Origin: an uncultured Eubacteriales bacterium
GTDB taxonomy: Bacteria > Bacillota > Clostridia > Christensenellales > Aristaeellaceae
Length of the DNA: 64,000 bases
Direction of reading: 5' to 3'
NCBI GenBank assembly: GCA_900315585.1
Contig: OMZP01000005.1
Coordinates: forward strand, 40,112 to 104,111
Shown: positions 1 through 64,000 of the stretch, one piece after another
How positions within the stretch are numbered: the first letter of the stretch is position 1
Layout: every line of letters begins with the position of its first letter
Made by a program: the position numbers and the translations under genes
The notes under the pieces: model-generated
Databases searched by the model: none
What the model was told of the DNA's origin: nothing
What the model saw: only the letters and a program-made list of their open reading frames with translations

Positions 1-1275
1 ACCCGCATCATGACCCAGCAGCTCAACAGCGCCACCATGCCGGAATTCCTGGGCAAGCGATACGACAGCAAGGCCCTGAAGATCGGCGCCTCCGCCATCA
101 TCTTCATCTTCCTGATTCCCTACACCGCCTCGCTGTACAACGGCCTGAGCCGCCTGTTCGGCATGGCCTTCAACATCGACTACACCGTCTGCATCATCAT
201 GATGGCCGTGCTCACCGGCATCTATGTCATCGCCGGCGGCTACATGGCCACCGCCATCAACGACTTCATCCAGGGCATCATCATGCTGGTGGGCATCGTG
301 GCGGTCATCCTGGCGGTGCTCAAGACCAACGGCGGCTTCATGGCAGCCTACCAGGGCCTGACCGAGGTGCCCTACGAAGGCATGAAGGGCCAGTTCGTCT
401 CCTTCTTTGGGCCGGATCCGCTGAACCTGCTGGGCGTGGTGATCCTCACCTCCCTGGGCACCTGGGGCCTGCCCCAGATGGTGCAGAAGTTCTACGCCAT
501 CAAGTCCGAGAAGGACATCTCCAAGGGCACGATCATCTCCACGCTGTTCGCCGTGGTGGTGGCGGGCGGCTGCTACTTCCTGGGCGGCTTCGGCCGGCTG
601 TTCTACGACAAGATCGACCCCAGCCTGACCGGTACCCCCGTGGGCGGCTTCGACGCCGTGGTGCCCACGATGCTGGAGGGCCTCAGCCCGCTGCTGCTGG
701 GCGTCATCGTGATCCTGGTGCTCTCGGCCTCCATGTCCACGCTGTCCAGCCTGGTGCTGGCCTCCTCCTCCACGCTGACGCTGGACTTCCTGAAGGGCAA
801 CGTCATCAAGAAGATGGACGAGAAGAAACAGGTGTTTACCATGCGGGTGCTGATCGTGGTGTTCATACTGATCTCCGTGGTCATCGCCATCATCCAGTAC
901 TCCACCACCGTGAACTTCATCGCCCAGCTGATGGGCATTTCCTGGGGCGCTTTGGCCGGCGCGTTCCTGGCCCCGTTCCTCTACGGCCTGTACATGAAGA
1001 AGGCCACCAGCGCCTCCGCCTGGTGCAGCATGATCTTCGGCGCGGGCATCATGGTCGCCAACATGCTGTTCAAGAGCGCGTTCCCGGCCCTGCTCCAGAG
1101 CCCCATCAACTGCGGCGCCTTCGCCATGCTGGCGGGCCTGGTGATCGTGCCGGTGGTGAGCCTGGTGACGCCGAAGCCGGACAAGGAGCTGGTGAAATAC
1201 GTGTTCGCGGGCTACGACAAGAAGGTTGTGGTGTCCGCCCGCGAATCCCTGGGCGACAGCGAAAGGGCCGAGTGA
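1..1275 (+). CDS. sodium:solute symporter (SSS family) permease, 5' end cut by window edge
   Basis: Frame open from nt 1. Many hydrophobic helices and SSS-like segment GTWGLPQMVQKFYA. Stop at 1273-1275 is followed by a perfect hairpin. Confidence 0.8.
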   Translation, partial: TRIMTQQLNSATMPEFLGKRYDSKALKIGASAIIFIFLIPYTASLYNGLSRLFGMAFNIDYTVCIIMMAVLTGIYVIAGGYMATAINDFIQGIIMLVGIVAVILAVLKTNGGFMAAYQGLTEVPYEGMKGQFVSFFGPDPLNLLGVVILTSLGTWGLPQMVQKFYAIKSEKDISKGTIISTLFAVVVAGGCYFLGGFGRLFYDKIDPSLTGTPVGGFDAVVPTMLEGLSPLLLGVIVILVLSASMSTLSSLVLASSSTLTLDFLKGNVIKKMDEKKQVFTMRVLIVVFILISVVIAIIQYSTTVNFIAQLMGISWGALAGAFLAPFLYGLYMKKATSASAWCSMIFGAGIMVANMLFKSAFPALLQSPINCGAFAMLAGLVIVPVVSLVTPKPDKELVKYVFAGYDKKVVVSARESLGDSERAE

Positions 1276-1290
1276 CAGAAAAAATAACAG

Positions 1291-1320
1291 ACAAGGGGCG
1301 ACAAACGTCGCCCCTTGTGT
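1291..1320 (+). terminator. intrinsic terminator-like hairpin after the symporter gene
   Basis: Perfect 12-bp stem ACAAGGGGCGAC / GTCGCCCCTTGT with loop AAAC. The downstream T-tract is weak. Confidence 0.5.
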
Positions 1321-1326
1321 TATAAT
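1298..1326 (+). promoter_or_regulatory. candidate extended -10 promoter for the ThyX-like gene
   Basis: TGTTATAAT (TGnTATAAT) at 1318-1326, about 30 nt upstream of the ATG at 1358. The -35 (GCGACA) is weak. Confidence 0.35.
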
Positions 1327-1357
1327 GCATCTAACCTATAGACGCGGGGGTTGCGAT

Positions 1358-2683
1358 ATGAACAAGAGCAAGGCCGTCATCATCGTGAAGAATCCGGAGG
1401 CGCTGCGGGTGGCCGCTTCGTCTGCGCGCATCTCCACCCAGCAGGGCACGTCCCTGGAGATCTTTGAGCGCAGCCAGGGGGACGAGAAGGACCTGAAGCT
1501 GCTGAACAAGGTGCTGGCCTCCGGCCATAAGTCCGTGATTGAGCACCAGACCTTCGCCGTCGCCTTCAACGACGTGTCCGTGATGGTGGAGCAGTTCGTC
1601 ATCGAGGCGCGCCTGGCCTCCTACACGGTCAAATCCCGCCGCTACGTGGACTTCGCGGGCGCGGGCTACGTGGTGCCGGAGGGCCTGGACAACGCTCAGA
1701 GGGCCGTCTACGGCGCGGCCATGGAAGCGCGGTTCGCCGACTATGAGAAGCTGATGGCGCTGGGCGTGCCCAAGGAGGATGCCCGCTTCGTGCTGCCATA
1801 CTGCCTGCGGAGCAACTTCTACATGACCGTCAACGCTCGGGAGCTGATCGCGCTGATCTGCGCCATGCTGGCGGGGCGGGGGAAGGGCTTCGCTGAGCTG
1901 GAAAGCCTGGGCGCGCAGTTGAAGGCGCAGTTCGACGCCATCTATCCCGGAGTGATCGACGGGGAGCTCAGTCGCTATCCCGCCTACGCACCCACGGAGC
2001 TGCCCCGGGAGATCGGGGACCCCATGGAGGCTACGGGCGGCGCGGACCTGCTGTCCGAGACCCCCAACGCCATGGCGCTGCTGGAGGCGGCCATGGGCTT
2101 CTCCGGGCGCTTTGAGCCGGCCTTCGGGAGCTTTGCCAACCAGGCGAACCTGCGCGCGCTGATGCTGGACGCCCGGCCGAGGGAACTGGAGCTGCTCAAC
2201 TACGTGTTCGGCGTGCGGCGCATCTCCCTGGCCTGCCTGACCCACTTCGTGCGCCACCGCGTGGATTCGCCCATCGTGCCGCCGGTGCTGGCGGCGCTGG
2301 CGGGGGGCACCTACGTGCTGCCGGAGACGGTGAAGGCCATCCCCGAGGCGGAGAAGGTCTATCGCGCGGCCTTTGAGGATCAGGCCCAAGCCGCCCGCGA
2401 GGCGCTTCGCCTCGGCATCAAGGCCGAGGACGCGAGCTACTTTGCCATGAGCGGCCACCAACTGGACATCCTGCTGGGCATGAACGCCCGGGAGCTGATG
2501 CACTTCATGAAGCTGCGCACCTGCAGCCGCGCCCAGTGGGAGATTCGGGCCGTGGCCGGGGAGATGCTCATGCGGCTGCAGATCGCGTGCCCGCCGCTGT
2601 TCGCCATGTACGGTCCCAGCTGCCGCTTCGGACCCTGCCCGGAGGGCCGGATGAGCTGCGGCAAGCCGAGGGAGAGGATTTAA
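1358..2683 (+). CDS. ThyX-like FAD-dependent thymidylate synthase family protein, fused double domain
   Basis: ATG at 1358 lies in frame within ORF 1226..2683. The N-half has [20 protein letters not shown] and KSRRYVD. The C-half has HFVRHRVDS (RHRxxS ThyX signature). Confidence 0.7.
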
Positions 2684-2687
2684 CTCC

Positions 2688-3302
2688 TCACTCCTCCAAG
2701 ATTTCCCCGATCGCGCTCTCGATGGCGTCCCAGGAGAAGCCCCGTCGTGCCAGGGCCTGGGAGAGCTTCGCCTTGGCCTCCCGGGGGGGCAGGGCCTCGT
2801 ACTTGCGCCACAGCCTTTGCCCCGCCTCCAGGGCCGCCGCGCGCTGATGGTCGTCGTCGAAGGCGGAAAGCGCCTCCTCCGCGTCGTCGTCGGAGATGCC
2901 CTTGGCCTTCAGCCTGCGCTTGAAGGCGTAGAGGCCCACGGCCTTGCCGGACTGCACCTCGGCCATGCGCTGGGCGTAGCGGGCGTCGTCGATCAGCCCG
3001 TTCTCCCGAAGCCGCTGGGTCACGGCCAGCACGCAGGGCTCCACATAGCCCTTGCGGCGCAGGGCGTTGGCGATCTCCCTCTCGGAGCGGGCGCAGAAGT
3101 CCAGGCTGGTCAGCGCGGCCTCGTAGCCGTCCGCGAACTGGGCGGCGGCAACCTTGTCGACGTAGCCTTCCACGTCGATGTCGGCGCCGATCTCCAGCGG
3201 GCACTTCTGATAATGCGCCCTTCTCACGCGGACGACGGTCACACCCTCGCAGGCGATCTCCACGATCCCGCGATTCTCCCGAATGTCCGTCACGATGGGC
3301 AT
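2688..3302 (-). CDS. recX: RecX family regulatory protein
   Basis: 204 aa with RecX-like three-helix repeats ([40 protein letters not shown]). ATG at 3302 has GGAGGGGG upstream. Confidence 0.8.
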
Positions 3303-3410
3303 ATTTCCACCCCCTCCTGCAATGTCAGCTTAAAATATACATTGTTTGTCTTGACGTGTCTATCCCGATTGTGTTATGATATATGTAGATTTAACTGGGA
3401 GGGATTGTCC

Positions 3411-4163
3411 ATGTCGGGACATAACAAATGGTCTACCATCAAGAATAAAAAAGCCAAGACGGACGCCGCGAAGGGCAAGATCTTTACCAAGATCGGCCGC
3501 GAGATCGTGATCGCCGTCAAGACCGGCGGCAGCGCCGACCCGAACCTGAACAGCAAGCTGAAGGACGTCATCGCCAAGGCGAAGGCCGCCAACATGCCCA
3601 ATGACAACATCCAGCGGTCCATCAAGAAGGCCGCGGGCGAGGGCGAAGCCACCAACTACAAGGAGGTCACCTACGAGGGCTACGCGCCCTGCGGCATCGC
3701 CGTGATCGTGGAGGTCGTGACCGACAACCTGAACCGCACCGCCAGCGAGATGCGCCACATCTTCGACAAGTGCGGCGGCTCCCTGGGCGCCTCCGGCTGC
3801 GTGGCCTGGAAGTTTGAGCGCAAGGGCGTCATCGAAATCGACAACTCGAAGGGCATGGACGAGGACGAGCTGATGATGCTGGCCCTGGACGCCGGCGCCG
3901 CGGACGTGGAGATGGGCGAGGACGAGGCCATCATCTACACCGAGCCCAACGACTTCTCCGCCGTGCGCGACAACCTGGAGGCCGCCGGCTGCACCTTCCT
4001 GTCCGCCGAGCGCGCCATGGTGCCCACCACCACCACGGCCCTGACCGACGAGGAGAGCATCCAGAAGGTCACCAAGCTCCTCGACTGGCTGGAGGACCAC
4101 GACGACGTGCAGAACGTGTATCACGATGCCGAGCTTCCTGAGGACGAGGAAGAGGACGACTGA
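3411..4163 (+). CDS. YebC/PmpR family DNA-binding transcriptional regulator
   Basis: [32 protein letters not shown] is the hallmark N-terminus. RBS GGGAGGG at 3397-3403. Only the last 250 codons of ORF 2817..4163 are genuine. Confidence 0.9.
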
Positions 4164-4177
4164 CGAACCAAAGCGAA

Positions 4178-4207
4178 GGAGCCGCTCATGTGAGCGGCTC
4201 CTTTTTC
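4178..4207 (+). terminator. rho-independent terminator of the YebC-family gene
   Basis: GGAGCCGCTC-ATGT-GAGCGGCTCC followed by TTTTT. Confidence 0.8.
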
Positions 4208-4300
4208 GTGCAGGAGACGATTCACGATGAGGGGTGGCGTTGCGCCGCCCGCTCGTCGTCCTTTCTTCAAAGAGAGCCTTCTACTGGCGCAAGGGCATCC

Positions 4301-4501
4301 AAAAGCCTTCCCCTTGAGGGGAAGGTGGCCCGCACAGCGGGACGGATGAGGTGTCAACACATGCCGTGTCATCGGTTGTAATAGACGATCTTCTCCAGAC
4401 GGGGACACCTCATCAGTCGCTTCGCGACAGCTTCCCCTCGAGGGGAAGCCTGTGCTGTATCACAGACAAGCAAAGCCTTCCCCTCAAGGGGAAGGCTTTG
4501 C
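4301..4501. repeat. REP/BIME-like cluster (three CCTTCCCCT..GGGGAAGG hairpins with flanking GATGAGGTGT / ACACCTCATC motifs)
   Basis: Hairpins at 4306-4325, 4431-4448 and 4470-4501. The flanking motifs are in inverted orientation. Related copies occur elsewhere in the window. Confidence 0.6.
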
Positions 4502-4519
4502 TATCTATTCATTTGCCAA

Positions 4520-4984
4520 TCAGTCCGCGACCACCGTCGGCGTGCCGCCCACGTATTCCTCGTTCCAGACCACGTGGTCGCTCTGCTGGCAGGCGGTCTC
4601 CACCTGGCTCCAGGTGGCGTAGCGATAGCCGTTGAAGGTGGCGCCGTCCTCGCTGGACAGGGCCAGCACCTCCACGCTGCCATCCGCGGGCTCCTGCACC
4701 GGCACGGCCACCACCCAGATGCTGCCGCTGTAGAAGGCCACGGCGTAGGTGCTCTGGACGCTCGTCAGGTCCGAATAGTTCCCGGCGAAGCTCTCCCACT
4801 CGCTGGCGCTGGGGGCCACGTCCGAGAAGGGCAGCAACGTCACCAGCCGCTCGTATTCGCCGGAGGCCAGGTAGCCAACGGCCTGCTTGGCGCTGGTAAA
4901 CAGCCCGTCCGACAGCTGGGGCGCGGCCAGGGCCGACGCGCCGATCATCAGCAGCGCCAGCGCGATGCACAATGCCTTTTTCAT
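4520..4984 (-). CDS. secreted hypothetical protein (Sec signal peptide)
   Basis: ATG at 4984 with GGAGGTGG RBS. N-terminus MKKALCIALALLMIGASALAAPQ. No recognisable family. Confidence 0.55.
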   Translation of the reverse strand: MKKALCIALALLMIGASALAAPQLSDGLFTSAKQAVGYLASGEYERLVTLLPFSDVAPSASEWESFAGNYSDLTSVQSTYAVAFYSGSIWVVAVPVQEPADGSVEVLALSSEDGATFNGYRYATWSQVETACQQSDHVVWNEEYVGGTPTVVAD

Positions 4985-5057
4985 ATAACCACCTCCGGTG
5001 GGTTCTTTGCGCTTCTTAGATGGGAAAACCCCACGAAAGGTTCCCAGAGACATTATA

Positions 5058-6086
5058 TCACCGCTTGCTTTTCCCCGCAAGTGCGATTTCGATGACCAGC
5101 ACGTCCAGCGCGTCCTTGTCCCGGAGCCTGCCGCTCTTGACGGCATAGTCATATTCCACGCACTTCTCATACAGCGCCGTCAGCCAGTCGGCGCTGAGCT
5201 TGGCGCACTGGCGGGCGGTCTGCCTGGCGGCATAGGGGTGCATCTTCAGCTGATTCTGAACGGTCTGAACCGGCGTGCCCGCGTCCAGGGCGCACTTCAT
5301 GTGGGTCAGCTGCCGGATCTGCCGCGTCAGCATGGCGAGGATGCCCATGGTGGTCTGGCCGCCCTGGAGCAGGCTGTTTACGGTCTGCTGACCCTTCATC
5401 CAATCGCCCGCGAGCAGGTGGTTCAACAGCTCAAAGACGTTGTATTCCAGCGACGCGGGCACGATTGCCCGCACGTCCGCCTCGGTGATCTCCTCCCGGT
5501 CATTTCCCAGGAAATCCGCCAGCTTGTCCAGCTCCCCGGCCAGGCGCGTCAGCTCACGCCCGGCCATGTAGGTCAGCGTGTTCAGCGCCGCGGGGTCGAT
5601 GCGCTTGCCCAGGGGCTTGAGCCGCCTCGCGCACCAGCGGGTCAGCTCCGCGTCCGTGAGCAGCTGGAAGTCCACCACGACGGCTTTCTTCTTGAGCAGC
5701 GTCGCCATCTTCTTGCGGCCGTCCATGTCGCTGCACATGTAGAACACCAGCGCGCAGGTCTCCGGCGGGTTCTCCAGCCATTTCTGCATCCACTCCGCGT
5801 CGGCCTCTTCATTCTTGGCCTTGCCGGGCATCAGCGGCGCCCAGTCCCGAACGGTGACGATGCGCTTTTCGCACATCATCGGCATCGTCTCGCAGGCGTC
5901 GGTGATCTGCTGGGCGGTCACGCCCTCCAGCGTCGCGTCGTTCAGCGCCTCCAACCCCGGCGGCAGCAGCGCCGCGCGCAGGGCCTCCAGGGCTTCCCGC
6001 TTGATGTAGGCCTCCGGGCCGGTAAACAGGTACACCGGGGCGATGTCCTTCGCCTTGAGTGCCTGGTAAAACTCATTCCACGTCAT
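5058..6086 (-). CDS. holA: DNA polymerase III delta subunit
   Basis: MTWNEFYQALKAKDIAPVYLFTGPE is a HolA-type N-terminus. It overlaps the comEC stop by 14 nt, the classic comEC-holA arrangement. Confidence 0.8.
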   Translation of the reverse strand: MTWNEFYQALKAKDIAPVYLFTGPEAYIKREALEALRAALLPPGLEALNDATLEGVTAQQITDACETMPMMCEKRIVTVRDWAPLMPGKAKNEEADAEWMQKWLENPPETCALVFYMCSDMDGRKKMATLLKKKAVVVDFQLLTDAELTRWCARRLKPLGKRIDPAALNTLTYMAGRELTRLAGELDKLADFLGNDREEITEADVRAIVPASLEYNVFELLNHLLAGDWMKGQQTVNSLLQGGQTTMGILAMLTRQIRQLTHMKCALDAGTPVQTVQNQLKMHPYAARQTARQCAKLSADWLTALYEKCVEYDYAVKSGRLRDKDALDVLVIEIALAGKSKR

Positions 6087-8457
6087 GTGAAGCCTCCAGA
6101 TAGGTTTCGATCCGCCACGCGCCATTTTGCCGTGTCAGCGTGATCGCACCGCAGTCCCGGGTCGTCAGGATGTCCGCGCCCGCGGCCTCCAGCTTGTCCA
6201 GCGTTTCCTCCGCCGGGTGCCCGAAGTTGTTCTCGCCCACGGAGATCACGGCGATGTCCGGCGTACAGGCCTCCAGGAACCGCGCGCTGGTGCCCTTTGA
6301 GGAGCCGTGGTGGGCGACCTTGAGCACGTCCGCGTCCGGGATGAAATCCGGCTCGCCGCCCTCGCTCAGATCCCCGGTGAACAGCACCCGCTGGCCCTCG
6401 CAGGTGAGCAGCGCCAGCATGGACATGTCGTTCACGTCCTTCGGGACCGCCGTGCCGTCCGGGGAGAAGATTTCCACCGTCGCGCCGCTGGGAAGGTCGA
6501 GCACGTCGCCCTTCTTCAATTTAACAATGGGCACGCCCATCTCCCGGGCCAGGTCGATGGCTTCGGTGACGGCGGGGGAGGTGTCCTCCGGCGTGAACCA
6601 GCCGGCGGGCACGTAGATCGCGCCGGGCTTGAAGCTGGTCAGGATGTCGGTGAGACCGCCGGCGTGGTCCTGGTGGGGATGGGAGAGGAACACCGCGTCC
6701 ACGCCCAGGGCCGTGGCGTTCAGGTAGTCCGCGGCGGGGGTGTAGGTGTCGCCCGCGTCGAACACATAGGTGTGTCCCCGGGTGCGCACGATGGCGCAGT
6801 CCGCCTGGCCCGCGTCCATGAACATCACGCTGAACGGGTATGCCCGGGCGAAGGTCACGAGGGCCGAGAGCCCCGCCACCAGGATCAGCGCGAAGGGCAG
6901 CCAGCTGCGCAGGCGCTCCCGGAGCAGCGTGAGGTCCGAGGCGGCGATCAGTATCGCCCAGTGCAGCGCCACCAGCAGGGCCGGATAGCGCCCGAAGCGC
7001 ACGCCGGAAACGGGCAGTTCCACGCTGACGCGGGTCGCGGTGATCAGCAGCGCGAAAAGCCCCTCCGGGAGCCGCGCCAGAAGCGCCGCCGCGGGCATGG
7101 AGATCAGAGAGATCAGCAGTGCAACCACCGCCAGCACATAGCCCAGCATGCACAGCGGCACGCAGACCAGGTTGAAGGGCAGGGAGACCAGCGATTGTAC
7201 TCCGAAGAAGGTCACCACCGTGGGCAGCGTTGCCAGCTGGGCCGCCAGGGACGCGATCAACAGCGACGGGAAGTAGTAGAGGCACTCCTTCCAAAGGGAT
7301 TTCCACCCGCTGGACAGATAGCGATGCTGTTGCAGCGGCTTTAGCCCGAAGAGTCTTGTCAGCGGCGGCGAGAGCAGCAGCAGCCCCGCCGAGGCGGAGA
7401 AGGACAGCGCGAAGCCCGCGTCGCCGATGCTCAGGGGCCGCGCCATCAGGTAGGCCAGCATCGCCGCCGCAAGCCTTGTCACCGAGTCGCTGGGGTGGCC
7501 CACCGCCGGGGCGAGGCACACCAGCGCGAACATGATCAGCGCGCGGACGAAGGGCGCGTTGAAGCCGATGACCGCGCCGTAGGGGATCAGGATGAGCACG
7601 GCGACGAGGTTCGCCGTCTTCTTCGGCAGGAACAGCCCCAGGAACAGCGCCAGCAGCGCCGCCAGCACCGTCACGTGCAAGCCGGAGATGGAGATCAGAT
7701 GGGCCGTGCCGGTGCGGTTCAGGGACTGACGGAACTCCTCGTCCAGCAGGCTCCGGTCGCCCAGCACCAGCGCCCGGACCAGCGGCGCGTTCTCCGGGAA
7801 CAGCGCGTCGATGCGCTTCGCCGCCGCCTTGCGCAGGTCGATGAAGAACGAGCGCGCGTCCCGCCGGGTCTCAAGGATCGTGACCTCCTCCAGCTTCGCC
7901 GTGGCATAGGCAGAGAGGCCCTGCCTTCTCAGGTAGTCCCCGAAGTCAAATTCGTAGGGATTGGTGACGGGGTCGGCCTGCCAGATGTGGCCGGTGAACG
8001 CCAGCTTTTGCCCGTAGGCGATGGCATCCTCCGGCACCGGCGCCTCGTCCCGCAGGTATAGCCTCAATCGGAGGTCTGACGGTTCGCCCTCCAGCGTCTC
8101 CACTTTGAATTGGCAGATGAGCCGCCCGGTGTCCGGGTTCTGGTACGGCTCCGAGACGACCCGCCCCGTCATCGCCACCGAATACCGGGTCTCCACCTCC
8201 GGGATGGCGTCCAGCGCCAGCGTCATCCGCGCCGAGCCCGCCGACAGCCCCGCCAGCAGCAGGCACAGGGCGGCTATCCAGCGCCGCCTTCGGAGCAAAA
8301 AGCCCGCAAGAGCCGACGCCGCCAGCGCGACCAGCGCGGCCCACAGGGGCAGCGGACGGGCCTTCGCGGCCATCAGCCCCAGCAGGAACGCGGCGGCAAA
8401 GCACGCCAGCGGCCGGGCGTGGGCCTGGCGCAGCGGGAACGGGTCGGGGCGTTTCAT
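6073..8457 (-). CDS. comEC: DNA internalization-related competence protein ComEC/Rec2 with C-terminal MBL domain
   Basis: 794 aa polytopic core (TGTAHLISISGLHV motif) plus a C-terminal metallo-beta-lactamase domain (SHPHQDHAGG). Confidence 0.9.
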   Translation of the reverse strand: MKRPDPFPLRQAHARPLACFAAAFLLGLMAAKARPLPLWAALVALAASALAGFLLRRRRWIAALCLLLAGLSAGSARMTLALDAIPEVETRYSVAMTGRVVSEPYQNPDTGRLICQFKVETLEGEPSDLRLRLYLRDEAPVPEDAIAYGQKLAFTGHIWQADPVTNPYEFDFGDYLRRQGLSAYATAKLEEVTILETRRDARSFFIDLRKAAAKRIDALFPENAPLVRALVLGDRSLLDEEFRQSLNRTGTAHLISISGLHVTVLAALLALFLGLFLPKKTANLVAVLILIPYGAVIGFNAPFVRALIMFALVCLAPAVGHPSDSVTRLAAAMLAYLMARPLSIGDAGFALSFSASAGLLLLSPPLTRLFGLKPLQQHRYLSSGWKSLWKECLYYFPSLLIASLAAQLATLPTVVTFFGVQSLVSLPFNLVCVPLCMLGYVLAVVALLISLISMPAAALLARLPEGLFALLITATRVSVELPVSGVRFGRYPALLVALHWAILIAASDLTLLRERLRSWLPFALILVAGLSALVTFARAYPFSVMFMDAGQADCAIVRTRGHTYVFDAGDTYTPAADYLNATALGVDAVFLSHPHQDHAGGLTDILTSFKPGAIYVPAGWFTPEDTSPAVTEAIDLAREMGVPIVKLKKGDVLDLPSGATVEIFSPDGTAVPKDVNDMSMLALLTCEGQRVLFTGDLSEGGEPDFIPDADVLKVAHHGSSKGTSARFLEACTPDIAVISVGENNFGHPAEETLDKLEAAGADILTTRDCGAITLTRQNGAWRIETYLEASHDVE

Positions 8458-8463
8458 GGCGGG

Positions 8464-9177
8464 TTAGAGATAGTAGGTCTCGCCCAGTTCGGCCAGCTCC
8501 GCGGCGGGGAAGGCCTCCCGCGCCTCGGCAAGCAGCGCCTCGGGGTCGTACTTCGGGTTCAGGTGGGTCAGCAGGAGCCGCTTGGCACGGGTGTTCTTCG
8601 CCAGCTCCCCGCACATCTTCGCGGAGTAGTGGGGCGCGGTGAAGCTGTGGTCGGCGGTGGAGAGCCCGCAGTCCGCCAGCAGCAGGTCCGCCCCCTCGCA
8701 GAACAGCTCCACCAGCGCGTCCTGGTTGCTGTCGCCGGTGAAAACGAACCGCCGGCCGTCGCACTCCACGGCGATGGCGTTGGTGGGCACCGGGTGCCGG
8801 GCGGGGGTGAAGGACACCCGCATCTCGCCGATGGTCACGTCCTTCGCGGGCCACAGGTCAAAGCAGGGCGCCTTCAACAGCGCATAAACCGCCTCCGGCG
8901 CGTCCGGCGCGTATACGGGCAGCGGCTTTGGCCGGGGATTGAATTGCAGCGCGTACTGCATCGGCAGCATGTCGGACATGTGGTCGTAGTGCAGGTGGCT
9001 GAGCAGCACCGCGTCCAGCGCGGCAGGGCCGCCCTCGTCCATCAGGCGGTTCAGAACGCCCGTGCCGCAGTCGATCAGCACGCGGGTGTCGCCGCTGTCG
9101 CTTTCAAGCAGGTAGCCGGAGCACGCGCCGCCGAAGGCGGGGTAGGGGCCGTTGTTGCCGAGGATTTTGAGGATCAT
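8464..9177 (-). CDS. MBL-fold metallo-hydrolase
   Basis: ATG at 9177 with GAAGGAGA RBS. HLHYDH (HxHxDH) motif. Ends 6 nt upstream of the comEC start. Confidence 0.75.
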   Translation of the reverse strand: MILKILGNNGPYPAFGGACSGYLLESDSGDTRVLIDCGTGVLNRLMDEGGPAALDAVLLSHLHYDHMSDMLPMQYALQFNPRPKPLPVYAPDAPEAVYALLKAPCFDLWPAKDVTIGEMRVSFTPARHPVPTNAIAVECDGRRFVFTGDSNQDALVELFCEGADLLLADCGLSTADHSFTAPHYSAKMCGELAKNTRAKRLLLTHLNPKYDPEALLAEAREAFPAAELAELGETYYL

Positions 9178-9319
9178 GGCGAGGTCTCCTTCTTGTGGAT
9201 TGTATGTGAAAATTATATCAGAAAACACGCCCCGGCACAACCACAAAATCCGCGCGCCTTCGTCATGCCCCGACGCGAAAAGACATAGAATTTGGCAGAT
9301 CGAGCGAAGGAGTGAGGGC

Positions 9320-11038
9320 ATGAATTATTTTGGCGTGTACCACTCGGACTATTCCCGCGGATTGAGCGCGGCCTGCGACGCGCCCTGCATCACCAAGGGG
9401 CGCATGACCCTGTGCGCCCGGGGCACGGCCTCCCTGGGCGGGGTGATCGCCATGGCCCGGGGGCGGCTGCGCAACCGGGAGGCGCTGATCGCCGCGCTGA
9501 ACGCCGAGAGCGGTGCGTCGCCCTCCCAGCTGGTGCTGGCGGCCTACCGCCGCTGGGGCGCGGACTATCCCCGACACGTGGAGGGCCCGGTGATGACCTG
9601 CGTGATGGATTCCGACGCCGACGCGCTGGTGCTCTCCCGGGATCGGATGGGCGAGCAGCCGGTGTTCTACGCCCGCACCGCAAAGGGCGCGGCCTTCGCC
9701 GACCACCCGGATTCGCTGCTGAAATCTGCCCACGTGGAGCCGGTGGCGGATGCCGACGGCCTGCGGGAGCTGTTCGGCCTGGGCCCGGCAAGGACGCCTG
9801 GGCGCACCTTCTACCGGGACATCCGGATGCTCGAGCCGGGCTGCGCGCTTCTGATCCGGGAAAACCGCCTGCGCGTGGACCGGTATTTTGAGATCGAGGA
9901 CGCGCCCCACGAACTGGACGCCGCCGCGACGATCCGGCGCACCCGGGAGCTGCTGGAGGCGGCGGTGGCGGAGATCGCGCCGCTGAATCCGGCGGTGATG
10001 CTCTCCGGCGGGCTGGATTCCACGGCGCTGACGGCGCTGTTGAACCGGGATGTCCGCGACCTGCGCAGCTTTTCCGTGGACTACCTGGGCAACGACCGGG
10101 ACTTCCGCCCCAACGCCTTTCGCCCGGAGGCGGACGCGCCCTATGTGAAGCTGGCGGCGGGAGCCTTTCACACCCAGCACCGCGCCGTCACCCTGGACGC
10201 GGCGACCCTGGCGCGGGCCATGGGTCGGGCGATGTCGCTGCGGGGCTTTCCCGGCATGGCGGACATCGACGCGTCGCTGCTGTTGCTGTGCCAGGAGATC
10301 GCAAGGTTCGACCGGTACGTGGTGTCCGGCGAGTGCGGCGACGAGGTGTTCGGCGGGTATCCCTGGTTCACCAGTGATGCGCCGCTGGACGGCTTTCCCT
10401 GGTCCGGCTCGCTTACGCTGCGGGAGGGGATTCTGCGGCCGGAGATCCGGGAAAAGCTGCGCCTGACGGAGTATGTGGGAGACGTGTTCGAGACCCGGAA
10501 GCGGCGGGCGGACCCCGGACCTGCCTACCCGGAGGAGGAGCGCCGCCTGCGAACGATGCAGCGGCTGTGCTTCGAGTTCTTCATGCCGAACCTCCAGGAG
10601 CGGGCCGTGCGCATGGGCGAGGGCGCGGGGGTGGAGGTGCTGACGCCGCTGTGCGACGAGCGTCTGGTGCGGTTCGTCTACAACGTGCCCTGGAGCGTCA
10701 AGGCCATGGACGGGCAGGAGAAGGGCCTCTTCCGGGCCGCCGTGCGGGATCTGCTGCCGGAAAAGCTGCTTCGGCGCAAAAAAAGCCCCTATCCGAAGAC
10801 CTGCAGCCCGCAGTTCGCCCAGCTGACGCGGGAGATGGCGCTGCGGATGGTCTCGGATGGGGACGCGCCGATATTCAACTATGTGGATCGGGATCGGGTG
10901 CTGGAGATCGCCCAGTCGGAGCTGAACCCGGCGGACACACCCTGGTTCGGCCAGCTGATGGCGGGCCCGCAGCTGCTGGGGTATCTCTGGCAGGTGAACC
11001 GGTGGATGGCGGAGCGGGGCGTCACGGTGCGGCTGTAG
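9320..11038 (+). CDS. asparagine synthase (AsnB) family protein lacking the N-terminal Cys nucleophile
   Basis: ATG at 9320. PP-loop MLSGGLDSTAL in the synthetase domain. N-terminus is MNYFGVYH rather than MCG. Confidence 0.75.
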   Translation: MNYFGVYHSDYSRGLSAACDAPCITKGRMTLCARGTASLGGVIAMARGRLRNREALIAALNAESGASPSQLVLAAYRRWGADYPRHVEGPVMTCVMDSDADALVLSRDRMGEQPVFYARTAKGAAFADHPDSLLKSAHVEPVADADGLRELFGLGPARTPGRTFYRDIRMLEPGCALLIRENRLRVDRYFEIEDAPHELDAAATIRRTRELLEAAVAEIAPLNPAVMLSGGLDSTALTALLNRDVRDLRSFSVDYLGNDRDFRPNAFRPEADAPYVKLAAGAFHTQHRAVTLDAATLARAMGRAMSLRGFPGMADIDASLLLLCQEIARFDRYVVSGECGDEVFGGYPWFTSDAPLDGFPWSGSLTLREGILRPEIREKLRLTEYVGDVFETRKRRADPGPAYPEEERRLRTMQRLCFEFFMPNLQERAVRMGEGAGVEVLTPLCDERLVRFVYNVPWSVKAMDGQEKGLFRAAVRDLLPEKLLRRKKSPYPKTCSPQFAQLTREMALRMVSDGDAPIFNYVDRDRVLEIAQSELNPADTPWFGQLMAGPQLLGYLWQVNRWMAERGVTVRL

Positions 11039-12533
11039 CCTCCGCCACCAGGCCGGGGCTCGGCAGCAGCGGGCTTCTCAGGTACACGCTCCCGGCCAGG
11101 GTGTCGGCGGCGCGGCCCTCCACGTAGAACCGCACGGCGCGGATGCCGTCCAGGGCGCAGAGGGTGTTCACCATGGCGTAAACCAGGTCGCGCTCGGCCC
11201 GGGGGCTGAGCCGCTGGCAGCTTCGATAGAAGTTGGCGGACAGGTTCACCCGGGCGATGCCGCCCACCACCTGAACGCCCAGCAGGTCCTCGGCATACAC
11301 GTTCACGGACAGGGGCAGCCGGTATGCCGCGCCCTCCGCGCCGGCGTAGGAGAGCAGCTCCGTGAGCAGGCTCTTGGGGGACAGGGCGCTTCGCATGGAC
11401 ACGGCCCGCTCCACCGGCGTCAGCCGGTCCGCGCCGTCCAACAGGAACAGGGTCGCCACGCTGCCCACCCGGTCGGCAAAGTCCCTGCGGCGCATCATCC
11501 CGTCGGGGAATTGCAGCAGCGTGTCGCCGATGGCGCACATGGTGATCGGCTCGCCGTTCACCATCACCCGCACGCCGTCCAGCTCCGGCAGGAAGGAGGT
11601 CATGGTCAGGGTGATGGAGCCCGCCAGCTCCCACACCTCCAGCCCCGAGAAGGCCAGGTAGTTGGCCAGGGCGGGGGAGAAGTTCAGGGTGAGCACCCGT
11701 TCGCCGGTGGCCAGGGTCTCCACCGTGGGCCCCTCCTCCAGCAGCTCTACGCCCTCCGGGATGGAGGCGATGGCGCTGGATTCGTCCCGGGGACCGGCCT
11801 TCAGCGCGTCGATCAGCGCCGGGGCGAAGGCCCCGCCGGACACGGAAAGCACCCTCAGCTCCGGCACCAGCCAGCCGCCGCCCTCGCTGGGGAAGTACAG
11901 CATAGCGGTGCGCTCGATGGGCGCGGCGTCGGACTGGCTCAGCCGGTCGCTCTCGGCCTGCAGCTGGGCGTAGGCGGCGGTCACGCTGGGCACGATGCCG
12001 GTCTGCACGCCCACGGGCAGCTGGAAGCAGCCCTCGCTCATGCCCGCGATCAGCACGTTCACGCCCCGCACGCCCTTGATGCCCAGCAGCGTGTTGCCGA
12101 TCGCCGCCTCCAGGGCCAGCAGCGCCTGGGGGGAACTGGCGTTTCGCGCGTCGATGGACAGGTTCACGGTGGCGGTGCCGCAGGCGTACTCGCAGCCCAG
12201 CAGCTTCACGTCGTAGGCCTCCTGGGCGTTCACGGCGTCCCCGGAGGCCAGCAGCGCCTCCACGGCGGCCTCCGGCAGGCTCTGGCCCACCTCGGCGCGC
12301 AGGTTCTGGTTCACGGTGGAGAAGCTGGAGAAGTCCGCCGCGGCGCGGTACAGCGCCACCTCCCGAAGATTCCCGGAGATGGATTCGCCCAGGATCATGT
12401 TTTCCGGCTCGCTGTCGGGCTCCGGCAGGCTGATCTCGCCCGCGGCCTCGGTCTCCGGCCCGCGCAGCACGCAGCCGGACAGCGTAAGAACCAGCGCAAG
12501 CATAAGCGCGACGAAGGATAGCGCCTTGCGCAT
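11022..12533 (-). CDS. GerMN-domain lipoprotein (sporulation/germination-type)
   Basis: ATG at 12533. Lipobox LTLSGC. Three GerMN-like segments, each ending in a V(N/D)LS...F pattern. Confidence 0.55.
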   Translation of the reverse strand: MRKALSFVALMLALVLTLSGCVLRGPETEAAGEISLPEPDSEPENMILGESISGNLREVALYRAAADFSSFSTVNQNLRAEVGQSLPEAAVEALLASGDAVNAQEAYDVKLLGCEYACGTATVNLSIDARNASSPQALLALEAAIGNTLLGIKGVRGVNVLIAGMSEGCFQLPVGVQTGIVPSVTAAYAQLQAESDRLSQSDAAPIERTAMLYFPSEGGGWLVPELRVLSVSGGAFAPALIDALKAGPRDESSAIASIPEGVELLEEGPTVETLATGERVLTLNFSPALANYLAFSGLEVWELAGSITLTMTSFLPELDGVRVMVNGEPITMCAIGDTLLQFPDGMMRRRDFADRVGSVATLFLLDGADRLTPVERAVSMRSALSPKSLLTELLSYAGAEGAAYRLPLSVNVYAEDLLGVQVVGGIARVNLSANFYRSCQRLSPRAERDLVYAMVNTLCALDGIRAVRFYVEGRAADTLAGSVYLRSPLLPSPGLVAEATAAP

Positions 12534-12567
12534 GAGATCAACCTCCTTTCTGAAGCCTGAATGCACA

Positions 12568-12688
12568 ATCCCTCCGGCCCGCTGTGCGGGCCACCTTCCT
12601 TTGCACGAGGGAGGCCTGAGAGTATGCTGTGTTTATCATGCCTCCCCTGTGTAAGGGGAGCTGTCAGCGAAGCTGACTGAGGGGTTGT
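12568..12688. repeat. REP/BIME-like pair (inverted two-hairpin units ending in CCCTCC / GAGGGGTT)
   Basis: Left unit 12568-12615 and right unit 12640-12688 (GCCTCCCCTGTGTAAGGGGAG + CTGTCAGCGAAGCTGAC + TGAGGGGTTGT). Same architecture as 19114-19167 and 29728-29775. Confidence 0.6.
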
Positions 12689-12694
12689 AATGGT

Positions 12695-14101
12695 TTACCC
12701 GTCCCTCTTCTTCTCCGCCAGCGGCAGCTCGATGATGAATGTGGAGCCCTTGCCGGGGGCGCTCTTGGCGTCGATGGTGCCGCCGTGGAGCAGCACGAAC
12801 TGCTTCACGATGCTCAGGCCCAGGCCGGTGCCGCCGGTCTCCCGGGAGCGGGCCTTGTCCACCCGGTAGAAGCGGTCGAAGATGTGGGGCAGGTCCTCCT
12901 GGGGGATGCCCACGCCGGTGTCGGACACGCGGATGACCGCCTTCCTGCCGGAGCGGATCACCGAACAGTGCACCTCGCCGCCCCGGGGCGTGTACTTGAT
13001 GGCGTTGTCGATGATGTTGTACACCACCTGTTGCAGCTTCAGCTGGTCGCCGTTGACCTCCAGCGTCTCCTTCGCCACGCAGTCCAGCTCGATTCCGTTC
13101 TCCCGGGCCAGGGGAGACAGCCGCTTCACCTGCTCGGATACGAGGCTGCCGATGTCCAGCTCCGCGGCATTCAGCTTCACGCCGCTGTCGATGTTCACCA
13201 GCGTCAAAAGGTCGGAGACGATGCGGTTCAGCCGGTCGATCTCCTTGTTCACGTCGGTGAGGAATTCCTTGGTTATGGCGGGGTCCATCGGGTCCTGATA
13301 CATCAGCGTCTCGATCAGGATCTTCATGGTGCTCAGGGGCGTCTTCAGCTCGTGGCTGGCGTTGGAGACGAACTGGCTTCGGGAATTGTCCAGCTGCTCC
13401 AGGCGCTCGGACATGCTGTTGAAGGCCCTGGCCAGGCCGGCGAACTCGTTGTTGCCCCGGACCCGCACCCGCGCGGACAGGTCGCCCTTGCTCATGCGGG
13501 AGATGCCCTCGTTCAGCTCGCCGATGGGGCGGGTGATGGTGCGCAGCACCAGCAGGTCCACCACCAGCACCGCCGCCAGCACGATGGCCATCCAGGACAG
13601 GATGCGGATCTGCAAATCCCGCAGGCTCTCGTAGATCTCCTGCACCTGGCTGATGTACACCAGCACGCCGACGAGCTCCCCGCCGCTTTGGATGGGGCTG
13701 GCGAACACGCCGGTCATGGCGTTGGCCCCGGAAAAGCCGTTCAGCACCGCCCGGAACCAGAAGTTGCCGGAGGCCCGGCCCGCGTCGTAAAAGCCGTGCG
13801 CCCCGGCGGAGCCCTTCAAAACGCCGTCGATCTCCGACGTGATGAATCGCTGGCCGTTCAGCTCCGAGGCGGTGTCCACCTGGACCACGCACAGCGCGTC
13901 CAGCACCAGCACCCGGCTCTGCTGCTCGCGGGCGGTCTCCAGAGCGGATTCATACATGCTCCCGGCATCAAAAGCGACCAAATAATCGCTGAAGCTCTCG
14001 GCGAGGCTGTCGGCGATTCTCTGGTCGTCTCTGCTGCGCTGGGTAAACAGATATTCGCCCACCAGCTGAATCAGCGAAAACCCGATGACGGAGAACGCCA
14101 C
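12695..14101 (-). CDS. sensor histidine kinase (TM-sensor-TM-HAMP-HisKA-HATPase)
   Basis: HisKA box NASHELKTPL. HATPase motifs DTGVGIP and GGTGLGLSI. The listed start is a GTG; the N-terminal TM helix appears to continue upstream (see findings). Confidence 0.85.
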   Translation of the reverse strand: MAFSVIGFSLIQLVGEYLFTQRSRDDQRIADSLAESFSDYLVAFDAGSMYESALETAREQQSRVLVLDALCVVQVDTASELNGQRFITSEIDGVLKGSAGAHGFYDAGRASGNFWFRAVLNGFSGANAMTGVFASPIQSGGELVGVLVYISQVQEIYESLRDLQIRILSWMAIVLAAVLVVDLLVLRTITRPIGELNEGISRMSKGDLSARVRVRGNNEFAGLARAFNSMSERLEQLDNSRSQFVSNASHELKTPLSTMKILIETLMYQDPMDPAITKEFLTDVNKEIDRLNRIVSDLLTLVNIDSGVKLNAAELDIGSLVSEQVKRLSPLARENGIELDCVAKETLEVNGDQLKLQQVVYNIIDNAIKYTPRGGEVHCSVIRSGRKAVIRVSDTGVGIPQEDLPHIFDRFYRVDKARSRETGGTGLGLSIVKQFVLLHGGTIDAKSAPGKGSTFIIELPLAEKKRDG

Positions 14102-14159
14102 GACGATGATCAGCAGATAGGCGAGGGTGATCTTCCAGCGTATGGAATGTATGAAGGCT

Positions 14160-14852
14160 TTAATCCTTGTCAGTGAAATAGTAGCCCACTCCCCACTTGG
14201 TGAAGATGTACTCAGGCTGGCTGGGCACCTTTTCCACCTTCTCGCGCAAGCGGCGGATGTGCACGTCTACCGTGCGAAGATCGCCCAGATAGTCGTATTT
14301 CCAGATGGTTTCCAGCAGGTTTTCCCGGCTGAACACCTTGCCGCGGTTGGTGGCGAACAGGTGCAGCAGGTCAAACTCCTTGGCGGTGAGGTTCACCTCG
14401 CGGCCCCCGACGGTCACGGAGCGGTTGTTCACATTCAGCTGCATGTCGCGGACCGTGATGACGCGCTGACCGGTCTCCCGCTGCATCATGGTGGAGCGGC
14501 GGAAGATGGTGCGGATGCGGGCCTTGACCTCCAGGATGTTGAAGGGCTTGGTCATATAGTCGTCCGCGCCGTATTCCAGGCCCAGGATCTTGTCCATGTC
14601 GTCGCCCTTGGCAGTGAGCATGATGATGGCCACGTTGCTGCGCTCGCGGATGCGCTGGCAGACCTCGATGCCGTCCACCTTCGGCAGCATCACATCCAGC
14701 AGCACCAGGTCATAGTTGCCGTTGAAGAACTTTTCCACGGCCTCCTCGCCGTCGGCGGCGGAATCCGTCTCATAGCCGTCCTGCTCAAGAGAATATTTCA
14801 AACCTTTTACAATCAAAGGCTCATCATCGACAATCAAGATCCGCTTGGGCAT
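14160..14852 (-). CDS. OmpR-family response regulator
   Basis: ATG at 14852 with GAGGAGGAG RBS. MPKRILIVDDEP receiver domain and winged-helix C-terminus (TVDVHIRRLREK). Confidence 0.9.
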   Translation of the reverse strand: MPKRILIVDDEPLIVKGLKYSLEQDGYETDSAADGEEAVEKFFNGNYDLVLLDVMLPKVDGIEVCQRIRERSNVAIIMLTAKGDDMDKILGLEYGADDYMTKPFNILEVKARIRTIFRRSTMMQRETGQRVITVRDMQLNVNNRSVTVGGREVNLTAKEFDLLHLFATNRGKVFSRENLLETIWKYDYLGDLRTVDVHIRRLREKVEKVPSQPEYIFTKWGVGYYFTDKD

Positions 14853-15076
14853 GGTTACTCCTCCTCTGAAGCCGTTGTAACAATGATTCACGTATGTATG
14901 TCAAACCATTTTCACGTTTTTGTTATTATTATAAACGATTCCTGACATGATTTCAAGTTGTTTTTTTTAAATGTTAGGTTTTTACTGCCTCGCTGTACAA
15001 AATTCGCATCTTCTGATAAGATATACAATGCCGGATAGCGCGAAAGCGACCGGCGGCCATACACAAGGAGACGCAA

Positions 15077-16534
15077 ATGATCCACCTGAGAAGAACCCTC
15101 GCGGCGCTTCTGGCGCTGTTTGTGCTGATAATTTCCATCCCGGCCCTGGCGGAGGTCGCGCCCTACGACATGAGCGCGCCGGAAAGCCTGGTGCCGGAGC
15201 ACCTCTATGCCCAGTCGGCCCTTTTGATCGACGAGGACACGGGGGAGGTGCTGTTCACCAAGAACGCCCGGGTGCGCATGTTCCCGGCCTCCACCACCAA
15301 GATCATGACCCTGCTGCTGGGCATCGAGAGCGGCATCTCCCTGGACGAGCAGGTGACCATTCCCGCCGAGGCGGGGGACGTGCCGGAGGGCAGCTCCGTG
15401 ATCCCGGTGCAGCCCGGCGACGTGATGAGCTACCGGGACCTGCTCTACAGCTTCATGATCTCCTCCGGCAACGACGGCGCGAACGCCGTGGCCGTGCTGG
15501 TGGACGGCGGCATCGACGCCTTCGTTCAGCACATGAACGCCCGGGCGGCGGAGCTGGGCCTGGAGAGCACCCACTATGTCAACGCCCACGGCTACCACGA
15601 CGCCGAGCACTACACCACCGCCCAGGACCTGGCGACCCTGTCCCGTTTCGCCATGACCAACCCGGTCTTCCGGGACATCGTGAAGCAGCCCACCTGGACC
15701 ATCACCGTCACCCGGGGCGGCGAGACCAAGTCCGCCGAGATCCTCTCCCGCAATACTTTGCTCCAAAAGGACCAAAAGTATTACTACCCGGACTGCACCG
15801 GCATCAAGACCGGCCACCACGGCAAGGCGGGCTGGTGCTTCGTGGGCAGCGCCGAGCGGGACGGCATGCGGGTCATCTGCGTGGTGCTGAACTGCGCGGG
15901 GGAGATGGACAAGTGGTACGACGCGGCCAAGCTGTTCGAGTACGGCTTCACCCGCTATGAGGACGTGGCGGCCAGCGCGCTGTTGGAGCGCGCCGCCGAA
16001 TCGTTCGACACCGTTTCCGTCGAAAACGCCCAGGAGGGGGACGGCGCGCTGCGCCTGAACCTTTCGGAGATCACCGGCGGGGAACAGACGGTCAAGGTCG
16101 TCTCCGGCAGCGATGCCGCGCTCAAGGAGAAGTCTTTCGCGCTTGCCGAGACGGCGCAGATCGAATGGACCCGGGAATTGGCCGCCCCGATCGCCGAGGG
16201 CGAGGCCCTGGGCGCCGTGCGCTGCACCCTGCCCGACGGGCGCGAGGTGTCCGCCCAACTGGTGGCCAGCCGGGACGTGGCCGCCCGGCCCACCGCCGTG
16301 CCGGTGATCACCGAGGCCCCGGCCCCGCCCGTGGAAGCGCCTCAGACCGCGGCTCCTCAGACCCAGCCGGAGCCGTCGCCGAAGCGCGGCGTTCCCGCCT
16401 TCGCCGTGGTGCTGGCGCTGCTGGTGCTGCTGATCGTCAGCGTGGGCGCGGCCTGGTACGTCACCGAGCAGAAGCGCCGCCGCCGTCACAGGCGGAACAA
16501 AAAGCGCAGGAGCGCGGTCAAAACCCAAAAGTGA
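15077..16534 (+). CDS. D-alanyl-D-alanine carboxypeptidase (S11, PBP5/DacB-like) with C-terminal TM anchor
   Basis: AAGGAG RBS. Signal peptide. SxxK (PASTTKIM), SGN (SSGNDGA) and KTG (GIKTGH) motifs. Confidence 0.85.
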   Translation: MIHLRRTLAALLALFVLIISIPALAEVAPYDMSAPESLVPEHLYAQSALLIDEDTGEVLFTKNARVRMFPASTTKIMTLLLGIESGISLDEQVTIPAEAGDVPEGSSVIPVQPGDVMSYRDLLYSFMISSGNDGANAVAVLVDGGIDAFVQHMNARAAELGLESTHYVNAHGYHDAEHYTTAQDLATLSRFAMTNPVFRDIVKQPTWTITVTRGGETKSAEILSRNTLLQKDQKYYYPDCTGIKTGHHGKAGWCFVGSAERDGMRVICVVLNCAGEMDKWYDAAKLFEYGFTRYEDVAASALLERAAESFDTVSVENAQEGDGALRLNLSEITGGEQTVKVVSGSDAALKEKSFALAETAQIEWTRELAAPIAEGEALGAVRCTLPDGREVSAQLVASRDVAARPTAVPVITEAPAPPVEAPQTAAPQTQPEPSPKRGVPAFAVVLALLVLLIVSVGAAWYVTEQKRRRRHRRNKKRRSAVKTQK

Positions 16535-16625
16535 CCCATTGTTAGGATTCCCTGCCCGCGCTGTACAAATGCGCCCGCGGGTGGTATAATGATTAAAGTT
16601 TATACTGATCTGAGAAGGTAATTCC

Positions 16626-18131
16626 ATGCTTCGACGCCTGAGAGGACTGGCCCTGCTCCTCGCCGCGCTGCTGGCGCTGATCTGCGCGCTGCCGGCGATG
16701 GCCGAGGAGACGCCCGCCGATTACAACCGCAACGTGCCGCAGCTGCTGCACGAGGGGCACCTCTATGCCCCGGCGGCGGTGCTGGTGGACGCCACCAACG
16801 GCGACATACTCTTTGCCAAGAACGCCCGCCAGCGCATGTACCCGGCCTCCACCACCAAGGTGATGACCCTGCTGCTGGCGCTGGAGAGCGGCATCGCCAT
16901 GGACACCACCATCGTCATTCCCAAGCAGGCCAGCGAGATCCCCGCGGACAGCTCGCTGATCCCGGTGTTCCCCGGCGACGTGATGACCTTCCGGGATCTG
17001 CTCTACGGCTTCATGCTCACCTCCGGCAACGACGGCGCGAACGCCGTGGCGGTGCTGGTCAGCGGCAATGTGGAGGGCTTCGTGCAGCGCATGAACGCCC
17101 GCGCGGCGGAGCTGGGTTGCGAGGACACCCATTTCGCCAATCCCCACGGCTACCACGACGAGAACCACTGGTCCACGGCGCTGGACCTGTCCCGCATCGC
17201 CAGTGAGGCCGTGAAGCTGGACGCCTTCCGGCAGATCGTCTCCGCGCCCAGCTACACCATGACCATCACCCGGAACAACACCCCCCAGGAGGTGCGGGTC
17301 ACCAACACCAACTCCCTTCTGAAGAAGGACAACACCTATTATTACCCGGACTGCATCGGCATCAAGACCGGCTACCACAGCGCCGCGGGCCAGTGCTTCG
17401 TGGGCGCGGCGGAGCGGGACGGCGTGCGGCTGGTGACGGTGGACCTGGGCGGCGTGGCCAACCAGGAGAAGTGGATCGACACCATCCGCATGTTCAACTA
17501 TGGCTACACTTGCTACACCGGCTACTCAATGGAGCAGATGTTTACCCTGGCCAGCCCGCAGATCGCCACCCTGCGCGTGTCCAACGCCATTGACAGCGAC
17601 CCGCAGCACGGTATGCTGGGCCTCAAGATCGCCCAGATCAGCGACCCGGACTACAAGCGCATGGTGGAGAACGACAACGAGCAGGCCATGGCCGAGGCGG
17701 TGGATGACTTCGTGTCCCGCTGCGAGATGACCGTGACCAGCGACATGGCCGCGCCCATCTCCGAGGGCGAGATCATCGGCCGCCTGCGCTACCTGGACCA
17801 GTCCGGCAGGGAGATCACGGCCCTGCTGGTGGCCGAGCGTTCCATCGCCGAGCAGCCGCCCAGGCGGGAGTTGACGGACTTCTTCCCGTGGCTGAGCTAC
17901 TTCGAGAATCCGCTGGTGGTGCTGCTGGCGGCGGTGCTGATCCTGCTGATCGTGCTTCTGGTGGTGGCCGCCGTGGTGCGGGGCAAGCGCAAGGAGCGTC
18001 GGCGCAAGCGCATCTACGAGGCGCGACGGCTGGAGTACATGCGCCGCAAGAGCGCCCAGAAGCGCCGGGAGGCCCGCAGACGGAAGCGGGACGACGATGA
18101 CGAATACGACGAATACGACGACTACGATTGA
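16626..18131 (+). CDS. D-alanyl-D-alanine carboxypeptidase paralog with TM anchor and highly charged tail
   Basis: PASTTKVM, TSGNDGA and GIKTGY motifs. The C-terminus has a TM helix, an RK-rich stretch and DDDDEYDEYDDYD. Confidence 0.85.
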   Translation: MLRRLRGLALLLAALLALICALPAMAEETPADYNRNVPQLLHEGHLYAPAAVLVDATNGDILFAKNARQRMYPASTTKVMTLLLALESGIAMDTTIVIPKQASEIPADSSLIPVFPGDVMTFRDLLYGFMLTSGNDGANAVAVLVSGNVEGFVQRMNARAAELGCEDTHFANPHGYHDENHWSTALDLSRIASEAVKLDAFRQIVSAPSYTMTITRNNTPQEVRVTNTNSLLKKDNTYYYPDCIGIKTGYHSAAGQCFVGAAERDGVRLVTVDLGGVANQEKWIDTIRMFNYGYTCYTGYSMEQMFTLASPQIATLRVSNAIDSDPQHGMLGLKIAQISDPDYKRMVENDNEQAMAEAVDDFVSRCEMTVTSDMAAPISEGEIIGRLRYLDQSGREITALLVAERSIAEQPPRRELTDFFPWLSYFENPLVVLLAAVLILLIVLLVVAAVVRGKRKERRRKRIYEARRLEYMRRKSAQKRREARRRKRDDDDEYDEYDDYD

Positions 18132-18188
18132 TCGACCCTGAATAAAACCCCCTTTCCCGTCGATACTGGCGGTAAAGGGGGTTTTCAT

Positions 18189-18815
18189 ATGCTGGAAAAG
18201 ATCAGGCAGCTGTTGAAGAAACGCGGGAAGGAGATCGCCTACTACGGCGGGCTGGCGCTGCTGCTGGCGGCGCTGGCCCTGGCCTCCCACGGCTACCGGA
18301 CAAAGCGCGTCCAGGCGGAGCAGGTGCGGACGCCCGCGGCCATCACCGTCCAGGCGCCGCTGCCCACGGCCACGCCCGAGCCCACGCCGGAGCCCGTTCG
18401 CTGGGCCTGGCCGCTGGCGGGCGAGGTGGTGGGGAAATACGCCCCGGACGCGCCGGTGTGGTCCGGCACGCTGATGCAGTGGCAGACCCACCCGGCTCTG
18501 GACATCGCGGGTAGCCCCGGCGAGGCCGTCTATGCCTGCCGGGAGGGCACGGTGGCCGACGCGTACAGCGATCGGCTGTGGGGAAATGTGATCGTCATCG
18601 ACCACGGGGACGGCTGGCGCTCCACCTGCCGGGGACTCAACACGCTGAAGCTGGTGGAGATCGGACAAAGCGTTGCCGCCGGGGACGTGATCAGCGCCGT
18701 CGGCCCGTCCGTGCCCTGCGAGGCGGAGTTGGGGCCGCACATCCACTTTGAACTGACGAGGGATGGACGGCCGGTGGATTTTGAAGATATATCAGGATTG
18801 CGGTCAGAGGCGTAG
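18189..18815 (+). CDS. M23 (LytM-domain) metallopeptidase, membrane-anchored
   Basis: N-terminal TM helix. HPALDI (HxxxD) and HIHFE (HxH) motifs. Confidence 0.8.
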   Translation: MLEKIRQLLKKRGKEIAYYGGLALLLAALALASHGYRTKRVQAEQVRTPAAITVQAPLPTATPEPTPEPVRWAWPLAGEVVGKYAPDAPVWSGTLMQWQTHPALDIAGSPGEAVYACREGTVADAYSDRLWGNVIVIDHGDGWRSTCRGLNTLKLVEIGQSVAAGDVISAVGPSVPCEAELGPHIHFELTRDGRPVDFEDISGLRSEA

Positions 18816-19167
18816 CGGAGACAACCCCTCCGGCCTGCGGCCACCTCCCCTTACACAGGGGAGGCATGGAACAGCGCGCAAATAGCGGCAAATCATCGAG
18901 AACGACGCAGGGACGCCATTCATGGCGTCCGCGGGCGGCATAAATGCCGCCCCTGCGTGGGTGCGCATCAACGCAGGTTCTGGAAGTGGCTCCGTGTTTA
19001 GCTACCATCGTCGGGACGCATTCATGGCGTCCGCGGGCGGCATAAATGCCGCCCCTGCGGGGATACGCATCAACGTTGGTTCATGAGATGGCTCCGTGGC
19101 AGGGCGCGAAAAAGCCTCCCCTGTGTAAGGGGAGGTGCCGAGCCGGGCGAGGCGGAGGGGTTGTCCC
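18816..19167. repeat. MITE-like composite repeat: terminal inverted repeats of about 50 bp around a tandem duplication of about 105 bp
   Basis: Left arm GGAGACAACCCCTCC..CCTCCCCTTACACAGGGGAGG mirrors right arm CCTCCCCTGTGTAAGGGGAGG..GGAGGGGTTGTCCC. Internal units at 18909-19000 and 19013-19098 share GGGACGC(C)ATTCATGGCGTCCGCGGGCGGCATAAATGCCGCCCCTGCG. Confidence 0.6.
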
Positions 19168-19244
19168 GCAAAAGAAAACTTTATTTGCCAATCCATCCTT
19201 CATGCGCTATAATAGTCCCAACGCTGTACGACGGAGGGATCCCC

Positions 19245-19544
19245 ATGCCGAGACTGTGGGCGAAGATCATCAAGAAGCACCGCATCGAGAAGCAGGCCAC
19301 GGTCCCCTGCGCCTTTGAGGGCGTGGAGGACGCGCTGACGGAGCTTTGCCACGAATTTGACATCCCACGCCCGCTGTGGCTGAATAAGCACTACCGGGAG
19401 TTCGAGGAGTTCCGCCGCACCCAGTTCCTGCCGGAGCACTTCATGGAGGACGTGAGCTTCCAGCGGCTGGACATCGAGTTCCTTGAGGACGACGGCAGGA
19501 CCCGCAGGAGCAACGATCCCCGCAACCAGTTCGACGGGTTTTAA
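19245..19544 (+). CDS. small conserved hypothetical protein (99 aa)
   Basis: ATG at 19245 with GGAGGGA RBS and TATAAT at 19208-19213. No family recognised. Confidence 0.5.
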   Translation: MPRLWAKIIKKHRIEKQATVPCAFEGVEDALTELCHEFDIPRPLWLNKHYREFEEFRRTQFLPEHFMEDVSFQRLDIEFLEDDGRTRRSNDPRNQFDGF

Positions 19545-19570
19545 ACTTCGGTAAACAGCCCGGAATCAAA

Positions 19571-19599
19571 TTGACGTTCGCGGGATTAAGTGTTATAAT
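19571..19599 (+). promoter_or_regulatory. sigma-A-type promoter of the T-box/valS transcription unit
   Basis: TTGACG, a 17-nt spacer, then TATAAT. Confidence 0.7.
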
Positions 19600-19605
19600 C
19601 CAAGT

Positions 19606-19840
19606 GTCGATGACGAAGAGGAGTAATCCCTCGTGCGCCCAAGAGAGAGTGGCTCGCTGGCTGGAAGGCCGCTCGGAACGCAGACGGATGAAGGTCGCTT
19701 CGGAGGCGGCCGGGAGAACGGAGTAACCCGGCGGGGCGCGCCCCTTAAAGCGCGAAGAGGTTGAAGCGATTGCGCTTCGATGAATAAGGTGGTACCGCGG
19801 AGCAATCCGCCCTTTGTGGCGTGGGCTCCGCGTTTTTTAT
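19606..19840 (+). promoter_or_regulatory. T-box leader (tRNA-Val-responsive transcription attenuator)
   Basis: GATGA..AGTAA K-turn-like start and AGAGAGAG bulge motif. GAAG-GUC-G fits a Val specifier followed by a purine. Conserved GGTGGTACCGCG at 19788-19799. Terminator CCGCGGAGC..GCTCCGCG followed by TTTTTT at 19795-19838. Confidence 0.85.
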
Positions 19841-19859
19841 CCGCAAAAGGGGTGATACC

Positions 19860-20114
19860 ATGTCGGGAGAGAACAGGCGCTATGGCGGCTGGCTTCTGCC
19901 GGTGATCGTCGTGGCCGTGGGCGCGTACTTCCTGGTGAACGGGATGCAGAAGGGCACGCTGCAATCCGCGGCCCTCGGGCCCGTGAACATCGTCGGCCTC
20001 GTTCTGATGGTCGTCGGGCTCGTCGCGAGCGTCGCCGCCCGGAAGAACGGCCTTCTCAAGCTCGCAGCCACGCTCGTCTGCGGCGTCGGCGCGATATTGG
20101 TGATCTGTCTATAA
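19860..20114 (+). CDS. small membrane protein (84 aa, about three TM helices) between the T-box and valS
   Basis: ATG at 19860 with AAAGGGGTGA upstream. Hydrophobic segments WLLPVIVVAVGAYFLV, IVGLVLMVVGLVASV and ATLVCGVGAILVI. Confidence 0.5.
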   Translation: MSGENRRYGGWLLPVIVVAVGAYFLVNGMQKGTLQSAALGPVNIVGLVLMVVGLVASVAARKNGLLKLAATLVCGVGAILVICL

Positions 20115-20132
20115 TACAAGGGGGATATTGTC

Positions 20133-22856
20133 ATGGAAGCCAAGAAGGAATTTACCATGGAAAAGGTGTTTCAGCCCAACCAGGTTGAAGGCCGCATCTA
20201 CGAAATGTGGGAGAACTCCGGCGCGTTCAAGCCCGTGAAGGACGAGAGTAAAAAGCCCTTCGTCATCGTCATGCCGCCGCCGAACATCACCGGCCAGCTG
20301 CACATCGGCCACGCCCTGGACGAAATGCCCCAGGACGTGCTGATCCGCTATCACCGCATGAAGGGCGACCCGACCCTGTGGGTGCCCGGCACGGATCACG
20401 CCGCCATCGCCACCGAGGTGAAGGTGGTGGACGCCCTGCGCAAGGAGGGCCTCACCAAGCAGCAAATCGGCCGCGAGAAGTTCCTGGAGCGCACCTGGGA
20501 GTGGAAGAAGGAGTATGGCGGGCGTATCGTGCGCCAGCTGCGCAAGCTGGGCGTGTCCTGCGACTGGAGCCGGGAACGCTTCACCATGGACGAGGGGCTG
20601 TCCCGCGCCGTGCGGGAGACCTTCGTGCGCCTGTATGACAAGGGCCTGATCTACCAGGGCAGCCGCATGATCAACTGGTGCCCCTGCTGCCAGACCAGCC
20701 TCTCCGACGCCGAGGTGGAGTATGAGAGCAAGGACGGCCACTTCTGGCACATCCTCTATCCGGTGAAGGAGACCGGGGAGCTTCTGGAGCTGGCCACCAC
20801 GCGGCCGGAGACCATGCTGGGCGACACCGCCGTGGCCATCAACCCGGAGGACGAGCGTTACGCTCACCTGCACGGCTGCCACGTGATCCTGCCGCTGATC
20901 GACAAGGAAATTCCCATCGTCTGCGACGAGCATGCCGACATGGAGAAGGGCACCGGCGTGGTGAAGATCACCCCCGCCCACGACCCCAACGACTTCGAGG
21001 TGGGCAAGCGGCACGACCTGCCCATGGTGCGCGTGTTCACCTACGACGGCCACATGACCGGGGCGAAGGAGGCTGCCGAGAACGCGGAGCTGATCGCCTC
21101 CGGCCGCGCCACCGTGGACGAGCCCACCGTGCTGGACTGCGGCAAGTATGCCGGCATGACCACCGACGAGGCCCGCAAGGCGATCGTCGAGGATCTGAAG
21201 GCGCTGGGCCTTTTGAAGGAAGTGGAGCCCCTGAACCACGAGGTGGGCACCTGCTATCGCTGCCACACCACCGTGGAGCCCATGGTTTCCAAGCAGTGGT
21301 TCGTGAAGATGAAGCCCCTGGCCGAGCCCGCCTGCCAGGTGGTGTACGACGGCAAGCTGCGCTTCATCCCGGAGCGTTTTGAAAAGACCTACCTGCACTG
21401 GATGGAGAACACCCGCGACTGGTGCATCAGCCGCCAGCTGTGGTGGGGCCATCGCATTCCCGCCTTCTACTGCGACAACTGCTTAAAGACCCACGTCACC
21501 CGCGAGGACATCACCGTCTGCCCGGACTGCGGAAGCCCGGTGCGCCAGGACGAGGACGTGCTGGACACCTGGTTCTCCTCGGCGCTGTGGCCCTTCTCCA
21601 CGCTGGGCTGGCCGGAGCAGACCGACGACTTCAAGTATTACTATCCCAACACCGTGCTCTCCTGCGGCTATGACATCATCTTCTTCTGGCTGGCCCGCAT
21701 GGTGTTCTCCGGCATCGAGCAGACCGGCGAGAGCCCCTTCGAGGTGGCGCTGATGCACGGCCTGGTGCGCGACGCGCTGGGGCGGAAGATGTCCAAGTCC
21801 CTGGGCAACGGCATCGACCCCATTGAGGTCATCGACAAGTTCGGCGCGGACGCGCTGCGCTTCTCCCTGGTGATGGGCGTGGCCCCCGGCAGCGACATCC
21901 GCATGAGCGAGGAGAAGATCGAATCCTTCCGCAACTTCGCCAACAAGATCTGGAACGCCAGCCGCTTTGTGCTGATGAACCTGCAGGACTTTGAGCCCAA
22001 GGGCATCGACGTTTCCAGGCTGTCCCTGGCGGACAAGTGGATCCTGACCCGCTACCAGGAGGCCGTGCGGGGCATCACCGACAACCTGGAGAACTACGAC
22101 CTGGGCCTGGCCGCCACCAAGCTCTACGACTTCGTCTGGTCCACCTTCTGCGACTGGTACATCGAAGCCGCCAAGCAGGGCCTGTACGACGCGGATCAGG
22201 AGGTGAAGGCCGCGACCCAGGAGGTGCTGCTCTACGTGCTCACCGGCATGTTGAAGCTGCTGCATCCCTATATGCCCTTCATCACCGAGGAGGTCTACGG
22301 CTACCTGCCGAATGTGGACGGCATGCTGATCGCTGCGGATTGGCCGGTGTGCGTGCCGGAGTACGACTTCACCGAGGAGGCCGCCCGGATGGACGGCATC
22401 ATGGACGTGATCCGCGCCGTGCGCAACCTCCGCTCTGAGATGAACGTGCAGCCCGGACGCAAGGCCACGCTGATCGCCCGTCCCCACGCGGGCTGGGCGG
22501 AGGCCATCCAGAGCGCCGAGGGTTACTTCAAGCGCCTGGCCAACGTGAGCAGCCTGGTGCTCCTCACCGACGAGCCGAACCCGGAGAAGTCCGCCTCCTT
22601 CGTGGCCGAGGCCGGCGAGTTCTACATGCCCCTGGGCGAGCTGGTGGACGTGGAGAAAGAACTCAAGCGCCTGGACAAGGACCTGAAGAACCTGGAAAAC
22701 GAGATCGCCCGCGCCACGAAAATGCTGAGCAACCCCGGCTTCGTCAGCAAGGCCCCGGCCCAGCTGGTGGAGACCGAGAAGGAGAAGCTGGCTACCAACC
22801 AGGGCCTGCTGGAGAAGCTGAAGGCCCGCATCGCGGAGATGGAGACGCTGAGGTAA
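20133..22856 (+). CDS. valS: valine--tRNA ligase
   Basis: 907 aa. HIGH (PPNITGQLHIGHAL) and KMSKS (GRKMSKSLGN) motifs. C-terminal coiled coil. Confidence 0.95.
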   Translation: MEAKKEFTMEKVFQPNQVEGRIYEMWENSGAFKPVKDESKKPFVIVMPPPNITGQLHIGHALDEMPQDVLIRYHRMKGDPTLWVPGTDHAAIATEVKVVDALRKEGLTKQQIGREKFLERTWEWKKEYGGRIVRQLRKLGVSCDWSRERFTMDEGLSRAVRETFVRLYDKGLIYQGSRMINWCPCCQTSLSDAEVEYESKDGHFWHILYPVKETGELLELATTRPETMLGDTAVAINPEDERYAHLHGCHVILPLIDKEIPIVCDEHADMEKGTGVVKITPAHDPNDFEVGKRHDLPMVRVFTYDGHMTGAKEAAENAELIASGRATVDEPTVLDCGKYAGMTTDEARKAIVEDLKALGLLKEVEPLNHEVGTCYRCHTTVEPMVSKQWFVKMKPLAEPACQVVYDGKLRFIPERFEKTYLHWMENTRDWCISRQLWWGHRIPAFYCDNCLKTHVTREDITVCPDCGSPVRQDEDVLDTWFSSALWPFSTLGWPEQTDDFKYYYPNTVLSCGYDIIFFWLARMVFSGIEQTGESPFEVALMHGLVRDALGRKMSKSLGNGIDPIEVIDKFGADALRFSLVMGVAPGSDIRMSEEKIESFRNFANKIWNASRFVLMNLQDFEPKGIDVSRLSLADKWILTRYQEAVRGITDNLENYDLGLAATKLYDFVWSTFCDWYIEAAKQGLYDADQEVKAATQEVLLYVLTGMLKLLHPYMPFITEEVYGYLPNVDGMLIAADWPVCVPEYDFTEEAARMDGIMDVIRAVRNLRSEMNVQPGRKATLIARPHAGWAEAIQSAEGYFKRLANVSSLVLLTDEPNPEKSASFVAEAGEFYMPLGELVDVEKELKRLDKDLKNLENEIARATKMLSNPGFVSKAPAQLVETEKEKLATNQGLLEKLKARIAEMETLR

Positions 22857-23148
22857 TACCAAATTCCATCTAATCCATGCACATCTGCGTGCGTCTTTTC
22901 CGCCCTGGCTGTGCTTCGCTTCAGTCAACGATGCGCTGCATCGCCTCCCTCCGCTCAGCCGCTCAGCTTTGCCAGAACGAAAAATCCACTCCGCATTTGT
23001 ACATATTTTAGAAGGAATTTAGTATAAGCCGTCTTCAAAAAACGGGAAACCGGATCGTCGCTTCGCCAAAATGATCTTCTCGCAATGACGTTTTACGATT
23101 TCATGGCGACAAACGCGATCGTGAGGCGGCATGAAACCGGCATGCACA

Positions 23149-23214
23149 GATCCTTCGCTTCGCTCAGGATGACAGGACCACGCGTCTTTGTCATCCTGAA
23201 CGGAGTGAAGGATC
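23149..23214. repeat. 66-nt imperfect palindrome (GATCCTTCGCTTCGCTCAGGATGACA ... TGTCATCCTGAACGGAGTGAAGGATC)
   Basis: Seen directly. Lies in the 400-nt convergent gap between valS and the aspartokinase gene. Confidence 0.6.
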
Positions 23215-23264
23215 TATGTGTTTTGGACAGACAGGACCTTGCGCCGATCCTGCAGCGTCGGTTT

Positions 23265-24290
23265 TCATTCGATCAAAACCCTGTGCAAATGTCGAATCGT
23301 CGCCTCGTATCGATCCCTTTCCACGACCAATTCGCTGCAATCATCCTTGCTATGAATACTCTGAGCTGCCGTTTCTCTGATCGCCTCCAGAATCCTCTCC
23401 CTGTTTACGCCGAAGACGGTGATTCGTGCCGTTTCTCCTTCCTTTTTCCCGGCGATGCAGGCCGCGACGGATTCCACGCGCTCGTCGATCAGCGTGCCGA
23501 AGGAGGCCGGGTCCATGGTGCTGCGCAGGCGCGTGGGAATGCCGGACAGGGCCACCGGGTCCAGGCAGGCGGGGTGGAGCACCTGGGCCCCGGCCCTCGA
23601 CAGCGCCCGCATCTGCCGGTAGCTGACCTGGGGGATCAGCCGCGCACCGGGCACGATGGCCGGGTCCGCGGTCATCAGCCCCGGCACGTCCGTCCAGTTT
23701 TCATACAGCCCCGCGCCCAGGCCCGCCGCCGCCAGAGCGCCGGTGATGTCCGAGCCGTTCCTGGGGAAGAGGTGCACCCGGCCGCTGGCGTCCGCGCCGT
23801 AGAAGCCGGGGACGACCACCGGCCCGCGCCTTTCCGCAAGCCTGGCGAAGTTTTCCAGCGTCGTGTTGTATAACAGCCGCCCCAGCCCGTCGAAGCGGAC
23901 CAGCTGGGCGGCGTCCTCCATCTCCAGGCCGCCGTACATCGAAAACAGCTTCGCGCTGAGGTATTCGCCCCGGCTGAGCAGACGTTCCCGGGATGCGCCA
24001 AGCGCCCGTCGGATCTCATCCTTCGCCACCTCGTAAAAGCCCTTCACGCCCAGGCCTTCGGCGATTTCCCCATACCGTTCCGCAATTCTCCCGACCCTTC
24101 CGGCATCCCCGCTCCGCCAGCATTCCTCCAGCATCGCCGTCACCTTTTCCCGGTGGGCCTCGTCGATCCCCGGCGCGGACAGCACGACGCAGCGGCGGCC
24201 CGGGGAGGCCCGCACGATGTCCAGCACCCGCCGGAAGCAGGCGGCGTTGGCGGTGGAGCTGCCGCCGAATTTTGAAACCACGGTTGGCAT
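23265..24290 (-). CDS. aspartate kinase (amino-acid kinase family)
   Basis: ATG at 24290 with GGAGG 8 nt upstream. MPTVVSKFGGSS (KFGG[ST]S motif). About 341 aa. Confidence 0.65.
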   Translation of the reverse strand: MPTVVSKFGGSSTANAACFRRVLDIVRASPGRRCVVLSAPGIDEAHREKVTAMLEECWRSGDAGRVGRIAERYGEIAEGLGVKGFYEVAKDEIRRALGASRERLLSRGEYLSAKLFSMYGGLEMEDAAQLVRFDGLGRLLYNTTLENFARLAERRGPVVVPGFYGADASGRVHLFPRNGSDITGALAAAGLGAGLYENWTDVPGLMTADPAIVPGARLIPQVSYRQMRALSRAGAQVLHPACLDPVALSGIPTRLRSTMDPASFGTLIDERVESVAACIAGKKEGETARITVFGVNRERILEAIRETAAQSIHSKDDCSELVVERDRYEATIRHLHRVLIE

Positions 24291-24646
24291 ATCGATAACC
24301 TCCATCTGGAAAGCATTTCAACGGATGGAAGCGCCAAAGCTCGAACGCTGGCGCTTTCGCGGTATACTATGCCGGATGGCGGCGCGGACGTGAAGCGGAA
24401 TGTCGATGAAAGCAGCCATCATTGTGGCTATCAGTAAAAAATATATGAAATAAAGGATTTTTCGCGAGGACGTTGTATATAGTATTATAATCGTCAGTCC
24501 CGTCGGCGCGTTTCTGCACAACCATGAATTTCTTGCGGAATTTGTAAAATGGATGCAGGAAAAACGCCGCATCCGGCGAATAATACATGTACTGTAACCG
24601 CCGCCGAAACGAGGGCCACATATAAGAAGAAAAAAGGGAGGATGAC

Positions 24647-26377
24647 ATGAGCGGAAGATTGTCGGACGCCTGGCTGGAGGAGCTGAGAAGCCGCGTCAGC
24701 CTGGAGGAAGTGGTCTCCGAATACGTCCCCCTCAAGCAAAAGGGCCGCCGTTTCTGGGGCTGTTGCCCGTTCCACAACGAGAAGACGCCTTCCTTCGCCG
24801 TGGACACCGAATCCCAGCTCTACTACTGCTTTGGCTGCCATAAGGGCGGCACGGTCATCAACTTTGTGATGGATCTGGAGCGGATGGAGTTCATGGACGC
24901 GGTGCGGCTCCTGGCGGAGCGCGCCCACATGGAGCTTCCGGAGCGAAGCGCCCAGCCGGGGGAGGTTCGCGTCAGTCGCGACGAACGGGAGCAGATGTAT
25001 GAAGCGAATCGTGCCGCCGCCAAATTCTTCCACGGATTGCTGTGGACAGACGAGGGCGCGGACGCCCTGAACTACCTCTACGGGCGCGGCCTCAACGATT
25101 CGGACATCCGCCGCTTCGGCCTCGGAGCTTCTCCCAAAGGCTGGGACGGCCTTTTGCATCATCTGGAGAAGCAGGGCTACGAGCCGGGCCTCCTGGAGAA
25201 GGCGGGTCTGGTGGTCCGCCGGGAGAACAAGTATTTCGACATGTTCCGCGGGCGGGTGATGTTTCCCATCATCAACGCCCAGGGCCGGGTGCTGGGCTTT
25301 GGCGGGCGGGCCATGGGCGACGCCCAGCCCAAGTACCTGAACACGGCGGAGACGCCGGTGTTCAACAAGCGCATGGGCCTCTACGCGCTGAACTACGCTG
25401 CGAAGGAGCGTTCGGTGGGGCGGCTGGTGCTGGTGGAGGGCTACATGGACACCGTTTCCCTTCGCAAGCACGGCGTGCAGGGCGTGGTGGCCACGCTGGG
25501 CACGGCCCTCACCGAGGAGCAGGCGCGGCTGATGAAGCGATACGCGCCGCAGGTGTGGATCAGCTACGACGGCGACGCCGCCGGTCAGAAGGCGGCCCTT
25601 CGGGCGCTGGACATCCTGGACGGCCAGGGCCTGCCCGCGCGGGTGATCGACTATCCCGACGGCATGGACCCGGACGACTTCATCAAGGCCAACGGCCTGA
25701 CTGGCTTCGAGGCCCTTCCCAAGCTGGATTCCACGACCTACCGGATGCTTCGGGCCAAGGACGGCCTGGACACCGCTACCCAGGACGGCATGACCCAGTA
25801 CGCGCTGCGCTGCTGCGCGATATTGAAGCAGGTCAAGAGCCCGGTGGAGATGGAGAACCATCTCAGAAGGCTCGTGAACGAGACCGGCTACGACCGGGAG
25901 ATATTGCTTCGGCAGATCGGTGCCACCGCCGTCAGCCAGACTGCCCAGCCCATCCGCCGGACCCGGCGGAACCAAACGGAGCCCTCGGGCGTCGAAAAGG
26001 CCGAGCAGGAGCTGATCTCCATGCTGTCGGCGGGGCTGATTTCCCCGGAGATACTCAAGCCGGAGGACTTCACCAGCGAGGATCACCAAAAGCTGGCGCG
26101 GTGGCTGATCGACGGCCATTCCGCCGCGAGCTACATCGGCGGCATCCAGGACGATGCCGAGCGCAACCGGGCCGTGCGGGCGCTGAACTTCACGCCGCTG
26201 CCCCAGGACAGGGAAAAGGCCCTGGAGGTGGCGCAGGAGGACCTGCGCACGCTGCGCCAGGCCCGGAAAAGAGAAAGAGAAGACGAATACAGACAGAAAG
26301 TCGATACGCTTTCGCAGGAGCAAAAACTGGAAATCCTGCGGCGCATCGATGCCGCCAACAGGGAATCGGAAGGTTGA
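24647..26377 (+). CDS. dnaG: DNA primase
   Basis: Zinc-binding [26 protein letters not shown] domain ([15 protein letters not shown]) and AGGGAGG RBS. Confidence 0.95.
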
Positions 26378-26400
26378 CCGGTCGAAAGGAGTGGCCCGGA

Positions 26401-27494
<1,094 letters not shown>

Positions 27495-27495
<1 letters not shown>

Positions 27496-28190
27496 TGAAC
27501 TCAACTGGCAGAATCGTGCTGGACCCGCGCCTGTCGTTGATCGCGCGCCTGGTCGGACATTGCGAATGCTGTGCCGACGTGGGCTGCGACCACGGCAGGC
27601 TCGGCGCTTTTATGCTCCAGCAAAATCAGTGTGAGCGGATGGTGCTCACGGACATCTCCGCGCCTTCCCTGGACAAGGCCCGTCGGCTGATGGGCGACCT
27701 GGGCCTTGCGGACCGGGTCCGATTCGCCGTGGGGGACGGGGCGCTGGCCATCCCGGAGCCGGTGGACGCGGCGGTGATCGCCGGCATGGGCGGCGCGACC
27801 ATCGCCGGGATCGTCCGGCAGGGCCGGGAGAGGCTGGGGAACGCCCGGCTGATCCTGGAGCCCAACGTAGCGGCCCCGCAGCTGCGCCGGACCCTGATGG
27901 ACTGCGGCTACGAGATCTACGACGAGGCCGTGGCCCGGGACGGGCGAAGAAACTACGTCGTCATCTGCGCCAGGCCCGGACGGGCGTCATACAGTGAAAA
28001 GGAACTCATCGTCGGGCCCGTGCTGCTGAAAAACCGACCGGAGTCGCTTGAGCCCTACGCCGAATTTCGGCTGCGAGTGGCAAAGAAGGCGCTGGCGGGC
28101 GCGTCGGCTTCCGGCGACGCGGCGCAGACGGAACCCCTTGAGAAGGAAATCGCCATCTGGGAGGAGGTGCTGGCATGTCTCAGACGGTAG
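27495..28190 (+). CDS. trmK: tRNA (adenine22-N1)-methyltransferase TrmK-like SAM-dependent methyltransferase
   Basis: The ATG overlaps the rpoD stop (TGATG). ADVGCDHGRL SAM-fold motif. Conserved position after rpoD. Confidence 0.7.
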
Positions 28191-28936
28191 CGGACATCCT
28201 TGAACTGGTGAATCAGATCGCGCCCTTCGAGCTGGCCGAGGAGTGGGACAACGTGGGCCTGCTGGCGGGTTGTCCGGACGCGCCGGTGAACACGGTGCTC
28301 TGCGCGCTGGATCTGAGCATGGACGTGCTGAAAGAGGCCCAAAATGCGGGCGCGCATCTGATCGTGACCCACCACCCGATCCTGTTCCGGGGCCGGAAGA
28401 ACCTCTGCGAGACGGACGGGGAGGGGCGGCTGCTGTGCGCGCTGGTGCGCAGCGGCATCGCCATGATCGCCGCCCACACCAACTATGACAACGCCCATCC
28501 CGGCGTGAACGACGCTCTGGCGGCGGCGCTGGGATTGGAAAATATCGAGGTTTTGGAGAACGGCATGCGCGTCGGCACGCCCAAACAAACCGACTTCGGT
28601 AGGTTTGCGGACCATGCGGAGGCCGTTCTGGGCAGCCCGGTGCGCAGGTACGGCGATCCCGGGCGCACGATCCGCCGTGCGGCGGTGCTGGGCGGCGCGG
28701 GCGAGGACTACGCCCATCAGGCGCTGGACGTCGGCGCGGAGGTCTACCTGACCGGCGAAATGGCCTACCACAAGGCCCTGGACGCCGCGGACAACGGCCT
28801 GTGCGTGCTGGAAGCGGGCCATGCCGCTACGGAGCGTCCCGGAATTTTAGCATTGGCGGCGGCTTTACAAAAGGCCGCGGATGCTGTACAATATAAGATA
28901 CGTGTGAAAAGCAGTGAAGCAAGCCTGTTTTTATAG
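28175..28936 (+). CDS. Nif3-like dinuclear metal centre protein
   Basis: WDNVGLL and LIVTHHPILF motifs. Classic dnaG-rpoD-trmK-nif3 synteny. Confidence 0.85.
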   Translation: MSQTVADILELVNQIAPFELAEEWDNVGLLAGCPDAPVNTVLCALDLSMDVLKEAQNAGAHLIVTHHPILFRGRKNLCETDGEGRLLCALVRSGIAMIAAHTNYDNAHPGVNDALAAALGLENIEVLENGMRVGTPKQTDFGRFADHAEAVLGSPVRRYGDPGRTIRRAAVLGGAGEDYAHQALDVGAEVYLTGEMAYHKALDAADNGLCVLEAGHAATERPGILALAAALQKAADAVQYKIRVKSSEASLFL

Positions 28937-28941
28937 AGAGG

Positions 28942-29661
28942 ATGGATGATATGCAGCTCGATACCCTTTGGCAGTTCATGCAGGTGGATATGGAGACGGA
29001 CGGCTTCGAGGCGAAGATGCGCCAGTCGGAGAATCGCCAGAAGCTGGTGAAGGCCCGCGACTTTTTGAAGGATCAGCAGGCCAATATGAAGAGGCTGGAG
29101 AACGACGTGGCCGTGATGCAGGACCGCCTGGCCGCCGTGGAGGATGAGGCCGCGCGGCTGGAGAAGCTGCTGGAGAGCGCGACGGAGAACTTCAACAACA
29201 ACCCGCCCGCCAACGCCGAGGACGCCGAAAAGCAGGCCGAGGCCGTAGCGAAGCTGCTGGACAGCCTGCAGCGGTATGAGGCGGAGCTGGCCAAGATGCG
29301 CAAGGACGCCGATACCAAGGATCGCCAGCAGAAGGAGATCCGCGTGCGCGCCGCCAAGACCAAGATGGAGTTCGACACGCTGAAGGTGGCGTACGACCAG
29401 GAATTCAAGGCCGACACCGCCAAGCTCCAGGACATGCGCGCCCACACCGAGCAGGAGGCCAAGAAGGTGGATCCGGCGCTGCTGGCCAAATATCGCAGCA
29501 TCAAGCAGCATTGCACGCCGCCCATGGCGAAGCTGGTAAACGGCCAGTGCAGCGGCTGCTTCATGTCCCTGCCCAGCGCCACGCTGCTGGACATCAAGAA
29601 CGGGGACAGGATCGTGGAGTGCGACAACTGCGGTCGCATCCTCTATGACGCGGGGGACTGA
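28942..29661 (+). CDS. coiled-coil C4 zinc-ribbon protein (COG1579/DUF164-like)
   Basis: Long coiled coil, then CSGC...CDNCGRILY. The start could be the ATG at 28951, which has better RBS spacing. Confidence 0.75.
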   Translation: MDDMQLDTLWQFMQVDMETDGFEAKMRQSENRQKLVKARDFLKDQQANMKRLENDVAVMQDRLAAVEDEAARLEKLLESATENFNNNPPANAEDAEKQAEAVAKLLDSLQRYEAELAKMRKDADTKDRQQKEIRVRAAKTKMEFDTLKVAYDQEFKADTAKLQDMRAHTEQEAKKVDPALLAKYRSIKQHCTPPMAKLVNGQCSGCFMSLPSATLLDIKNGDRIVECDNCGRILYDAGD

Positions 29662-29727
29662 TACATACCTGTCCCACGACGCGGGTATGATTCGCAGGGG
29701 CGCCATTCTTGACGTCCAACGCCCCTT

Positions 29728-29775
29728 GCCTCCCCTTGAAAAGGGAGGCGGCCACGAAGTGGCAGGAGGGGTTAT
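29728..29775. repeat. REP unit (hairpin CCTCCCCTTGAAAAGGGAGG + CGGCCACGAAGTGGC + AGGAGGGGTT)
   Basis: Same two-hairpin plus GAGGGGTT architecture as 12640-12688 and 19114-19167. Confidence 0.5.
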
Positions 29776-29789
29776 ACAAGGATTGATTT

Positions 29790-30153
29790 GTGAGGGCGCC
29801 AGACGGTCGCAGGCGCGCAAGCGTTTGAGGAAAGTCCGAGCACCACAGGGCAGGGTGCCGGTTAACTGCCGGTGAAGGCGACTTCAAGGAAAGTGCAACA
29901 GAGATAGTCCGCGAATCCCGCTTCGGCGGGACGCAAGGGTGGAAAGGCGAGGTAAGAGCTCACCCGCGGCCTGGCAACTGGTCCGCGCTGTAAACCCCAC
30001 CTGGTGCAAGATTGATAGGGAAGCATGAGCGCCCCTCGGGGCGGCTCGGCGGCGGCCCGTCGCGCTTCCGGGTAATCGCTAGAGCCTGCTGGCAACTGCA
30101 GGCCCAGACAGATGATCGTCCAATACAGAACTCGGCTTACAGACGCCGCTCAC
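29790..30153 (+). ncRNA. rnpB: RNase P RNA (bacterial, type A-like)
   Basis: GAGGAAAGTCCGAGC, GTGCAACAGAGA, GGTAAGAGCTCACC and ACAGAACTCGGCTTACAG universal motifs. 5' GTGAG pairs with 3' CTCAC (P1). Ends are approximate, within about 10 nt. Confidence 0.85.
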
Positions 30154-30170
30154 AATTCATTCTATACAAA

Positions 30171-30200
30171 GGGGCGCTGCCAAACGGCAGCGCCCTGTTT
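30171..30200 (+). terminator. hairpin downstream of rnpB
   Basis: GGGGCGCTGCC-AAAC-GGCAGCGCCC followed by TGTTTG. Confidence 0.4.
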
Positions 30201-30237
30201 GCGGATGCCTCATAATCTATCCGGGCGTTGCAATCAT

Positions 30238-30292
30238 CCCTGTAGGGGCGGCATATATGCCGCCCGCGGACGCCATATATGGCATCCCTACG
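30238..30292. repeat. REP unit of the GGCGGCATnnATGCCGCC / GGACGCCATnnATGGC type
   Basis: CCCTGTAGGGGCGGCATATATGCCGCCCGCGGACGCCATATATGGCATCCCTACG. An inverted-orientation relative of 18909-18957, 19013-19062 and 37168-37210. Confidence 0.55.
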
Positions 30293-30383
30293 TTGAGGAT
30301 CGTGCCGTCAACGGTATTTTGAAACAGCACCCTTCTCAAGCAGACTCATCAGGCGATTGGGAGAGCTTGCTCCCCCGCCCACA

Positions 30384-31133
30384 TCAGTCCTCGTCCGCCT
30401 CAGCGATCTCCAGGTACTTCTCAAACACCGCGTCCAGCTCCGCGTCGTCCTCCACGGTGGCGTACACGTCGTTGCCGTCCTGGTCAGTCTCGATGCGCAG
30501 GATCACCAGCTCGTCCTCGCCCACGTCCTCCATGGGGTCCACGGGCACCAGGCAGATGTAGGGCTTGCCCTCGTGCTCCAGGGTCATCAGATGCTCAAAG
30601 CGCACGGCGTTGCCGTCCTCGTCCACCAGCTCCACGATGTCCTCGCGCTCCATGTCCAGATCGTGATTCATGTTCTCGCTCATATGCCATACTCCCTTTA
30701 ATTGGATTTTGTTGCTTTCCTCGAGCCAGCCGCCCGCGTCCATGAACCCCTGCAGGATGTAGGTCGCCGCCAGCTGGTCGATGTATTGCTTGCGCTTGCC
30801 CCGGCGCATGTCCGCCTCCAGCAGCACGTCCCGTGCCTGCTTGGTGGACAGACGCTCGTCCTGGAAGCGCACGTTCAGCCCCAGTTCCGTGAGTTTCTCG
30901 GCGAAGGCCCTGGAGTGCTGGGCCTGGTAGCCCTCGCTGCCGTCCATGTTCAGCGGCAGCCCGCAGAGCACCCGGTCCGTCTGATACTGTGCGCACAGCT
31001 CCAACACGCGCTGGGCGTCCTTGTTGAAGCCCTGCACCTGGATGGTCTCCACGGCCTGGGCCGAGATGTCCAGCGGGTCCGTGACGGCCACGCCGATGCG
31101 CTTTTCACCGATGTCCAGGCAGATCACCCGCAT
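30384..31133 (-). CDS. ruvX: RuvX/YqgF Holliday-junction-resolvase-like nuclease fused in frame to a DUF1292 (YrzB-like) domain
   Basis: MRVICLDIGEKRIGVAVTD N-terminus. There is no stop before MSENMNHDLDMEREDIVELVDEDGNAVRFEHL...(DUF1292). An internal AAAGGGAG RBS precedes the ATG at about 30683. Confidence 0.75.
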   Translation of the reverse strand: MRVICLDIGEKRIGVAVTDPLDISAQAVETIQVQGFNKDAQRVLELCAQYQTDRVLCGLPLNMDGSEGYQAQHSRAFAEKLTELGLNVRFQDERLSTKQARDVLLEADMRRGKRKQYIDQLAATYILQGFMDAGGWLEESNKIQLKGVWHMSENMNHDLDMEREDIVELVDEDGNAVRFEHLMTLEHEGKPYICLVPVDPMEDVGEDELVILRIETDQDGNDVYATVEDDAELDAVFEKYLEIAEADED

Positions 31134-31135
31134 GG

Positions 31136-32080
31136 CTACACCACCTTTATGCAGAATTGCGGGCAGGCCCGGGCGCAGTAGCCGCAGTAGACACACTTCG
31201 CCTGATCCACCACAGCGCGCCCGTTCACGACCTCAATGGCCTTTTGCCTGCACCGCGCGGCGCACTTGCCGCAGCCTTCGCACCAGTCGTGCACCATCAC
31301 CCGGCGCTCGCGGTGGCGCAGCTTCTCCAGCCGCTCAAAGGCCGTGGGGTCGCCCTCGAACATGGCCACGTCCGCGTCGATCTCCTCCACGCTCTGCATA
31401 CCGATGGCGACGGCGTCCAGCAGGGGATTGTTCAGCGCGTATTCCAGCGCGGCCTTGCTTCCGGAGATCAGGTGCCCGCCGCCCAGGGGCTTCATGGCGA
31501 AGATGCCGATGCCGCGCTCCCGGGCGGCGGCGATGGCGCTCTCCATGTCCTTGCGGCTGCCGTCCTGGATGCCGATGCCCTCCAGGTTGATCAGCGGGTG
31601 GATCACGTCGATCATCGGGAACCGGGGCGCGGCCTTCACGCAGGCCACGAAGTGGGTGCTGACGCCAACGGTGCCGATGTGTCCCCGCGCCTTCTGTTCG
31701 GCCAGGTATTCCAGGGCCTCCTCGTGGCCCCGGAGGGTATACAGGGACTCCTGCTCGTGGAGCATGAACAGATCGACGTAGTCCCGCCCGAGGCCCCGGT
31801 AGGCCCGCTCCAGCGCCGCCTGGGCGGTGGGCCGGTCCCAGCAGTAGGCCTTGGTGCTGATCACATAGTCCGGCGCGTCCTTCAGCGCCAGGGCGATGTG
31901 GGGATAGGTGCCGTAGAGGTCGGCGGTGTCCAGGAAGCGCACGCCCTTCTCATAGGCGTACACCAGCAGCCGCGCGCCCGCCTCCGGGGTCATGTTCTGT
32001 TGCAGGGGCGACATCGTCAGCGTGCCGAAGCACATCCGGGACACCGTCAGGCCGCTTCGGCCCAGTGGATTCATCCGCAT
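31136..32080 (-). CDS. aldo/keto reductase with C-terminal 2x[4Fe-4S] ferredoxin domain
   Basis: AKR N-terminus (LGRSGLTVSRMCFGT, FLDTADLYG). C-terminus CEGCGKCAARC...CVYCGYCARACP. Confidence 0.8.
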   Translation of the reverse strand: MRMNPLGRSGLTVSRMCFGTLTMSPLQQNMTPEAGARLLVYAYEKGVRFLDTADLYGTYPHIALALKDAPDYVISTKAYCWDRPTAQAALERAYRGLGRDYVDLFMLHEQESLYTLRGHEEALEYLAEQKARGHIGTVGVSTHFVACVKAAPRFPMIDVIHPLINLEGIGIQDGSRKDMESAIAAARERGIGIFAMKPLGGGHLISGSKAALEYALNNPLLDAVAIGMQSVEEIDADVAMFEGDPTAFERLEKLRHRERRVMVHDWCEGCGKCAARCRQKAIEVVNGRAVVDQAKCVYCGYCARACPQFCIKVV

Positions 32081-32110
32081 AGTCTTTGTCCGCAGTTCCT
32101 CGTTGATACG

Positions 32111-32147
32111 TCACAGGGCTGGAAATAACCGTATTTCCAGCCCTGAC
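32111..32147 (-). terminator. hairpin downstream of ireB (no clear U-tract)
   Basis: TCACAGGGCTGGAAATA / TATTTCCAGCCCTGACA 17-bp stem. Confidence 0.35.
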
Positions 32148-32183
32148 AATGCCTGTGGCGATGCTGCAAATGCTGTTTGGGGG

Positions 32184-32450
32184 TCAATCCTTGTCGTGCT
32201 CGACGACGTAAAAGCGCACAAATTCCTCCAGCAGTTCGTCCCGCTCCAGCCGACGGATCAGCGAACGGGCGTTGTTGTAGCTGGTTATGTAGGTGGGGTC
32301 ACCGGAGATGATGTAGCCCACCATCTGCATGATGGGGTCGTGTCCCTTGGCCTTCAGCGCCTGATAGACCACCTCGATGATCTCAGCCGCGGATTCCGGG
32401 ACATCCGTGAGGCTCTTGAAGTGCCTCGTCTCGTCCAGTCTGCTGTTCAT
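32184..32450 (-). CDS. ireB: IreB-family regulatory phosphoprotein (UPF0297/YrzL)
   Basis: ATG at 32450. [37 protein letters not shown] matches the UPF0297 core. Confidence 0.8.
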
Positions 32451-32515
32451 TGCGCACCGCCTTTCCAGCACAGCATTTGCATTCACGATCATTATAACAC
32501 ATAAACCCCAAAAGA

Positions 32516-33565
32516 TCAAATGTTTTCATATTTTTGCATAAAAATTCTGTAGAGTGACCGAAAAACCAGCATTGCGGGCATGGCCAGCAGCATTCCGGCC
32601 ACGCCGCCCACCCGCGCGCCGGCGTAGATGCCCACCAGCACCAGCGCCGGGGAAAAGCCGGTGACGCTGCCCATCACCCGCGGGGAGATCAGGGTGCCGT
32701 CCAGCTGCTGCACCACCGCCAGTGCCGCCAGGGTCATCGCCGCCCGCTGCCAGCTGTCCGCCAGCGCGATCAGCACCGCCGGGACGCCGCCGATGAACGG
32801 GCCGAAGTAGGGGATCATGTTGAGAAGCCCGATCAGCGGCCCCAGCACCACGGCGCTGCGCACGCCCACGACGGTCAGCGCCACGAAGGACAGCGCCGCC
32901 ACCACCCCCGCGATCATCAGCTGGCCCTGGAGGTACAGCCGCAGCTCCCGGCAGGCGGCGTTGCCCATGCGCACCGCCGTGGCCCGCACCCGCCGGGGCA
33001 GCAGCAGCTCAAGTCTCAGGAGCACGGTCTCCCGGTCCTTCAGGAAGAAGTACGCCAGCACCACCATCATGGACACCCGGCCCGCCCAGTCGGCGACGTT
33101 CGCCGCCAGGGAGACCGTGCCCCCGGCGAGACCCGCCAGCGGCCCGTTCAGCGCCGACAGGTCGATCTCCGGCAGGCGGAGCCCCGGCAGCCGTCCCTCA
33201 AGCCAGGCTTTCACCCCCGCGAGCCACTCGGTCAGCCCCGCCAGCTTTTCCGGCAGCGTTCGTCCCAGCTCCATCATCTCCCGCAGCATGGCGGGCAGCA
33301 GCAGCCACAGAAGCCCCAGTAAGACGACCGCCAGCGTCAGAAGGCACAAAAGCGAGGCCGCGGGGCGGGGGAACCGCTTCTCGTACAGCTTTTCAAGCGG
33401 CAGCGCCAGGAAGCAGAGCACGCCCGCCCCGAACAGCAGTCCCAGCACCTGCAGGAGGGACCGCCGCAGCAGCACCGCCACAAAGGCCGCCGCAAGCGCG
33501 ATGCCGATGGCCTTCGCCCTTCGCCGGGGCAGGGAAATGGGCAGCTGCACGGGAAACACCTCCAT
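32516..33565 (-). CDS. AI-2E family transporter (PerM-like)
   Basis: 349 aa, about 8 TM helices, [20 protein letters not shown] motif. Confidence 0.85.
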
Positions 33566-33569
33566 TGAG

Positions 33570-33763
33570 AGAGTTTAGAGTTAAGAGTTTAGAGTTGAGA
33601 TTGAATGGCCAAGGAACCGAATCGCCACGAGACTTCATGCTTCGATATGACGTGGTTGGACGCAGATTCGATGTACGTCACTGCGAGGCAACTGATGCAA
33701 TGAGACGACGTGACGATCCGGCCTCCCCAACCAACTTCACTCTGAACTCCAAACTCTGAACTC
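33570..33763. repeat. imperfect inverted repeats of about 25 nt (AGAGTTTAGAGTTAAGAGTTTAGAG / CTCTGAACTCCAAACTCTGAACTCT) flanking about 140 nt
   Basis: Seen directly. Fills the whole intergenic gap. Confidence 0.45.
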
Positions 33764-33765
33764 TG

Positions 33766-33939
33766 TCAAAACTTCTTCGCCATCTCCTCAGCCTTGTCGC
33801 TGAGCCAGCTTCCGGTCTTCTTCGCCTGCTGGTTCCACTTCTTCTCCGTCTGCCAGTTCATCACGCCGAACAGGGTCGCCGCCGAGCCGCCGATCAGCAT
33901 TCCGGTCAAAAGTCCCTTCACCAAGCCATTCTTCATCAT
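33766..33939 (-). CDS. YtxH-like small membrane-associated protein
   Basis: MMKNGLVKGLLTGMLIGGSAATLFG... with GGAAGGG RBS. An alternative upstream ATG is at 33957. Confidence 0.5.
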   Translation of the reverse strand: MMKNGLVKGLLTGMLIGGSAATLFGVMNWQTEKKWNQQAKKTGSWLSDKAEEMAKKF

Positions 33940-34387
33940 AGTCGCCCTTCCTTTCATCCTCCGGCGGGTCGATGACGACCTCGCCGCTCGTTCGGTTCAC
34001 GGTGTAGCGGGTGACGGTCTGCCGCCGGTCCATCAGATCATCCCAGACCCCCGCGGACAGCTCCAGCGCCGTCACCCGGAAGCTGAGCTCGTCCACCTCC
34101 GCGCCGGTGATCGCCCCCAGCCGCCGCCCGTCGGTGGAGATCGCCCGCCGAAGGGGCATGGGCCCGCTCATCCGCCGGCGAATGCCCGTGCCGTCGGCGT
34201 GGACCGCCACCTCTCCGATCAGCTCCAGTGCCTCCGAGGGGATGAAACGCGTCCCGCGCAGCCCCGCGCCCACCCAGAGACCCTCCAGCCGCGTCAGATC
34301 CTCGGCCAGCTCCGACCGCAGCACCCGGGCGAACCGCCTGCCGCCGCACACCACCGGCATCCCGATCAAACCGCGCACGTTGCGCAT
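33788..34387 (-). CDS. PRC-barrel (YlmC/YmxH-like) double-domain protein with acidic tail
   Basis: The two halves resemble each other (LIGMPVV..GRRFARV and ISTDGRRLGAITGAEVD). The tail overlaps the YtxH-like gene in another frame. Confidence 0.6.
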   Translation of the reverse strand: MRNVRGLIGMPVVCGGRRFARVLRSELAEDLTRLEGLWVGAGLRGTRFIPSEALELIGEVAVHADGTGIRRRMSGPMPLRRAISTDGRRLGAITGAEVDELSFRVTALELSAGVWDDLMDRRQTVTRYTVNRTSGEVVIDPPEDERKGDYDEEWLGEGTFDRNADRRLGGDPVRRDELADGEEVEPAGEEDRKLAQRQG

Positions 34388-34585
34388 GGGCCTCGCCTCC
34401 GAATCGCCGCGAACCGGCAGTCGTATTATGAGCCGAAGATCGCCCGCCCTTGCGCGGCAAAATTTGTCGCATTGCGCAAAGCGCCGCGCTGTGATACAAT
34501 AAACATGGAGATTTGTGTGAATGACACGCTTTTGACAATATTATACGCTAAAATGACATTGATATACCTACGGGAGGTACGAAAT

Positions 34586-35302
34586 ATGGAAGATAACAGA
34601 AGCGGATATAGAATCCTCGTGGCCGACGACGACCCGAACGTGCACCAGTCCCTGAACGCCTATTTCCGGCGGGAGGGCTACCAGATGATCTCCGCCTACG
34701 ACGGCAACCAGGCCGTGGAGCAGGTGCACCGCCTGCGCCCGGACATCGCCATTCTGGACATCATGATGCCGGGGATGGACGGGCTGATGGTGTGCCGGGA
34801 GATCCGCAAGGAATCCAGCCTGCCCATCATCATGCTCACCGCCAAGGGCGAGGAGTTCGACAAGCTGCTGGGCCTGGAGATGGGCGCGGACGACTACATC
34901 ACCAAGCCCTTCAGCCCCCGGGAAGTGCTGGCCCGGGTGAAGGCGGTGCTTCGGCGCATGCACGAAATGAAGCCGGAGGACAAGTCCGCCCATCTGGTGG
35001 TGGGGAATCTGGACATCGACATGAACGCCTTCACCGTCAAGCTGGACGGCCAGCTGGTGCCCTGCACGCCCAAGGAGACGGAGATTCTCTGGACCCTGGC
35101 CAGCAACCCCGGCATGGTGTTCAGCCGGGAGCACCTGCTGCAGAGCATCTGGGGCTACGACTTCCTGGGCGACACCCGCGCCGTGGACAGCCACATCAAG
35201 CGCATCCGCGCCAAGCTGTGCAACGACAATAACGACTGGGACATCAAGACGGTCTGGGGCATCGGATATCGATTTGAAGTGGAAGGCGCGCAGCGGGGCT
35301 GA
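34586..35302 (+). CDS. OmpR-family response regulator
   Basis: GGGAGGT RBS. YRILVADDDP receiver domain and TRAVDSHIKRIRAKL winged helix. Confidence 0.9.
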   Translation: MEDNRSGYRILVADDDPNVHQSLNAYFRREGYQMISAYDGNQAVEQVHRLRPDIAILDIMMPGMDGLMVCREIRKESSLPIIMLTAKGEEFDKLLGLEMGADDYITKPFSPREVLARVKAVLRRMHEMKPEDKSAHLVVGNLDIDMNAFTVKLDGQLVPCTPKETEILWTLASNPGMVFSREHLLQSIWGYDFLGDTRAVDSHIKRIRAKLCNDNNDWDIKTVWGIGYRFEVEGAQRG

Positions 35303-35305
35303 CCC

Positions 35306-37117
35306 ATGGCAGGCAAGATCAAGCGACAATCGCTGAGCATCGGGGCCAAGACCCTGCTCAGCCACATCACCCTGGCCGTGGTGGTGATCGCCCTGGCCAG
35401 TGTCATCAGCTATACGCTGTCCAGCCAGTACATCCGCCAGACCCGCATCCGGGACCTGGCCGCAAAGGCGGAGCGCATCGCCGAGGGCAGCAACGAGGTG
35501 CCAGAGGGGGACATCGTGCCCCGCCGGAGGACTGTGCGCACCTTCGAGGAGCTGACGGACGCCAAGGTGTTCTACCTGGCCGAGGACAATGAGATCATCC
35601 GCATGAGCCAGTACTACGACGAGCCGGAGCACGGCGAGGGCGAGTTCCACTGGGTGGAGGTGGCAGATTCCATCGACCGGGAGTTCGCCAGCCGCGTGCT
35701 GGAGGGGGAATGCGTGTCCACGGTGCGGCGCTTTGAGTTCGCCCAGGACGTGATCATCTTCGCCGGCGCGCCGATCTACGACGACGCGGGCGAGGTGCGC
35801 GGCGGCGTGATCCTGGCCCAGCCCATGGCCAGCGTGCGGAACCTGTCGCGGCTGGTGCGGCTGATGCTGCTGATCGTGGTGGGCATCTCGATATTGCTGG
35901 CCATCCTGCTGGCCATGCAGCAGACGCGGATGCTGGTCAAGCCCATCCAGCGCATCACCCGCGCCGCCCGACGCATGGAGGACGGCGTGTATGCCGAGCG
36001 CATCCCGGCCCTGCCGGACAACGAGATCGGCGAGCTGGGCCACGCCCTGAACAGCATGTCCGGCCGCCTGATGGATGTCATCAAGAACCTGCGCAAGGAG
36101 CGCGACAAGCTGGAGCTGGTGATCTCCGGCATTGGCGAGGGCCTGATCGCCGTGGACACCGACTGGCACATCGTCCACGCCAACGAGGCGTTCCTGGAGC
36201 TGGTGGAGCTGGACAGCGCCGCGGACTTCCTCCGGGAGGGGGACAGCGACGTGCTGTTTGACCCGCTGAAGGGGCTGTTGGAGCGATGCATGACCAGTGG
36301 CGAGAGCGAGGAGCTGGAATGGGTGAACGCCTCCCAGCGGGCCATCCACGCCGTCGCCACCGCCCTCAAGGACGAGAGCGGCGCGACCCTGGGCACGGTG
36401 TGCCTGCTTAGAGACGTGTCCGAGGCCCAGCGCATGGAGCAGCTGCGGCGGGACTACGTGGCCAACATCTCCCACGAGCTGCGCACGCCGCTGACGGGCA
36501 TCCGGGGCATGGTGGAGCCGCTGATCGACGGCATCATGGACACCGAGGAGGAGCGGCAGGAGAGCTATCGCATCATCCTGAAGGAGACCATCCGCCTGGA
36601 AAAGCTGGTGGGCGACATGCTGGATATGTCCCGCCTTCAGGACGGGCGCATCCAGGTGGAGCTGGAGCCCATGGAGCTTCCGGGCATCCTGGAGGCCGCG
36701 GCCCGGAGCATGAAGGGCATCGCCGACGAGGCGGGCGTGGACCTGCGGGTGGAGACCGACGGCTCGCGACTGGCATGCCTGGGCAACGAGGACCGCATCA
36801 TGCAGGTGCTGGTGATCCTGATGGACAACGCCCTCAGCTTCACGCCCCGGGGTGGCAGCGTCACCGTGTTCGCCTATGACGCGGGCACCCACATCGCCGC
36901 GGGCGTTCGGGACACCGGCCGGGGCATCGAGCCCAAGGACCTGAACATGATCTGGGAACGCTTCTACAAGGCGGATCGCTCCCGGATGCGCACCACCGGC
37001 ACGGGCCTGGGCCTGTCCATTGCCAAGCTGGTGACCCGGCTGATGGGCGGCGACATCTCTGTGAAGAGCGAGCCCGGCAAGGGCGCGGAGTTTACGTTTA
37101 CCCTGAAAAAGAGTTGA
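35306..37117 (+). CDS. sensor histidine kinase (TM-sensor-TM-HAMP-PAS-like-HisKA-HATPase)
   Basis: ISHELRTPLT H-box. DTGRGIEP and GTGLGLSIAK ATPase motifs. Confidence 0.9.
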   Translation: MAGKIKRQSLSIGAKTLLSHITLAVVVIALASVISYTLSSQYIRQTRIRDLAAKAERIAEGSNEVPEGDIVPRRRTVRTFEELTDAKVFYLAEDNEIIRMSQYYDEPEHGEGEFHWVEVADSIDREFASRVLEGECVSTVRRFEFAQDVIIFAGAPIYDDAGEVRGGVILAQPMASVRNLSRLVRLMLLIVVGISILLAILLAMQQTRMLVKPIQRITRAARRMEDGVYAERIPALPDNEIGELGHALNSMSGRLMDVIKNLRKERDKLELVISGIGEGLIAVDTDWHIVHANEAFLELVELDSAADFLREGDSDVLFDPLKGLLERCMTSGESEELEWVNASQRAIHAVATALKDESGATLGTVCLLRDVSEAQRMEQLRRDYVANISHELRTPLTGIRGMVEPLIDGIMDTEEERQESYRIILKETIRLEKLVGDMLDMSRLQDGRIQVELEPMELPGILEAAARSMKGIADEAGVDLRVETDGSRLACLGNEDRIMQVLVILMDNALSFTPRGGSVTVFAYDAGTHIAAGVRDTGRGIEPKDLNMIWERFYKADRSRMRTTGTGLGLSIAKLVTRLMGGDISVKSEPGKGAEFTFTLKKS

Positions 37118-37167
37118 TGGGAGCCTTCGGAGGCTGCCTCAGAATACCGTTGACGGTTCGATATTAT

Positions 37168-37210
37168 CCGTAGGGACGCCATTTATGGCGTCCGCTGGCG
37201 GCAAATTTGC
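37168..37210. repeat. REP unit (GGGACGCCATTTATGGCGTCC + GGCGGCAAATTTGC)
   Basis: Member of the same family as 18909-18957. Confidence 0.5.
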
Positions 37211-37361
37211 GACTCTTCACAGAAGGACTGACGGATTGGTATAACGTAGTCTATACGTTTCGTCAACTAACAGCATTAGAAGAGAATACCTGCAAATCGT
37301 TTCTTTTCATCCAACAGCATTCCGTGGAGCGTCCCTTTTTCTTCGAAAATCATCATGGGAA

Positions 37362-37390
37362 TGGACAAATCAGGCGATTTGGTATATACT
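37362..37390 (+). promoter_or_regulatory. candidate promoter for pepF
   Basis: TGGACA, a 17-nt spacer, then TATACT. Confidence 0.35.
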
Positions 37391-37423
37391 GACTTCAATG
37401 ATGTTTTTCAGGAGGACGAGCAC

Positions 37424-39202
37424 ATGGAAGTCAAGGCGAGAAGCGAAATGAACCCGGCGTTTACCTGGGACCTGACCCCGATCTTCGCGGACGGGGCGGC
37501 CTGGAAGGCGGCCTACGCAAAGGCGGAAGAGGCCGTGAAGGCCCTCTCGGACCTGCCCGGCACGCTGTCCAAATCGGCGGAGGCGCTGGCCGAGGGCCTG
37601 AACCGGATCACCGAGGCCTCCCAGCAGGCCGAACGGATCTACGACTACGCCTTCTTGATGAAATCCGGCGACAACGGCGACCCCGCCGCCCAGGAGATGG
37701 AGGCGCGGGCGATCGGCCTGCTGGTGCAGCTGGAGACGGCCACGGCCTTCGTGGACCCGGAGCTGCTGACCATCCCGGAGGACACGCTGAACGGATGGAT
37801 GGAGCGGGAGGACCTGCGCACCTACCGCCACATGGTGGAGGACGTGTCCCGCCGCCGCGCCCACACTCTGGACGCCCAGGGCGAGCGGCTGCTGGCCATG
37901 CTGGGCGACGTGGCCCAGACCCCCGGCAACACCTTCGACCTGTTTGAGAGCGTGGATCTGAAACTGCCCCAGGTGAAGGGCGAGGCGGGGGAGACCGTGC
38001 AGCTCACCCATGGCGGCTTCACGGTGCTGCGGGAGAGCCGGGACGCGCGGGTGCGCAAGGAGGCCTTCGAGGCCTATTTCGGCGCCTACGCGGACTTCAT
38101 CAACACCCTCTCCAGCGTCTACGGCGGCGCGGTGAAGCTGGACTGCTTCAACGCCGACGCCAGGAAGTTCAATGATGCCTGCGAGGCGGCGCTGTTCGGC
38201 AACAACGTGCCCACGAGCCTCTACGACACCCTGGTGGACACCGTCCACGGCGGCCTGGACGGCATGAAGGCATACCTGGCCCTGCGGCAGAAGGCTCTGG
38301 GCCTGGATGAACTGCACCTGTACGACCTGTACAGCCCCATCATGGAGGACGTGGAGTTCGACATGCCCTACGAGAAGGCCAAGGCCCTGGTGAAGGAGGC
38401 GCTGAAGCCCCTGGGCGAGGAGTATCAGATGCTGCTGGACCGCGCCTTCAACGAGCGGTGGATCGATGTCTACGAGAACAAGGGCAAGAGCACCGGCGCG
38501 TTCTCCATGGGCGTGTTCGGCGTGCATCCCTATGTGATGCTGAACTACACCGGCAAGCTGGACGACGCCTACACCCTGGCCCACGAGCTCGGCCACGCCA
38601 TGCACTCCTACTTCTCCGACCGGGAGCAGGACTACGCCAACCACGACTATCGCATCTTCGTGGCGGAGGTGGCCAGCACGGTGAACGAGGTGCTGCTGAC
38701 CCGGCACCTGCTCAGGACCGAGACCGACCCGAAGCGCCGGGCCTACATCCTCAACCACTTCCTGGAGGGCTTCCGCACCACCGTGTTCCGCCAGACGCTG
38801 TTCGCGGAGTTCGAGCGCAAGAGCCATGCGCTGTATCAGTCCGGCACGCCGCTGACGCCCCAGACGCTGAACGCCGTGTTTCACGACCTGAACGCGCTGT
38901 ACTACGAGGGCGCGGTGATCGACGACTTCATGGACGTGGAGTGGGCGCGGATTCCCCACTTCTACAACGCCTTCTACGTCTACCAGTACGCCACCGGCTT
39001 CTCCAGCGCCGTGACCATCGCCGACGGCATCCTGTCCTCAGGCGACGCCAGCCACTACCTGAAATTCCTCACCACCGGCGGCAGCGACTATCCCATCGAG
39101 GAGCTGAAGATCGCCGGCGTGGACCTGACGAAGCCGGATGCTCTGCGCCACGCCATGGAAGCCTTCCGGGACACGCTGGAGCAGTTCAAGGCGACGTTCT
39201 GA
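37424..39202 (+). CDS. pepF: oligoendopeptidase F (M3B)
   Basis: ATG at 37424 with AGGAGGA RBS. HELGHAMH zinc motif. About 592 aa. Confidence 0.9.
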   Translation: MEVKARSEMNPAFTWDLTPIFADGAAWKAAYAKAEEAVKALSDLPGTLSKSAEALAEGLNRITEASQQAERIYDYAFLMKSGDNGDPAAQEMEARAIGLLVQLETATAFVDPELLTIPEDTLNGWMEREDLRTYRHMVEDVSRRRAHTLDAQGERLLAMLGDVAQTPGNTFDLFESVDLKLPQVKGEAGETVQLTHGGFTVLRESRDARVRKEAFEAYFGAYADFINTLSSVYGGAVKLDCFNADARKFNDACEAALFGNNVPTSLYDTLVDTVHGGLDGMKAYLALRQKALGLDELHLYDLYSPIMEDVEFDMPYEKAKALVKEALKPLGEEYQMLLDRAFNERWIDVYENKGKSTGAFSMGVFGVHPYVMLNYTGKLDDAYTLAHELGHAMHSYFSDREQDYANHDYRIFVAEVASTVNEVLLTRHLLRTETDPKRRAYILNHFLEGFRTTVFRQTLFAEFERKSHALYQSGTPLTPQTLNAVFHDLNALYYEGAVIDDFMDVEWARIPHFYNAFYVYQYATGFSSAVTIADGILSSGDASHYLKFLTTGGSDYPIEELKIAGVDLTKPDALRHAMEAFRDTLEQFKATF

Positions 39203-39220
39203 GCAGGATAAGACGCAAGA

Positions 39221-39254
39221 AACCCGGAAACCGATTCATGGTTTCCGGGTTTTT
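39221..39254 (+). terminator. rho-independent terminator after pepF
   Basis: AACCCGGAAACC-GATTCAT-GGTTTCCGGGT followed by TTTT. Confidence 0.75.
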
Positions 39255-39255
39255 G

Positions 39256-39347
39256 TGGCGGAGAAGGAGGGATTTGAACCCTCGCGGCAGTTATCCCACC
39301 CTACTCCCTTAGCAGGGGAGCCCCTTCGGCCTCTTGGGTACTTCTCC
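39256..39347 (-). tRNA. tRNA-Ser (anticodon GCU), CCA encoded
   Basis: The reverse complement folds as a cloverleaf. Acceptor GGAGAAG/CTTCTCC, anticodon loop CTGCTAA, long variable arm, TTCAAAT T-loop, 3' GCCA. Confidence 0.9.
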
Positions 39348-39361
39348 ACGGGCAATATTGG

Positions 39362-39447
39362 CGGAGAGAGAGGGATTCGAACCCCCGGTGCCTTTCGACA
39401 TCACTGGTTTTCAAGACCAGCGCCTTAAACCACTCGGCCATCTCTCC
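39362..39447 (-). tRNA. tRNA-Ser (anticodon UGA)
   Basis: Reverse complement begins GGAGAGATGGCCGAGTGGTTTAAGGCG. Anticodon loop CTTGAAA, long variable arm, TTCGAAT T-loop. Confidence 0.9.
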
Positions 39448-39575
39448 TGAACCAAACCAGCGAAGATTATTATAGCAGGTTTCCGACGGAATGTCAATAT
39501 CTGCCGAAGAATTAATTTGCAGACAGCGTATAAAATCAACCCCCTCCAACCGGAGGGGGTTGTAACATGGTGGGA

Positions 39576-40457
39576 TTATCCCTTGACCGCGCCGGCGATG
39601 AAGCTGTCCTGAATCTGCTTGCTCAGGAACACATACACCAGCAGCGTCGGCACGGTGGCGATGGAAAGCGCCGCGCCGATGGGCCCCCAGTCGGTGGTGT
39701 ACTGGCCGGACAGGCCCTGAACGCCCACAGGCAGGGTTTTGAGGGAATCCTTGCTGATGAACACGTTGGCGAACATCAGCTCGTTCCAGCACTGCAGGAA
39801 CGTGTAGATGCCCACAGTGGCAACGGCCGGCAGCATCAGCGGCGCGATGATGCGGCAGAACGTGCCCCACACGCCGCAGCCGTCGATGAAGCAGGCCTCG
39901 TCCAGGTCATAGGGGATGTCGCCCATGAAGCCCACGGAGATCAATATGCCCATGGACAGCGAGAACGCGGAGTAGGGAATGATCAGCGCCCAATAGCTGT
40001 TCAGCATCTTGAGCCGCGCCAGGGTCGTGTACAACGGCACGATGGAGGCGTGGATCGGGATCGTAAGGCCCAGCATGAAGAACTTGTGGGTGGTCTTGCT
40101 CAGCTTCCAGTCCAGGCGCGTCATGGCGTAGGTGGCCATGATGGAGGCCAGCAGCGTGATCAGGATCGTGGAAACGGCGATGATGACGCTGTTCAGGAAG
40201 TACTGGGGCATGTTGCCGGTGTTCATGGCGCGGGTGTAGTTCTCCCAAACCCAGTACTTCGGGATGCCGATGACGTTCTCACCGAAGATTTCGCTGTTGT
40301 TCTTCAGGGAGAAGGTCAGCATCCAATACACCGGGAACAGGCTGACGAACGCCCAGAAGACCAGCACGCAGTAGCTCGCGATCTGACCGGCGGTCTTTTT
40401 CGGCTTTTTATTCAACCTCATAGGAGGATACTTCTTGTCAAGAGTCGCGGTATTCAT
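39576..40457 (-). CDS. carbohydrate ABC transporter permease (MalG-type)
   Basis: 6 TM helices. EAA-like loop DLDEACFIDGCGVWGTFCRIIAPLMLP. The ATG overlaps the upstream stop (ATGA). Confidence 0.9.
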   Translation of the reverse strand: MNTATLDKKYPPMRLNKKPKKTAGQIASYCVLVFWAFVSLFPVYWMLTFSLKNNSEIFGENVIGIPKYWVWENYTRAMNTGNMPQYFLNSVIIAVSTILITLLASIMATYAMTRLDWKLSKTTHKFFMLGLTIPIHASIVPLYTTLARLKMLNSYWALIIPYSAFSLSMGILISVGFMGDIPYDLDEACFIDGCGVWGTFCRIIAPLMLPAVATVGIYTFLQCWNELMFANVFISKDSLKTLPVGVQGLSGQYTTDWGPIGAALSIATVPTLLVYVFLSKQIQDSFIAGAVKG

Positions 40458-41338
40458 CGTCCCTTATCCTCCTTGAAAATCATATTGATGATGATGGCGA
40501 ACACGAAGCACAGCACGATCAGCATCACGGCGATGGTGCTGCCCATGCCGTAGCGGTTGCGCAGGAACAGCAGGTTGATCATCAGCGTGCTGGGCACCTC
40601 GGTGGCGTGGTTCGGGCCGCCGTTGGTCAGCACGTAGATCAGGTCGAAGGATTTCAGAGAACCGGTCACCGCGAAGATCACGCTGACGCGCAGGATCGGG
40701 CGGATGTAGGGGATGATGATGTAGCGGTTCACCTGGCCCTCGGTGCAGCCATCGATCATGGCGGCTTCGTTCAGCTCCGGCGGCACGCCCTTGATGCCGG
40801 CGTACATCAGCAGCATGTGATAGCCCACGTACTGCCACAGGATTGGCACGAATGCCGCCCACAGCGCCGTGGTCTTGTCTCCCAGCCAGACGCGCGTCCA
40901 GCTTTCAAGCCCCAGCGACCTGAGAAGCAGGTTCAGCACGCCGTAGTCCGGGTTGTAGATCTTGATCCACAGCTGGCCGATGACCACGGTGGAGATCAGC
41001 ACGGGCATAAAATAGACGGACAGGTAGAAGCGTTCGCCCTTGGGCTTCTTGCTGAGCTTCAGGGCCAGCCAGAGCGCAAAGGGCAGCTGGATGCAGGTGG
41101 AGAAAAGCGCCAACAGCATGGCGTTCTTCAGGGCGCGCATGATGTTGATGGATTTGCTGGTGAACAACTCCTGGTAGTTGGCGAGGCCGATGAACTTCGG
41201 GGTGAGCAGGCCGTTCCACTCGGTGAGGCTGTAGTAGCCCGACAGGATGATCGGCGCGATGAGCACCCCGATGAAAAGGATCAGCGCAGGCAGCAGAAAC
41301 AGGAATATATTCAGCTTGTAGCTAAACGGTCTTCTCAT
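40454..41338 (-). CDS. carbohydrate ABC transporter permease (MalF-type)
   Basis: 6 TM helices. EAA loop ELNEAAMIDGCTEGQVNRYIIIPYIRP. Confidence 0.9.
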   Translation of the reverse strand: MRRPFSYKLNIFLFLLPALILFIGVLIAPIILSGYYSLTEWNGLLTPKFIGLANYQELFTSKSINIMRALKNAMLLALFSTCIQLPFALWLALKLSKKPKGERFYLSVYFMPVLISTVVIGQLWIKIYNPDYGVLNLLLRSLGLESWTRVWLGDKTTALWAAFVPILWQYVGYHMLLMYAGIKGVPPELNEAAMIDGCTEGQVNRYIIIPYIRPILRVSVIFAVTGSLKSFDLIYVLTNGGPNHATEVPSTLMINLLFLRNRYGMGSTIAVMLIVLCFVFAIIINMIFKEDKGR

Positions 41339-41358
41339 GGTCTGTGCTCCTTTACTGT

Positions 41359-41411
41359 AAAAAGAGGAGACGGCCCCTCACGGGGTGAACCCCGGTCAGG
41401 GCCATCTCCTC
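41359..41411 (-). terminator. intra-operon hairpin with U-tract between the binding-protein and permease genes
   Basis: On the minus strand: GAGGAGATGGCCC..GGGGCCGTCTCCTC followed by TTTTT. Confidence 0.45.
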
Positions 41412-41453
41412 ATCAACCTGGCTTAAATCGGTTTAATGCTCAAACCCTCAAAC

Positions 41454-42689
41454 TCAGTTCAGGTCGGCATCCAGGCCCGCGGCGTACTCCTCGGGAGTGA
41501 CCTCGCCGGCCCAGGCCAGACCGATGTAGTCCAGATAGGTGTTGGCGGCGTCGGCAGACAGGAAGTTGTCGCCGAACAGCACCATGCTGTCAGCCTTGGA
41601 AGCCATGTCCGCAGCGGACTTCACCAGGTCGCTGACCTCAGCGTCCGGATCGGCCGCCCAGCAGGGCAGGTTCGCGCCGGACTTGTAGTCGGCGTCGGAG
41701 AAGAACTTCGCCAGCTCGAAGGCAGCCTCAATGGCCTCTTCCTTGTGCTCGCAGGTCTCGGTCACGGCCAAGGTGTTGTTGGGGCCGCCGATCATCTGAT
41801 ACAGGGTGACGTCGGGGTTCAGCACCGGGAAGGTGCCGGCCTTGACGGCGAACTCAGCCTTGGAGCCGATGTCAGCGTTGTTCCAGGAACCGTTCTGATA
41901 GAAGGCGTACTTGCCGGCGATGAAGTTGTTCTTCACTTCGTCGTTGCCCAGAGCGTCGGCGCTGGGATCGAAGTAGCCGCGGTTCTTCATATCCTGGAAG
42001 GCGGCGATGGCGGCGATGACGCCCTCGTTGTTCCAGGACTCTTCGCCGTTGTACATGGCCTTCAGGGTCTCGCCGCCCACGGACTTGATCACCAGGGGCT
42101 CGACGTACTCGGACAGGCACCACAGCTCCTTGCCGGACACGCCGAAGGGGATGTAGCCCTTCTCAACCAGAGCGTCGCAGCAGGCCAGCATGTCGTCGTA
42201 GGTGGCGGGGATGTCATCGTAGCCAACTTCGGCCAGGATGTCCAGGTTGGCGTACAGGGTGACCAGGGACATGGTGTAGGGCACGCCGTACATCTTGCCG
42301 TCATAGGTCACGTTGGTGGCCATGGCCTGGGGCAGCTCCTCGGAATAGGCGCCATAGTAGTCGTCCAGGCAAACCACGCGGCCGGCATCCACGAAATCCT
42401 TCAGGAAGCCCATGCCCCAGGTGAAGAAGATGTCGGGCAGCTCTTCGCCAGAGCTCATAGCGGCCTTGATCTTGGTCTTGTAAGCTTCGTTCTCGGTGGG
42501 GGTGTGCTCGATCTTGATGTTGGGATGCGCCTCTTCAAAAGCGGCGATGGCGTCGACATACGCCTGATGGCTGGAGTCGCTCTCGGTGGCGATGGACCAC
42601 AGCTGCAGGGTGATCTGCTCCTCAGCCAGCGCGGAAACGGCGGAGATGAGGAACAGGGCGGTCAGCAGGATAGCCAACAGTTTCTTCAT
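41454..42689 (-). CDS. extracellular solute-binding protein (family 1, sugar ABC)
   Basis: Signal peptide MKKLLAILLTALFLISAVSALA. GGAGGAAG RBS. Typical SBP_bac_1 length. Confidence 0.9.
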   Translation of the reverse strand: MKKLLAILLTALFLISAVSALAEEQITLQLWSIATESDSSHQAYVDAIAAFEEAHPNIKIEHTPTENEAYKTKIKAAMSSGEELPDIFFTWGMGFLKDFVDAGRVVCLDDYYGAYSEELPQAMATNVTYDGKMYGVPYTMSLVTLYANLDILAEVGYDDIPATYDDMLACCDALVEKGYIPFGVSGKELWCLSEYVEPLVIKSVGGETLKAMYNGEESWNNEGVIAAIAAFQDMKNRGYFDPSADALGNDEVKNNFIAGKYAFYQNGSWNNADIGSKAEFAVKAGTFPVLNPDVTLYQMIGGPNNTLAVTETCEHKEEAIEAAFELAKFFSDADYKSGANLPCWAADPDAEVSDLVKSAADMASKADSMVLFGDNFLSADAANTYLDYIGLAWAGEVTPEEYAAGLDADLN

Positions 42690-42812
42690 GGGTTCTTCCT
42701 CCTTTTAGTTTGGCCCTCCAACGGTAGGGGAGCCTTTTACTTCAACGCGGTCGAGCCGCGTCAAGAAGTCGGCATCGGGCGGTTGCCGGTCAGGGCCTCC
42801 GCTTACGAAACT

Positions 42813-42841
42813 ATAATATCACATTTTGACAGCTTTGTAAA
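42813..42841 (-). promoter_or_regulatory. candidate promoter for the ABC operon
   Basis: Minus strand: TTTACA, a 17-nt spacer, then TATTAT. Confidence 0.4.
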
Positions 42842-43126
42842 GGTTTATGGTAGTATAATTATGCTCAAAATTTGTGTTACAGCATTAAATTAATGCCAAA
42901 TCTTGTTCTAAAGGGCCCAAAACTCTCAATATTTGTGATTTGAAGCGGGGGCAGTTATCTGACGCGATTACCATATAATAAGAAGAAACAGGTGATTCCG
43001 CTCTCAAATGGCACTTTTGTGCCTGTACTTTCGTCTGAATCAGGGGAGGGTTGAATATGCTTTGCTGGAGCGGAAATCGAAAGCAAAGTTGACTGGAGAA
43101 AAATACCCTGTATTTTCAAAAAAAAC

Positions 43127-43155
43127 TGGACAAATGGAGGTATTTATACTATAAT
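43127..43155 (+). promoter_or_regulatory. candidate promoter for the giant ORF
   Basis: TGGACA, a 17-nt spacer, then TATAAT. An A8 tract lies immediately upstream. This leaves a leader of about 210 nt. Confidence 0.4.
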
Positions 43156-43370
43156 TAATATGATAAGGTAGAGGGCGTAGTGTACCCTTAGCCAGTTTCA
43201 TGGAAAGATACAGAGATGTTATTTCATGAAACACATCAACAGACTTTGGTCGGTATCAATTATAAACAAACCAAAGTCGAAAATTAGACATAAAATAGAC
43301 GTTGGTCGGTTATAGGCGAAATGAGCACAAAAGCGGTCTTCGGATTCCGACATGAAATGTGAGGGAGCCC

Positions 43371-46300
43371 ATGAAACATCGTATTGACGAAAACCAGGCA
43401 ATTCAGCGGCTGTCGCGGCGGGAAAACGCGTATGCAGCCAGCTTTGCTGCGCGTTCCAGCGGCGGTTATCGCAAGAAATTGAAATCAATGGGGAGGCTGC
43501 TTTCCGTCCTGCTGACGCTGAGCATGCTGCTGGATTCCCTTGTGATCCCGGTGAGCAGCGCGGCTTCTGCGGAAATCGTGCCCACGGGCGTGATGTCCCT
43601 GAGCGATGCCGGCACGGAACACGAGTTCGTGGCGGAAGAGGATGTCGAGGTCATGGACGACGTCGATATCGGCGGCGACGCCGGAAGCCTGTCTCCGGTG
43701 GAGGAAACGCCTTACATATATGAGGCCGGTTATGTTGACAGCTTCCTTTTCACTGAGATCGCCAGGCAGGTGAAGCTGCCCATCAAGGAGATCTCCGAAG
43801 TTGAAATGATCAGCGTGACGGGCAACGGGGAAGAGCTGCCCGTTGGCGCGGATGCCCAGGCCCTCGAGGCGACGGAAACGCTGTATGTCGAGCCCATCTA
43901 TAATGAAGACAACAGCGAGATCGCCGATTACGCCATCACGGCGCTGCGCGTCTTCCAGGAAGCGGGGCTGATGGTCTATACCGAAAACGACATGTTTGCC
44001 GTGCGTCTGGTGCGCCCGGACGACTACATGGACGTTCTGAATGCCCAGGCGGAGGAGCACAGCGACCTGCCCGTGGGCGAAGGCATCGACATCGAACCCA
44101 CCGAGGAACCGGTGGTAAACATCTATGATCTGAACGGCGGATCGTCCGTCATGCTCAGCGAAGTGCTGGTCGCAACCGGCCTGCCGATCGAAACGACCGA
44201 AGTCGGTTTTGTGGCGGTTCTGGGCGCCGGGGACGTGGAAAACTGGACGGAGCCTGTCTCCGTGGAACCGGTGGAAGGAGATTACCTGATCACCGCGCTC
44301 CGCGACTTCGATGTGGCCAACCTTGCCCTCTATGTGGGCGAGGAAACCCTTACCGTCTCCCTCGTCAATGGTATTGCCGCGCCCGTCGAGCCGGAAGCGG
44401 ACCTGACGGAAGAGGTTGTCGAAGTGCCGGCGGCGGTGCCTGCGGAGCTGCCCGTGGAGGAACCGGCCCCCGAACCTGCGGAGGAGATCATTCCCGAGAC
44501 GGGGGCGGAGATCGTTCCCGAACCTGTCGAGGAAACCGTTCCGGAAGAAGTCGAGGTCGACCTCGCTGCGCCGGAAGTGGAGACCTTGCCCGAACCCGTC
44601 GAGGAAACTGTAAACGGGTCTATAGAAGAAAACGTTCCTGAGATGGTTGTGGAGCCCACGCCCGAGCAGACGGAGGAACCCACGCCCGAGCCGACGGAGG
44701 AGCCCACGCCCGAGCCGACGGAGGAACCCACGCCCGAGCCGACGGAGGAGCCTACGTCCGAACCGACGGAGGAGCCCACGCCCGAGCCGACGGAGGAGCC
44801 CACGCCCGAGGCGACGGAGGAGCCCACGCCCGAGGCGACGGCGGAGCCCACGCCCGAGCCGACGGAGGAGCCTACGCCCGAGCCGACGGAGGAGCCCATC
44901 ACTTATCCGGCCCAGACCTTCACGGGCCGCTCCGCGCGCGTGCGCGTGGTCGCGGAGGCTCCGGAAGGCGCGTTCCCGGCGGGAACCCGCATGGTGGTGG
45001 TCCCCATCGTCAATCGCGACGTCCTCAACGGCTATGCCGACACCGTGGCGGATGACTTCGTGGAAGTGACGGACGTGCTGGCCGTGGACATCACGTTCTA
45101 TGATGCCGACGGCAACGAGATCGAGCCGCTGCTGCCCATCAGCGTGGTGATGTCCATTGCCGAGATCGAAGCGGAAGAGGAAGCGACGGTTCTCCATGTG
45201 GACGACGAAGGCGCGACGGAGATCGTCGAACAGGTCGAGGCAACCTCGACGGGGAACCGCCTGGCGCTGAACGTGGAGATGCCGTCTGTTTACGAACAGA
45301 CCGAAGTCGAAATTGAACAGACTGAAGTCGGTAATGAGACCGTGGCGGCCTTTGTAGCGGACGGATTCTCTACCTATGTCATCCTGGTGACCCGCACCAT
45401 CGAGACCCGTTACATCGACGCCAAGGGTGACACCTATCAGATCGAGGTCGGCTACGGCGAGGATGCCGGCATCTACGGCAATGTGGATCTGAGCGTGTCC
45501 GAGCTGACCGGCGAGGATGCGGAGAATTATTTCGACCAGGCGGCGGAGACGCTGGAAGTCTCCAGCGAGGCACTGGCTTACGCCAAGGCGCTGGACATCT
45601 CCATCCTCAGCGACGGACAGGTCATTCAGCCCCTGGTGCCCGTCAAGGTTTCCGTTCGCCTGCTGGATGCGCCTGAGGCGATTGAAGAAGAGAGTATCAA
45701 GGTGCTCCACTTCGGCGATGTGGTGGAGACGGTGGACTGCGCCCTGAACGGCGACACCGTGGAATTCGACGCCAACGGTTTCTCCATCTATGTCGTTGTC
45801 TGCACCACCCTCAGACAGACCCTGACTGCCAGCGACGGGAATGAATATTTGGTCACCGTGACGTATGATAATACGTCCGGAATCCCCTCTGACGCCGAGT
45901 TGTCTGTGTCGGAGATCAAAGAGGGAGAGGCTGGCTACGAGGAATATGTGGCGCAGTCCGCCGCCGCATTGGGTGAAAAGCCTGAAAATCTGGCGTTTGC
46001 GAGACCTTTTGACATTACTCTGAAGAATCCTGAGACAGGCGAGGAATACCAGCCGAATGAAGCTGTCCAGGTTAGTATTAAACTGCTTAAGGAAGATCTG
46101 AATAGTTATGCGTCGGTGGATGTTATCCATATCCCTGACGGGGCTGGAGAAGAGGCCCAGGTCATGGATACGACCGTACATGGAGAATCCGTTGAGTTCG
46201 AGACGGATGGATTCTCGGTGTATGTTTTGATTGGTAGTGACGGACAGACTGTTAAGCCTCAGAGTACGTATGCCTTCTGGATACCGAATCCCGATGCACC

Positions 46301-49300
46301 GGGAGATTATAAACAGTATTCCTTTACGGATTCGCAGGGCAATACGATTTTCAAGCAGACGATAACAACCGAAGACGAACTTGTGATTCCTCAATTAACC
46401 TCCACAGATACAAAGGATTTCGCAGGCTGGTACGCAGGCAGCATGATCGGCGGTACGTTGACGTTGGAATCACAGCCCTATGACTTTGGCAGTATTACAA
46501 TCGCCGAAAACAGTGCGGTCGATCTTTACGCCGTCTATACGAATTATGCCACGGTCATTTTCCATGACCAGTATGACAGCGGATCCGGAACCTTCCCGGT
46601 GGCCTATACCCGGAGAGCGGAGTTAGTGACGGATGGAGAGGAAACCACAGCAACGGTAAAAATCAGCGATCTCAGTACAACCTATACCAGCAGCGGCGGA
46701 GCAGATATGGCGTTCTTCGGATGGTCGGAGACACCGATTACCACACCCGGCGCGGCAAAGGATGATACAGGAAGTACTGTCGCAGCTATTTCCGTGGATG
46801 CGGAAGGCTGCATCACGATCACTGGGGAGAAGCATCTCTATCCGATCTACAAAGAAGTACATCAGCTGACCTACTATACGGCGCAGTCTGGGCTTAGCGC
46901 TGCGTATGTACCTCCTGCACAGTTTTTCGCGGGAGATCCTGTGTCATACGATAACAATGGCACGACTGTCTACTCTCTGCCTACCACATCCCGCGACGGC
47001 TACACATTCCTTGGGTGGTGGACAGGTACGCTGACCACCAATGGCGATGTGGAAACCGTCAACTATGGTGCACAGATAACGGGACCCGATGGAAGCCTTG
47101 TAGCGACTGCGGATGACGGCGGAGTGTATATCAGTGAAGATATGAATGTACGAAAGCTGTATCTTCGCTCTGACGCTGTGCTGTATGCGAGATGGGAAGC
47201 GTCCTACAGTATTGTCTACTGGAAACAGGTCACAACAGAGACACCCGACACTGCTGTCAAACACTATGAGTATGCGGAAACAGTGACCAAGACCGCGCAG
47301 ATCGGAGATACTGTTCAAGTCCTTGATTCGGATCGCGCCAACGACCGCTATGGCACCGGCTTTGTCCTCGGTCATTATGACGCTTCCGCAGTGATCGGAA
47401 ACACCAAGGAGCTGACGGTTCTGAATGTGTATTATGATCTGAGTGCGGAATATGAAGGATCCACGGAGCTGCATACATTAGCGTTCAGGGATTCTGTAAG
47501 CGGCGCAGGAATCAGTGCGGACCTGCCGAAAGAATACGCTGATGCCATCGTCTACGGTACGTCTCTTCTCACCGGCAATAATGGAGGCAGCTATATTCCG
47601 AATGATCCGATATCAGGACGGAAATCTGATGCCGGCAATGAGATCTACAGCTTTTCCGGCTGGTATTTTGATGAGAATTGTACGATCCGTGTTTTCTTTG
47701 AGAACCCAGATGCCAAAGAAATCGCGGAGCTTAATGGGCAGAAATATGTAGTTGTGGCAACCATGCCCGATCACGATCTCACTCTTTATGCTGGTTGGAC
47801 GGCGATAAAATTCCGAGTTGATATCGACCCGAATTATGGCGCACTGTATCCCGAAGAAAACGATCCGTCCGGCACCGGTGCGACCTATTTTAACAACACC
47901 TATGACGCTGAGCCCATTGGTGAATATACGCATGTAACCCGCGATTATGTGGAATCCAGTTCCGGCACCTGGTACTACGTAAAACATGATCGCGCATATG
48001 GCGGAGATCGTCGTACCTACTACACTCAGAATCCGGCTCTTGCCACGGAAGATACCACCTTTGAATATGCCCCGGGTGTTTACACCTATGTGGGCTGGTA
48101 TGAAGTGTATCTGGACGCAAATGGCAACGAGATCGGTGAGGCCGCTGAGCCTTACAATTTCAGCCAGCACACCGATCATAACACCAAGCTCCGGCTCCAC
48201 TGGAAGAAGGCAGGAACCTACTATCTTGCCTATGATGCAGGCGATGGGACGCTTGAAGACGGAACAACAAAGAGCGTTGTTCTTCCAAGCGGTTATGCCG
48301 ACTATGCTGATGTTGTCCTGACGCGGTCTGCCATTGCGCCAACGGGATACACCTTCATCGGCTGGCAAGTGCGTGGCAGCGACAGCGGCGTGATTTATAC
48401 GCCGGGTCAAGCTTTTACCCTCCATGCGGATGACGCGAAGCGCGTCAGCGGCAAGGATGTCGTCTATCTGGACGCAGCCTATGCGAAAGTTGGCACGGCC
48501 ACCATCGTCTATAACGCCAACGGCGGCACAGTAACCGAAAGCGGTGTGGATTTCGGTTACACCTATGATTCCTCCAATGTGGAGGTGGCAGCGCCCGGCA
48601 CGATCGATGCTGATGCCGGAATCGCCACGGTTTCAGGGCTGGCCAACAACAGCAAGTTCAAACTGAGCGGCGGCACCGGATTCACCGCACCCGCAGGCTC
48701 CGATGCAACTTTCCTCGGATGGAGCGACAAGGCCGTCTGCGACGATTCCGCGATCTTCTATTCCAAGGACAGCAATGTAATTTATGGCGTCTCGGAATCC
48801 ACCACTCTTTATGCCGTCTGGGGCGCTCAGGTGACCTATAACCTCAACAGCACGGATGCTGCTTGGGGTAGCGATGCATGGGATTCCGCAGTCTATACAC
48901 TAGATAGTGCAACAAACAGCTATTCTCAGACCGCGAATCTCGGAACCGTTGTTTCCGAGCCTGTACATGTTCCGGTTTATACAGGCTCGGATGGGCGCCT
49001 GTTCCGTTACTGGGCAACGAGAGCCGCCACAGGGGACGAAGCGAATCCGTATACCTATACAGAATACAATTTCTCGCAGCCGATAACGGGTGCGCTGGAT
49101 TTGTACGCCTATTGGAGCGGAGCGAACACCATAACCGTCCATGCTGTGGACGCATCTGATGCGGTTCTGGCAGATAAAACCGGTGAAACAGGATGGACGG
49201 TCTCGAACGTCACAGTGTCCGCTGCAGAGACCGTACTGAACGGCACAAGCCATGTGACGGAGACTCCTGAAAACTACGAGTTTGCCTTCGTTGCAGTTGC

Positions 49301-52300
49301 GGGTGACCTGGATTCCGTTTCCGAAAGCAATGCGGTCACGGCAATCAAATACGAGAATAAAAAAGTGCTCGTAAAATACAAGGGCGAGTCGTCGTTCAGA
49401 GTCCTCGGCGAGGGCAGAGAACTATATTTCGTATACTATGAGAAAAAGGCTCTGAACATTGGCTACAAGAGCATGGAAGCAAGCGGTGTGCTTGCGGACG
49501 TGACAACAACCGGTGCACCTGCAAATACTGGCGAGACGCTTCTTGGCGAATACAATATGTCGAGCCAGCTTTCCACCCCTCTGAGCCTTGTAACCGGATT
49601 CACGAACTACGCCTATGCCATCGGCAGCACCGATCCAGGCAGCGAAACGCAAATGAATGCTTCCAACCTGAGCCTCATCACAAACACGGCTGGCGCAACC
49701 GATACTGTCCCGGCGCTTCGAGTCAGGAACACTTGGCGTGGATTTGAATACGCTACGGAAACCGGGGACGACGCGGTCTGGACGAGTTGCGGATATGAGC
49801 CTCAGCTTTATGTGATCTATTATACCCAGCAGCCTACCGTGGTCATGTTTGACGAAAAGACAGTCGGCACTGGCACTGTCATGGATACACCCTTTACATT
49901 TAATCTTCTGGTGACGCAGGCTATCACAAGCACAGCGTCGGTGCAGACTCAGGTTAAAAATGGAGCCGGAGAATGGGAGAATAGCGGTGAGCCGACCGTA
50001 ACAACAACCACAGGTGATCTAACCACTGTCTTTGATACAACCGCTTCTGGAAATCAGCCCTATATCCTCAAAAACGGTGAGGCCAACTCGTCGATCCTGT
50101 TCTACAGTTCTTCGGTACAGATCGGCGAGCCTATAGAAGTTGATGAAAACACTCGGACTATAACTACCACAACAACGGTGACTGCTCAGACCGCCAAGCT
50201 CACGCAGACGGCGAACGACTCTTTCACAACCGCGATCGACGTAGACGGCACAGCCTATACCGAATCGCCCAATGTGTACACCTATACGGCGAACGGCTCC
50301 GGCGGCACCATCAACGTGACCTTTACCAACACCCACAAATCCCTCCCGGTGGAAGTCCATGTGGCCATGGTGGAGAATGACGGCACCAGCGGCGGCATCA
50401 TCCAGCGGGATGGTAGCTTCAGAAGCACCACGGAAGCGAATTACAAGTTCGACCTGGCGTTGGGAACAAGCGAGACGCTTCTGACAAAGCTGCCGTCTTC
50501 TGCTGTTTTCACAGGCGATACAGATACCTATGCCTTTGGAGCCGTCATGTCCGGTATCGGTGCGGAAGGCACTGCCATCACGGTTGGAAGCATGGGCGTT
50601 GCATCGATTGCCTATGAGCCAATCAGCGGCAATATCTATGGGCTGGTGCTGAAAGACAGCGACGGGAATACGATCAGCGAATTGGGCAGTAACCAGCTTT
50701 ACTACCTCTACTATCCCATGCCCAAAATCCGTTACGTGAAGGAAGCGGCTGACGGGACGCTGACGGACATTACGGGCTGCCTTCCGAACGCCCAAACCGG
50801 CGTTATCGAGGCAAGCGACTCCGTTACCTATAGTCATGCCCTGCTCACCATGAACGGAAAAACCGTTGAACAGAACGAGAGCTTTGAGATTCCGCTCTCC
50901 GGCTTTGTCATCAGCCAGAGCGGGAACAACTTCCGTATGCCTCCCGTGCTGGACGATGACCTGTATGAGCGGTATCTGAGCTATGTGAAGCTTGGCGCGG
51001 GTAGTGGAGGAGCGACGAACAGCTCCGAATTGGATGTCAGCACCGGACTCACTATGCAGCTCAAGGTGCAGAACAATACGCTGCAATACAGCTTTGACGG
51101 CACGACATGGACGGATCTTCCTCTCTCCGGGACGCCGACCATCTATGCCATCTATACCGAGCGCGGCTACGATTTCCAAATCAGCAAGACGGTGGATACG
51201 TCCGAGAGCGGTGAGAACGCGATCTTCAGCAACGCCAGCTTTACCGTAACCATTAGCTCGGATGCAATCACGAAGGACAGCTATGATGCGGAGGGCGCGG
51301 AGAGCGCGACAGTCACGGCAACTCCTGCCGACGGAACTACACCGGGCACGATTACGCTTACCGTGACGGACGGCACGAAAGTGCGGATCAAGGGCCTTGG
51401 CCGGGGCGACTATACCATCACCGAGAGCGGGAACGAGAACTACGATTTGACGGCGAGAACCGGATCCATCGTGGGAAGCTCCACCAGCCCGATGACGGTG
51501 ACGGATAATACCACGGTCTCCTTTACACTGGATACGGAAAAGAAGGTTGACCTGACCAACAGCCCGAAGGCGATCTGCAAAATTGACGACCATTATTTCT
51601 ATACCCTGCGGAGCATGGTCGAATATGTGGACAGTGAAATCGCCACGAAGACCGCCACCGCGGAGATGCTGACGGATTACCTGATGCCCGCAGCGGATAC
51701 CGTGGAGATTCCGAATGGGTGCGATATCACATTAACCACAGCGGAGAGCGTTGGCCGAGTGGCTGTGATTACCAGAACGGATGACCTGGCGGATGTGTCG
51801 CTGTTCACCAACAACGGTACGCTGACAATTGCGAACCTGACCCTGGAAGGCAGTTCCGTAGTAGCTACCGCTCCGATGATTCAGAGCGCTGGCGATTTGA
51901 CCGTCGGCTCCGGTGCGACGATTCAGAACGTCGTGGGCGGCGGTGCAATCAACGCAATAGCCGGGAATATCACCGTCAGCGGAACGATCCAAAAATGCAG
52001 CGCGGCTGAGGGCGGAGCCATTCACCACTCCGGGAACAGCACCATCACCTTGAACGGAACCGGCACGATTCTGAACAATACCGCAACCACCTATAACGGC
52101 GGCGCGATCTACCTCGCAGGCGGTACGGTCAAAGTTTCCGGTACGTCCAAAATAACCGGGAACAAGGCTGAATCTGGGAACGGCGGCGCGGTGTATTGCC
52201 CCGGCACCGTTGTGATCGAGCTCGACCAGGGCGGAAGCGTAACAAACAACACCGCGAAAGAGGGCGGCGCGATCTATGCCGAGACCGGCGCGATCAGCAT

Positions 52301-55300
52301 TTCTAAAACAGCAGAGAATGTCAGTCCGGCGATAACCGGGAACACTGCCACCACCGGCAACGGCGGCGCGATCCATGTGGGCACGGGCTCGGTATCTGTC
52401 TCTGGCGGCAGCGTGTCGAGCAACAAGGCCGAGAACGGGCTGGGCGGCGCGATCTATGCGAATGCGGCGTCCGTCACGGTCTCCGGGACAGCGGAAGTCA
52501 AGAGCAATAACGCGAAAGAGGGCGGCGCGGTGTATGCCGTCTCCGGCGCGGTCGAGGTCTCCGGTGGCGCAGTGGATAACAATACCGCTTCCACCGGCAA
52601 CGGTGGCGCGATTTATGCGGGCAGCGGCCACGTGACGCTGTCCGGCGGCAGCGTGTCCGGGAACAGGGCGACGGCTGGTAGCGGTGGCGCGGTGTATGCG
52701 GGCATCGGCAATGTGACGGTGTCCGGCGGCAGCATGACCAACAATACAGCCAAAACGGACGGCGGCGCGGTCTGCGCGAACAGCGGCAGCATCACCGTGT
52801 CCGTGCCCGACGGTGGAACGGCTGAGACTATCCAGGGCAACACCGCCACCACCGGCAAGGGCGGCGCGCTCTATGCCGATTCCGGCGCGGTCTCGATCAC
52901 GGGAACCACCCTGACCGGGAATACAGCCGGGTCTGACGGCGGCGCGGTGTATGCCGGAACAGGGGCGGTCACGCTCACAGACAGCGTCTTTGGCGGTGCT
53001 ACAGCGACCGACGGCAATACCGCTGGCGGCAGCGGTGGCGCAATCTACGCGGGCATCGGCAATGTGACGGTGTCCGGCGGCAGCATGCAGAATAACAATG
53101 CGACCGGCGGCAACGGCGGCGCGCTCTATGCGGGCAGCGGCGCAGCCACTATGTCAACGGTTACCCTGTCCGGCAACAGCGCGGCGACGGGTAAGGGCGG
53201 CGCGGTCTATCTGGACAGCGGCTCCCTCACCCTGACCACGGTCACCGCCACCGGCAACAGCGCCGTCAACGGCGCGGCGATCTTCACGAATACCGGCAGA
53301 GCCAGCTTCAGCGGTGGTTCCTATACGGGCAACATTGCCTCCAACGGTGGTGCTGTGGGCGTAGGGAACAAGGACGCGCGGCTGTATTTCACCGGCGATG
53401 TGCAGGTCAAGGACAATAAGCTCGGGACAGGTGACGACGCGCCCAAGAGCAACGTCTATCTCGACCAGGATGACGACGCCGTCATCAATATCGACACGCT
53501 GGGCGGCAACGCAGCCATCGGCATCTATGTTGCGGATAGCGTGGAGAATACCCGCGGCGTCCCCGGCGCGAGGTTTGCGGTCTACACCAGCAACAGCAAT
53601 GTAAACAAGATCACCAATGACCGCTACACGTCCCTGACGGTTCAAAGCGACACCGCGGCGAAAAAGCTCTATTGGGGCAACTCGATCAAGGTAAATGTTC
53701 ATAAGCTGGATTCCTATGGCAGCGGATTTGCGCAGCCGGCGTCTTACGGCGCTGGCACGCAGTTAGGGAAATACGACACCTATTATCCGGAGTTCAGTGA
53801 TGCGGCGCTTTCTGAGCTGGCTTCGGAGCTGGTGGTTAAAAATAGCCTCAACATCGGTACGAAGGTTTACGCCGCCGCGTATCTGGACGGCGTGCGAAGC
53901 TTTGGGGATTACATCACCGAACTTAAGTGGGACAAGGAAGCTTCTGAATGGTATGTCACGACTCGAAGCGGCGATAAGGTTTACTTGAAGAAAACGGATG
54001 GCACGGGCTACCACAGAATTTACATCTATTATGCTGAGCCGGCCTACCTCTCCATCGAGAATAACACCGACAATGCCCTGACCATCAGCAGCATGACGGT
54101 AGATGGCATCAGCGTGATCAATAGCAACACTGTGGCGGGCTACGGCATGGTTTTTGCCAAGAACGGCGCCATCCGTACCGCGCTGCTGCCGATCACGGCG
54201 GACGACCTCAAGCTCGCGGCGGGACAGTCCGTCAATCTGCTGATCCCCGGCGGTCAGAACATGGCCTATACACTGGATGGCAGCTTTGAGACAACGACGG
54301 GCGGCAGTGTCAGACTGCGCCGGGGCGCTGAATCCAGCCTCAGTGAAGAGACAGTGACAGTTTCTGCCACGGACGGCTCCTTTAATCAGCTTTCAGGCAC
54401 AACGCGGAATGGTTCGGGAACCTATAACATAATATTTGGTAATGATAAGGTTATCTGCAAGGTCGTGGATGCTTCTGGAGTCGAGCATCCGTACAGCAAG
54501 ATCAGCAGTGCCATCGCGGATATTGTTGCGACGACGGGAGCAAACCCGCCCTATACACTGACGACGGCAAAAACAGCCACCATTGAGATGGTGACGGATT
54601 ATCTGCTGCCGACGTCCGATCATGTGTTGATCCCTCGCGGATATGATATCACTCTGACTACGGCTGCGCCTGAGGGTACAGAAAGAGTTACTTATACTTA
54701 TCATGGAGAATCTGCGGATGGCCGAGCGATTATCAGCCGCGATTCAGAGAATAAGTATTCCATGATTGACGCCTGGAACTCCGCGTGGAATGTTAATACC
54801 GGGACCGGAACTGATAACGTGAATGCGTTGGATAACACGGTCCTCAAAATCAGTAAGCTTGTTCTGGATGGGAAAAGCGTCCGGGGCGAAAGCGACGGCG
54901 GCGCTGTTGCATCCAAGTATGTCAACGTATATATTGATACGGTCGATTTTAAGAATGTGTATGCCAGCAATGGCGGCGCAATGCTGATCATGTTCTCTGC
55001 GAAGGATAAGAATAATAAAGACACCGTACCGAATACGCTTCTTGATGTAAAGAATTCCAACTTTACAGGCTGTACTTCTTGGACAACAGAAACCTCCAAC
55101 CGTCTGGGCGGCGGCGCCATTGTGACGAATGCTGAGACGATGACGCTTAAAGACTGCAATTTCACCAACTGCACCGCTGTCGACCAGGCGGGCGCGGTGT
55201 TCCACCGCGTAGATAAGAATAACAATTCCTGGACGACTGTCACCGGCTGTACGTTTACAAATTGCTCTGCCAGGGCAGCAGGTGGCTTGGAGCTTGACTC

Positions 55301-58300
55301 TAAGACGATTACGGTTACAGGTTGTACATTCAATCATTGTCAGGCTACAGAGCGTAATGGCGGCGGCTTCAACGTCTGGGCCCTGAACAGCGGTACGTCC
55401 AGCGCTGATTGCTGGGTTACGGTTACCGACTGTGTCTTCAACGACTGCCAGGTGACGGATACCAAGAGCAACGGAGGCAATGGCGGCGGCTTCCGCAGCA
55501 CCTCGGTCTACACCGTTGTCAAAGGCTGTACTTTTACGAACAACACGGGGTATTATGGCGGCGGCTTCTGCGTTTCAAACACCAACGCGAAGAAAGCGGA
55601 AATCTACGGTTGCACATTTTATCGGAACACCGCCAACCAGGGCGGCGGCATTCTGGTGAAAGCGAAAGAGATCATCGTCGGAGATTATACTTATACGGAT
55701 TCCAGCGGTGAGCATACGCGCCATACGGAGATCAAGAACTGCACCTCGAAGCAAGAGGGCGGCGGCGGTATTCGCCATGACAGAGACGTGAACGGATCGT
55801 CGCTGAGTATTACGAATGCCGTGATCAGCGGCAATGAAGCACAGTCTTCAAGCAAAAACGGTGGCGGCGTCTTTACCAACGCCAGAACTGTGACGATTGC
55901 AGGTTCCACCATCACTGACAACACTTGTACAAACAAAGGTGGCGGCGTATACGCTTACAGCTATACTTCAATGACCATCACTGATTCCGATATTTCCAGA
56001 AATATCGCGTCCAGTGACGGCGGCGGGGTGTGGTTCGACGCGAATAACGATACCAACCGGGCCCTTCAGGTTCTGACCATCAAGGGCAGCTCTATTGATG
56101 GGAACACCTCCAATGGAAGCGGTGGCGGAATCTATACTCTTGCCAAGACTGTGACCGTTGGAGCCAGCGAGACAAGAACTGACAGCGACGGTAATGCCGT
56201 CCGCTCCTCTGTTTCCAACAACACCGCAGCGACCAACGGCGGCGGTATCTATCAGAGCAGAAATGTGGATGGCTCCAAGATGGAGATCAGTGATACCAGC
56301 GTCAGCGGCAACAAGGCCAGCAATGGATCCGGTGGCGGCGTCTATGCCGGTGTGCGGACACTTGAGATCACATCGGCAGAGATTTCCAGAAACTCGGCAA
56401 CCAGTGACGGCGGCGGAGTCTGGTTCTATATTAAAGATACCGGTGCTTCTATGGAGCTGACCGTCGAGGGAAGCACTCTGGACAGCAATACCTCTAGCGG
56501 CAACGGCGGTAGCGTCTATACCATAGCCAAGAAGGTGGACGTCAAAGCACACACGGAAGGCAGCACAATAACTAAATCCGAAATTTCTGGCAGCACAGCG
56601 GCCAAGAACGGCGGGGGAATTTACCAGTACTTGGATGTTGAAGGCTCCGCGCTCACGATCTCCGATACGATCATCAGAAACAATACCGCCAATGGAACAG
56701 GGAATAACGAGCTTGGCGGTGGCGGCGTGTATGCCAATGTCCGGAACATGACCCTCACCTCTTCGGAAGTCAAGGGGAATACTGCGGCAAAACACGGTGG
56801 CGGCATTTACAAAAATAGTGAAGGCAATGACCGTTATTTGATCATTGATAATTCCAGAATTATGGGCAATACCGCCGGAAATCAAGGCGGCGGCGTCTAT
56901 GACAAATCCCAGCTGACCCTCCGCAACAACACCGAGATCACCGGAAACCGCCTGACCACGAATACCGCAGCGAATTGCGCGGGCGTGTATCTGAACAACA
57001 ACCGCACGCTGTTTGTCGGTTCGGAGGGCGCGGCGACGGATACCATCATCGTCCGCGGTAACACCACGGCCAACGGCACACTCTCAGACCTCCGGCTGTG
57101 GGACAACGGCTCAGAAAACAATGCCCTCAGCACCTATGTCTACTGCAACCTGAGTAGAGATAGCGAGATTCGCGTTGTCAACGCGGCGAAGGTGAGTACC
57201 TGGTTTGGCAGCGCTGAGATTGAATACCCGGATGGATTTGACGATGAAAACGCGGTGTTCAAGGCGGACAGCAGCACGCTGCACGGCATCATCGATCGAA
57301 CGGACCCCAACAAGAAGAAGATCATCTGGGCCGGTCCGCCGATCGCGAAGCTGACCGACGCAAACGGGACGCTGCTCTACATCAAGTATAGTGAAGAAGG
57401 AGCCACCTATCCGGCCATCTTTGACCGCCTGGATACCGGCAATGGCAGCGCGGGTAGTATGGTCAGCCCGTTCAACATGCTGCGCATGAGCGATCTGACG
57501 CTGTATTACAAGGACGGAACGCCTTACACGGGCACGAATTCCAGCCTGGATTATTGCGTGAAGATGCTGGTGGAGACGTATGAGACCGCCGCTGATATTA
57601 CGCTTCCGTACGTGGAGGGAAGGACGGTAACATTCACCACGGCGGGCAAGTACGATGCAGACTATCCCTTTGAGGGGAGAGCCGGCGGGCGCGCTACTGT
57701 GATTCGCGCCTATGCAGGCTCAACCAACAGAACTTTGATGAATGTTAACGGAGATCTGATTCTGGAGAATATCATCATAGATGGCGGTACAGAAAACGGC
57801 ATTGCTGTATCCGGCAGCACACGGTGCATGTGGATTGACAATTCTTCCTGCACGGTCACACTCGGAGAAAACGCTGTGCTGCAGAACGGCCACGTCAATA
57901 CAAGCAACGACGGCGGCGGCGTGTATGTCAAAACTGGTGCATTGAAAATCAGTGGCGGCGTCATTCGAAACTGCGCAGCCAGAAACGGCGGCGGTGTATA
58001 TAAGCAGGGCGGTCAGGTTCTGACTTTGGAAGCCGGCAGCATTTATCAGTGTACTGCCACCGGGAAAGGTGGAGGCGTATACCTGAATGGCGGCAGCTTC
58101 AATATGTCCGGCGGCACGATCAACGGCGGCCGGGCGGATCAGGGCGGCGGCGTGTATGTTGTGAACAATGCCAGCGTTCCGTTTAACATGTCCGGCGGCT
58201 CGATCATCAACAACAGCGCTGCCACCGCGGGCGGCGGCATTGCCGTTGAAGGCATCAACTCGCGCCTCTACTTCTCCGGCAAGGTGAACATTTCCGGCAA

Positions 58301-61031
58301 CACCTGCGATGCCATCGTTGCGAAGAACAAGGCTTGCAACGTGGAGCTGAATAAGGATTCAAACGCTGTCATAAACACAAATAACGGTGGTTTGTACGCA
58401 GGTTCCTATATTGGCGTATATGTGCCGAATGGAACGTCTCTTTATGACAAACACGGTGCGGAACGCAAGCCCTTTGGTACCTTTGTTACCGGCGACAACA
58501 CCGCCACCTTCTACAGCTTTGTCAATGATCGAAATGGTCTTAAGGGTGGCATTATTGAAAACCCGAGTCCCAATACAATCTACTGGATCCAAATCTTCTC
58601 CCTTGAGGTCAGCAAGGAGGTTGAATCCGGCGATTCGACAGCGATCGATTCCGATGAACAATTCCTGTTTAAGGTGAATATTCGTGGGAACGCGACGGTT
58701 ACGGGACAGTTGAACGCCGCGCAGATCGACAGCGATGATGGCGAATATGGCGAGATGCATTTCGACAGCAATGGGAGAGATACTACAACAGCCGTTTTTG
58801 CTCTAAAGGACGGAGAATCGATTACGGGCGTCAACCTGTCGGAGGGCTTGAAGTATGAGGTGATCGAGTATCTGACGGTTGAGCAGGCTGATCGTTATGC
58901 GGCCATGCCGATGAATGGGTACAATCTGACAACAGAATCCCTGACGTATAATGGTACTACTTATCGGGTAATCAAAGCAAATACCTATACCAGCACCATC
59001 GGCGAAAACAAGAGCAGATCGGATGTGGATCCGTACACTTCGTCGTTGAAGTTTACCAACCTGATGCCCGTCTGCAAGATTACGGATATGAGTGGAAACC
59101 TACTGTACCGCAGATATGACTGGGATAAGGTAACGAATAAGACTGGCGAAGGAGAGGATGGTGGAAGCAGCACAAATCAGCCGTTCTACTATGCGCCCGC
59201 AGTCTATACGGAACTGACTGGAGATGACGGCGCGTTCAAAGCACTGGAAGGAACACTGTACACCTCCAACGGTAGTAACCCGACGAGCTATTCCGTCAGC
59301 AACGGTGTTCAGATTCAAATGCTGATTGCTGATTACAGCCTGTATGGGTTGGTTGCAGCCAACACGAGCAAAGCCACCTTGACTACTGCTTCCTCTGGTG
59401 ATGCCTTGTTCCCCAAGCAGGATGCTGGAACTACGTCCACGATTCGCCGTGCATTTGCGGATGACTCCATGTTTAACGTGACTGGCGATCTGACGCTTTC
59501 AACGATCATTCTTGACGGCGTGAAGGGTTCTTATATGATTGAAGCAAATGGCGGAATTGCAAATGTCCAGAGTGGCGGTAAGCTGACCATTCAGAGCGGC
59601 GCAGTGCTTCAGAACTCCAGAAGCGCTGAGAACTATTATGGCGGTGCGGTGTATGTCGCAAGCGGCGGCTCTGTCACCATGACCGGAGGTATGATTAATC
59701 GGAATGAGTCCGTTGACAATGGCGCAGGCATCTATCTCGCCGAGGGTAGCACGCTCAAACTCTCTGATGCTCCCAGCTTCGGTGGTACAGGAAGAGACGT
59801 CAGCGGAAATATCACCACGACTAACGGCAACTTCAAGACCGGTGATCTTGTTGCTCAAACAAATGGCGGGAAAGCTTATTCCAAAGCTCGCCAGGACATC
59901 TACATTGCTGAGGCTCAGGATGATCCGGCATCTGTCGTTCTAACCGGAAACCTGAATGTTGACGCTGGATCAATCTGGGTCTGGGCTGCAACGGAAAACC
60001 ACTACGCAATGATGAAGCCCTTTGCCACTTTCGCGAGTGGAACGGTCAATGGAAACACATATGCCGCTTTCCGAAATGCGCAGCCAGACGGTGTGACAAA
60101 CTGCGGAGAGGACAATTACCTGTCTGGCAGTTCCGGAGAAAATGCCCTGTTTATTTACTGGGCTGGCGGGTTCGATGTAAGCTTCAAGAAGATTGATGGC
60201 TTTGGAACGGCAATGTCTGGCGCGACCTTCACGCTGTATACGGACTCGGCCTGCACAGAGACGCTTAAGCAGGGAGGTTCGGACGCGGCTGCCGTATCCG
60301 CTGACGGAACAGCAACATATAAGGACAAAACCGGAGCAATGCTGGACGCAGGCATTGTTCTCTTCGAGCAGATTCCCGCCGGAGTCTACTACATGAAGGA
60401 AACGGTCACCCCTGATGGCTATATCAACGCCCTGACAAAAGATGTCTCTGGTGATCCTGTGAGTAATGTGTACATGGTTCTTGTGGGCGATGCTGCCCTG
60501 CAGGGCGCGGGAGTCGATGTACTCGTGAACATTACACAGGAGCAGATCATCGCTCAGACGGGAACAGGGGATGATAAGAAGGATGCGGCGATCTTCTTGA
60601 TCGATCCGTCAACCAGTTTGGCCGTTGCTACGCCCGACATCGCCAAGTACGGTATCATGAACATCAGCACGGCGCAGCGCAAGGCGATCTTAAGGAAGGT
60701 GGAAGAGAATACATATAAGCCACTGCCCGGCGTTGAATTTGAGGTCCTCCGCTACGACAGAACGCTGGTTTCCAGTACAGACATCAATGGAGATACTGTA
60801 ACTACCTTTACCAGCGGTGCCAGCGGTGTGTATTTCATTGACATGCTGCCCTACGGTACCTATTATATGGAAGAGACGACCGTGCCTTCCAGCTACGCTG
60901 AGCCTGAGAAGCGCTACGCGTTCACAGTGGATGAAAACGGTGTTTCGGAAATGAGGGAGACGGCGGGCTTGACCCTCACGAACGAGCTGCGCCCCAATGC
61001 CAGCGACGCGATCGTCACACCCACGACGTAG
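43371..61031 (+). CDS. giant secreted multi-domain surface protein (5,886 aa): Pro/Glu linker, Listeria-Bacteroides-type repeats, four parallel beta-helix super-modules, Ig/Cna-B-like domains; no recognisable anchor
   Basis: ATG at 43371 lies 5 nt after GAGGGAG. There is a single uninterrupted frame to the TAG at 61029. Recognisable repeats include GYTFxGW/LYAxW and GGAIY/GGGVY beta-helix coils. SpaA-like domains are present (GATFTLYTD...[16 protein letters not shown]; GVEFEVL...[15 protein letters not shown]). Confidence 0.9.
44652..44900 (+). repeat. 24-nt tandem repeat (ACGGAGGAGCCCACGCCCGAGCCG, about 10 copies) encoding TEEPTPEP
   Basis: In-frame units at 44670, 44694, 44718 and so on, with few substitutions. 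Confidence 0.9.
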
Positions 61032-61923
61032 CCCACTCCGACGCCGACGCCCACTCCGACGCCGACGCCCACTCCGACGCCGACGCCCACTCCGACGCCG
61101 ACGCCCACTCCGACGCCGACGCCCACTCCCTCCGACGCCGACGCCCACTCCGACGCCGACGCCCACTCCGACGCCGACGCCCACTCCGACGCCCACTCCG
61201 ACGCCGACGCCCACTCCGACGCCGACGCCCACTCCGACGCCGACGCCCACCCCGACGCCGACGCCCACTCCGACGCCGACGGCAACACCTGTACCGAGTC
61301 CTGGTGTCTACAATCATGAACAAGAACCGGAACAGATTGTTGGAGACTGGCTTGATCTCTATATTGTATCGGAAGTGAACAACCGACAGTTTTCGTTAAG
61401 AGATTTGCCGTGGGCATTTAATGTTACATCGAATCAGGAGTATGTTACATTTGATGGAAATAAGGGGATCATTTTTAACGGCGAAGGGAGAGCTACTGTA
61501 ACTTTGACATGCAAACAGGACGTTTGGGTTGATAATGTAGAGTACTTCAAACAAGGCGATACATATACGATAGAGATTGATGTAAAGCAGGGAGAATCCA
61601 GGGGAGTTTGTAGCGGCTTTGTGCTAGGTAATACATGGAAGAATAATGGAGATGATTTTGCACAGTATTACCTGACGTATAAGAATGATTCAAAAGTCGG
61701 AATAAACTCGATTACTGTTCCGTTCAAGGTGAAGCGAGGTACGGTTCGGTATGTGACCGGCAATGCCACAGGCAGCGTTGAAAACGGTATCGTATATGTG
61801 ACGTTTAGTAACTATGGAAACGGCCTTGTTCCCGATCAGGAAGTCGGATTCGAGATTCAGATTGTAGGCAGCGATGATCCGAGAATCGAGCCCTTGGAAA
61901 CGGAGACAGGTATTGGAGATTAA
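60997..61923 (+). CDS. orphan ORF: Arg-rich/PT-repeat N-part plus a beta-rich domain of about 210 aa; probably a detached C-terminal module of the giant ORF
   Basis: Frame +1 relative to the giant ORF. No signal peptide and no convincing RBS. The ATG at 60997 lies inside the giant ORF. See findings. Confidence 0.4.
61032..61281 (+). repeat. 18-nt tandem repeat (CCCACTCCGACGCCGACG, about 14 copies) encoding PTPTPT, with a 4-nt insertion at 61130-61133
   Basis: Starts directly after the TAG of the giant ORF and in the same frame. One unit reads CCCACTCC-CTCC-GACGCCGACG. Confidence 0.9.
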
Positions 61924-61964
61924 TGATTGGATGTATTACATAATGGCAGGAAGGTGATGGTACG

Positions 61965-62612
61965 ATGAATCAAATAAAACGCAAATTGCGGTCCCGGAGG
62001 GGAGCGTCCATCACCTTTGCGCTGCTGATCTTCCTGGTGTGCTCGATGGTGAGTATTGCGGTGGTCGTGGCCGGGTCAGCGGCCGCGGGGCGGATGAGCC
62101 AGCGTGCGGAGACCGACCAGCGGTATTACGCGGTCACCTCCGCGGTGGAGCTGCTCTGCGATGATTTCAAGGGAAAGACCGTGACGGTGGTGTACGAGAA
62201 GGGAGACCTGGCCTCGATATCCGCTCAAAGCGTAGATAACAATGCTATCTTGGAAGAGGTATCGAAGACGCTGGTCAGGAAGATTGCCAGCGAGCCGGAG
62301 TCTTCGGCAACGCTGAGCCCGGACGACATCTTTAGCCTGACGACAGATGGGCCAGCGAACTCCGCACTCGACTGCACCATCAAGGCTTACGTGCATAAGG
62401 ATGGCCGTGTGACGTTCGAGGTTTCCAACACGAACACGGATGACTCGACCAAGGTTTATACCCTCCAGACGACGTTTGAGGCCAATATCAGCGAATCCGT
62501 GTCGCAGTATGAGGATCCCTCTTCCAGCGAACCAACGGTGAAGCAGAGGGTCACGACGAAGCTGACCTGGTCCCTGAACAGCGTCCGGAAGGGCAAGGTC
62601 GGGACCGCATAA
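61965..62612 (+). CDS. pilin-like protein lacking Glu5 (PilX/GspK/ComGG-type minor pseudopilin candidate)
   Basis: RBS AGGAAGGTGA. MNQIKRKLRSRRG-ASITFALLIFLVCSMVSIAVVVAG, then RYYAVTSAVELL, similar to PilX N-domains. Confidence 0.6.
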   Translation: MNQIKRKLRSRRGASITFALLIFLVCSMVSIAVVVAGSAAAGRMSQRAETDQRYYAVTSAVELLCDDFKGKTVTVVYEKGDLASISAQSVDNNAILEEVSKTLVRKIASEPESSATLSPDDIFSLTTDGPANSALDCTIKAYVHKDGRVTFEVSNTNTDDSTKVYTLQTTFEANISESVSQYEDPSSSEPTVKQRVTTKLTWSLNSVRKGKVGTA

Positions 62613-62651
62613 CCGCATCCACTCTGAATTGACCGAGAGGAGGCCGCTGCG

Positions 62652-63014
62652 ATGGCAGTCTGGAAGAATCAAAAGGGAAATGCCCTCCGGCGCAAGCTGC
62701 GGAGCAAGCGCGGCGAGACGATCGGCGAGACCTTAGTGGCGCTGCTGATCTCCGCGCTGGCGCTCGTGATGCTGGCGGGAGCCATCAGCTCCACGGCGAA
62801 TATGATCAACGCCAGCGATAAGAAGATGGGCGAGTACTACAGCGGGGATGCCGCGCTTGCTGAGCACAGCGGCGGCGATCCTTCGGGGAATATGGTCGTG
62901 ACGATCCAAAGCGACAGTGATGCAAACATAAATAATGATTATAGTGTTCACTTTGATACGAACAAAGCGTTTGAAGCTAAACCGGTGGTTGCCTATAAAT
63001 GGCAGACGCCGTAA
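62652..63014 (+). CDS. small type IV pilin-like protein (Glu at +5, atypical +1 Glu)
   Basis: [12 protein letters not shown]. ...RKLRSKRG-ETIGETLVALLISALALVMLAGAI. 120 aa. Confidence 0.55.
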   Translation: MAVWKNQKGNALRRKLRSKRGETIGETLVALLISALALVMLAGAISSTANMINASDKKMGEYYSGDAALAEHSGGDPSGNMVVTIQSDSDANINNDYSVHFDTNKAFEAKPVVAYKWQTP

Positions 63015-63020
63015 GCTGGA

Positions 63021-63731
63021 ATGAAACAGTATCGACGGAGCAACAACGGCACAGAGATCGGGCGTGAGACGATGATGAGACGCGAAAGAACAGCGAAGGG
63101 AACGGCGCTTGGCAGGGCCGGGAGCCGGACCATGCGTATGCTGCGAAACCGGAGGGGCTTCTCCCTGGCGGAGACCCTCCTGGCTGTGTTGATCCTGCTG
63201 CTGGTGTCCATGATCGTCGCCAACGGCATGCCTGCGGCCACGAATGCCTATAACAAGGTCATCCTCGGCGCCAACGCCAAGACGATGCTCTCCACGGCGA
63301 TCAACGCCCTGCACGACGAACTCGGGACAGCCTGGAGGGTCAAAAACTCTGCGGACCACAAGTCTCTGATTTACTTTAATGCCAGCACCGGTGCACAGTC
63401 TGAGATTTCTCTGGACGATAGCGGGAAGATTCAAGTGCAGGATTACGTTGCATTGGGAGCAATCGATCTTGTCCATGATGTAGACACAGCCACGACTGTG
63501 AAGCAGGGGAATGTGCGCGAACTGGTGTCCGAAGCAGGAGCTAACGGCCATCCGACCATGTATGCCACATTCGAGTCGATCTATTTTGATGAGTCCACAG
63601 GTGTTGTCAAGGTTACAGGTTTGAAGGTGCTCAAAGTATCTGATAACACACCGCTCGCTTCGTTTGTAGACAAAGATAGAAATGATCTCGTTTTCGAGAT
63701 CCGGGTCATTTCCAATGATTATATAGATTAG
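63021..63731 (+). CDS. type IV pilin/pseudopilin-like protein with canonical prepilin motif
   Basis: ...MLRNRRG-FSLAETLLAVLILLLVSMIV (GFxxxE). The true start may be the ATG at 63132, which gives a short leader MRMLRNRRG. Confidence 0.75.
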   Translation: MKQYRRSNNGTEIGRETMMRRERTAKGTALGRAGSRTMRMLRNRRGFSLAETLLAVLILLLVSMIVANGMPAATNAYNKVILGANAKTMLSTAINALHDELGTAWRVKNSADHKSLIYFNASTGAQSEISLDDSGKIQVQDYVALGAIDLVHDVDTATTVKQGNVRELVSEAGANGHPTMYATFESIYFDESTGVVKVTGLKVLKVSDNTPLASFVDKDRNDLVFEIRVISNDYID

Positions 63732-63733
63732 GT

Positions 63734-64000
63734 ATGGTGTTGAACATGATGAAGGGTTTTAGGCGCGTGATCGGCGCGAAACATAAAACAGAACATCCGA
63801 GGCGAGGCGGGGAGCGGCTGAACAGGCGGCGCGTCGCCGGTTTCACGATGGCTGAACTGCTGATCGTGGTGGCGATACTGATCGTTCTGATGGGGGTCAC
63901 CTTTGTTGCCGTGCAGAGCCACCAGAAGTCGGTGACTCAGCTTCAGTATGACACCATCGCAAAGGAAATCTTTGTCGCCGCGCAAAACCACCTGACCCTT
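63734..64000 (+). CDS. type IV pilin-like protein with canonical prepilin motif, 3' end cut by window edge
   Basis: Not in the ORF track because no stop is reached. Read from the sequence: MVLNMMKGFRRVIGAKHKTEHPRRGGERLNRRRVAG-FTMAELLIVVAILIVLMGVTFVAVQ... The frame is open to nt 64000. Confidence 0.75.
   Translation, partial: MVLNMMKGFRRVIGAKHKTEHPRRGGERLNRRRVAGFTMAELLIVVAILIVLMGVTFVAVQSHQKSVTQLQYDTIAKEIFVAAQNHLTL

Follow-up and report, generated by a model that had tools for sequence, protein, structure and literature searches.

A minor-pilin cassette heading a type IV pilus operon in rumen Clostridia and its linkage to genes for giant anchorless adhesins

Rumen fermentation depends on attachment to plant fibre and to other cells, and the surface machinery of most rumen Clostridia is uncharacterised. 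The locus described here lies in a 64-kb stretch of DNA (the window) from a high-GC (0.63) rumen Clostridia MAG, and it raises a specific question: does a giant adhesin gene belong with the pilin-like genes that follow it? The initial annotation suspected that it does; its impression of the host as a Clostridium was wrong as to genus. The giant ORF (43359-61031, + strand) encodes 5,890 aa when read from a GTG, and 5,886 aa according to the gene caller. Four pilin-type genes come after it on the same strand, as had been claimed from the ORFs and their N-terminal motifs: A (61965-62612, 215 aa), B (62652-63014, 120 aa), C (63132-63731, 199 aa) and D, which starts at 63734 or 63746 and runs past the window end at 64000, with 89 codons inside. 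The gaps of 41, 39, 6 and 2 nt also hold, the first being counted from the end of an "orphan" ORF (61923) and not from the giant stop. The longest ORF of C begins at 63021 (236 aa). Its start is most likely the ATG at 63132 (MRMLRNRRG..., 199 aa), because leaders in relatives have 10-15 residues and the gene caller also picked this position. Full-length D, read from the same contig (locus L001), has 831-833 aa.

Are the four proteins pilins? At the level of their sequences, all of them show class-III-type N termini, with a short basic leader that ends in Gly and then about 20 hydrophobic residues: RRG/ASITFALL, without Glu5 and followed by DQRYYAVTSA, in A, KRG/ETIGETLVALL in B, RRG/FSLAETLL in C and AG/FTMAELLIVV in D. 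The motifs first quoted proved exact on re-reading, and a pilin-type motif regex applied to the six frames of the 64 kb matched A-D only. Against the Pfam N_methyl model (PF07963, gathering threshold 21.2 bits), D scores 24.5 bits, over the threshold, and C with start 63132 scores 21.2 bits, exactly at it; C also scores at the cut-off of TIGR02532. The N_methyl match is found in 36/39 members of the C family and in 7/39 members of the B family, and the B motif G/E(S/T)I(A/G)E, with Glu at +1 and +5, is conserved in 39 loci. Comparisons with hhalign connect B with C (96.5%, E 8e-10) and the leader plus alpha1 of A with both B (95%, E 2e-8) and C (91%, E 1e-6), the Gly being in register when the N termini of A and B are aligned to C. 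Among PDB sequences, the C profile matches alpha1 of solved pilins and the D profile matches alpha1 of PilA, PilE and geopilin; the B and C profiles matched nothing there beyond alpha1. The AF2 models of A and D have a long N-terminal alpha-helix and a beta-sheet head.

The next question is which machine these pilins serve. The initial annotation saw nothing comGA- or comGB-like ahead of the set, and this point stands. The set is no orphan module, however: when the contig is read past nt 64000, genes for the PilB ATPase (MshEN and T2SSE), PilT (T2SSE), the PilC platform (T2SSF), the PilD prepilin peptidase (Peptidase_A24) and PilM (PilM_2) appear directly after D, just beyond the window, and A-D head a standard type IVa pilus operon. 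Hence, A-D belong to a monoderm type IVa pilus as its minor-pilin cassette. No + strand intrinsic terminators were predicted from the giant to PilM. Locus L001 was read as far as PilM, no major pilin having been seen for this genome. In another locus (L020) the set is complete and includes a major pilin of canonical type (135 aa) as well as PilN-like and PilO-like genes. In relatives with PilN, PilO and the major pilin, A-D are the sole minor pilins of the cluster. That A-D are the minor (tip) pilin set at the head of a type IV pilus operon of rumen Clostridia is well supported. A Com pseudopilus for DNA uptake would be another way to read them, since C and D have weak NCBIfam matches to the N termini of ComGC, ComGD, ComGE and ComGF. 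However, these matches span only the shared alpha1 and stay far below the equivalog cut-offs (in brackets) with scores of 21.5 for ComGD (70), 19.7 for ComGC (75), 17.7 for ComGE (49) and 12.8 for ComGF (80). Furthermore, A-D are several times larger than ComGD-GG, and the operon has PilT and PilM, plus PilN and PilO in relatives, all of which Com systems lack. We find this reading extremely improbable.

Clostridia of the ruminant gut carry this cassette as a large family that has no name, with 680 homologues of A and 678 clusters of D at 50% identity; database entries for members of the A and D families now read "hypothetical" or "type II secretion system protein." As first described, it comprises one Glu5-less, one small, one mid-sized and one large pilin-like protein. 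This resembles GspH-I-J-K of type II secretion systems (T2SS), and B has a faint NCBIfam match, far under the cut-off, to the N terminus of XpsI (GspI). Unlike in T2SS, there is no secretin and no outer membrane here, and A shows neither the GspK alpha-domain nor a fold match. A shares the absence of Glu5 with the GspK/PilX caps, having G/ASITF with Phe at +5 across 85 homologues, in which G13-A14-S15 is invariant and DQRYYAV conserved. Its AF2 model (pLDDT 88) has a long alpha1 (residues 11-68) and a beta-sheet. The proposal that A is of the GspK/PilX type has only the missing Glu5 and the predicted pilin-like fold in its favour, and every HMM and fold search was negative: A and its 85 relatives matched no Pfam or NCBIfam pilin family, including PilX_N, T2SSK and ComGG, the A profile matched no PDB sequence, and Foldseek against the PDB gave a best E of 0.04 and TM <0.2, with no pilins among the matches. 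We therefore rejected GspK, PilX and ComGG as identities of A and describe it as a candidate cap (K-position) minor pilin. Because neither the pilin HMMs nor the solved pilin folds match A, the H/I/J/K assignment is an analogy and not a demonstrated homology. None of A-D matched the PilV, PilW, PilX or FimU models of Pfam/NCBIfam.

If the analogy with the GspH-I-J-K and PilH-I-J-K tip complexes holds, PilD would cleave A-D, and the four would then assemble at the membrane; an A24 prepilin peptidase gene is present in the same operon. The complex would prime the fibre and end up at the pilus tip, with the Glu5-less A on top and the bulky, modular D exposed. The pilus itself reads as a retractile type IVa pilus, with the PilT retraction ATPase in its operon.

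D had been called "major-like," which the full contig and the AF2 model contradict: D is an 831-aa modular minor pilin. Pfam identifies N_methyl and a GLUG motif, and the model (pLDDT 84) contains alpha1 (helix 37-90), a pilin head, Ig-like domains and a beta-helix. The predicted combination of a pilin module with non-pilin modules is that of the modular pilins of Raynaud et al. 2021. In Foldseek, the beta-helix part matches streptococcal IgA1 protease structures (E 1.7e-6); no HExxH catalytic motif was seen on reading through the sequence of D, and the best 50 matches included no tāpirin structure. Adhesion modules grafted on minor pilins are also known from another monoderm type IVa pilus, that of Streptococcus sanguinis, with its PilA/PilB/PilC tip complex, and the largest modular pilin in the survey associated with that system has 860 aa (PMC8179133, PMC9934059). 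The D proteins, with 750-890 aa across relatives, equal or exceed this maximum, and S. sanguinis differs in having three minor pilins where four are found here, and in lacking the separate non-pilin partner.

In three loci (L047, L058 and L072), an in-frame fusion joins D to giant-type sequence, and the resulting pilins have at least 2,800 aa each. All loci compared are short-read MAGs; in these fusions D is complete, and there are no stops and no Ns. The C-terminal HYGDWPxPE motif of D passes directly into giant repeats. What counts against a pilus-borne giant is that here the giant part is joined by its N-terminal side, whereas in the split form only the giant C terminus is conserved. A homologue search with the D-giant junction as query gave no matches. 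A search of a representative library revealed duplicated forms of D of 1,380-2,100 aa, and no fusion of more than 2,700 aa among its best 150 D matches. Three independent D-giant fusions show these adhesin modules displayed on a pilin.

What is this giant? It starts with a Sec-type signal peptide and continues with a PT/EP linker, Listeria-Bacteroides repeats, several parallel beta-helix blocks, a DUF7601 domain and two C-terminal SpaA/Cna-B domains. Pfam finds only Flg_new, PT, DUF7601 and SpaA in the whole protein. The claim that the giant is anchorless was borne out and extends to its relatives: no LPXTG motif, SLH domain or TM anchor was found on any of them, and the relatives end in a Cna-B domain and a short tail without LPXTG or TM. 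We also considered a conserved N-terminal docking domain, which a covalent link would replace in the fusions, and rejected it: the giant N termini share the signal peptide only, the conserved C terminus is a generic Cna-B pair, and no docking element was found in either.

How tightly is the giant linked to the cassette? The first three contexts fetched all read giant-A-B-C-D. Among the 57 usable loci, which include two of the three D-giant fusions, a homologous giant lies directly upstream in 35, with colinear C termini, and directly downstream of D in 2; two loci, L091 and L070, show the order giant-D-A-B-C. As giant genes are rare, 35/57 is far from chance. One alternative is co-location: ordinary minor pilins and an independent surface or matrix adhesin might share a variable, horizontally exchanged "adhesion island" at the head of the pil operon and be at most co-regulated. 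This would fit the 17/57 cassettes that lack both a giant-family neighbour and a giant-sized D. It would also fit the occurrence of giant relatives elsewhere, such as L076-L080, five close relatives of the giant C terminus that lack a downstream cassette, in two cases over a flank of 7-8 kb. A metagenome scan with the giant C terminus returned mostly generic Cna-B proteins of the human gut and six informative loci. The initial annotation had named, as something that would refute it, a standard operon that occurs in relatives without the giant. This is partly the case: L055, which is the closest relative by synteny, carries this operon and no giant. In that genome, synteny extends to both sides at 82-94% aa identity and PilB is 97% identical, whereas A-D are only 41-58% identical. 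Giant and A-D have a GC of 0.52-0.59 vs 0.63-0.66 in flank and machinery; in the window, the giant has 0.553 and the flank 0.634. As a block, the giant and A-D behave like a hypervariable cassette of low GC that is swapped between genomes next to conserved machinery genes, and the association of A-D with the giant is not obligatory in either direction.

An exchange-prone, low-GC island without an identified docking motif speaks for co-location. Against it, orientation is fixed, with gaps of 27-260 nt between giant and cassette, and 30 of the 35 upstream giants lie on the same strand within 260 nt. Giant and A-D are found together across several Clostridia families, and for 14 giant-linked cassettes the downstream sequence is free of machinery genes over at least 3 kb. 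Hence, the giant travels with the pilins and not with the machine. The three in-frame fusions also argue against mere neighbourhood, and co-location seems to us unlikely. The genetic coupling of A-D and giant that had been proposed is far above chance: dozens of divergent MAGs repeat the giant-A-B-C-D order, and there are fusions of D with the giant. Covariation adds little, as the pairwise identities of D and the giant C terminus are weakly correlated (r = 0.40, inseparable from shared ancestry), and mirror-tree-style identities among A, B, C, D and the giant C terminus are uniformly weak and uninformative.

We lean slightly towards a reading in which A-D form the tip complex of a type IVa pilus and present the giant there as an adhesin that is optional and exchangeable, probably via D. 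Gene linkage and the D-giant fusions are the basis for seeing the giant as an adhesin presented by the tip complex. It would be exported by Sec, then presented by the complex, most likely through D, and would thus be what the PilY1/PilC tip adhesin is in diderms, in mega-sized form and in a monoderm. More tentatively, and with some doubt, the four-pilin tip complex could be a universal carrier of interchangeable mega-adhesins (2,000 to >7,900 aa) in rumen Clostridia, either docked non-covalently as a separate Sec-exported protein or fused to D.

A Sec signal combined with the lack of a recognised anchor could also point to secretion of the giant. In a T2SS-like role, an A-D pilus or pseudopilus would act as a piston that pushes the folded 600-kDa giant through the peptidoglycan, after which it would be released or retained in the wall. 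In Clostridium perfringens, secretion of BsaC needs the pilin PilA3 and a T2SS-like role was proposed (PMC11580942). PulA and other T2SS substrates have their genes next to the respective gsp genes, and PulA is counted as a "tip-located effector" in the review by Pelicic (PMC10191384); in Omnitrophota, giant genes adjoin T2SS-like loci (10.1101/2023.11.21.568195). However, PilT, and the canonical major pilin in relatives, are features of a true retractile pilus, and D has an adhesin-type module of its own. Moreover, the giant part of the fusions cannot be released, because it is covalently part of a pilin subunit. Such a piston role appears quite improbable.

Presentation of the giant at the pilus tip finds its closest parallels in diderm operons that combine minor pilins with PilY1/PilC, i.e., Pseudomonas aeruginosa fimU-pilVWXY1E, Myxococcus xanthus clusters 1-3, and Neisseria PilHIJK with PilC. 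Here, as there, four minor pilins, one of them Glu5-less, are encoded with a large, Sec-exported non-pilin adhesin that is modular and variable; the giant is a non-pilin protein with a Sec-type signal, adjacent to A-D on the same strand in those 35/57 loci. As in M. xanthus, there may be several alternative sets per genome, and two modules were found in each of the MAGs RUG12424 and RGIG6928. The differences are a monoderm host, an optional partner gene and the giant itself, which is about five times larger than PilY1 and has no PilY1/PilC beta-propeller by Pfam on the whole protein, the Cna-B pair being its C terminus. The initial statement that no described system is known to pair such elements must be qualified by two partial precedents. 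The tāpirins of Caldicellulosiruptor have no known anchor, and a functional connection to the pilus is suspected, with no reported pilin fusion or conserved pairing with a specific minor-pilin cassette (bioRxiv 10.1101/359786). They are far smaller than the giant, and we detected no similarity to them in sequence or fold. In Omnitrophota, giant surface-protein genes consistently lie beside a type-4-filament-like locus with small class III signal peptide genes, but these diderm, ultra-small predators have giants of >30,000 aa with many TM segments and SecA-like domains (bioRxiv 10.1101/2023.11.21.568195). In contrast, the present host is a monoderm from the rumen Clostridia, its soluble adhesin is built of beta-helix and Cna-B domains, and a four-pilin cassette is the specific partner.

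If giants do ride on type IV pili, this would explain how Gram-positive cells hold and deploy anchorless 600-kDa adhesins. The "carrier plus effector" logic of PilY1 in diderms would then hold for monoderms too. Review literature on type IV pili describes non-pilin tip effectors in diderms only (PMC10191384), and the giant would be the first one of a monoderm type IV pilus. The fusions would be the largest pilin subunits known, and a retractile motor would stand behind a ~600-kDa adhesin. The split and fused forms offer a natural experiment for asking how a pilus is loaded with bulky cargo and how such cargo passes through the peptidoglycan.

Finally, the tract between the giant and A (61032..61923, + strand) was read in a three-frame translation. 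The giant TAG sits where the giants of relatives also stop, and past it the giant frame encodes (PT)16. Near 61127, 4 additional nt move the PT reading into the +1 frame, which leads into the "orphan" domain, a beta-rich domain of ~200 aa with weak Ig-like Pfam matches only. This domain is absent from all other loci compared, which, with its GC of 0.43, ruled it out as a docking piece. The GC of the whole PT/"orphan" tract is 0.431, and the ENA scaffold has a run of N inside the same PT repeat. The tract is outside the conserved module and is probably either what remains of another gene for a surface protein or a mis-assembly of the repeat.

The 5,890-aa adhesin gene with a Sec signal (the giant; beta-helix and Cna-B domains; plus strand, 43359-61031, read from a GTG) is followed by four pilin-like genes, A to D, which form the cassette. 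The ORF list and the sequence bear out the layout proposed in the initial annotation, with all genes on one strand and short gaps between them. On the plus strand lie A at 61965-62612 (215 aa), B at 62652-63014 (120 aa), C within a longest ORF at 63021-63731, and D from 63734 or 63746 to beyond the window end. C most likely starts at 63132, giving 199 aa, because the gene caller chose this start and relatives have the same short leader. The N-termini quoted earlier were also recovered in the translated sequence: RRG/ASITFALLIFLV in A, without Glu5 and continuing with DQRYYAVTSA, KRG/ETIGETLVALLIS in B, RRG/FSLAETLLAVLILLLV in C, and AG/FTMAELLIVVAILIVL in D. A pilin-motif regular expression run on six frames of the whole window found four sites, those of A-D only. 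Long minus-strand ORFs (60690-61417 and 62076-63551) overlap the PT repeat and genes A-C; they result from the high GC and the repeats and are not genes.

What lies beyond nt 64000 could be read in ENA, where an exact-sequence look-up of A recovered the contig as a 118-kb scaffold of sample STEW18 (L001). The ATPase, platform and prepilin peptidase genes that the initial annotation proposed to look for are there. D is complete at 831-833 aa. Closely spaced behind it, on the same strand, are genes for a PilB-type ATPase (586 aa, MshEN and T2SSE), a PilT-type ATPase (349 aa), a PilC/T2SSF platform protein (406 aa), a conserved protein of 234 aa (L001 18414-19118), an A24 prepilin peptidase (266 aa) and PilM. 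No plus-strand terminator was predicted between the giant's stop and PilM, including 61031-61965, where termination would have spoken against a common unit. In a relative, L020, pilB, pilT, pilC and the gene for a canonical major pilin of 135 aa (MKKNNKGFTLAELLIVVAII...) precede A-D, and the 234-aa homologue, pilD, pilM and pilN-like and pilO-like genes come after them. Given this operon context and the full complement in L020, A-D are the minor pilins of a retractile type IVa pilus. We rejected a Com pseudopilus, since the ComG equivalog scores are far under the cut-off and PilT and PilM are present; the PilN-like and PilO-like genes of relatives further count against it. The 234-aa protein, which matches no Pfam family, has a hydrophobic pilin-like N-terminus without Glu5 (RGG/VNRLIVILLALIAVMLVIIAIPKW...), and its homologues occur in most machinery-bearing loci (33-69% identity).

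The family searches only partly supported the expectation that all four proteins would be recognized as pilins. D passes the Pfam N_methyl threshold (24.5 bits against 21.2) and C reaches it, as do 36/39 relatives of C, but only 7/39 relatives of B match, and none of the 85 relatives of A matches a pilin family. Profile-profile comparisons relate A to B (95%, E 2e-8) and to C (91%, E 1e-6), with leader, Gly and alpha1 aligned, and B to C (96.5%, E 8e-10). A search with the D profile hits the alpha1 helix of type IV pilins of known structure, among them geopilin, PilA, PilE and S. sanguinis PilE1. The AF2 model of A (85-sequence alignment) is confident (pLDDT 88) and has a helix at residues 11-68 and a beta-sheet, a pilin-like predicted fold. 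Foldseek found no solved structure similar to this model, and the label "GspK/PilX-like" given to A is therefore not confirmed.

The AF2 model of D (pLDDT 84) combines alpha1 and a pilin head with Ig/FnIII-like domains and a ~260-residue beta-helix. Its non-pilin part matches structures of streptococcal IgA1 proteases (E 1.7e-6, ~550 columns), consistent with its GLUG motif; reading the D sequence by eye, we saw no catalytic HExxH. Its pilin N-terminus and predicted non-pilin modules make D a modular pilin as defined by Raynaud et al., in whose survey the largest example has 860 aa (PMC8179133). In L013, L018, L042 and L067 D reaches 1,400-2,130 aa through tandem duplication or triplication of its region 280-830 (Ig-like domains and GLUG beta-helix). 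The top 150 relatives of D include ~12 forms of 1,380-1,620 aa and a single form with 2,102 aa.

The cassette belongs to a large family. We found 680 homologues of A, every one unnamed or "hypothetical", and 678 clusters of D at 50% identity (E <= 1e-30), labelled "type II secretion system protein" at NCBI. The first three contexts of A homologues (60%, 43% and 41% identity) all had a giant (7,932, 5,562 and 5,484 aa) ahead of A, B, C and D. A scan with one genome per species gave 67 loci, nearly all from ruminant-gut MAGs of Oscillospiraceae, Ruminococcaceae, Lachnospiraceae (Butyrivibrio, Blautia) and Christensenellales; Mogibacterium, Solobacterium and one Eggerthellaceae bin are the other hosts. 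Essentially every locus with enough flank has the cassette with its characteristic N-termini.

Arrangements were counted in 57 non-redundant loci that have 3 kb or more of upstream sequence. The co-occurrence of giant and pilins, which the initial annotation suggested surveying, is widespread: a same-strand ORF >1,500 aa ends <=260 nt from A in 30 loci, mostly running off the 10-kb flank, and in five others the giant lies 0.9-3 kb upstream, parted from A by an insertion, an orphan piece (the window itself) or D. All 35 upstream giants are homologous to that of the window. Their C-termini, colinear with its residues 5238-5890, end in a Cna-B domain plus a short tail that has neither LPXTG nor a TM segment. 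A giant homologue lies directly 3' of D in two loci (L062, L071), D is fused in frame to giant-type sequence in two (L058, L072), D carries a different extension and reaches at least 2,725 aa in one (L069), and 17 have no large partner within 10 kb. A third fusion, L047, belongs to the short-flank loci not counted among the 57. In all three fusions a complete D homologue continues, uninterrupted by stops or Ns, into a homologue of giant residues ~695-2743 (62% identity over 692-1149 in L072), its conserved C-terminal motif HYGDWPxPE passing directly into giant-type repeats. The order is giant-D-A-B-C in L091 and L070, the latter probably continued by L046, and 14 giant-linked cassettes have no machinery genes across at least 3 kb downstream. 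In an Oscillospiraceae MAG (L007/L014), an AAA-ATPase_like/PDDEXK_9 gene and two small ORFs lie between giant and A (7212-9936). The giant of this MAG is 64% identical to that of the window and its A only 41%, so giant and cassette recombine independently. A short Pro/Gly-rich tail, PxG(T/S/A)G(D/E), which may be a recognition tag, ends the giants of L003, L011, L018, L031, L036 and L040; the window's giant lacks it.

The association has limits. The closest syntenic relative, L055 (RUG14431), shares its gene order with the window to either side (34583-42704 corresponds to L055 1504-9333, at 82-94% amino acid identity), and its PilB and PilT are 97% and 93% identical. It nevertheless has no giant, and its A-D reach only 41-58% identity. 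A pil operon without the giant thus exists in a relative, as the initial annotation had envisaged as a refutation, yet 35/57 loci do have a homologous giant upstream. The L055 comparison points to cassette replacement within a conserved operon. In the window and L055 alike, GC is 0.52-0.59 in the A-D block, together with the giant in the window, and 0.63-0.66 in flanks and machinery. Given this low GC and the divergence of A-D amid conserved flanks and PilB, the block, with the giant where present, is a hypervariable island inside a conserved operon, probably exchanged horizontally. In the reverse test, a metagenome scan with the C-terminal 330 aa of the giant, five genuine relatives had no cassette downstream (L076 at 83% identity, L077-L080) and only L091 had one. 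Together with L055, these cases make the pairing optional, though frequent and specific.

Mere co-location of giant and A-D in a variable adhesion island is a less favoured alternative. We identified no docking element between them in the giants' N-termini, the orphan domain or the identity correlations, which are weak; the N-termini share only a Sec-type signal peptide and no conserved region. The gene linkage and the D-giant fusions suggest instead that the giant is mounted on a complex of A-D, most simply via D. From the behaviour established for H/I/J/K-type minor pilins (PMC10191384), we infer that A-D would be cleaved by PilD, form a priming complex and then sit at the pilus tip. The Glu5-less A would be uppermost, and the bulky D would be compatible only with a tip position, by the argument made for S. 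sanguinis PilB (PMC8179133). We also weighed a T2SS-like role, proposed for C. perfringens BsaC (PMC11580942), in which the A-D system would push the giant through peptidoglycan. That the pilus tip complex carries the giant is still inferential.

M. xanthus has multiple minor-pilin/PilY1 clusters (PMC10191384), which resemble the two different giant-plus-cassette modules found in each of two MAGs. Diderm operons of minor pilins with PilY1/PilC follow the same logic as the giant with A-D; unlike those adhesins, the window's giant has no PilY1 propeller, and its host is a monoderm. Two reviews describe non-pilin tip effectors in diderms only (PMC10191384, PMC6916266). Partial precedents are the tāpirins, beta-helix adhesins adjoining the T4P locus of Caldicellulosiruptor (10.1101/359786), and the giant genes of Omnitrophota, which adjoin T2SS-like loci including class III signal-peptide genes (10.1101/2023.11.21.568195). 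Literature searches turned up neither the A-B-C-D cassette nor its combination with giant Cna-B/beta-helix adhesins, and no pilin of 2,800 aa or more. The arrangement is of real interest for pilus and rumen biology.

The orphan piece between giant and A (61029-61923) contains a domain with no counterpart at any other locus. After the giant's TAG, which falls where related giants stop, (PT)16 is read in the giant's own frame; an extra CTCC near 61127 shifts the PT reading to the +1 frame and on into this beta-rich domain of ~200 aa with a GC of 0.43. The ENA scaffold has Ns within the 18-nt repeat of the PT tract. The piece is likely to be either what is left of a different surface-protein gene or an assembly error in the repeat.
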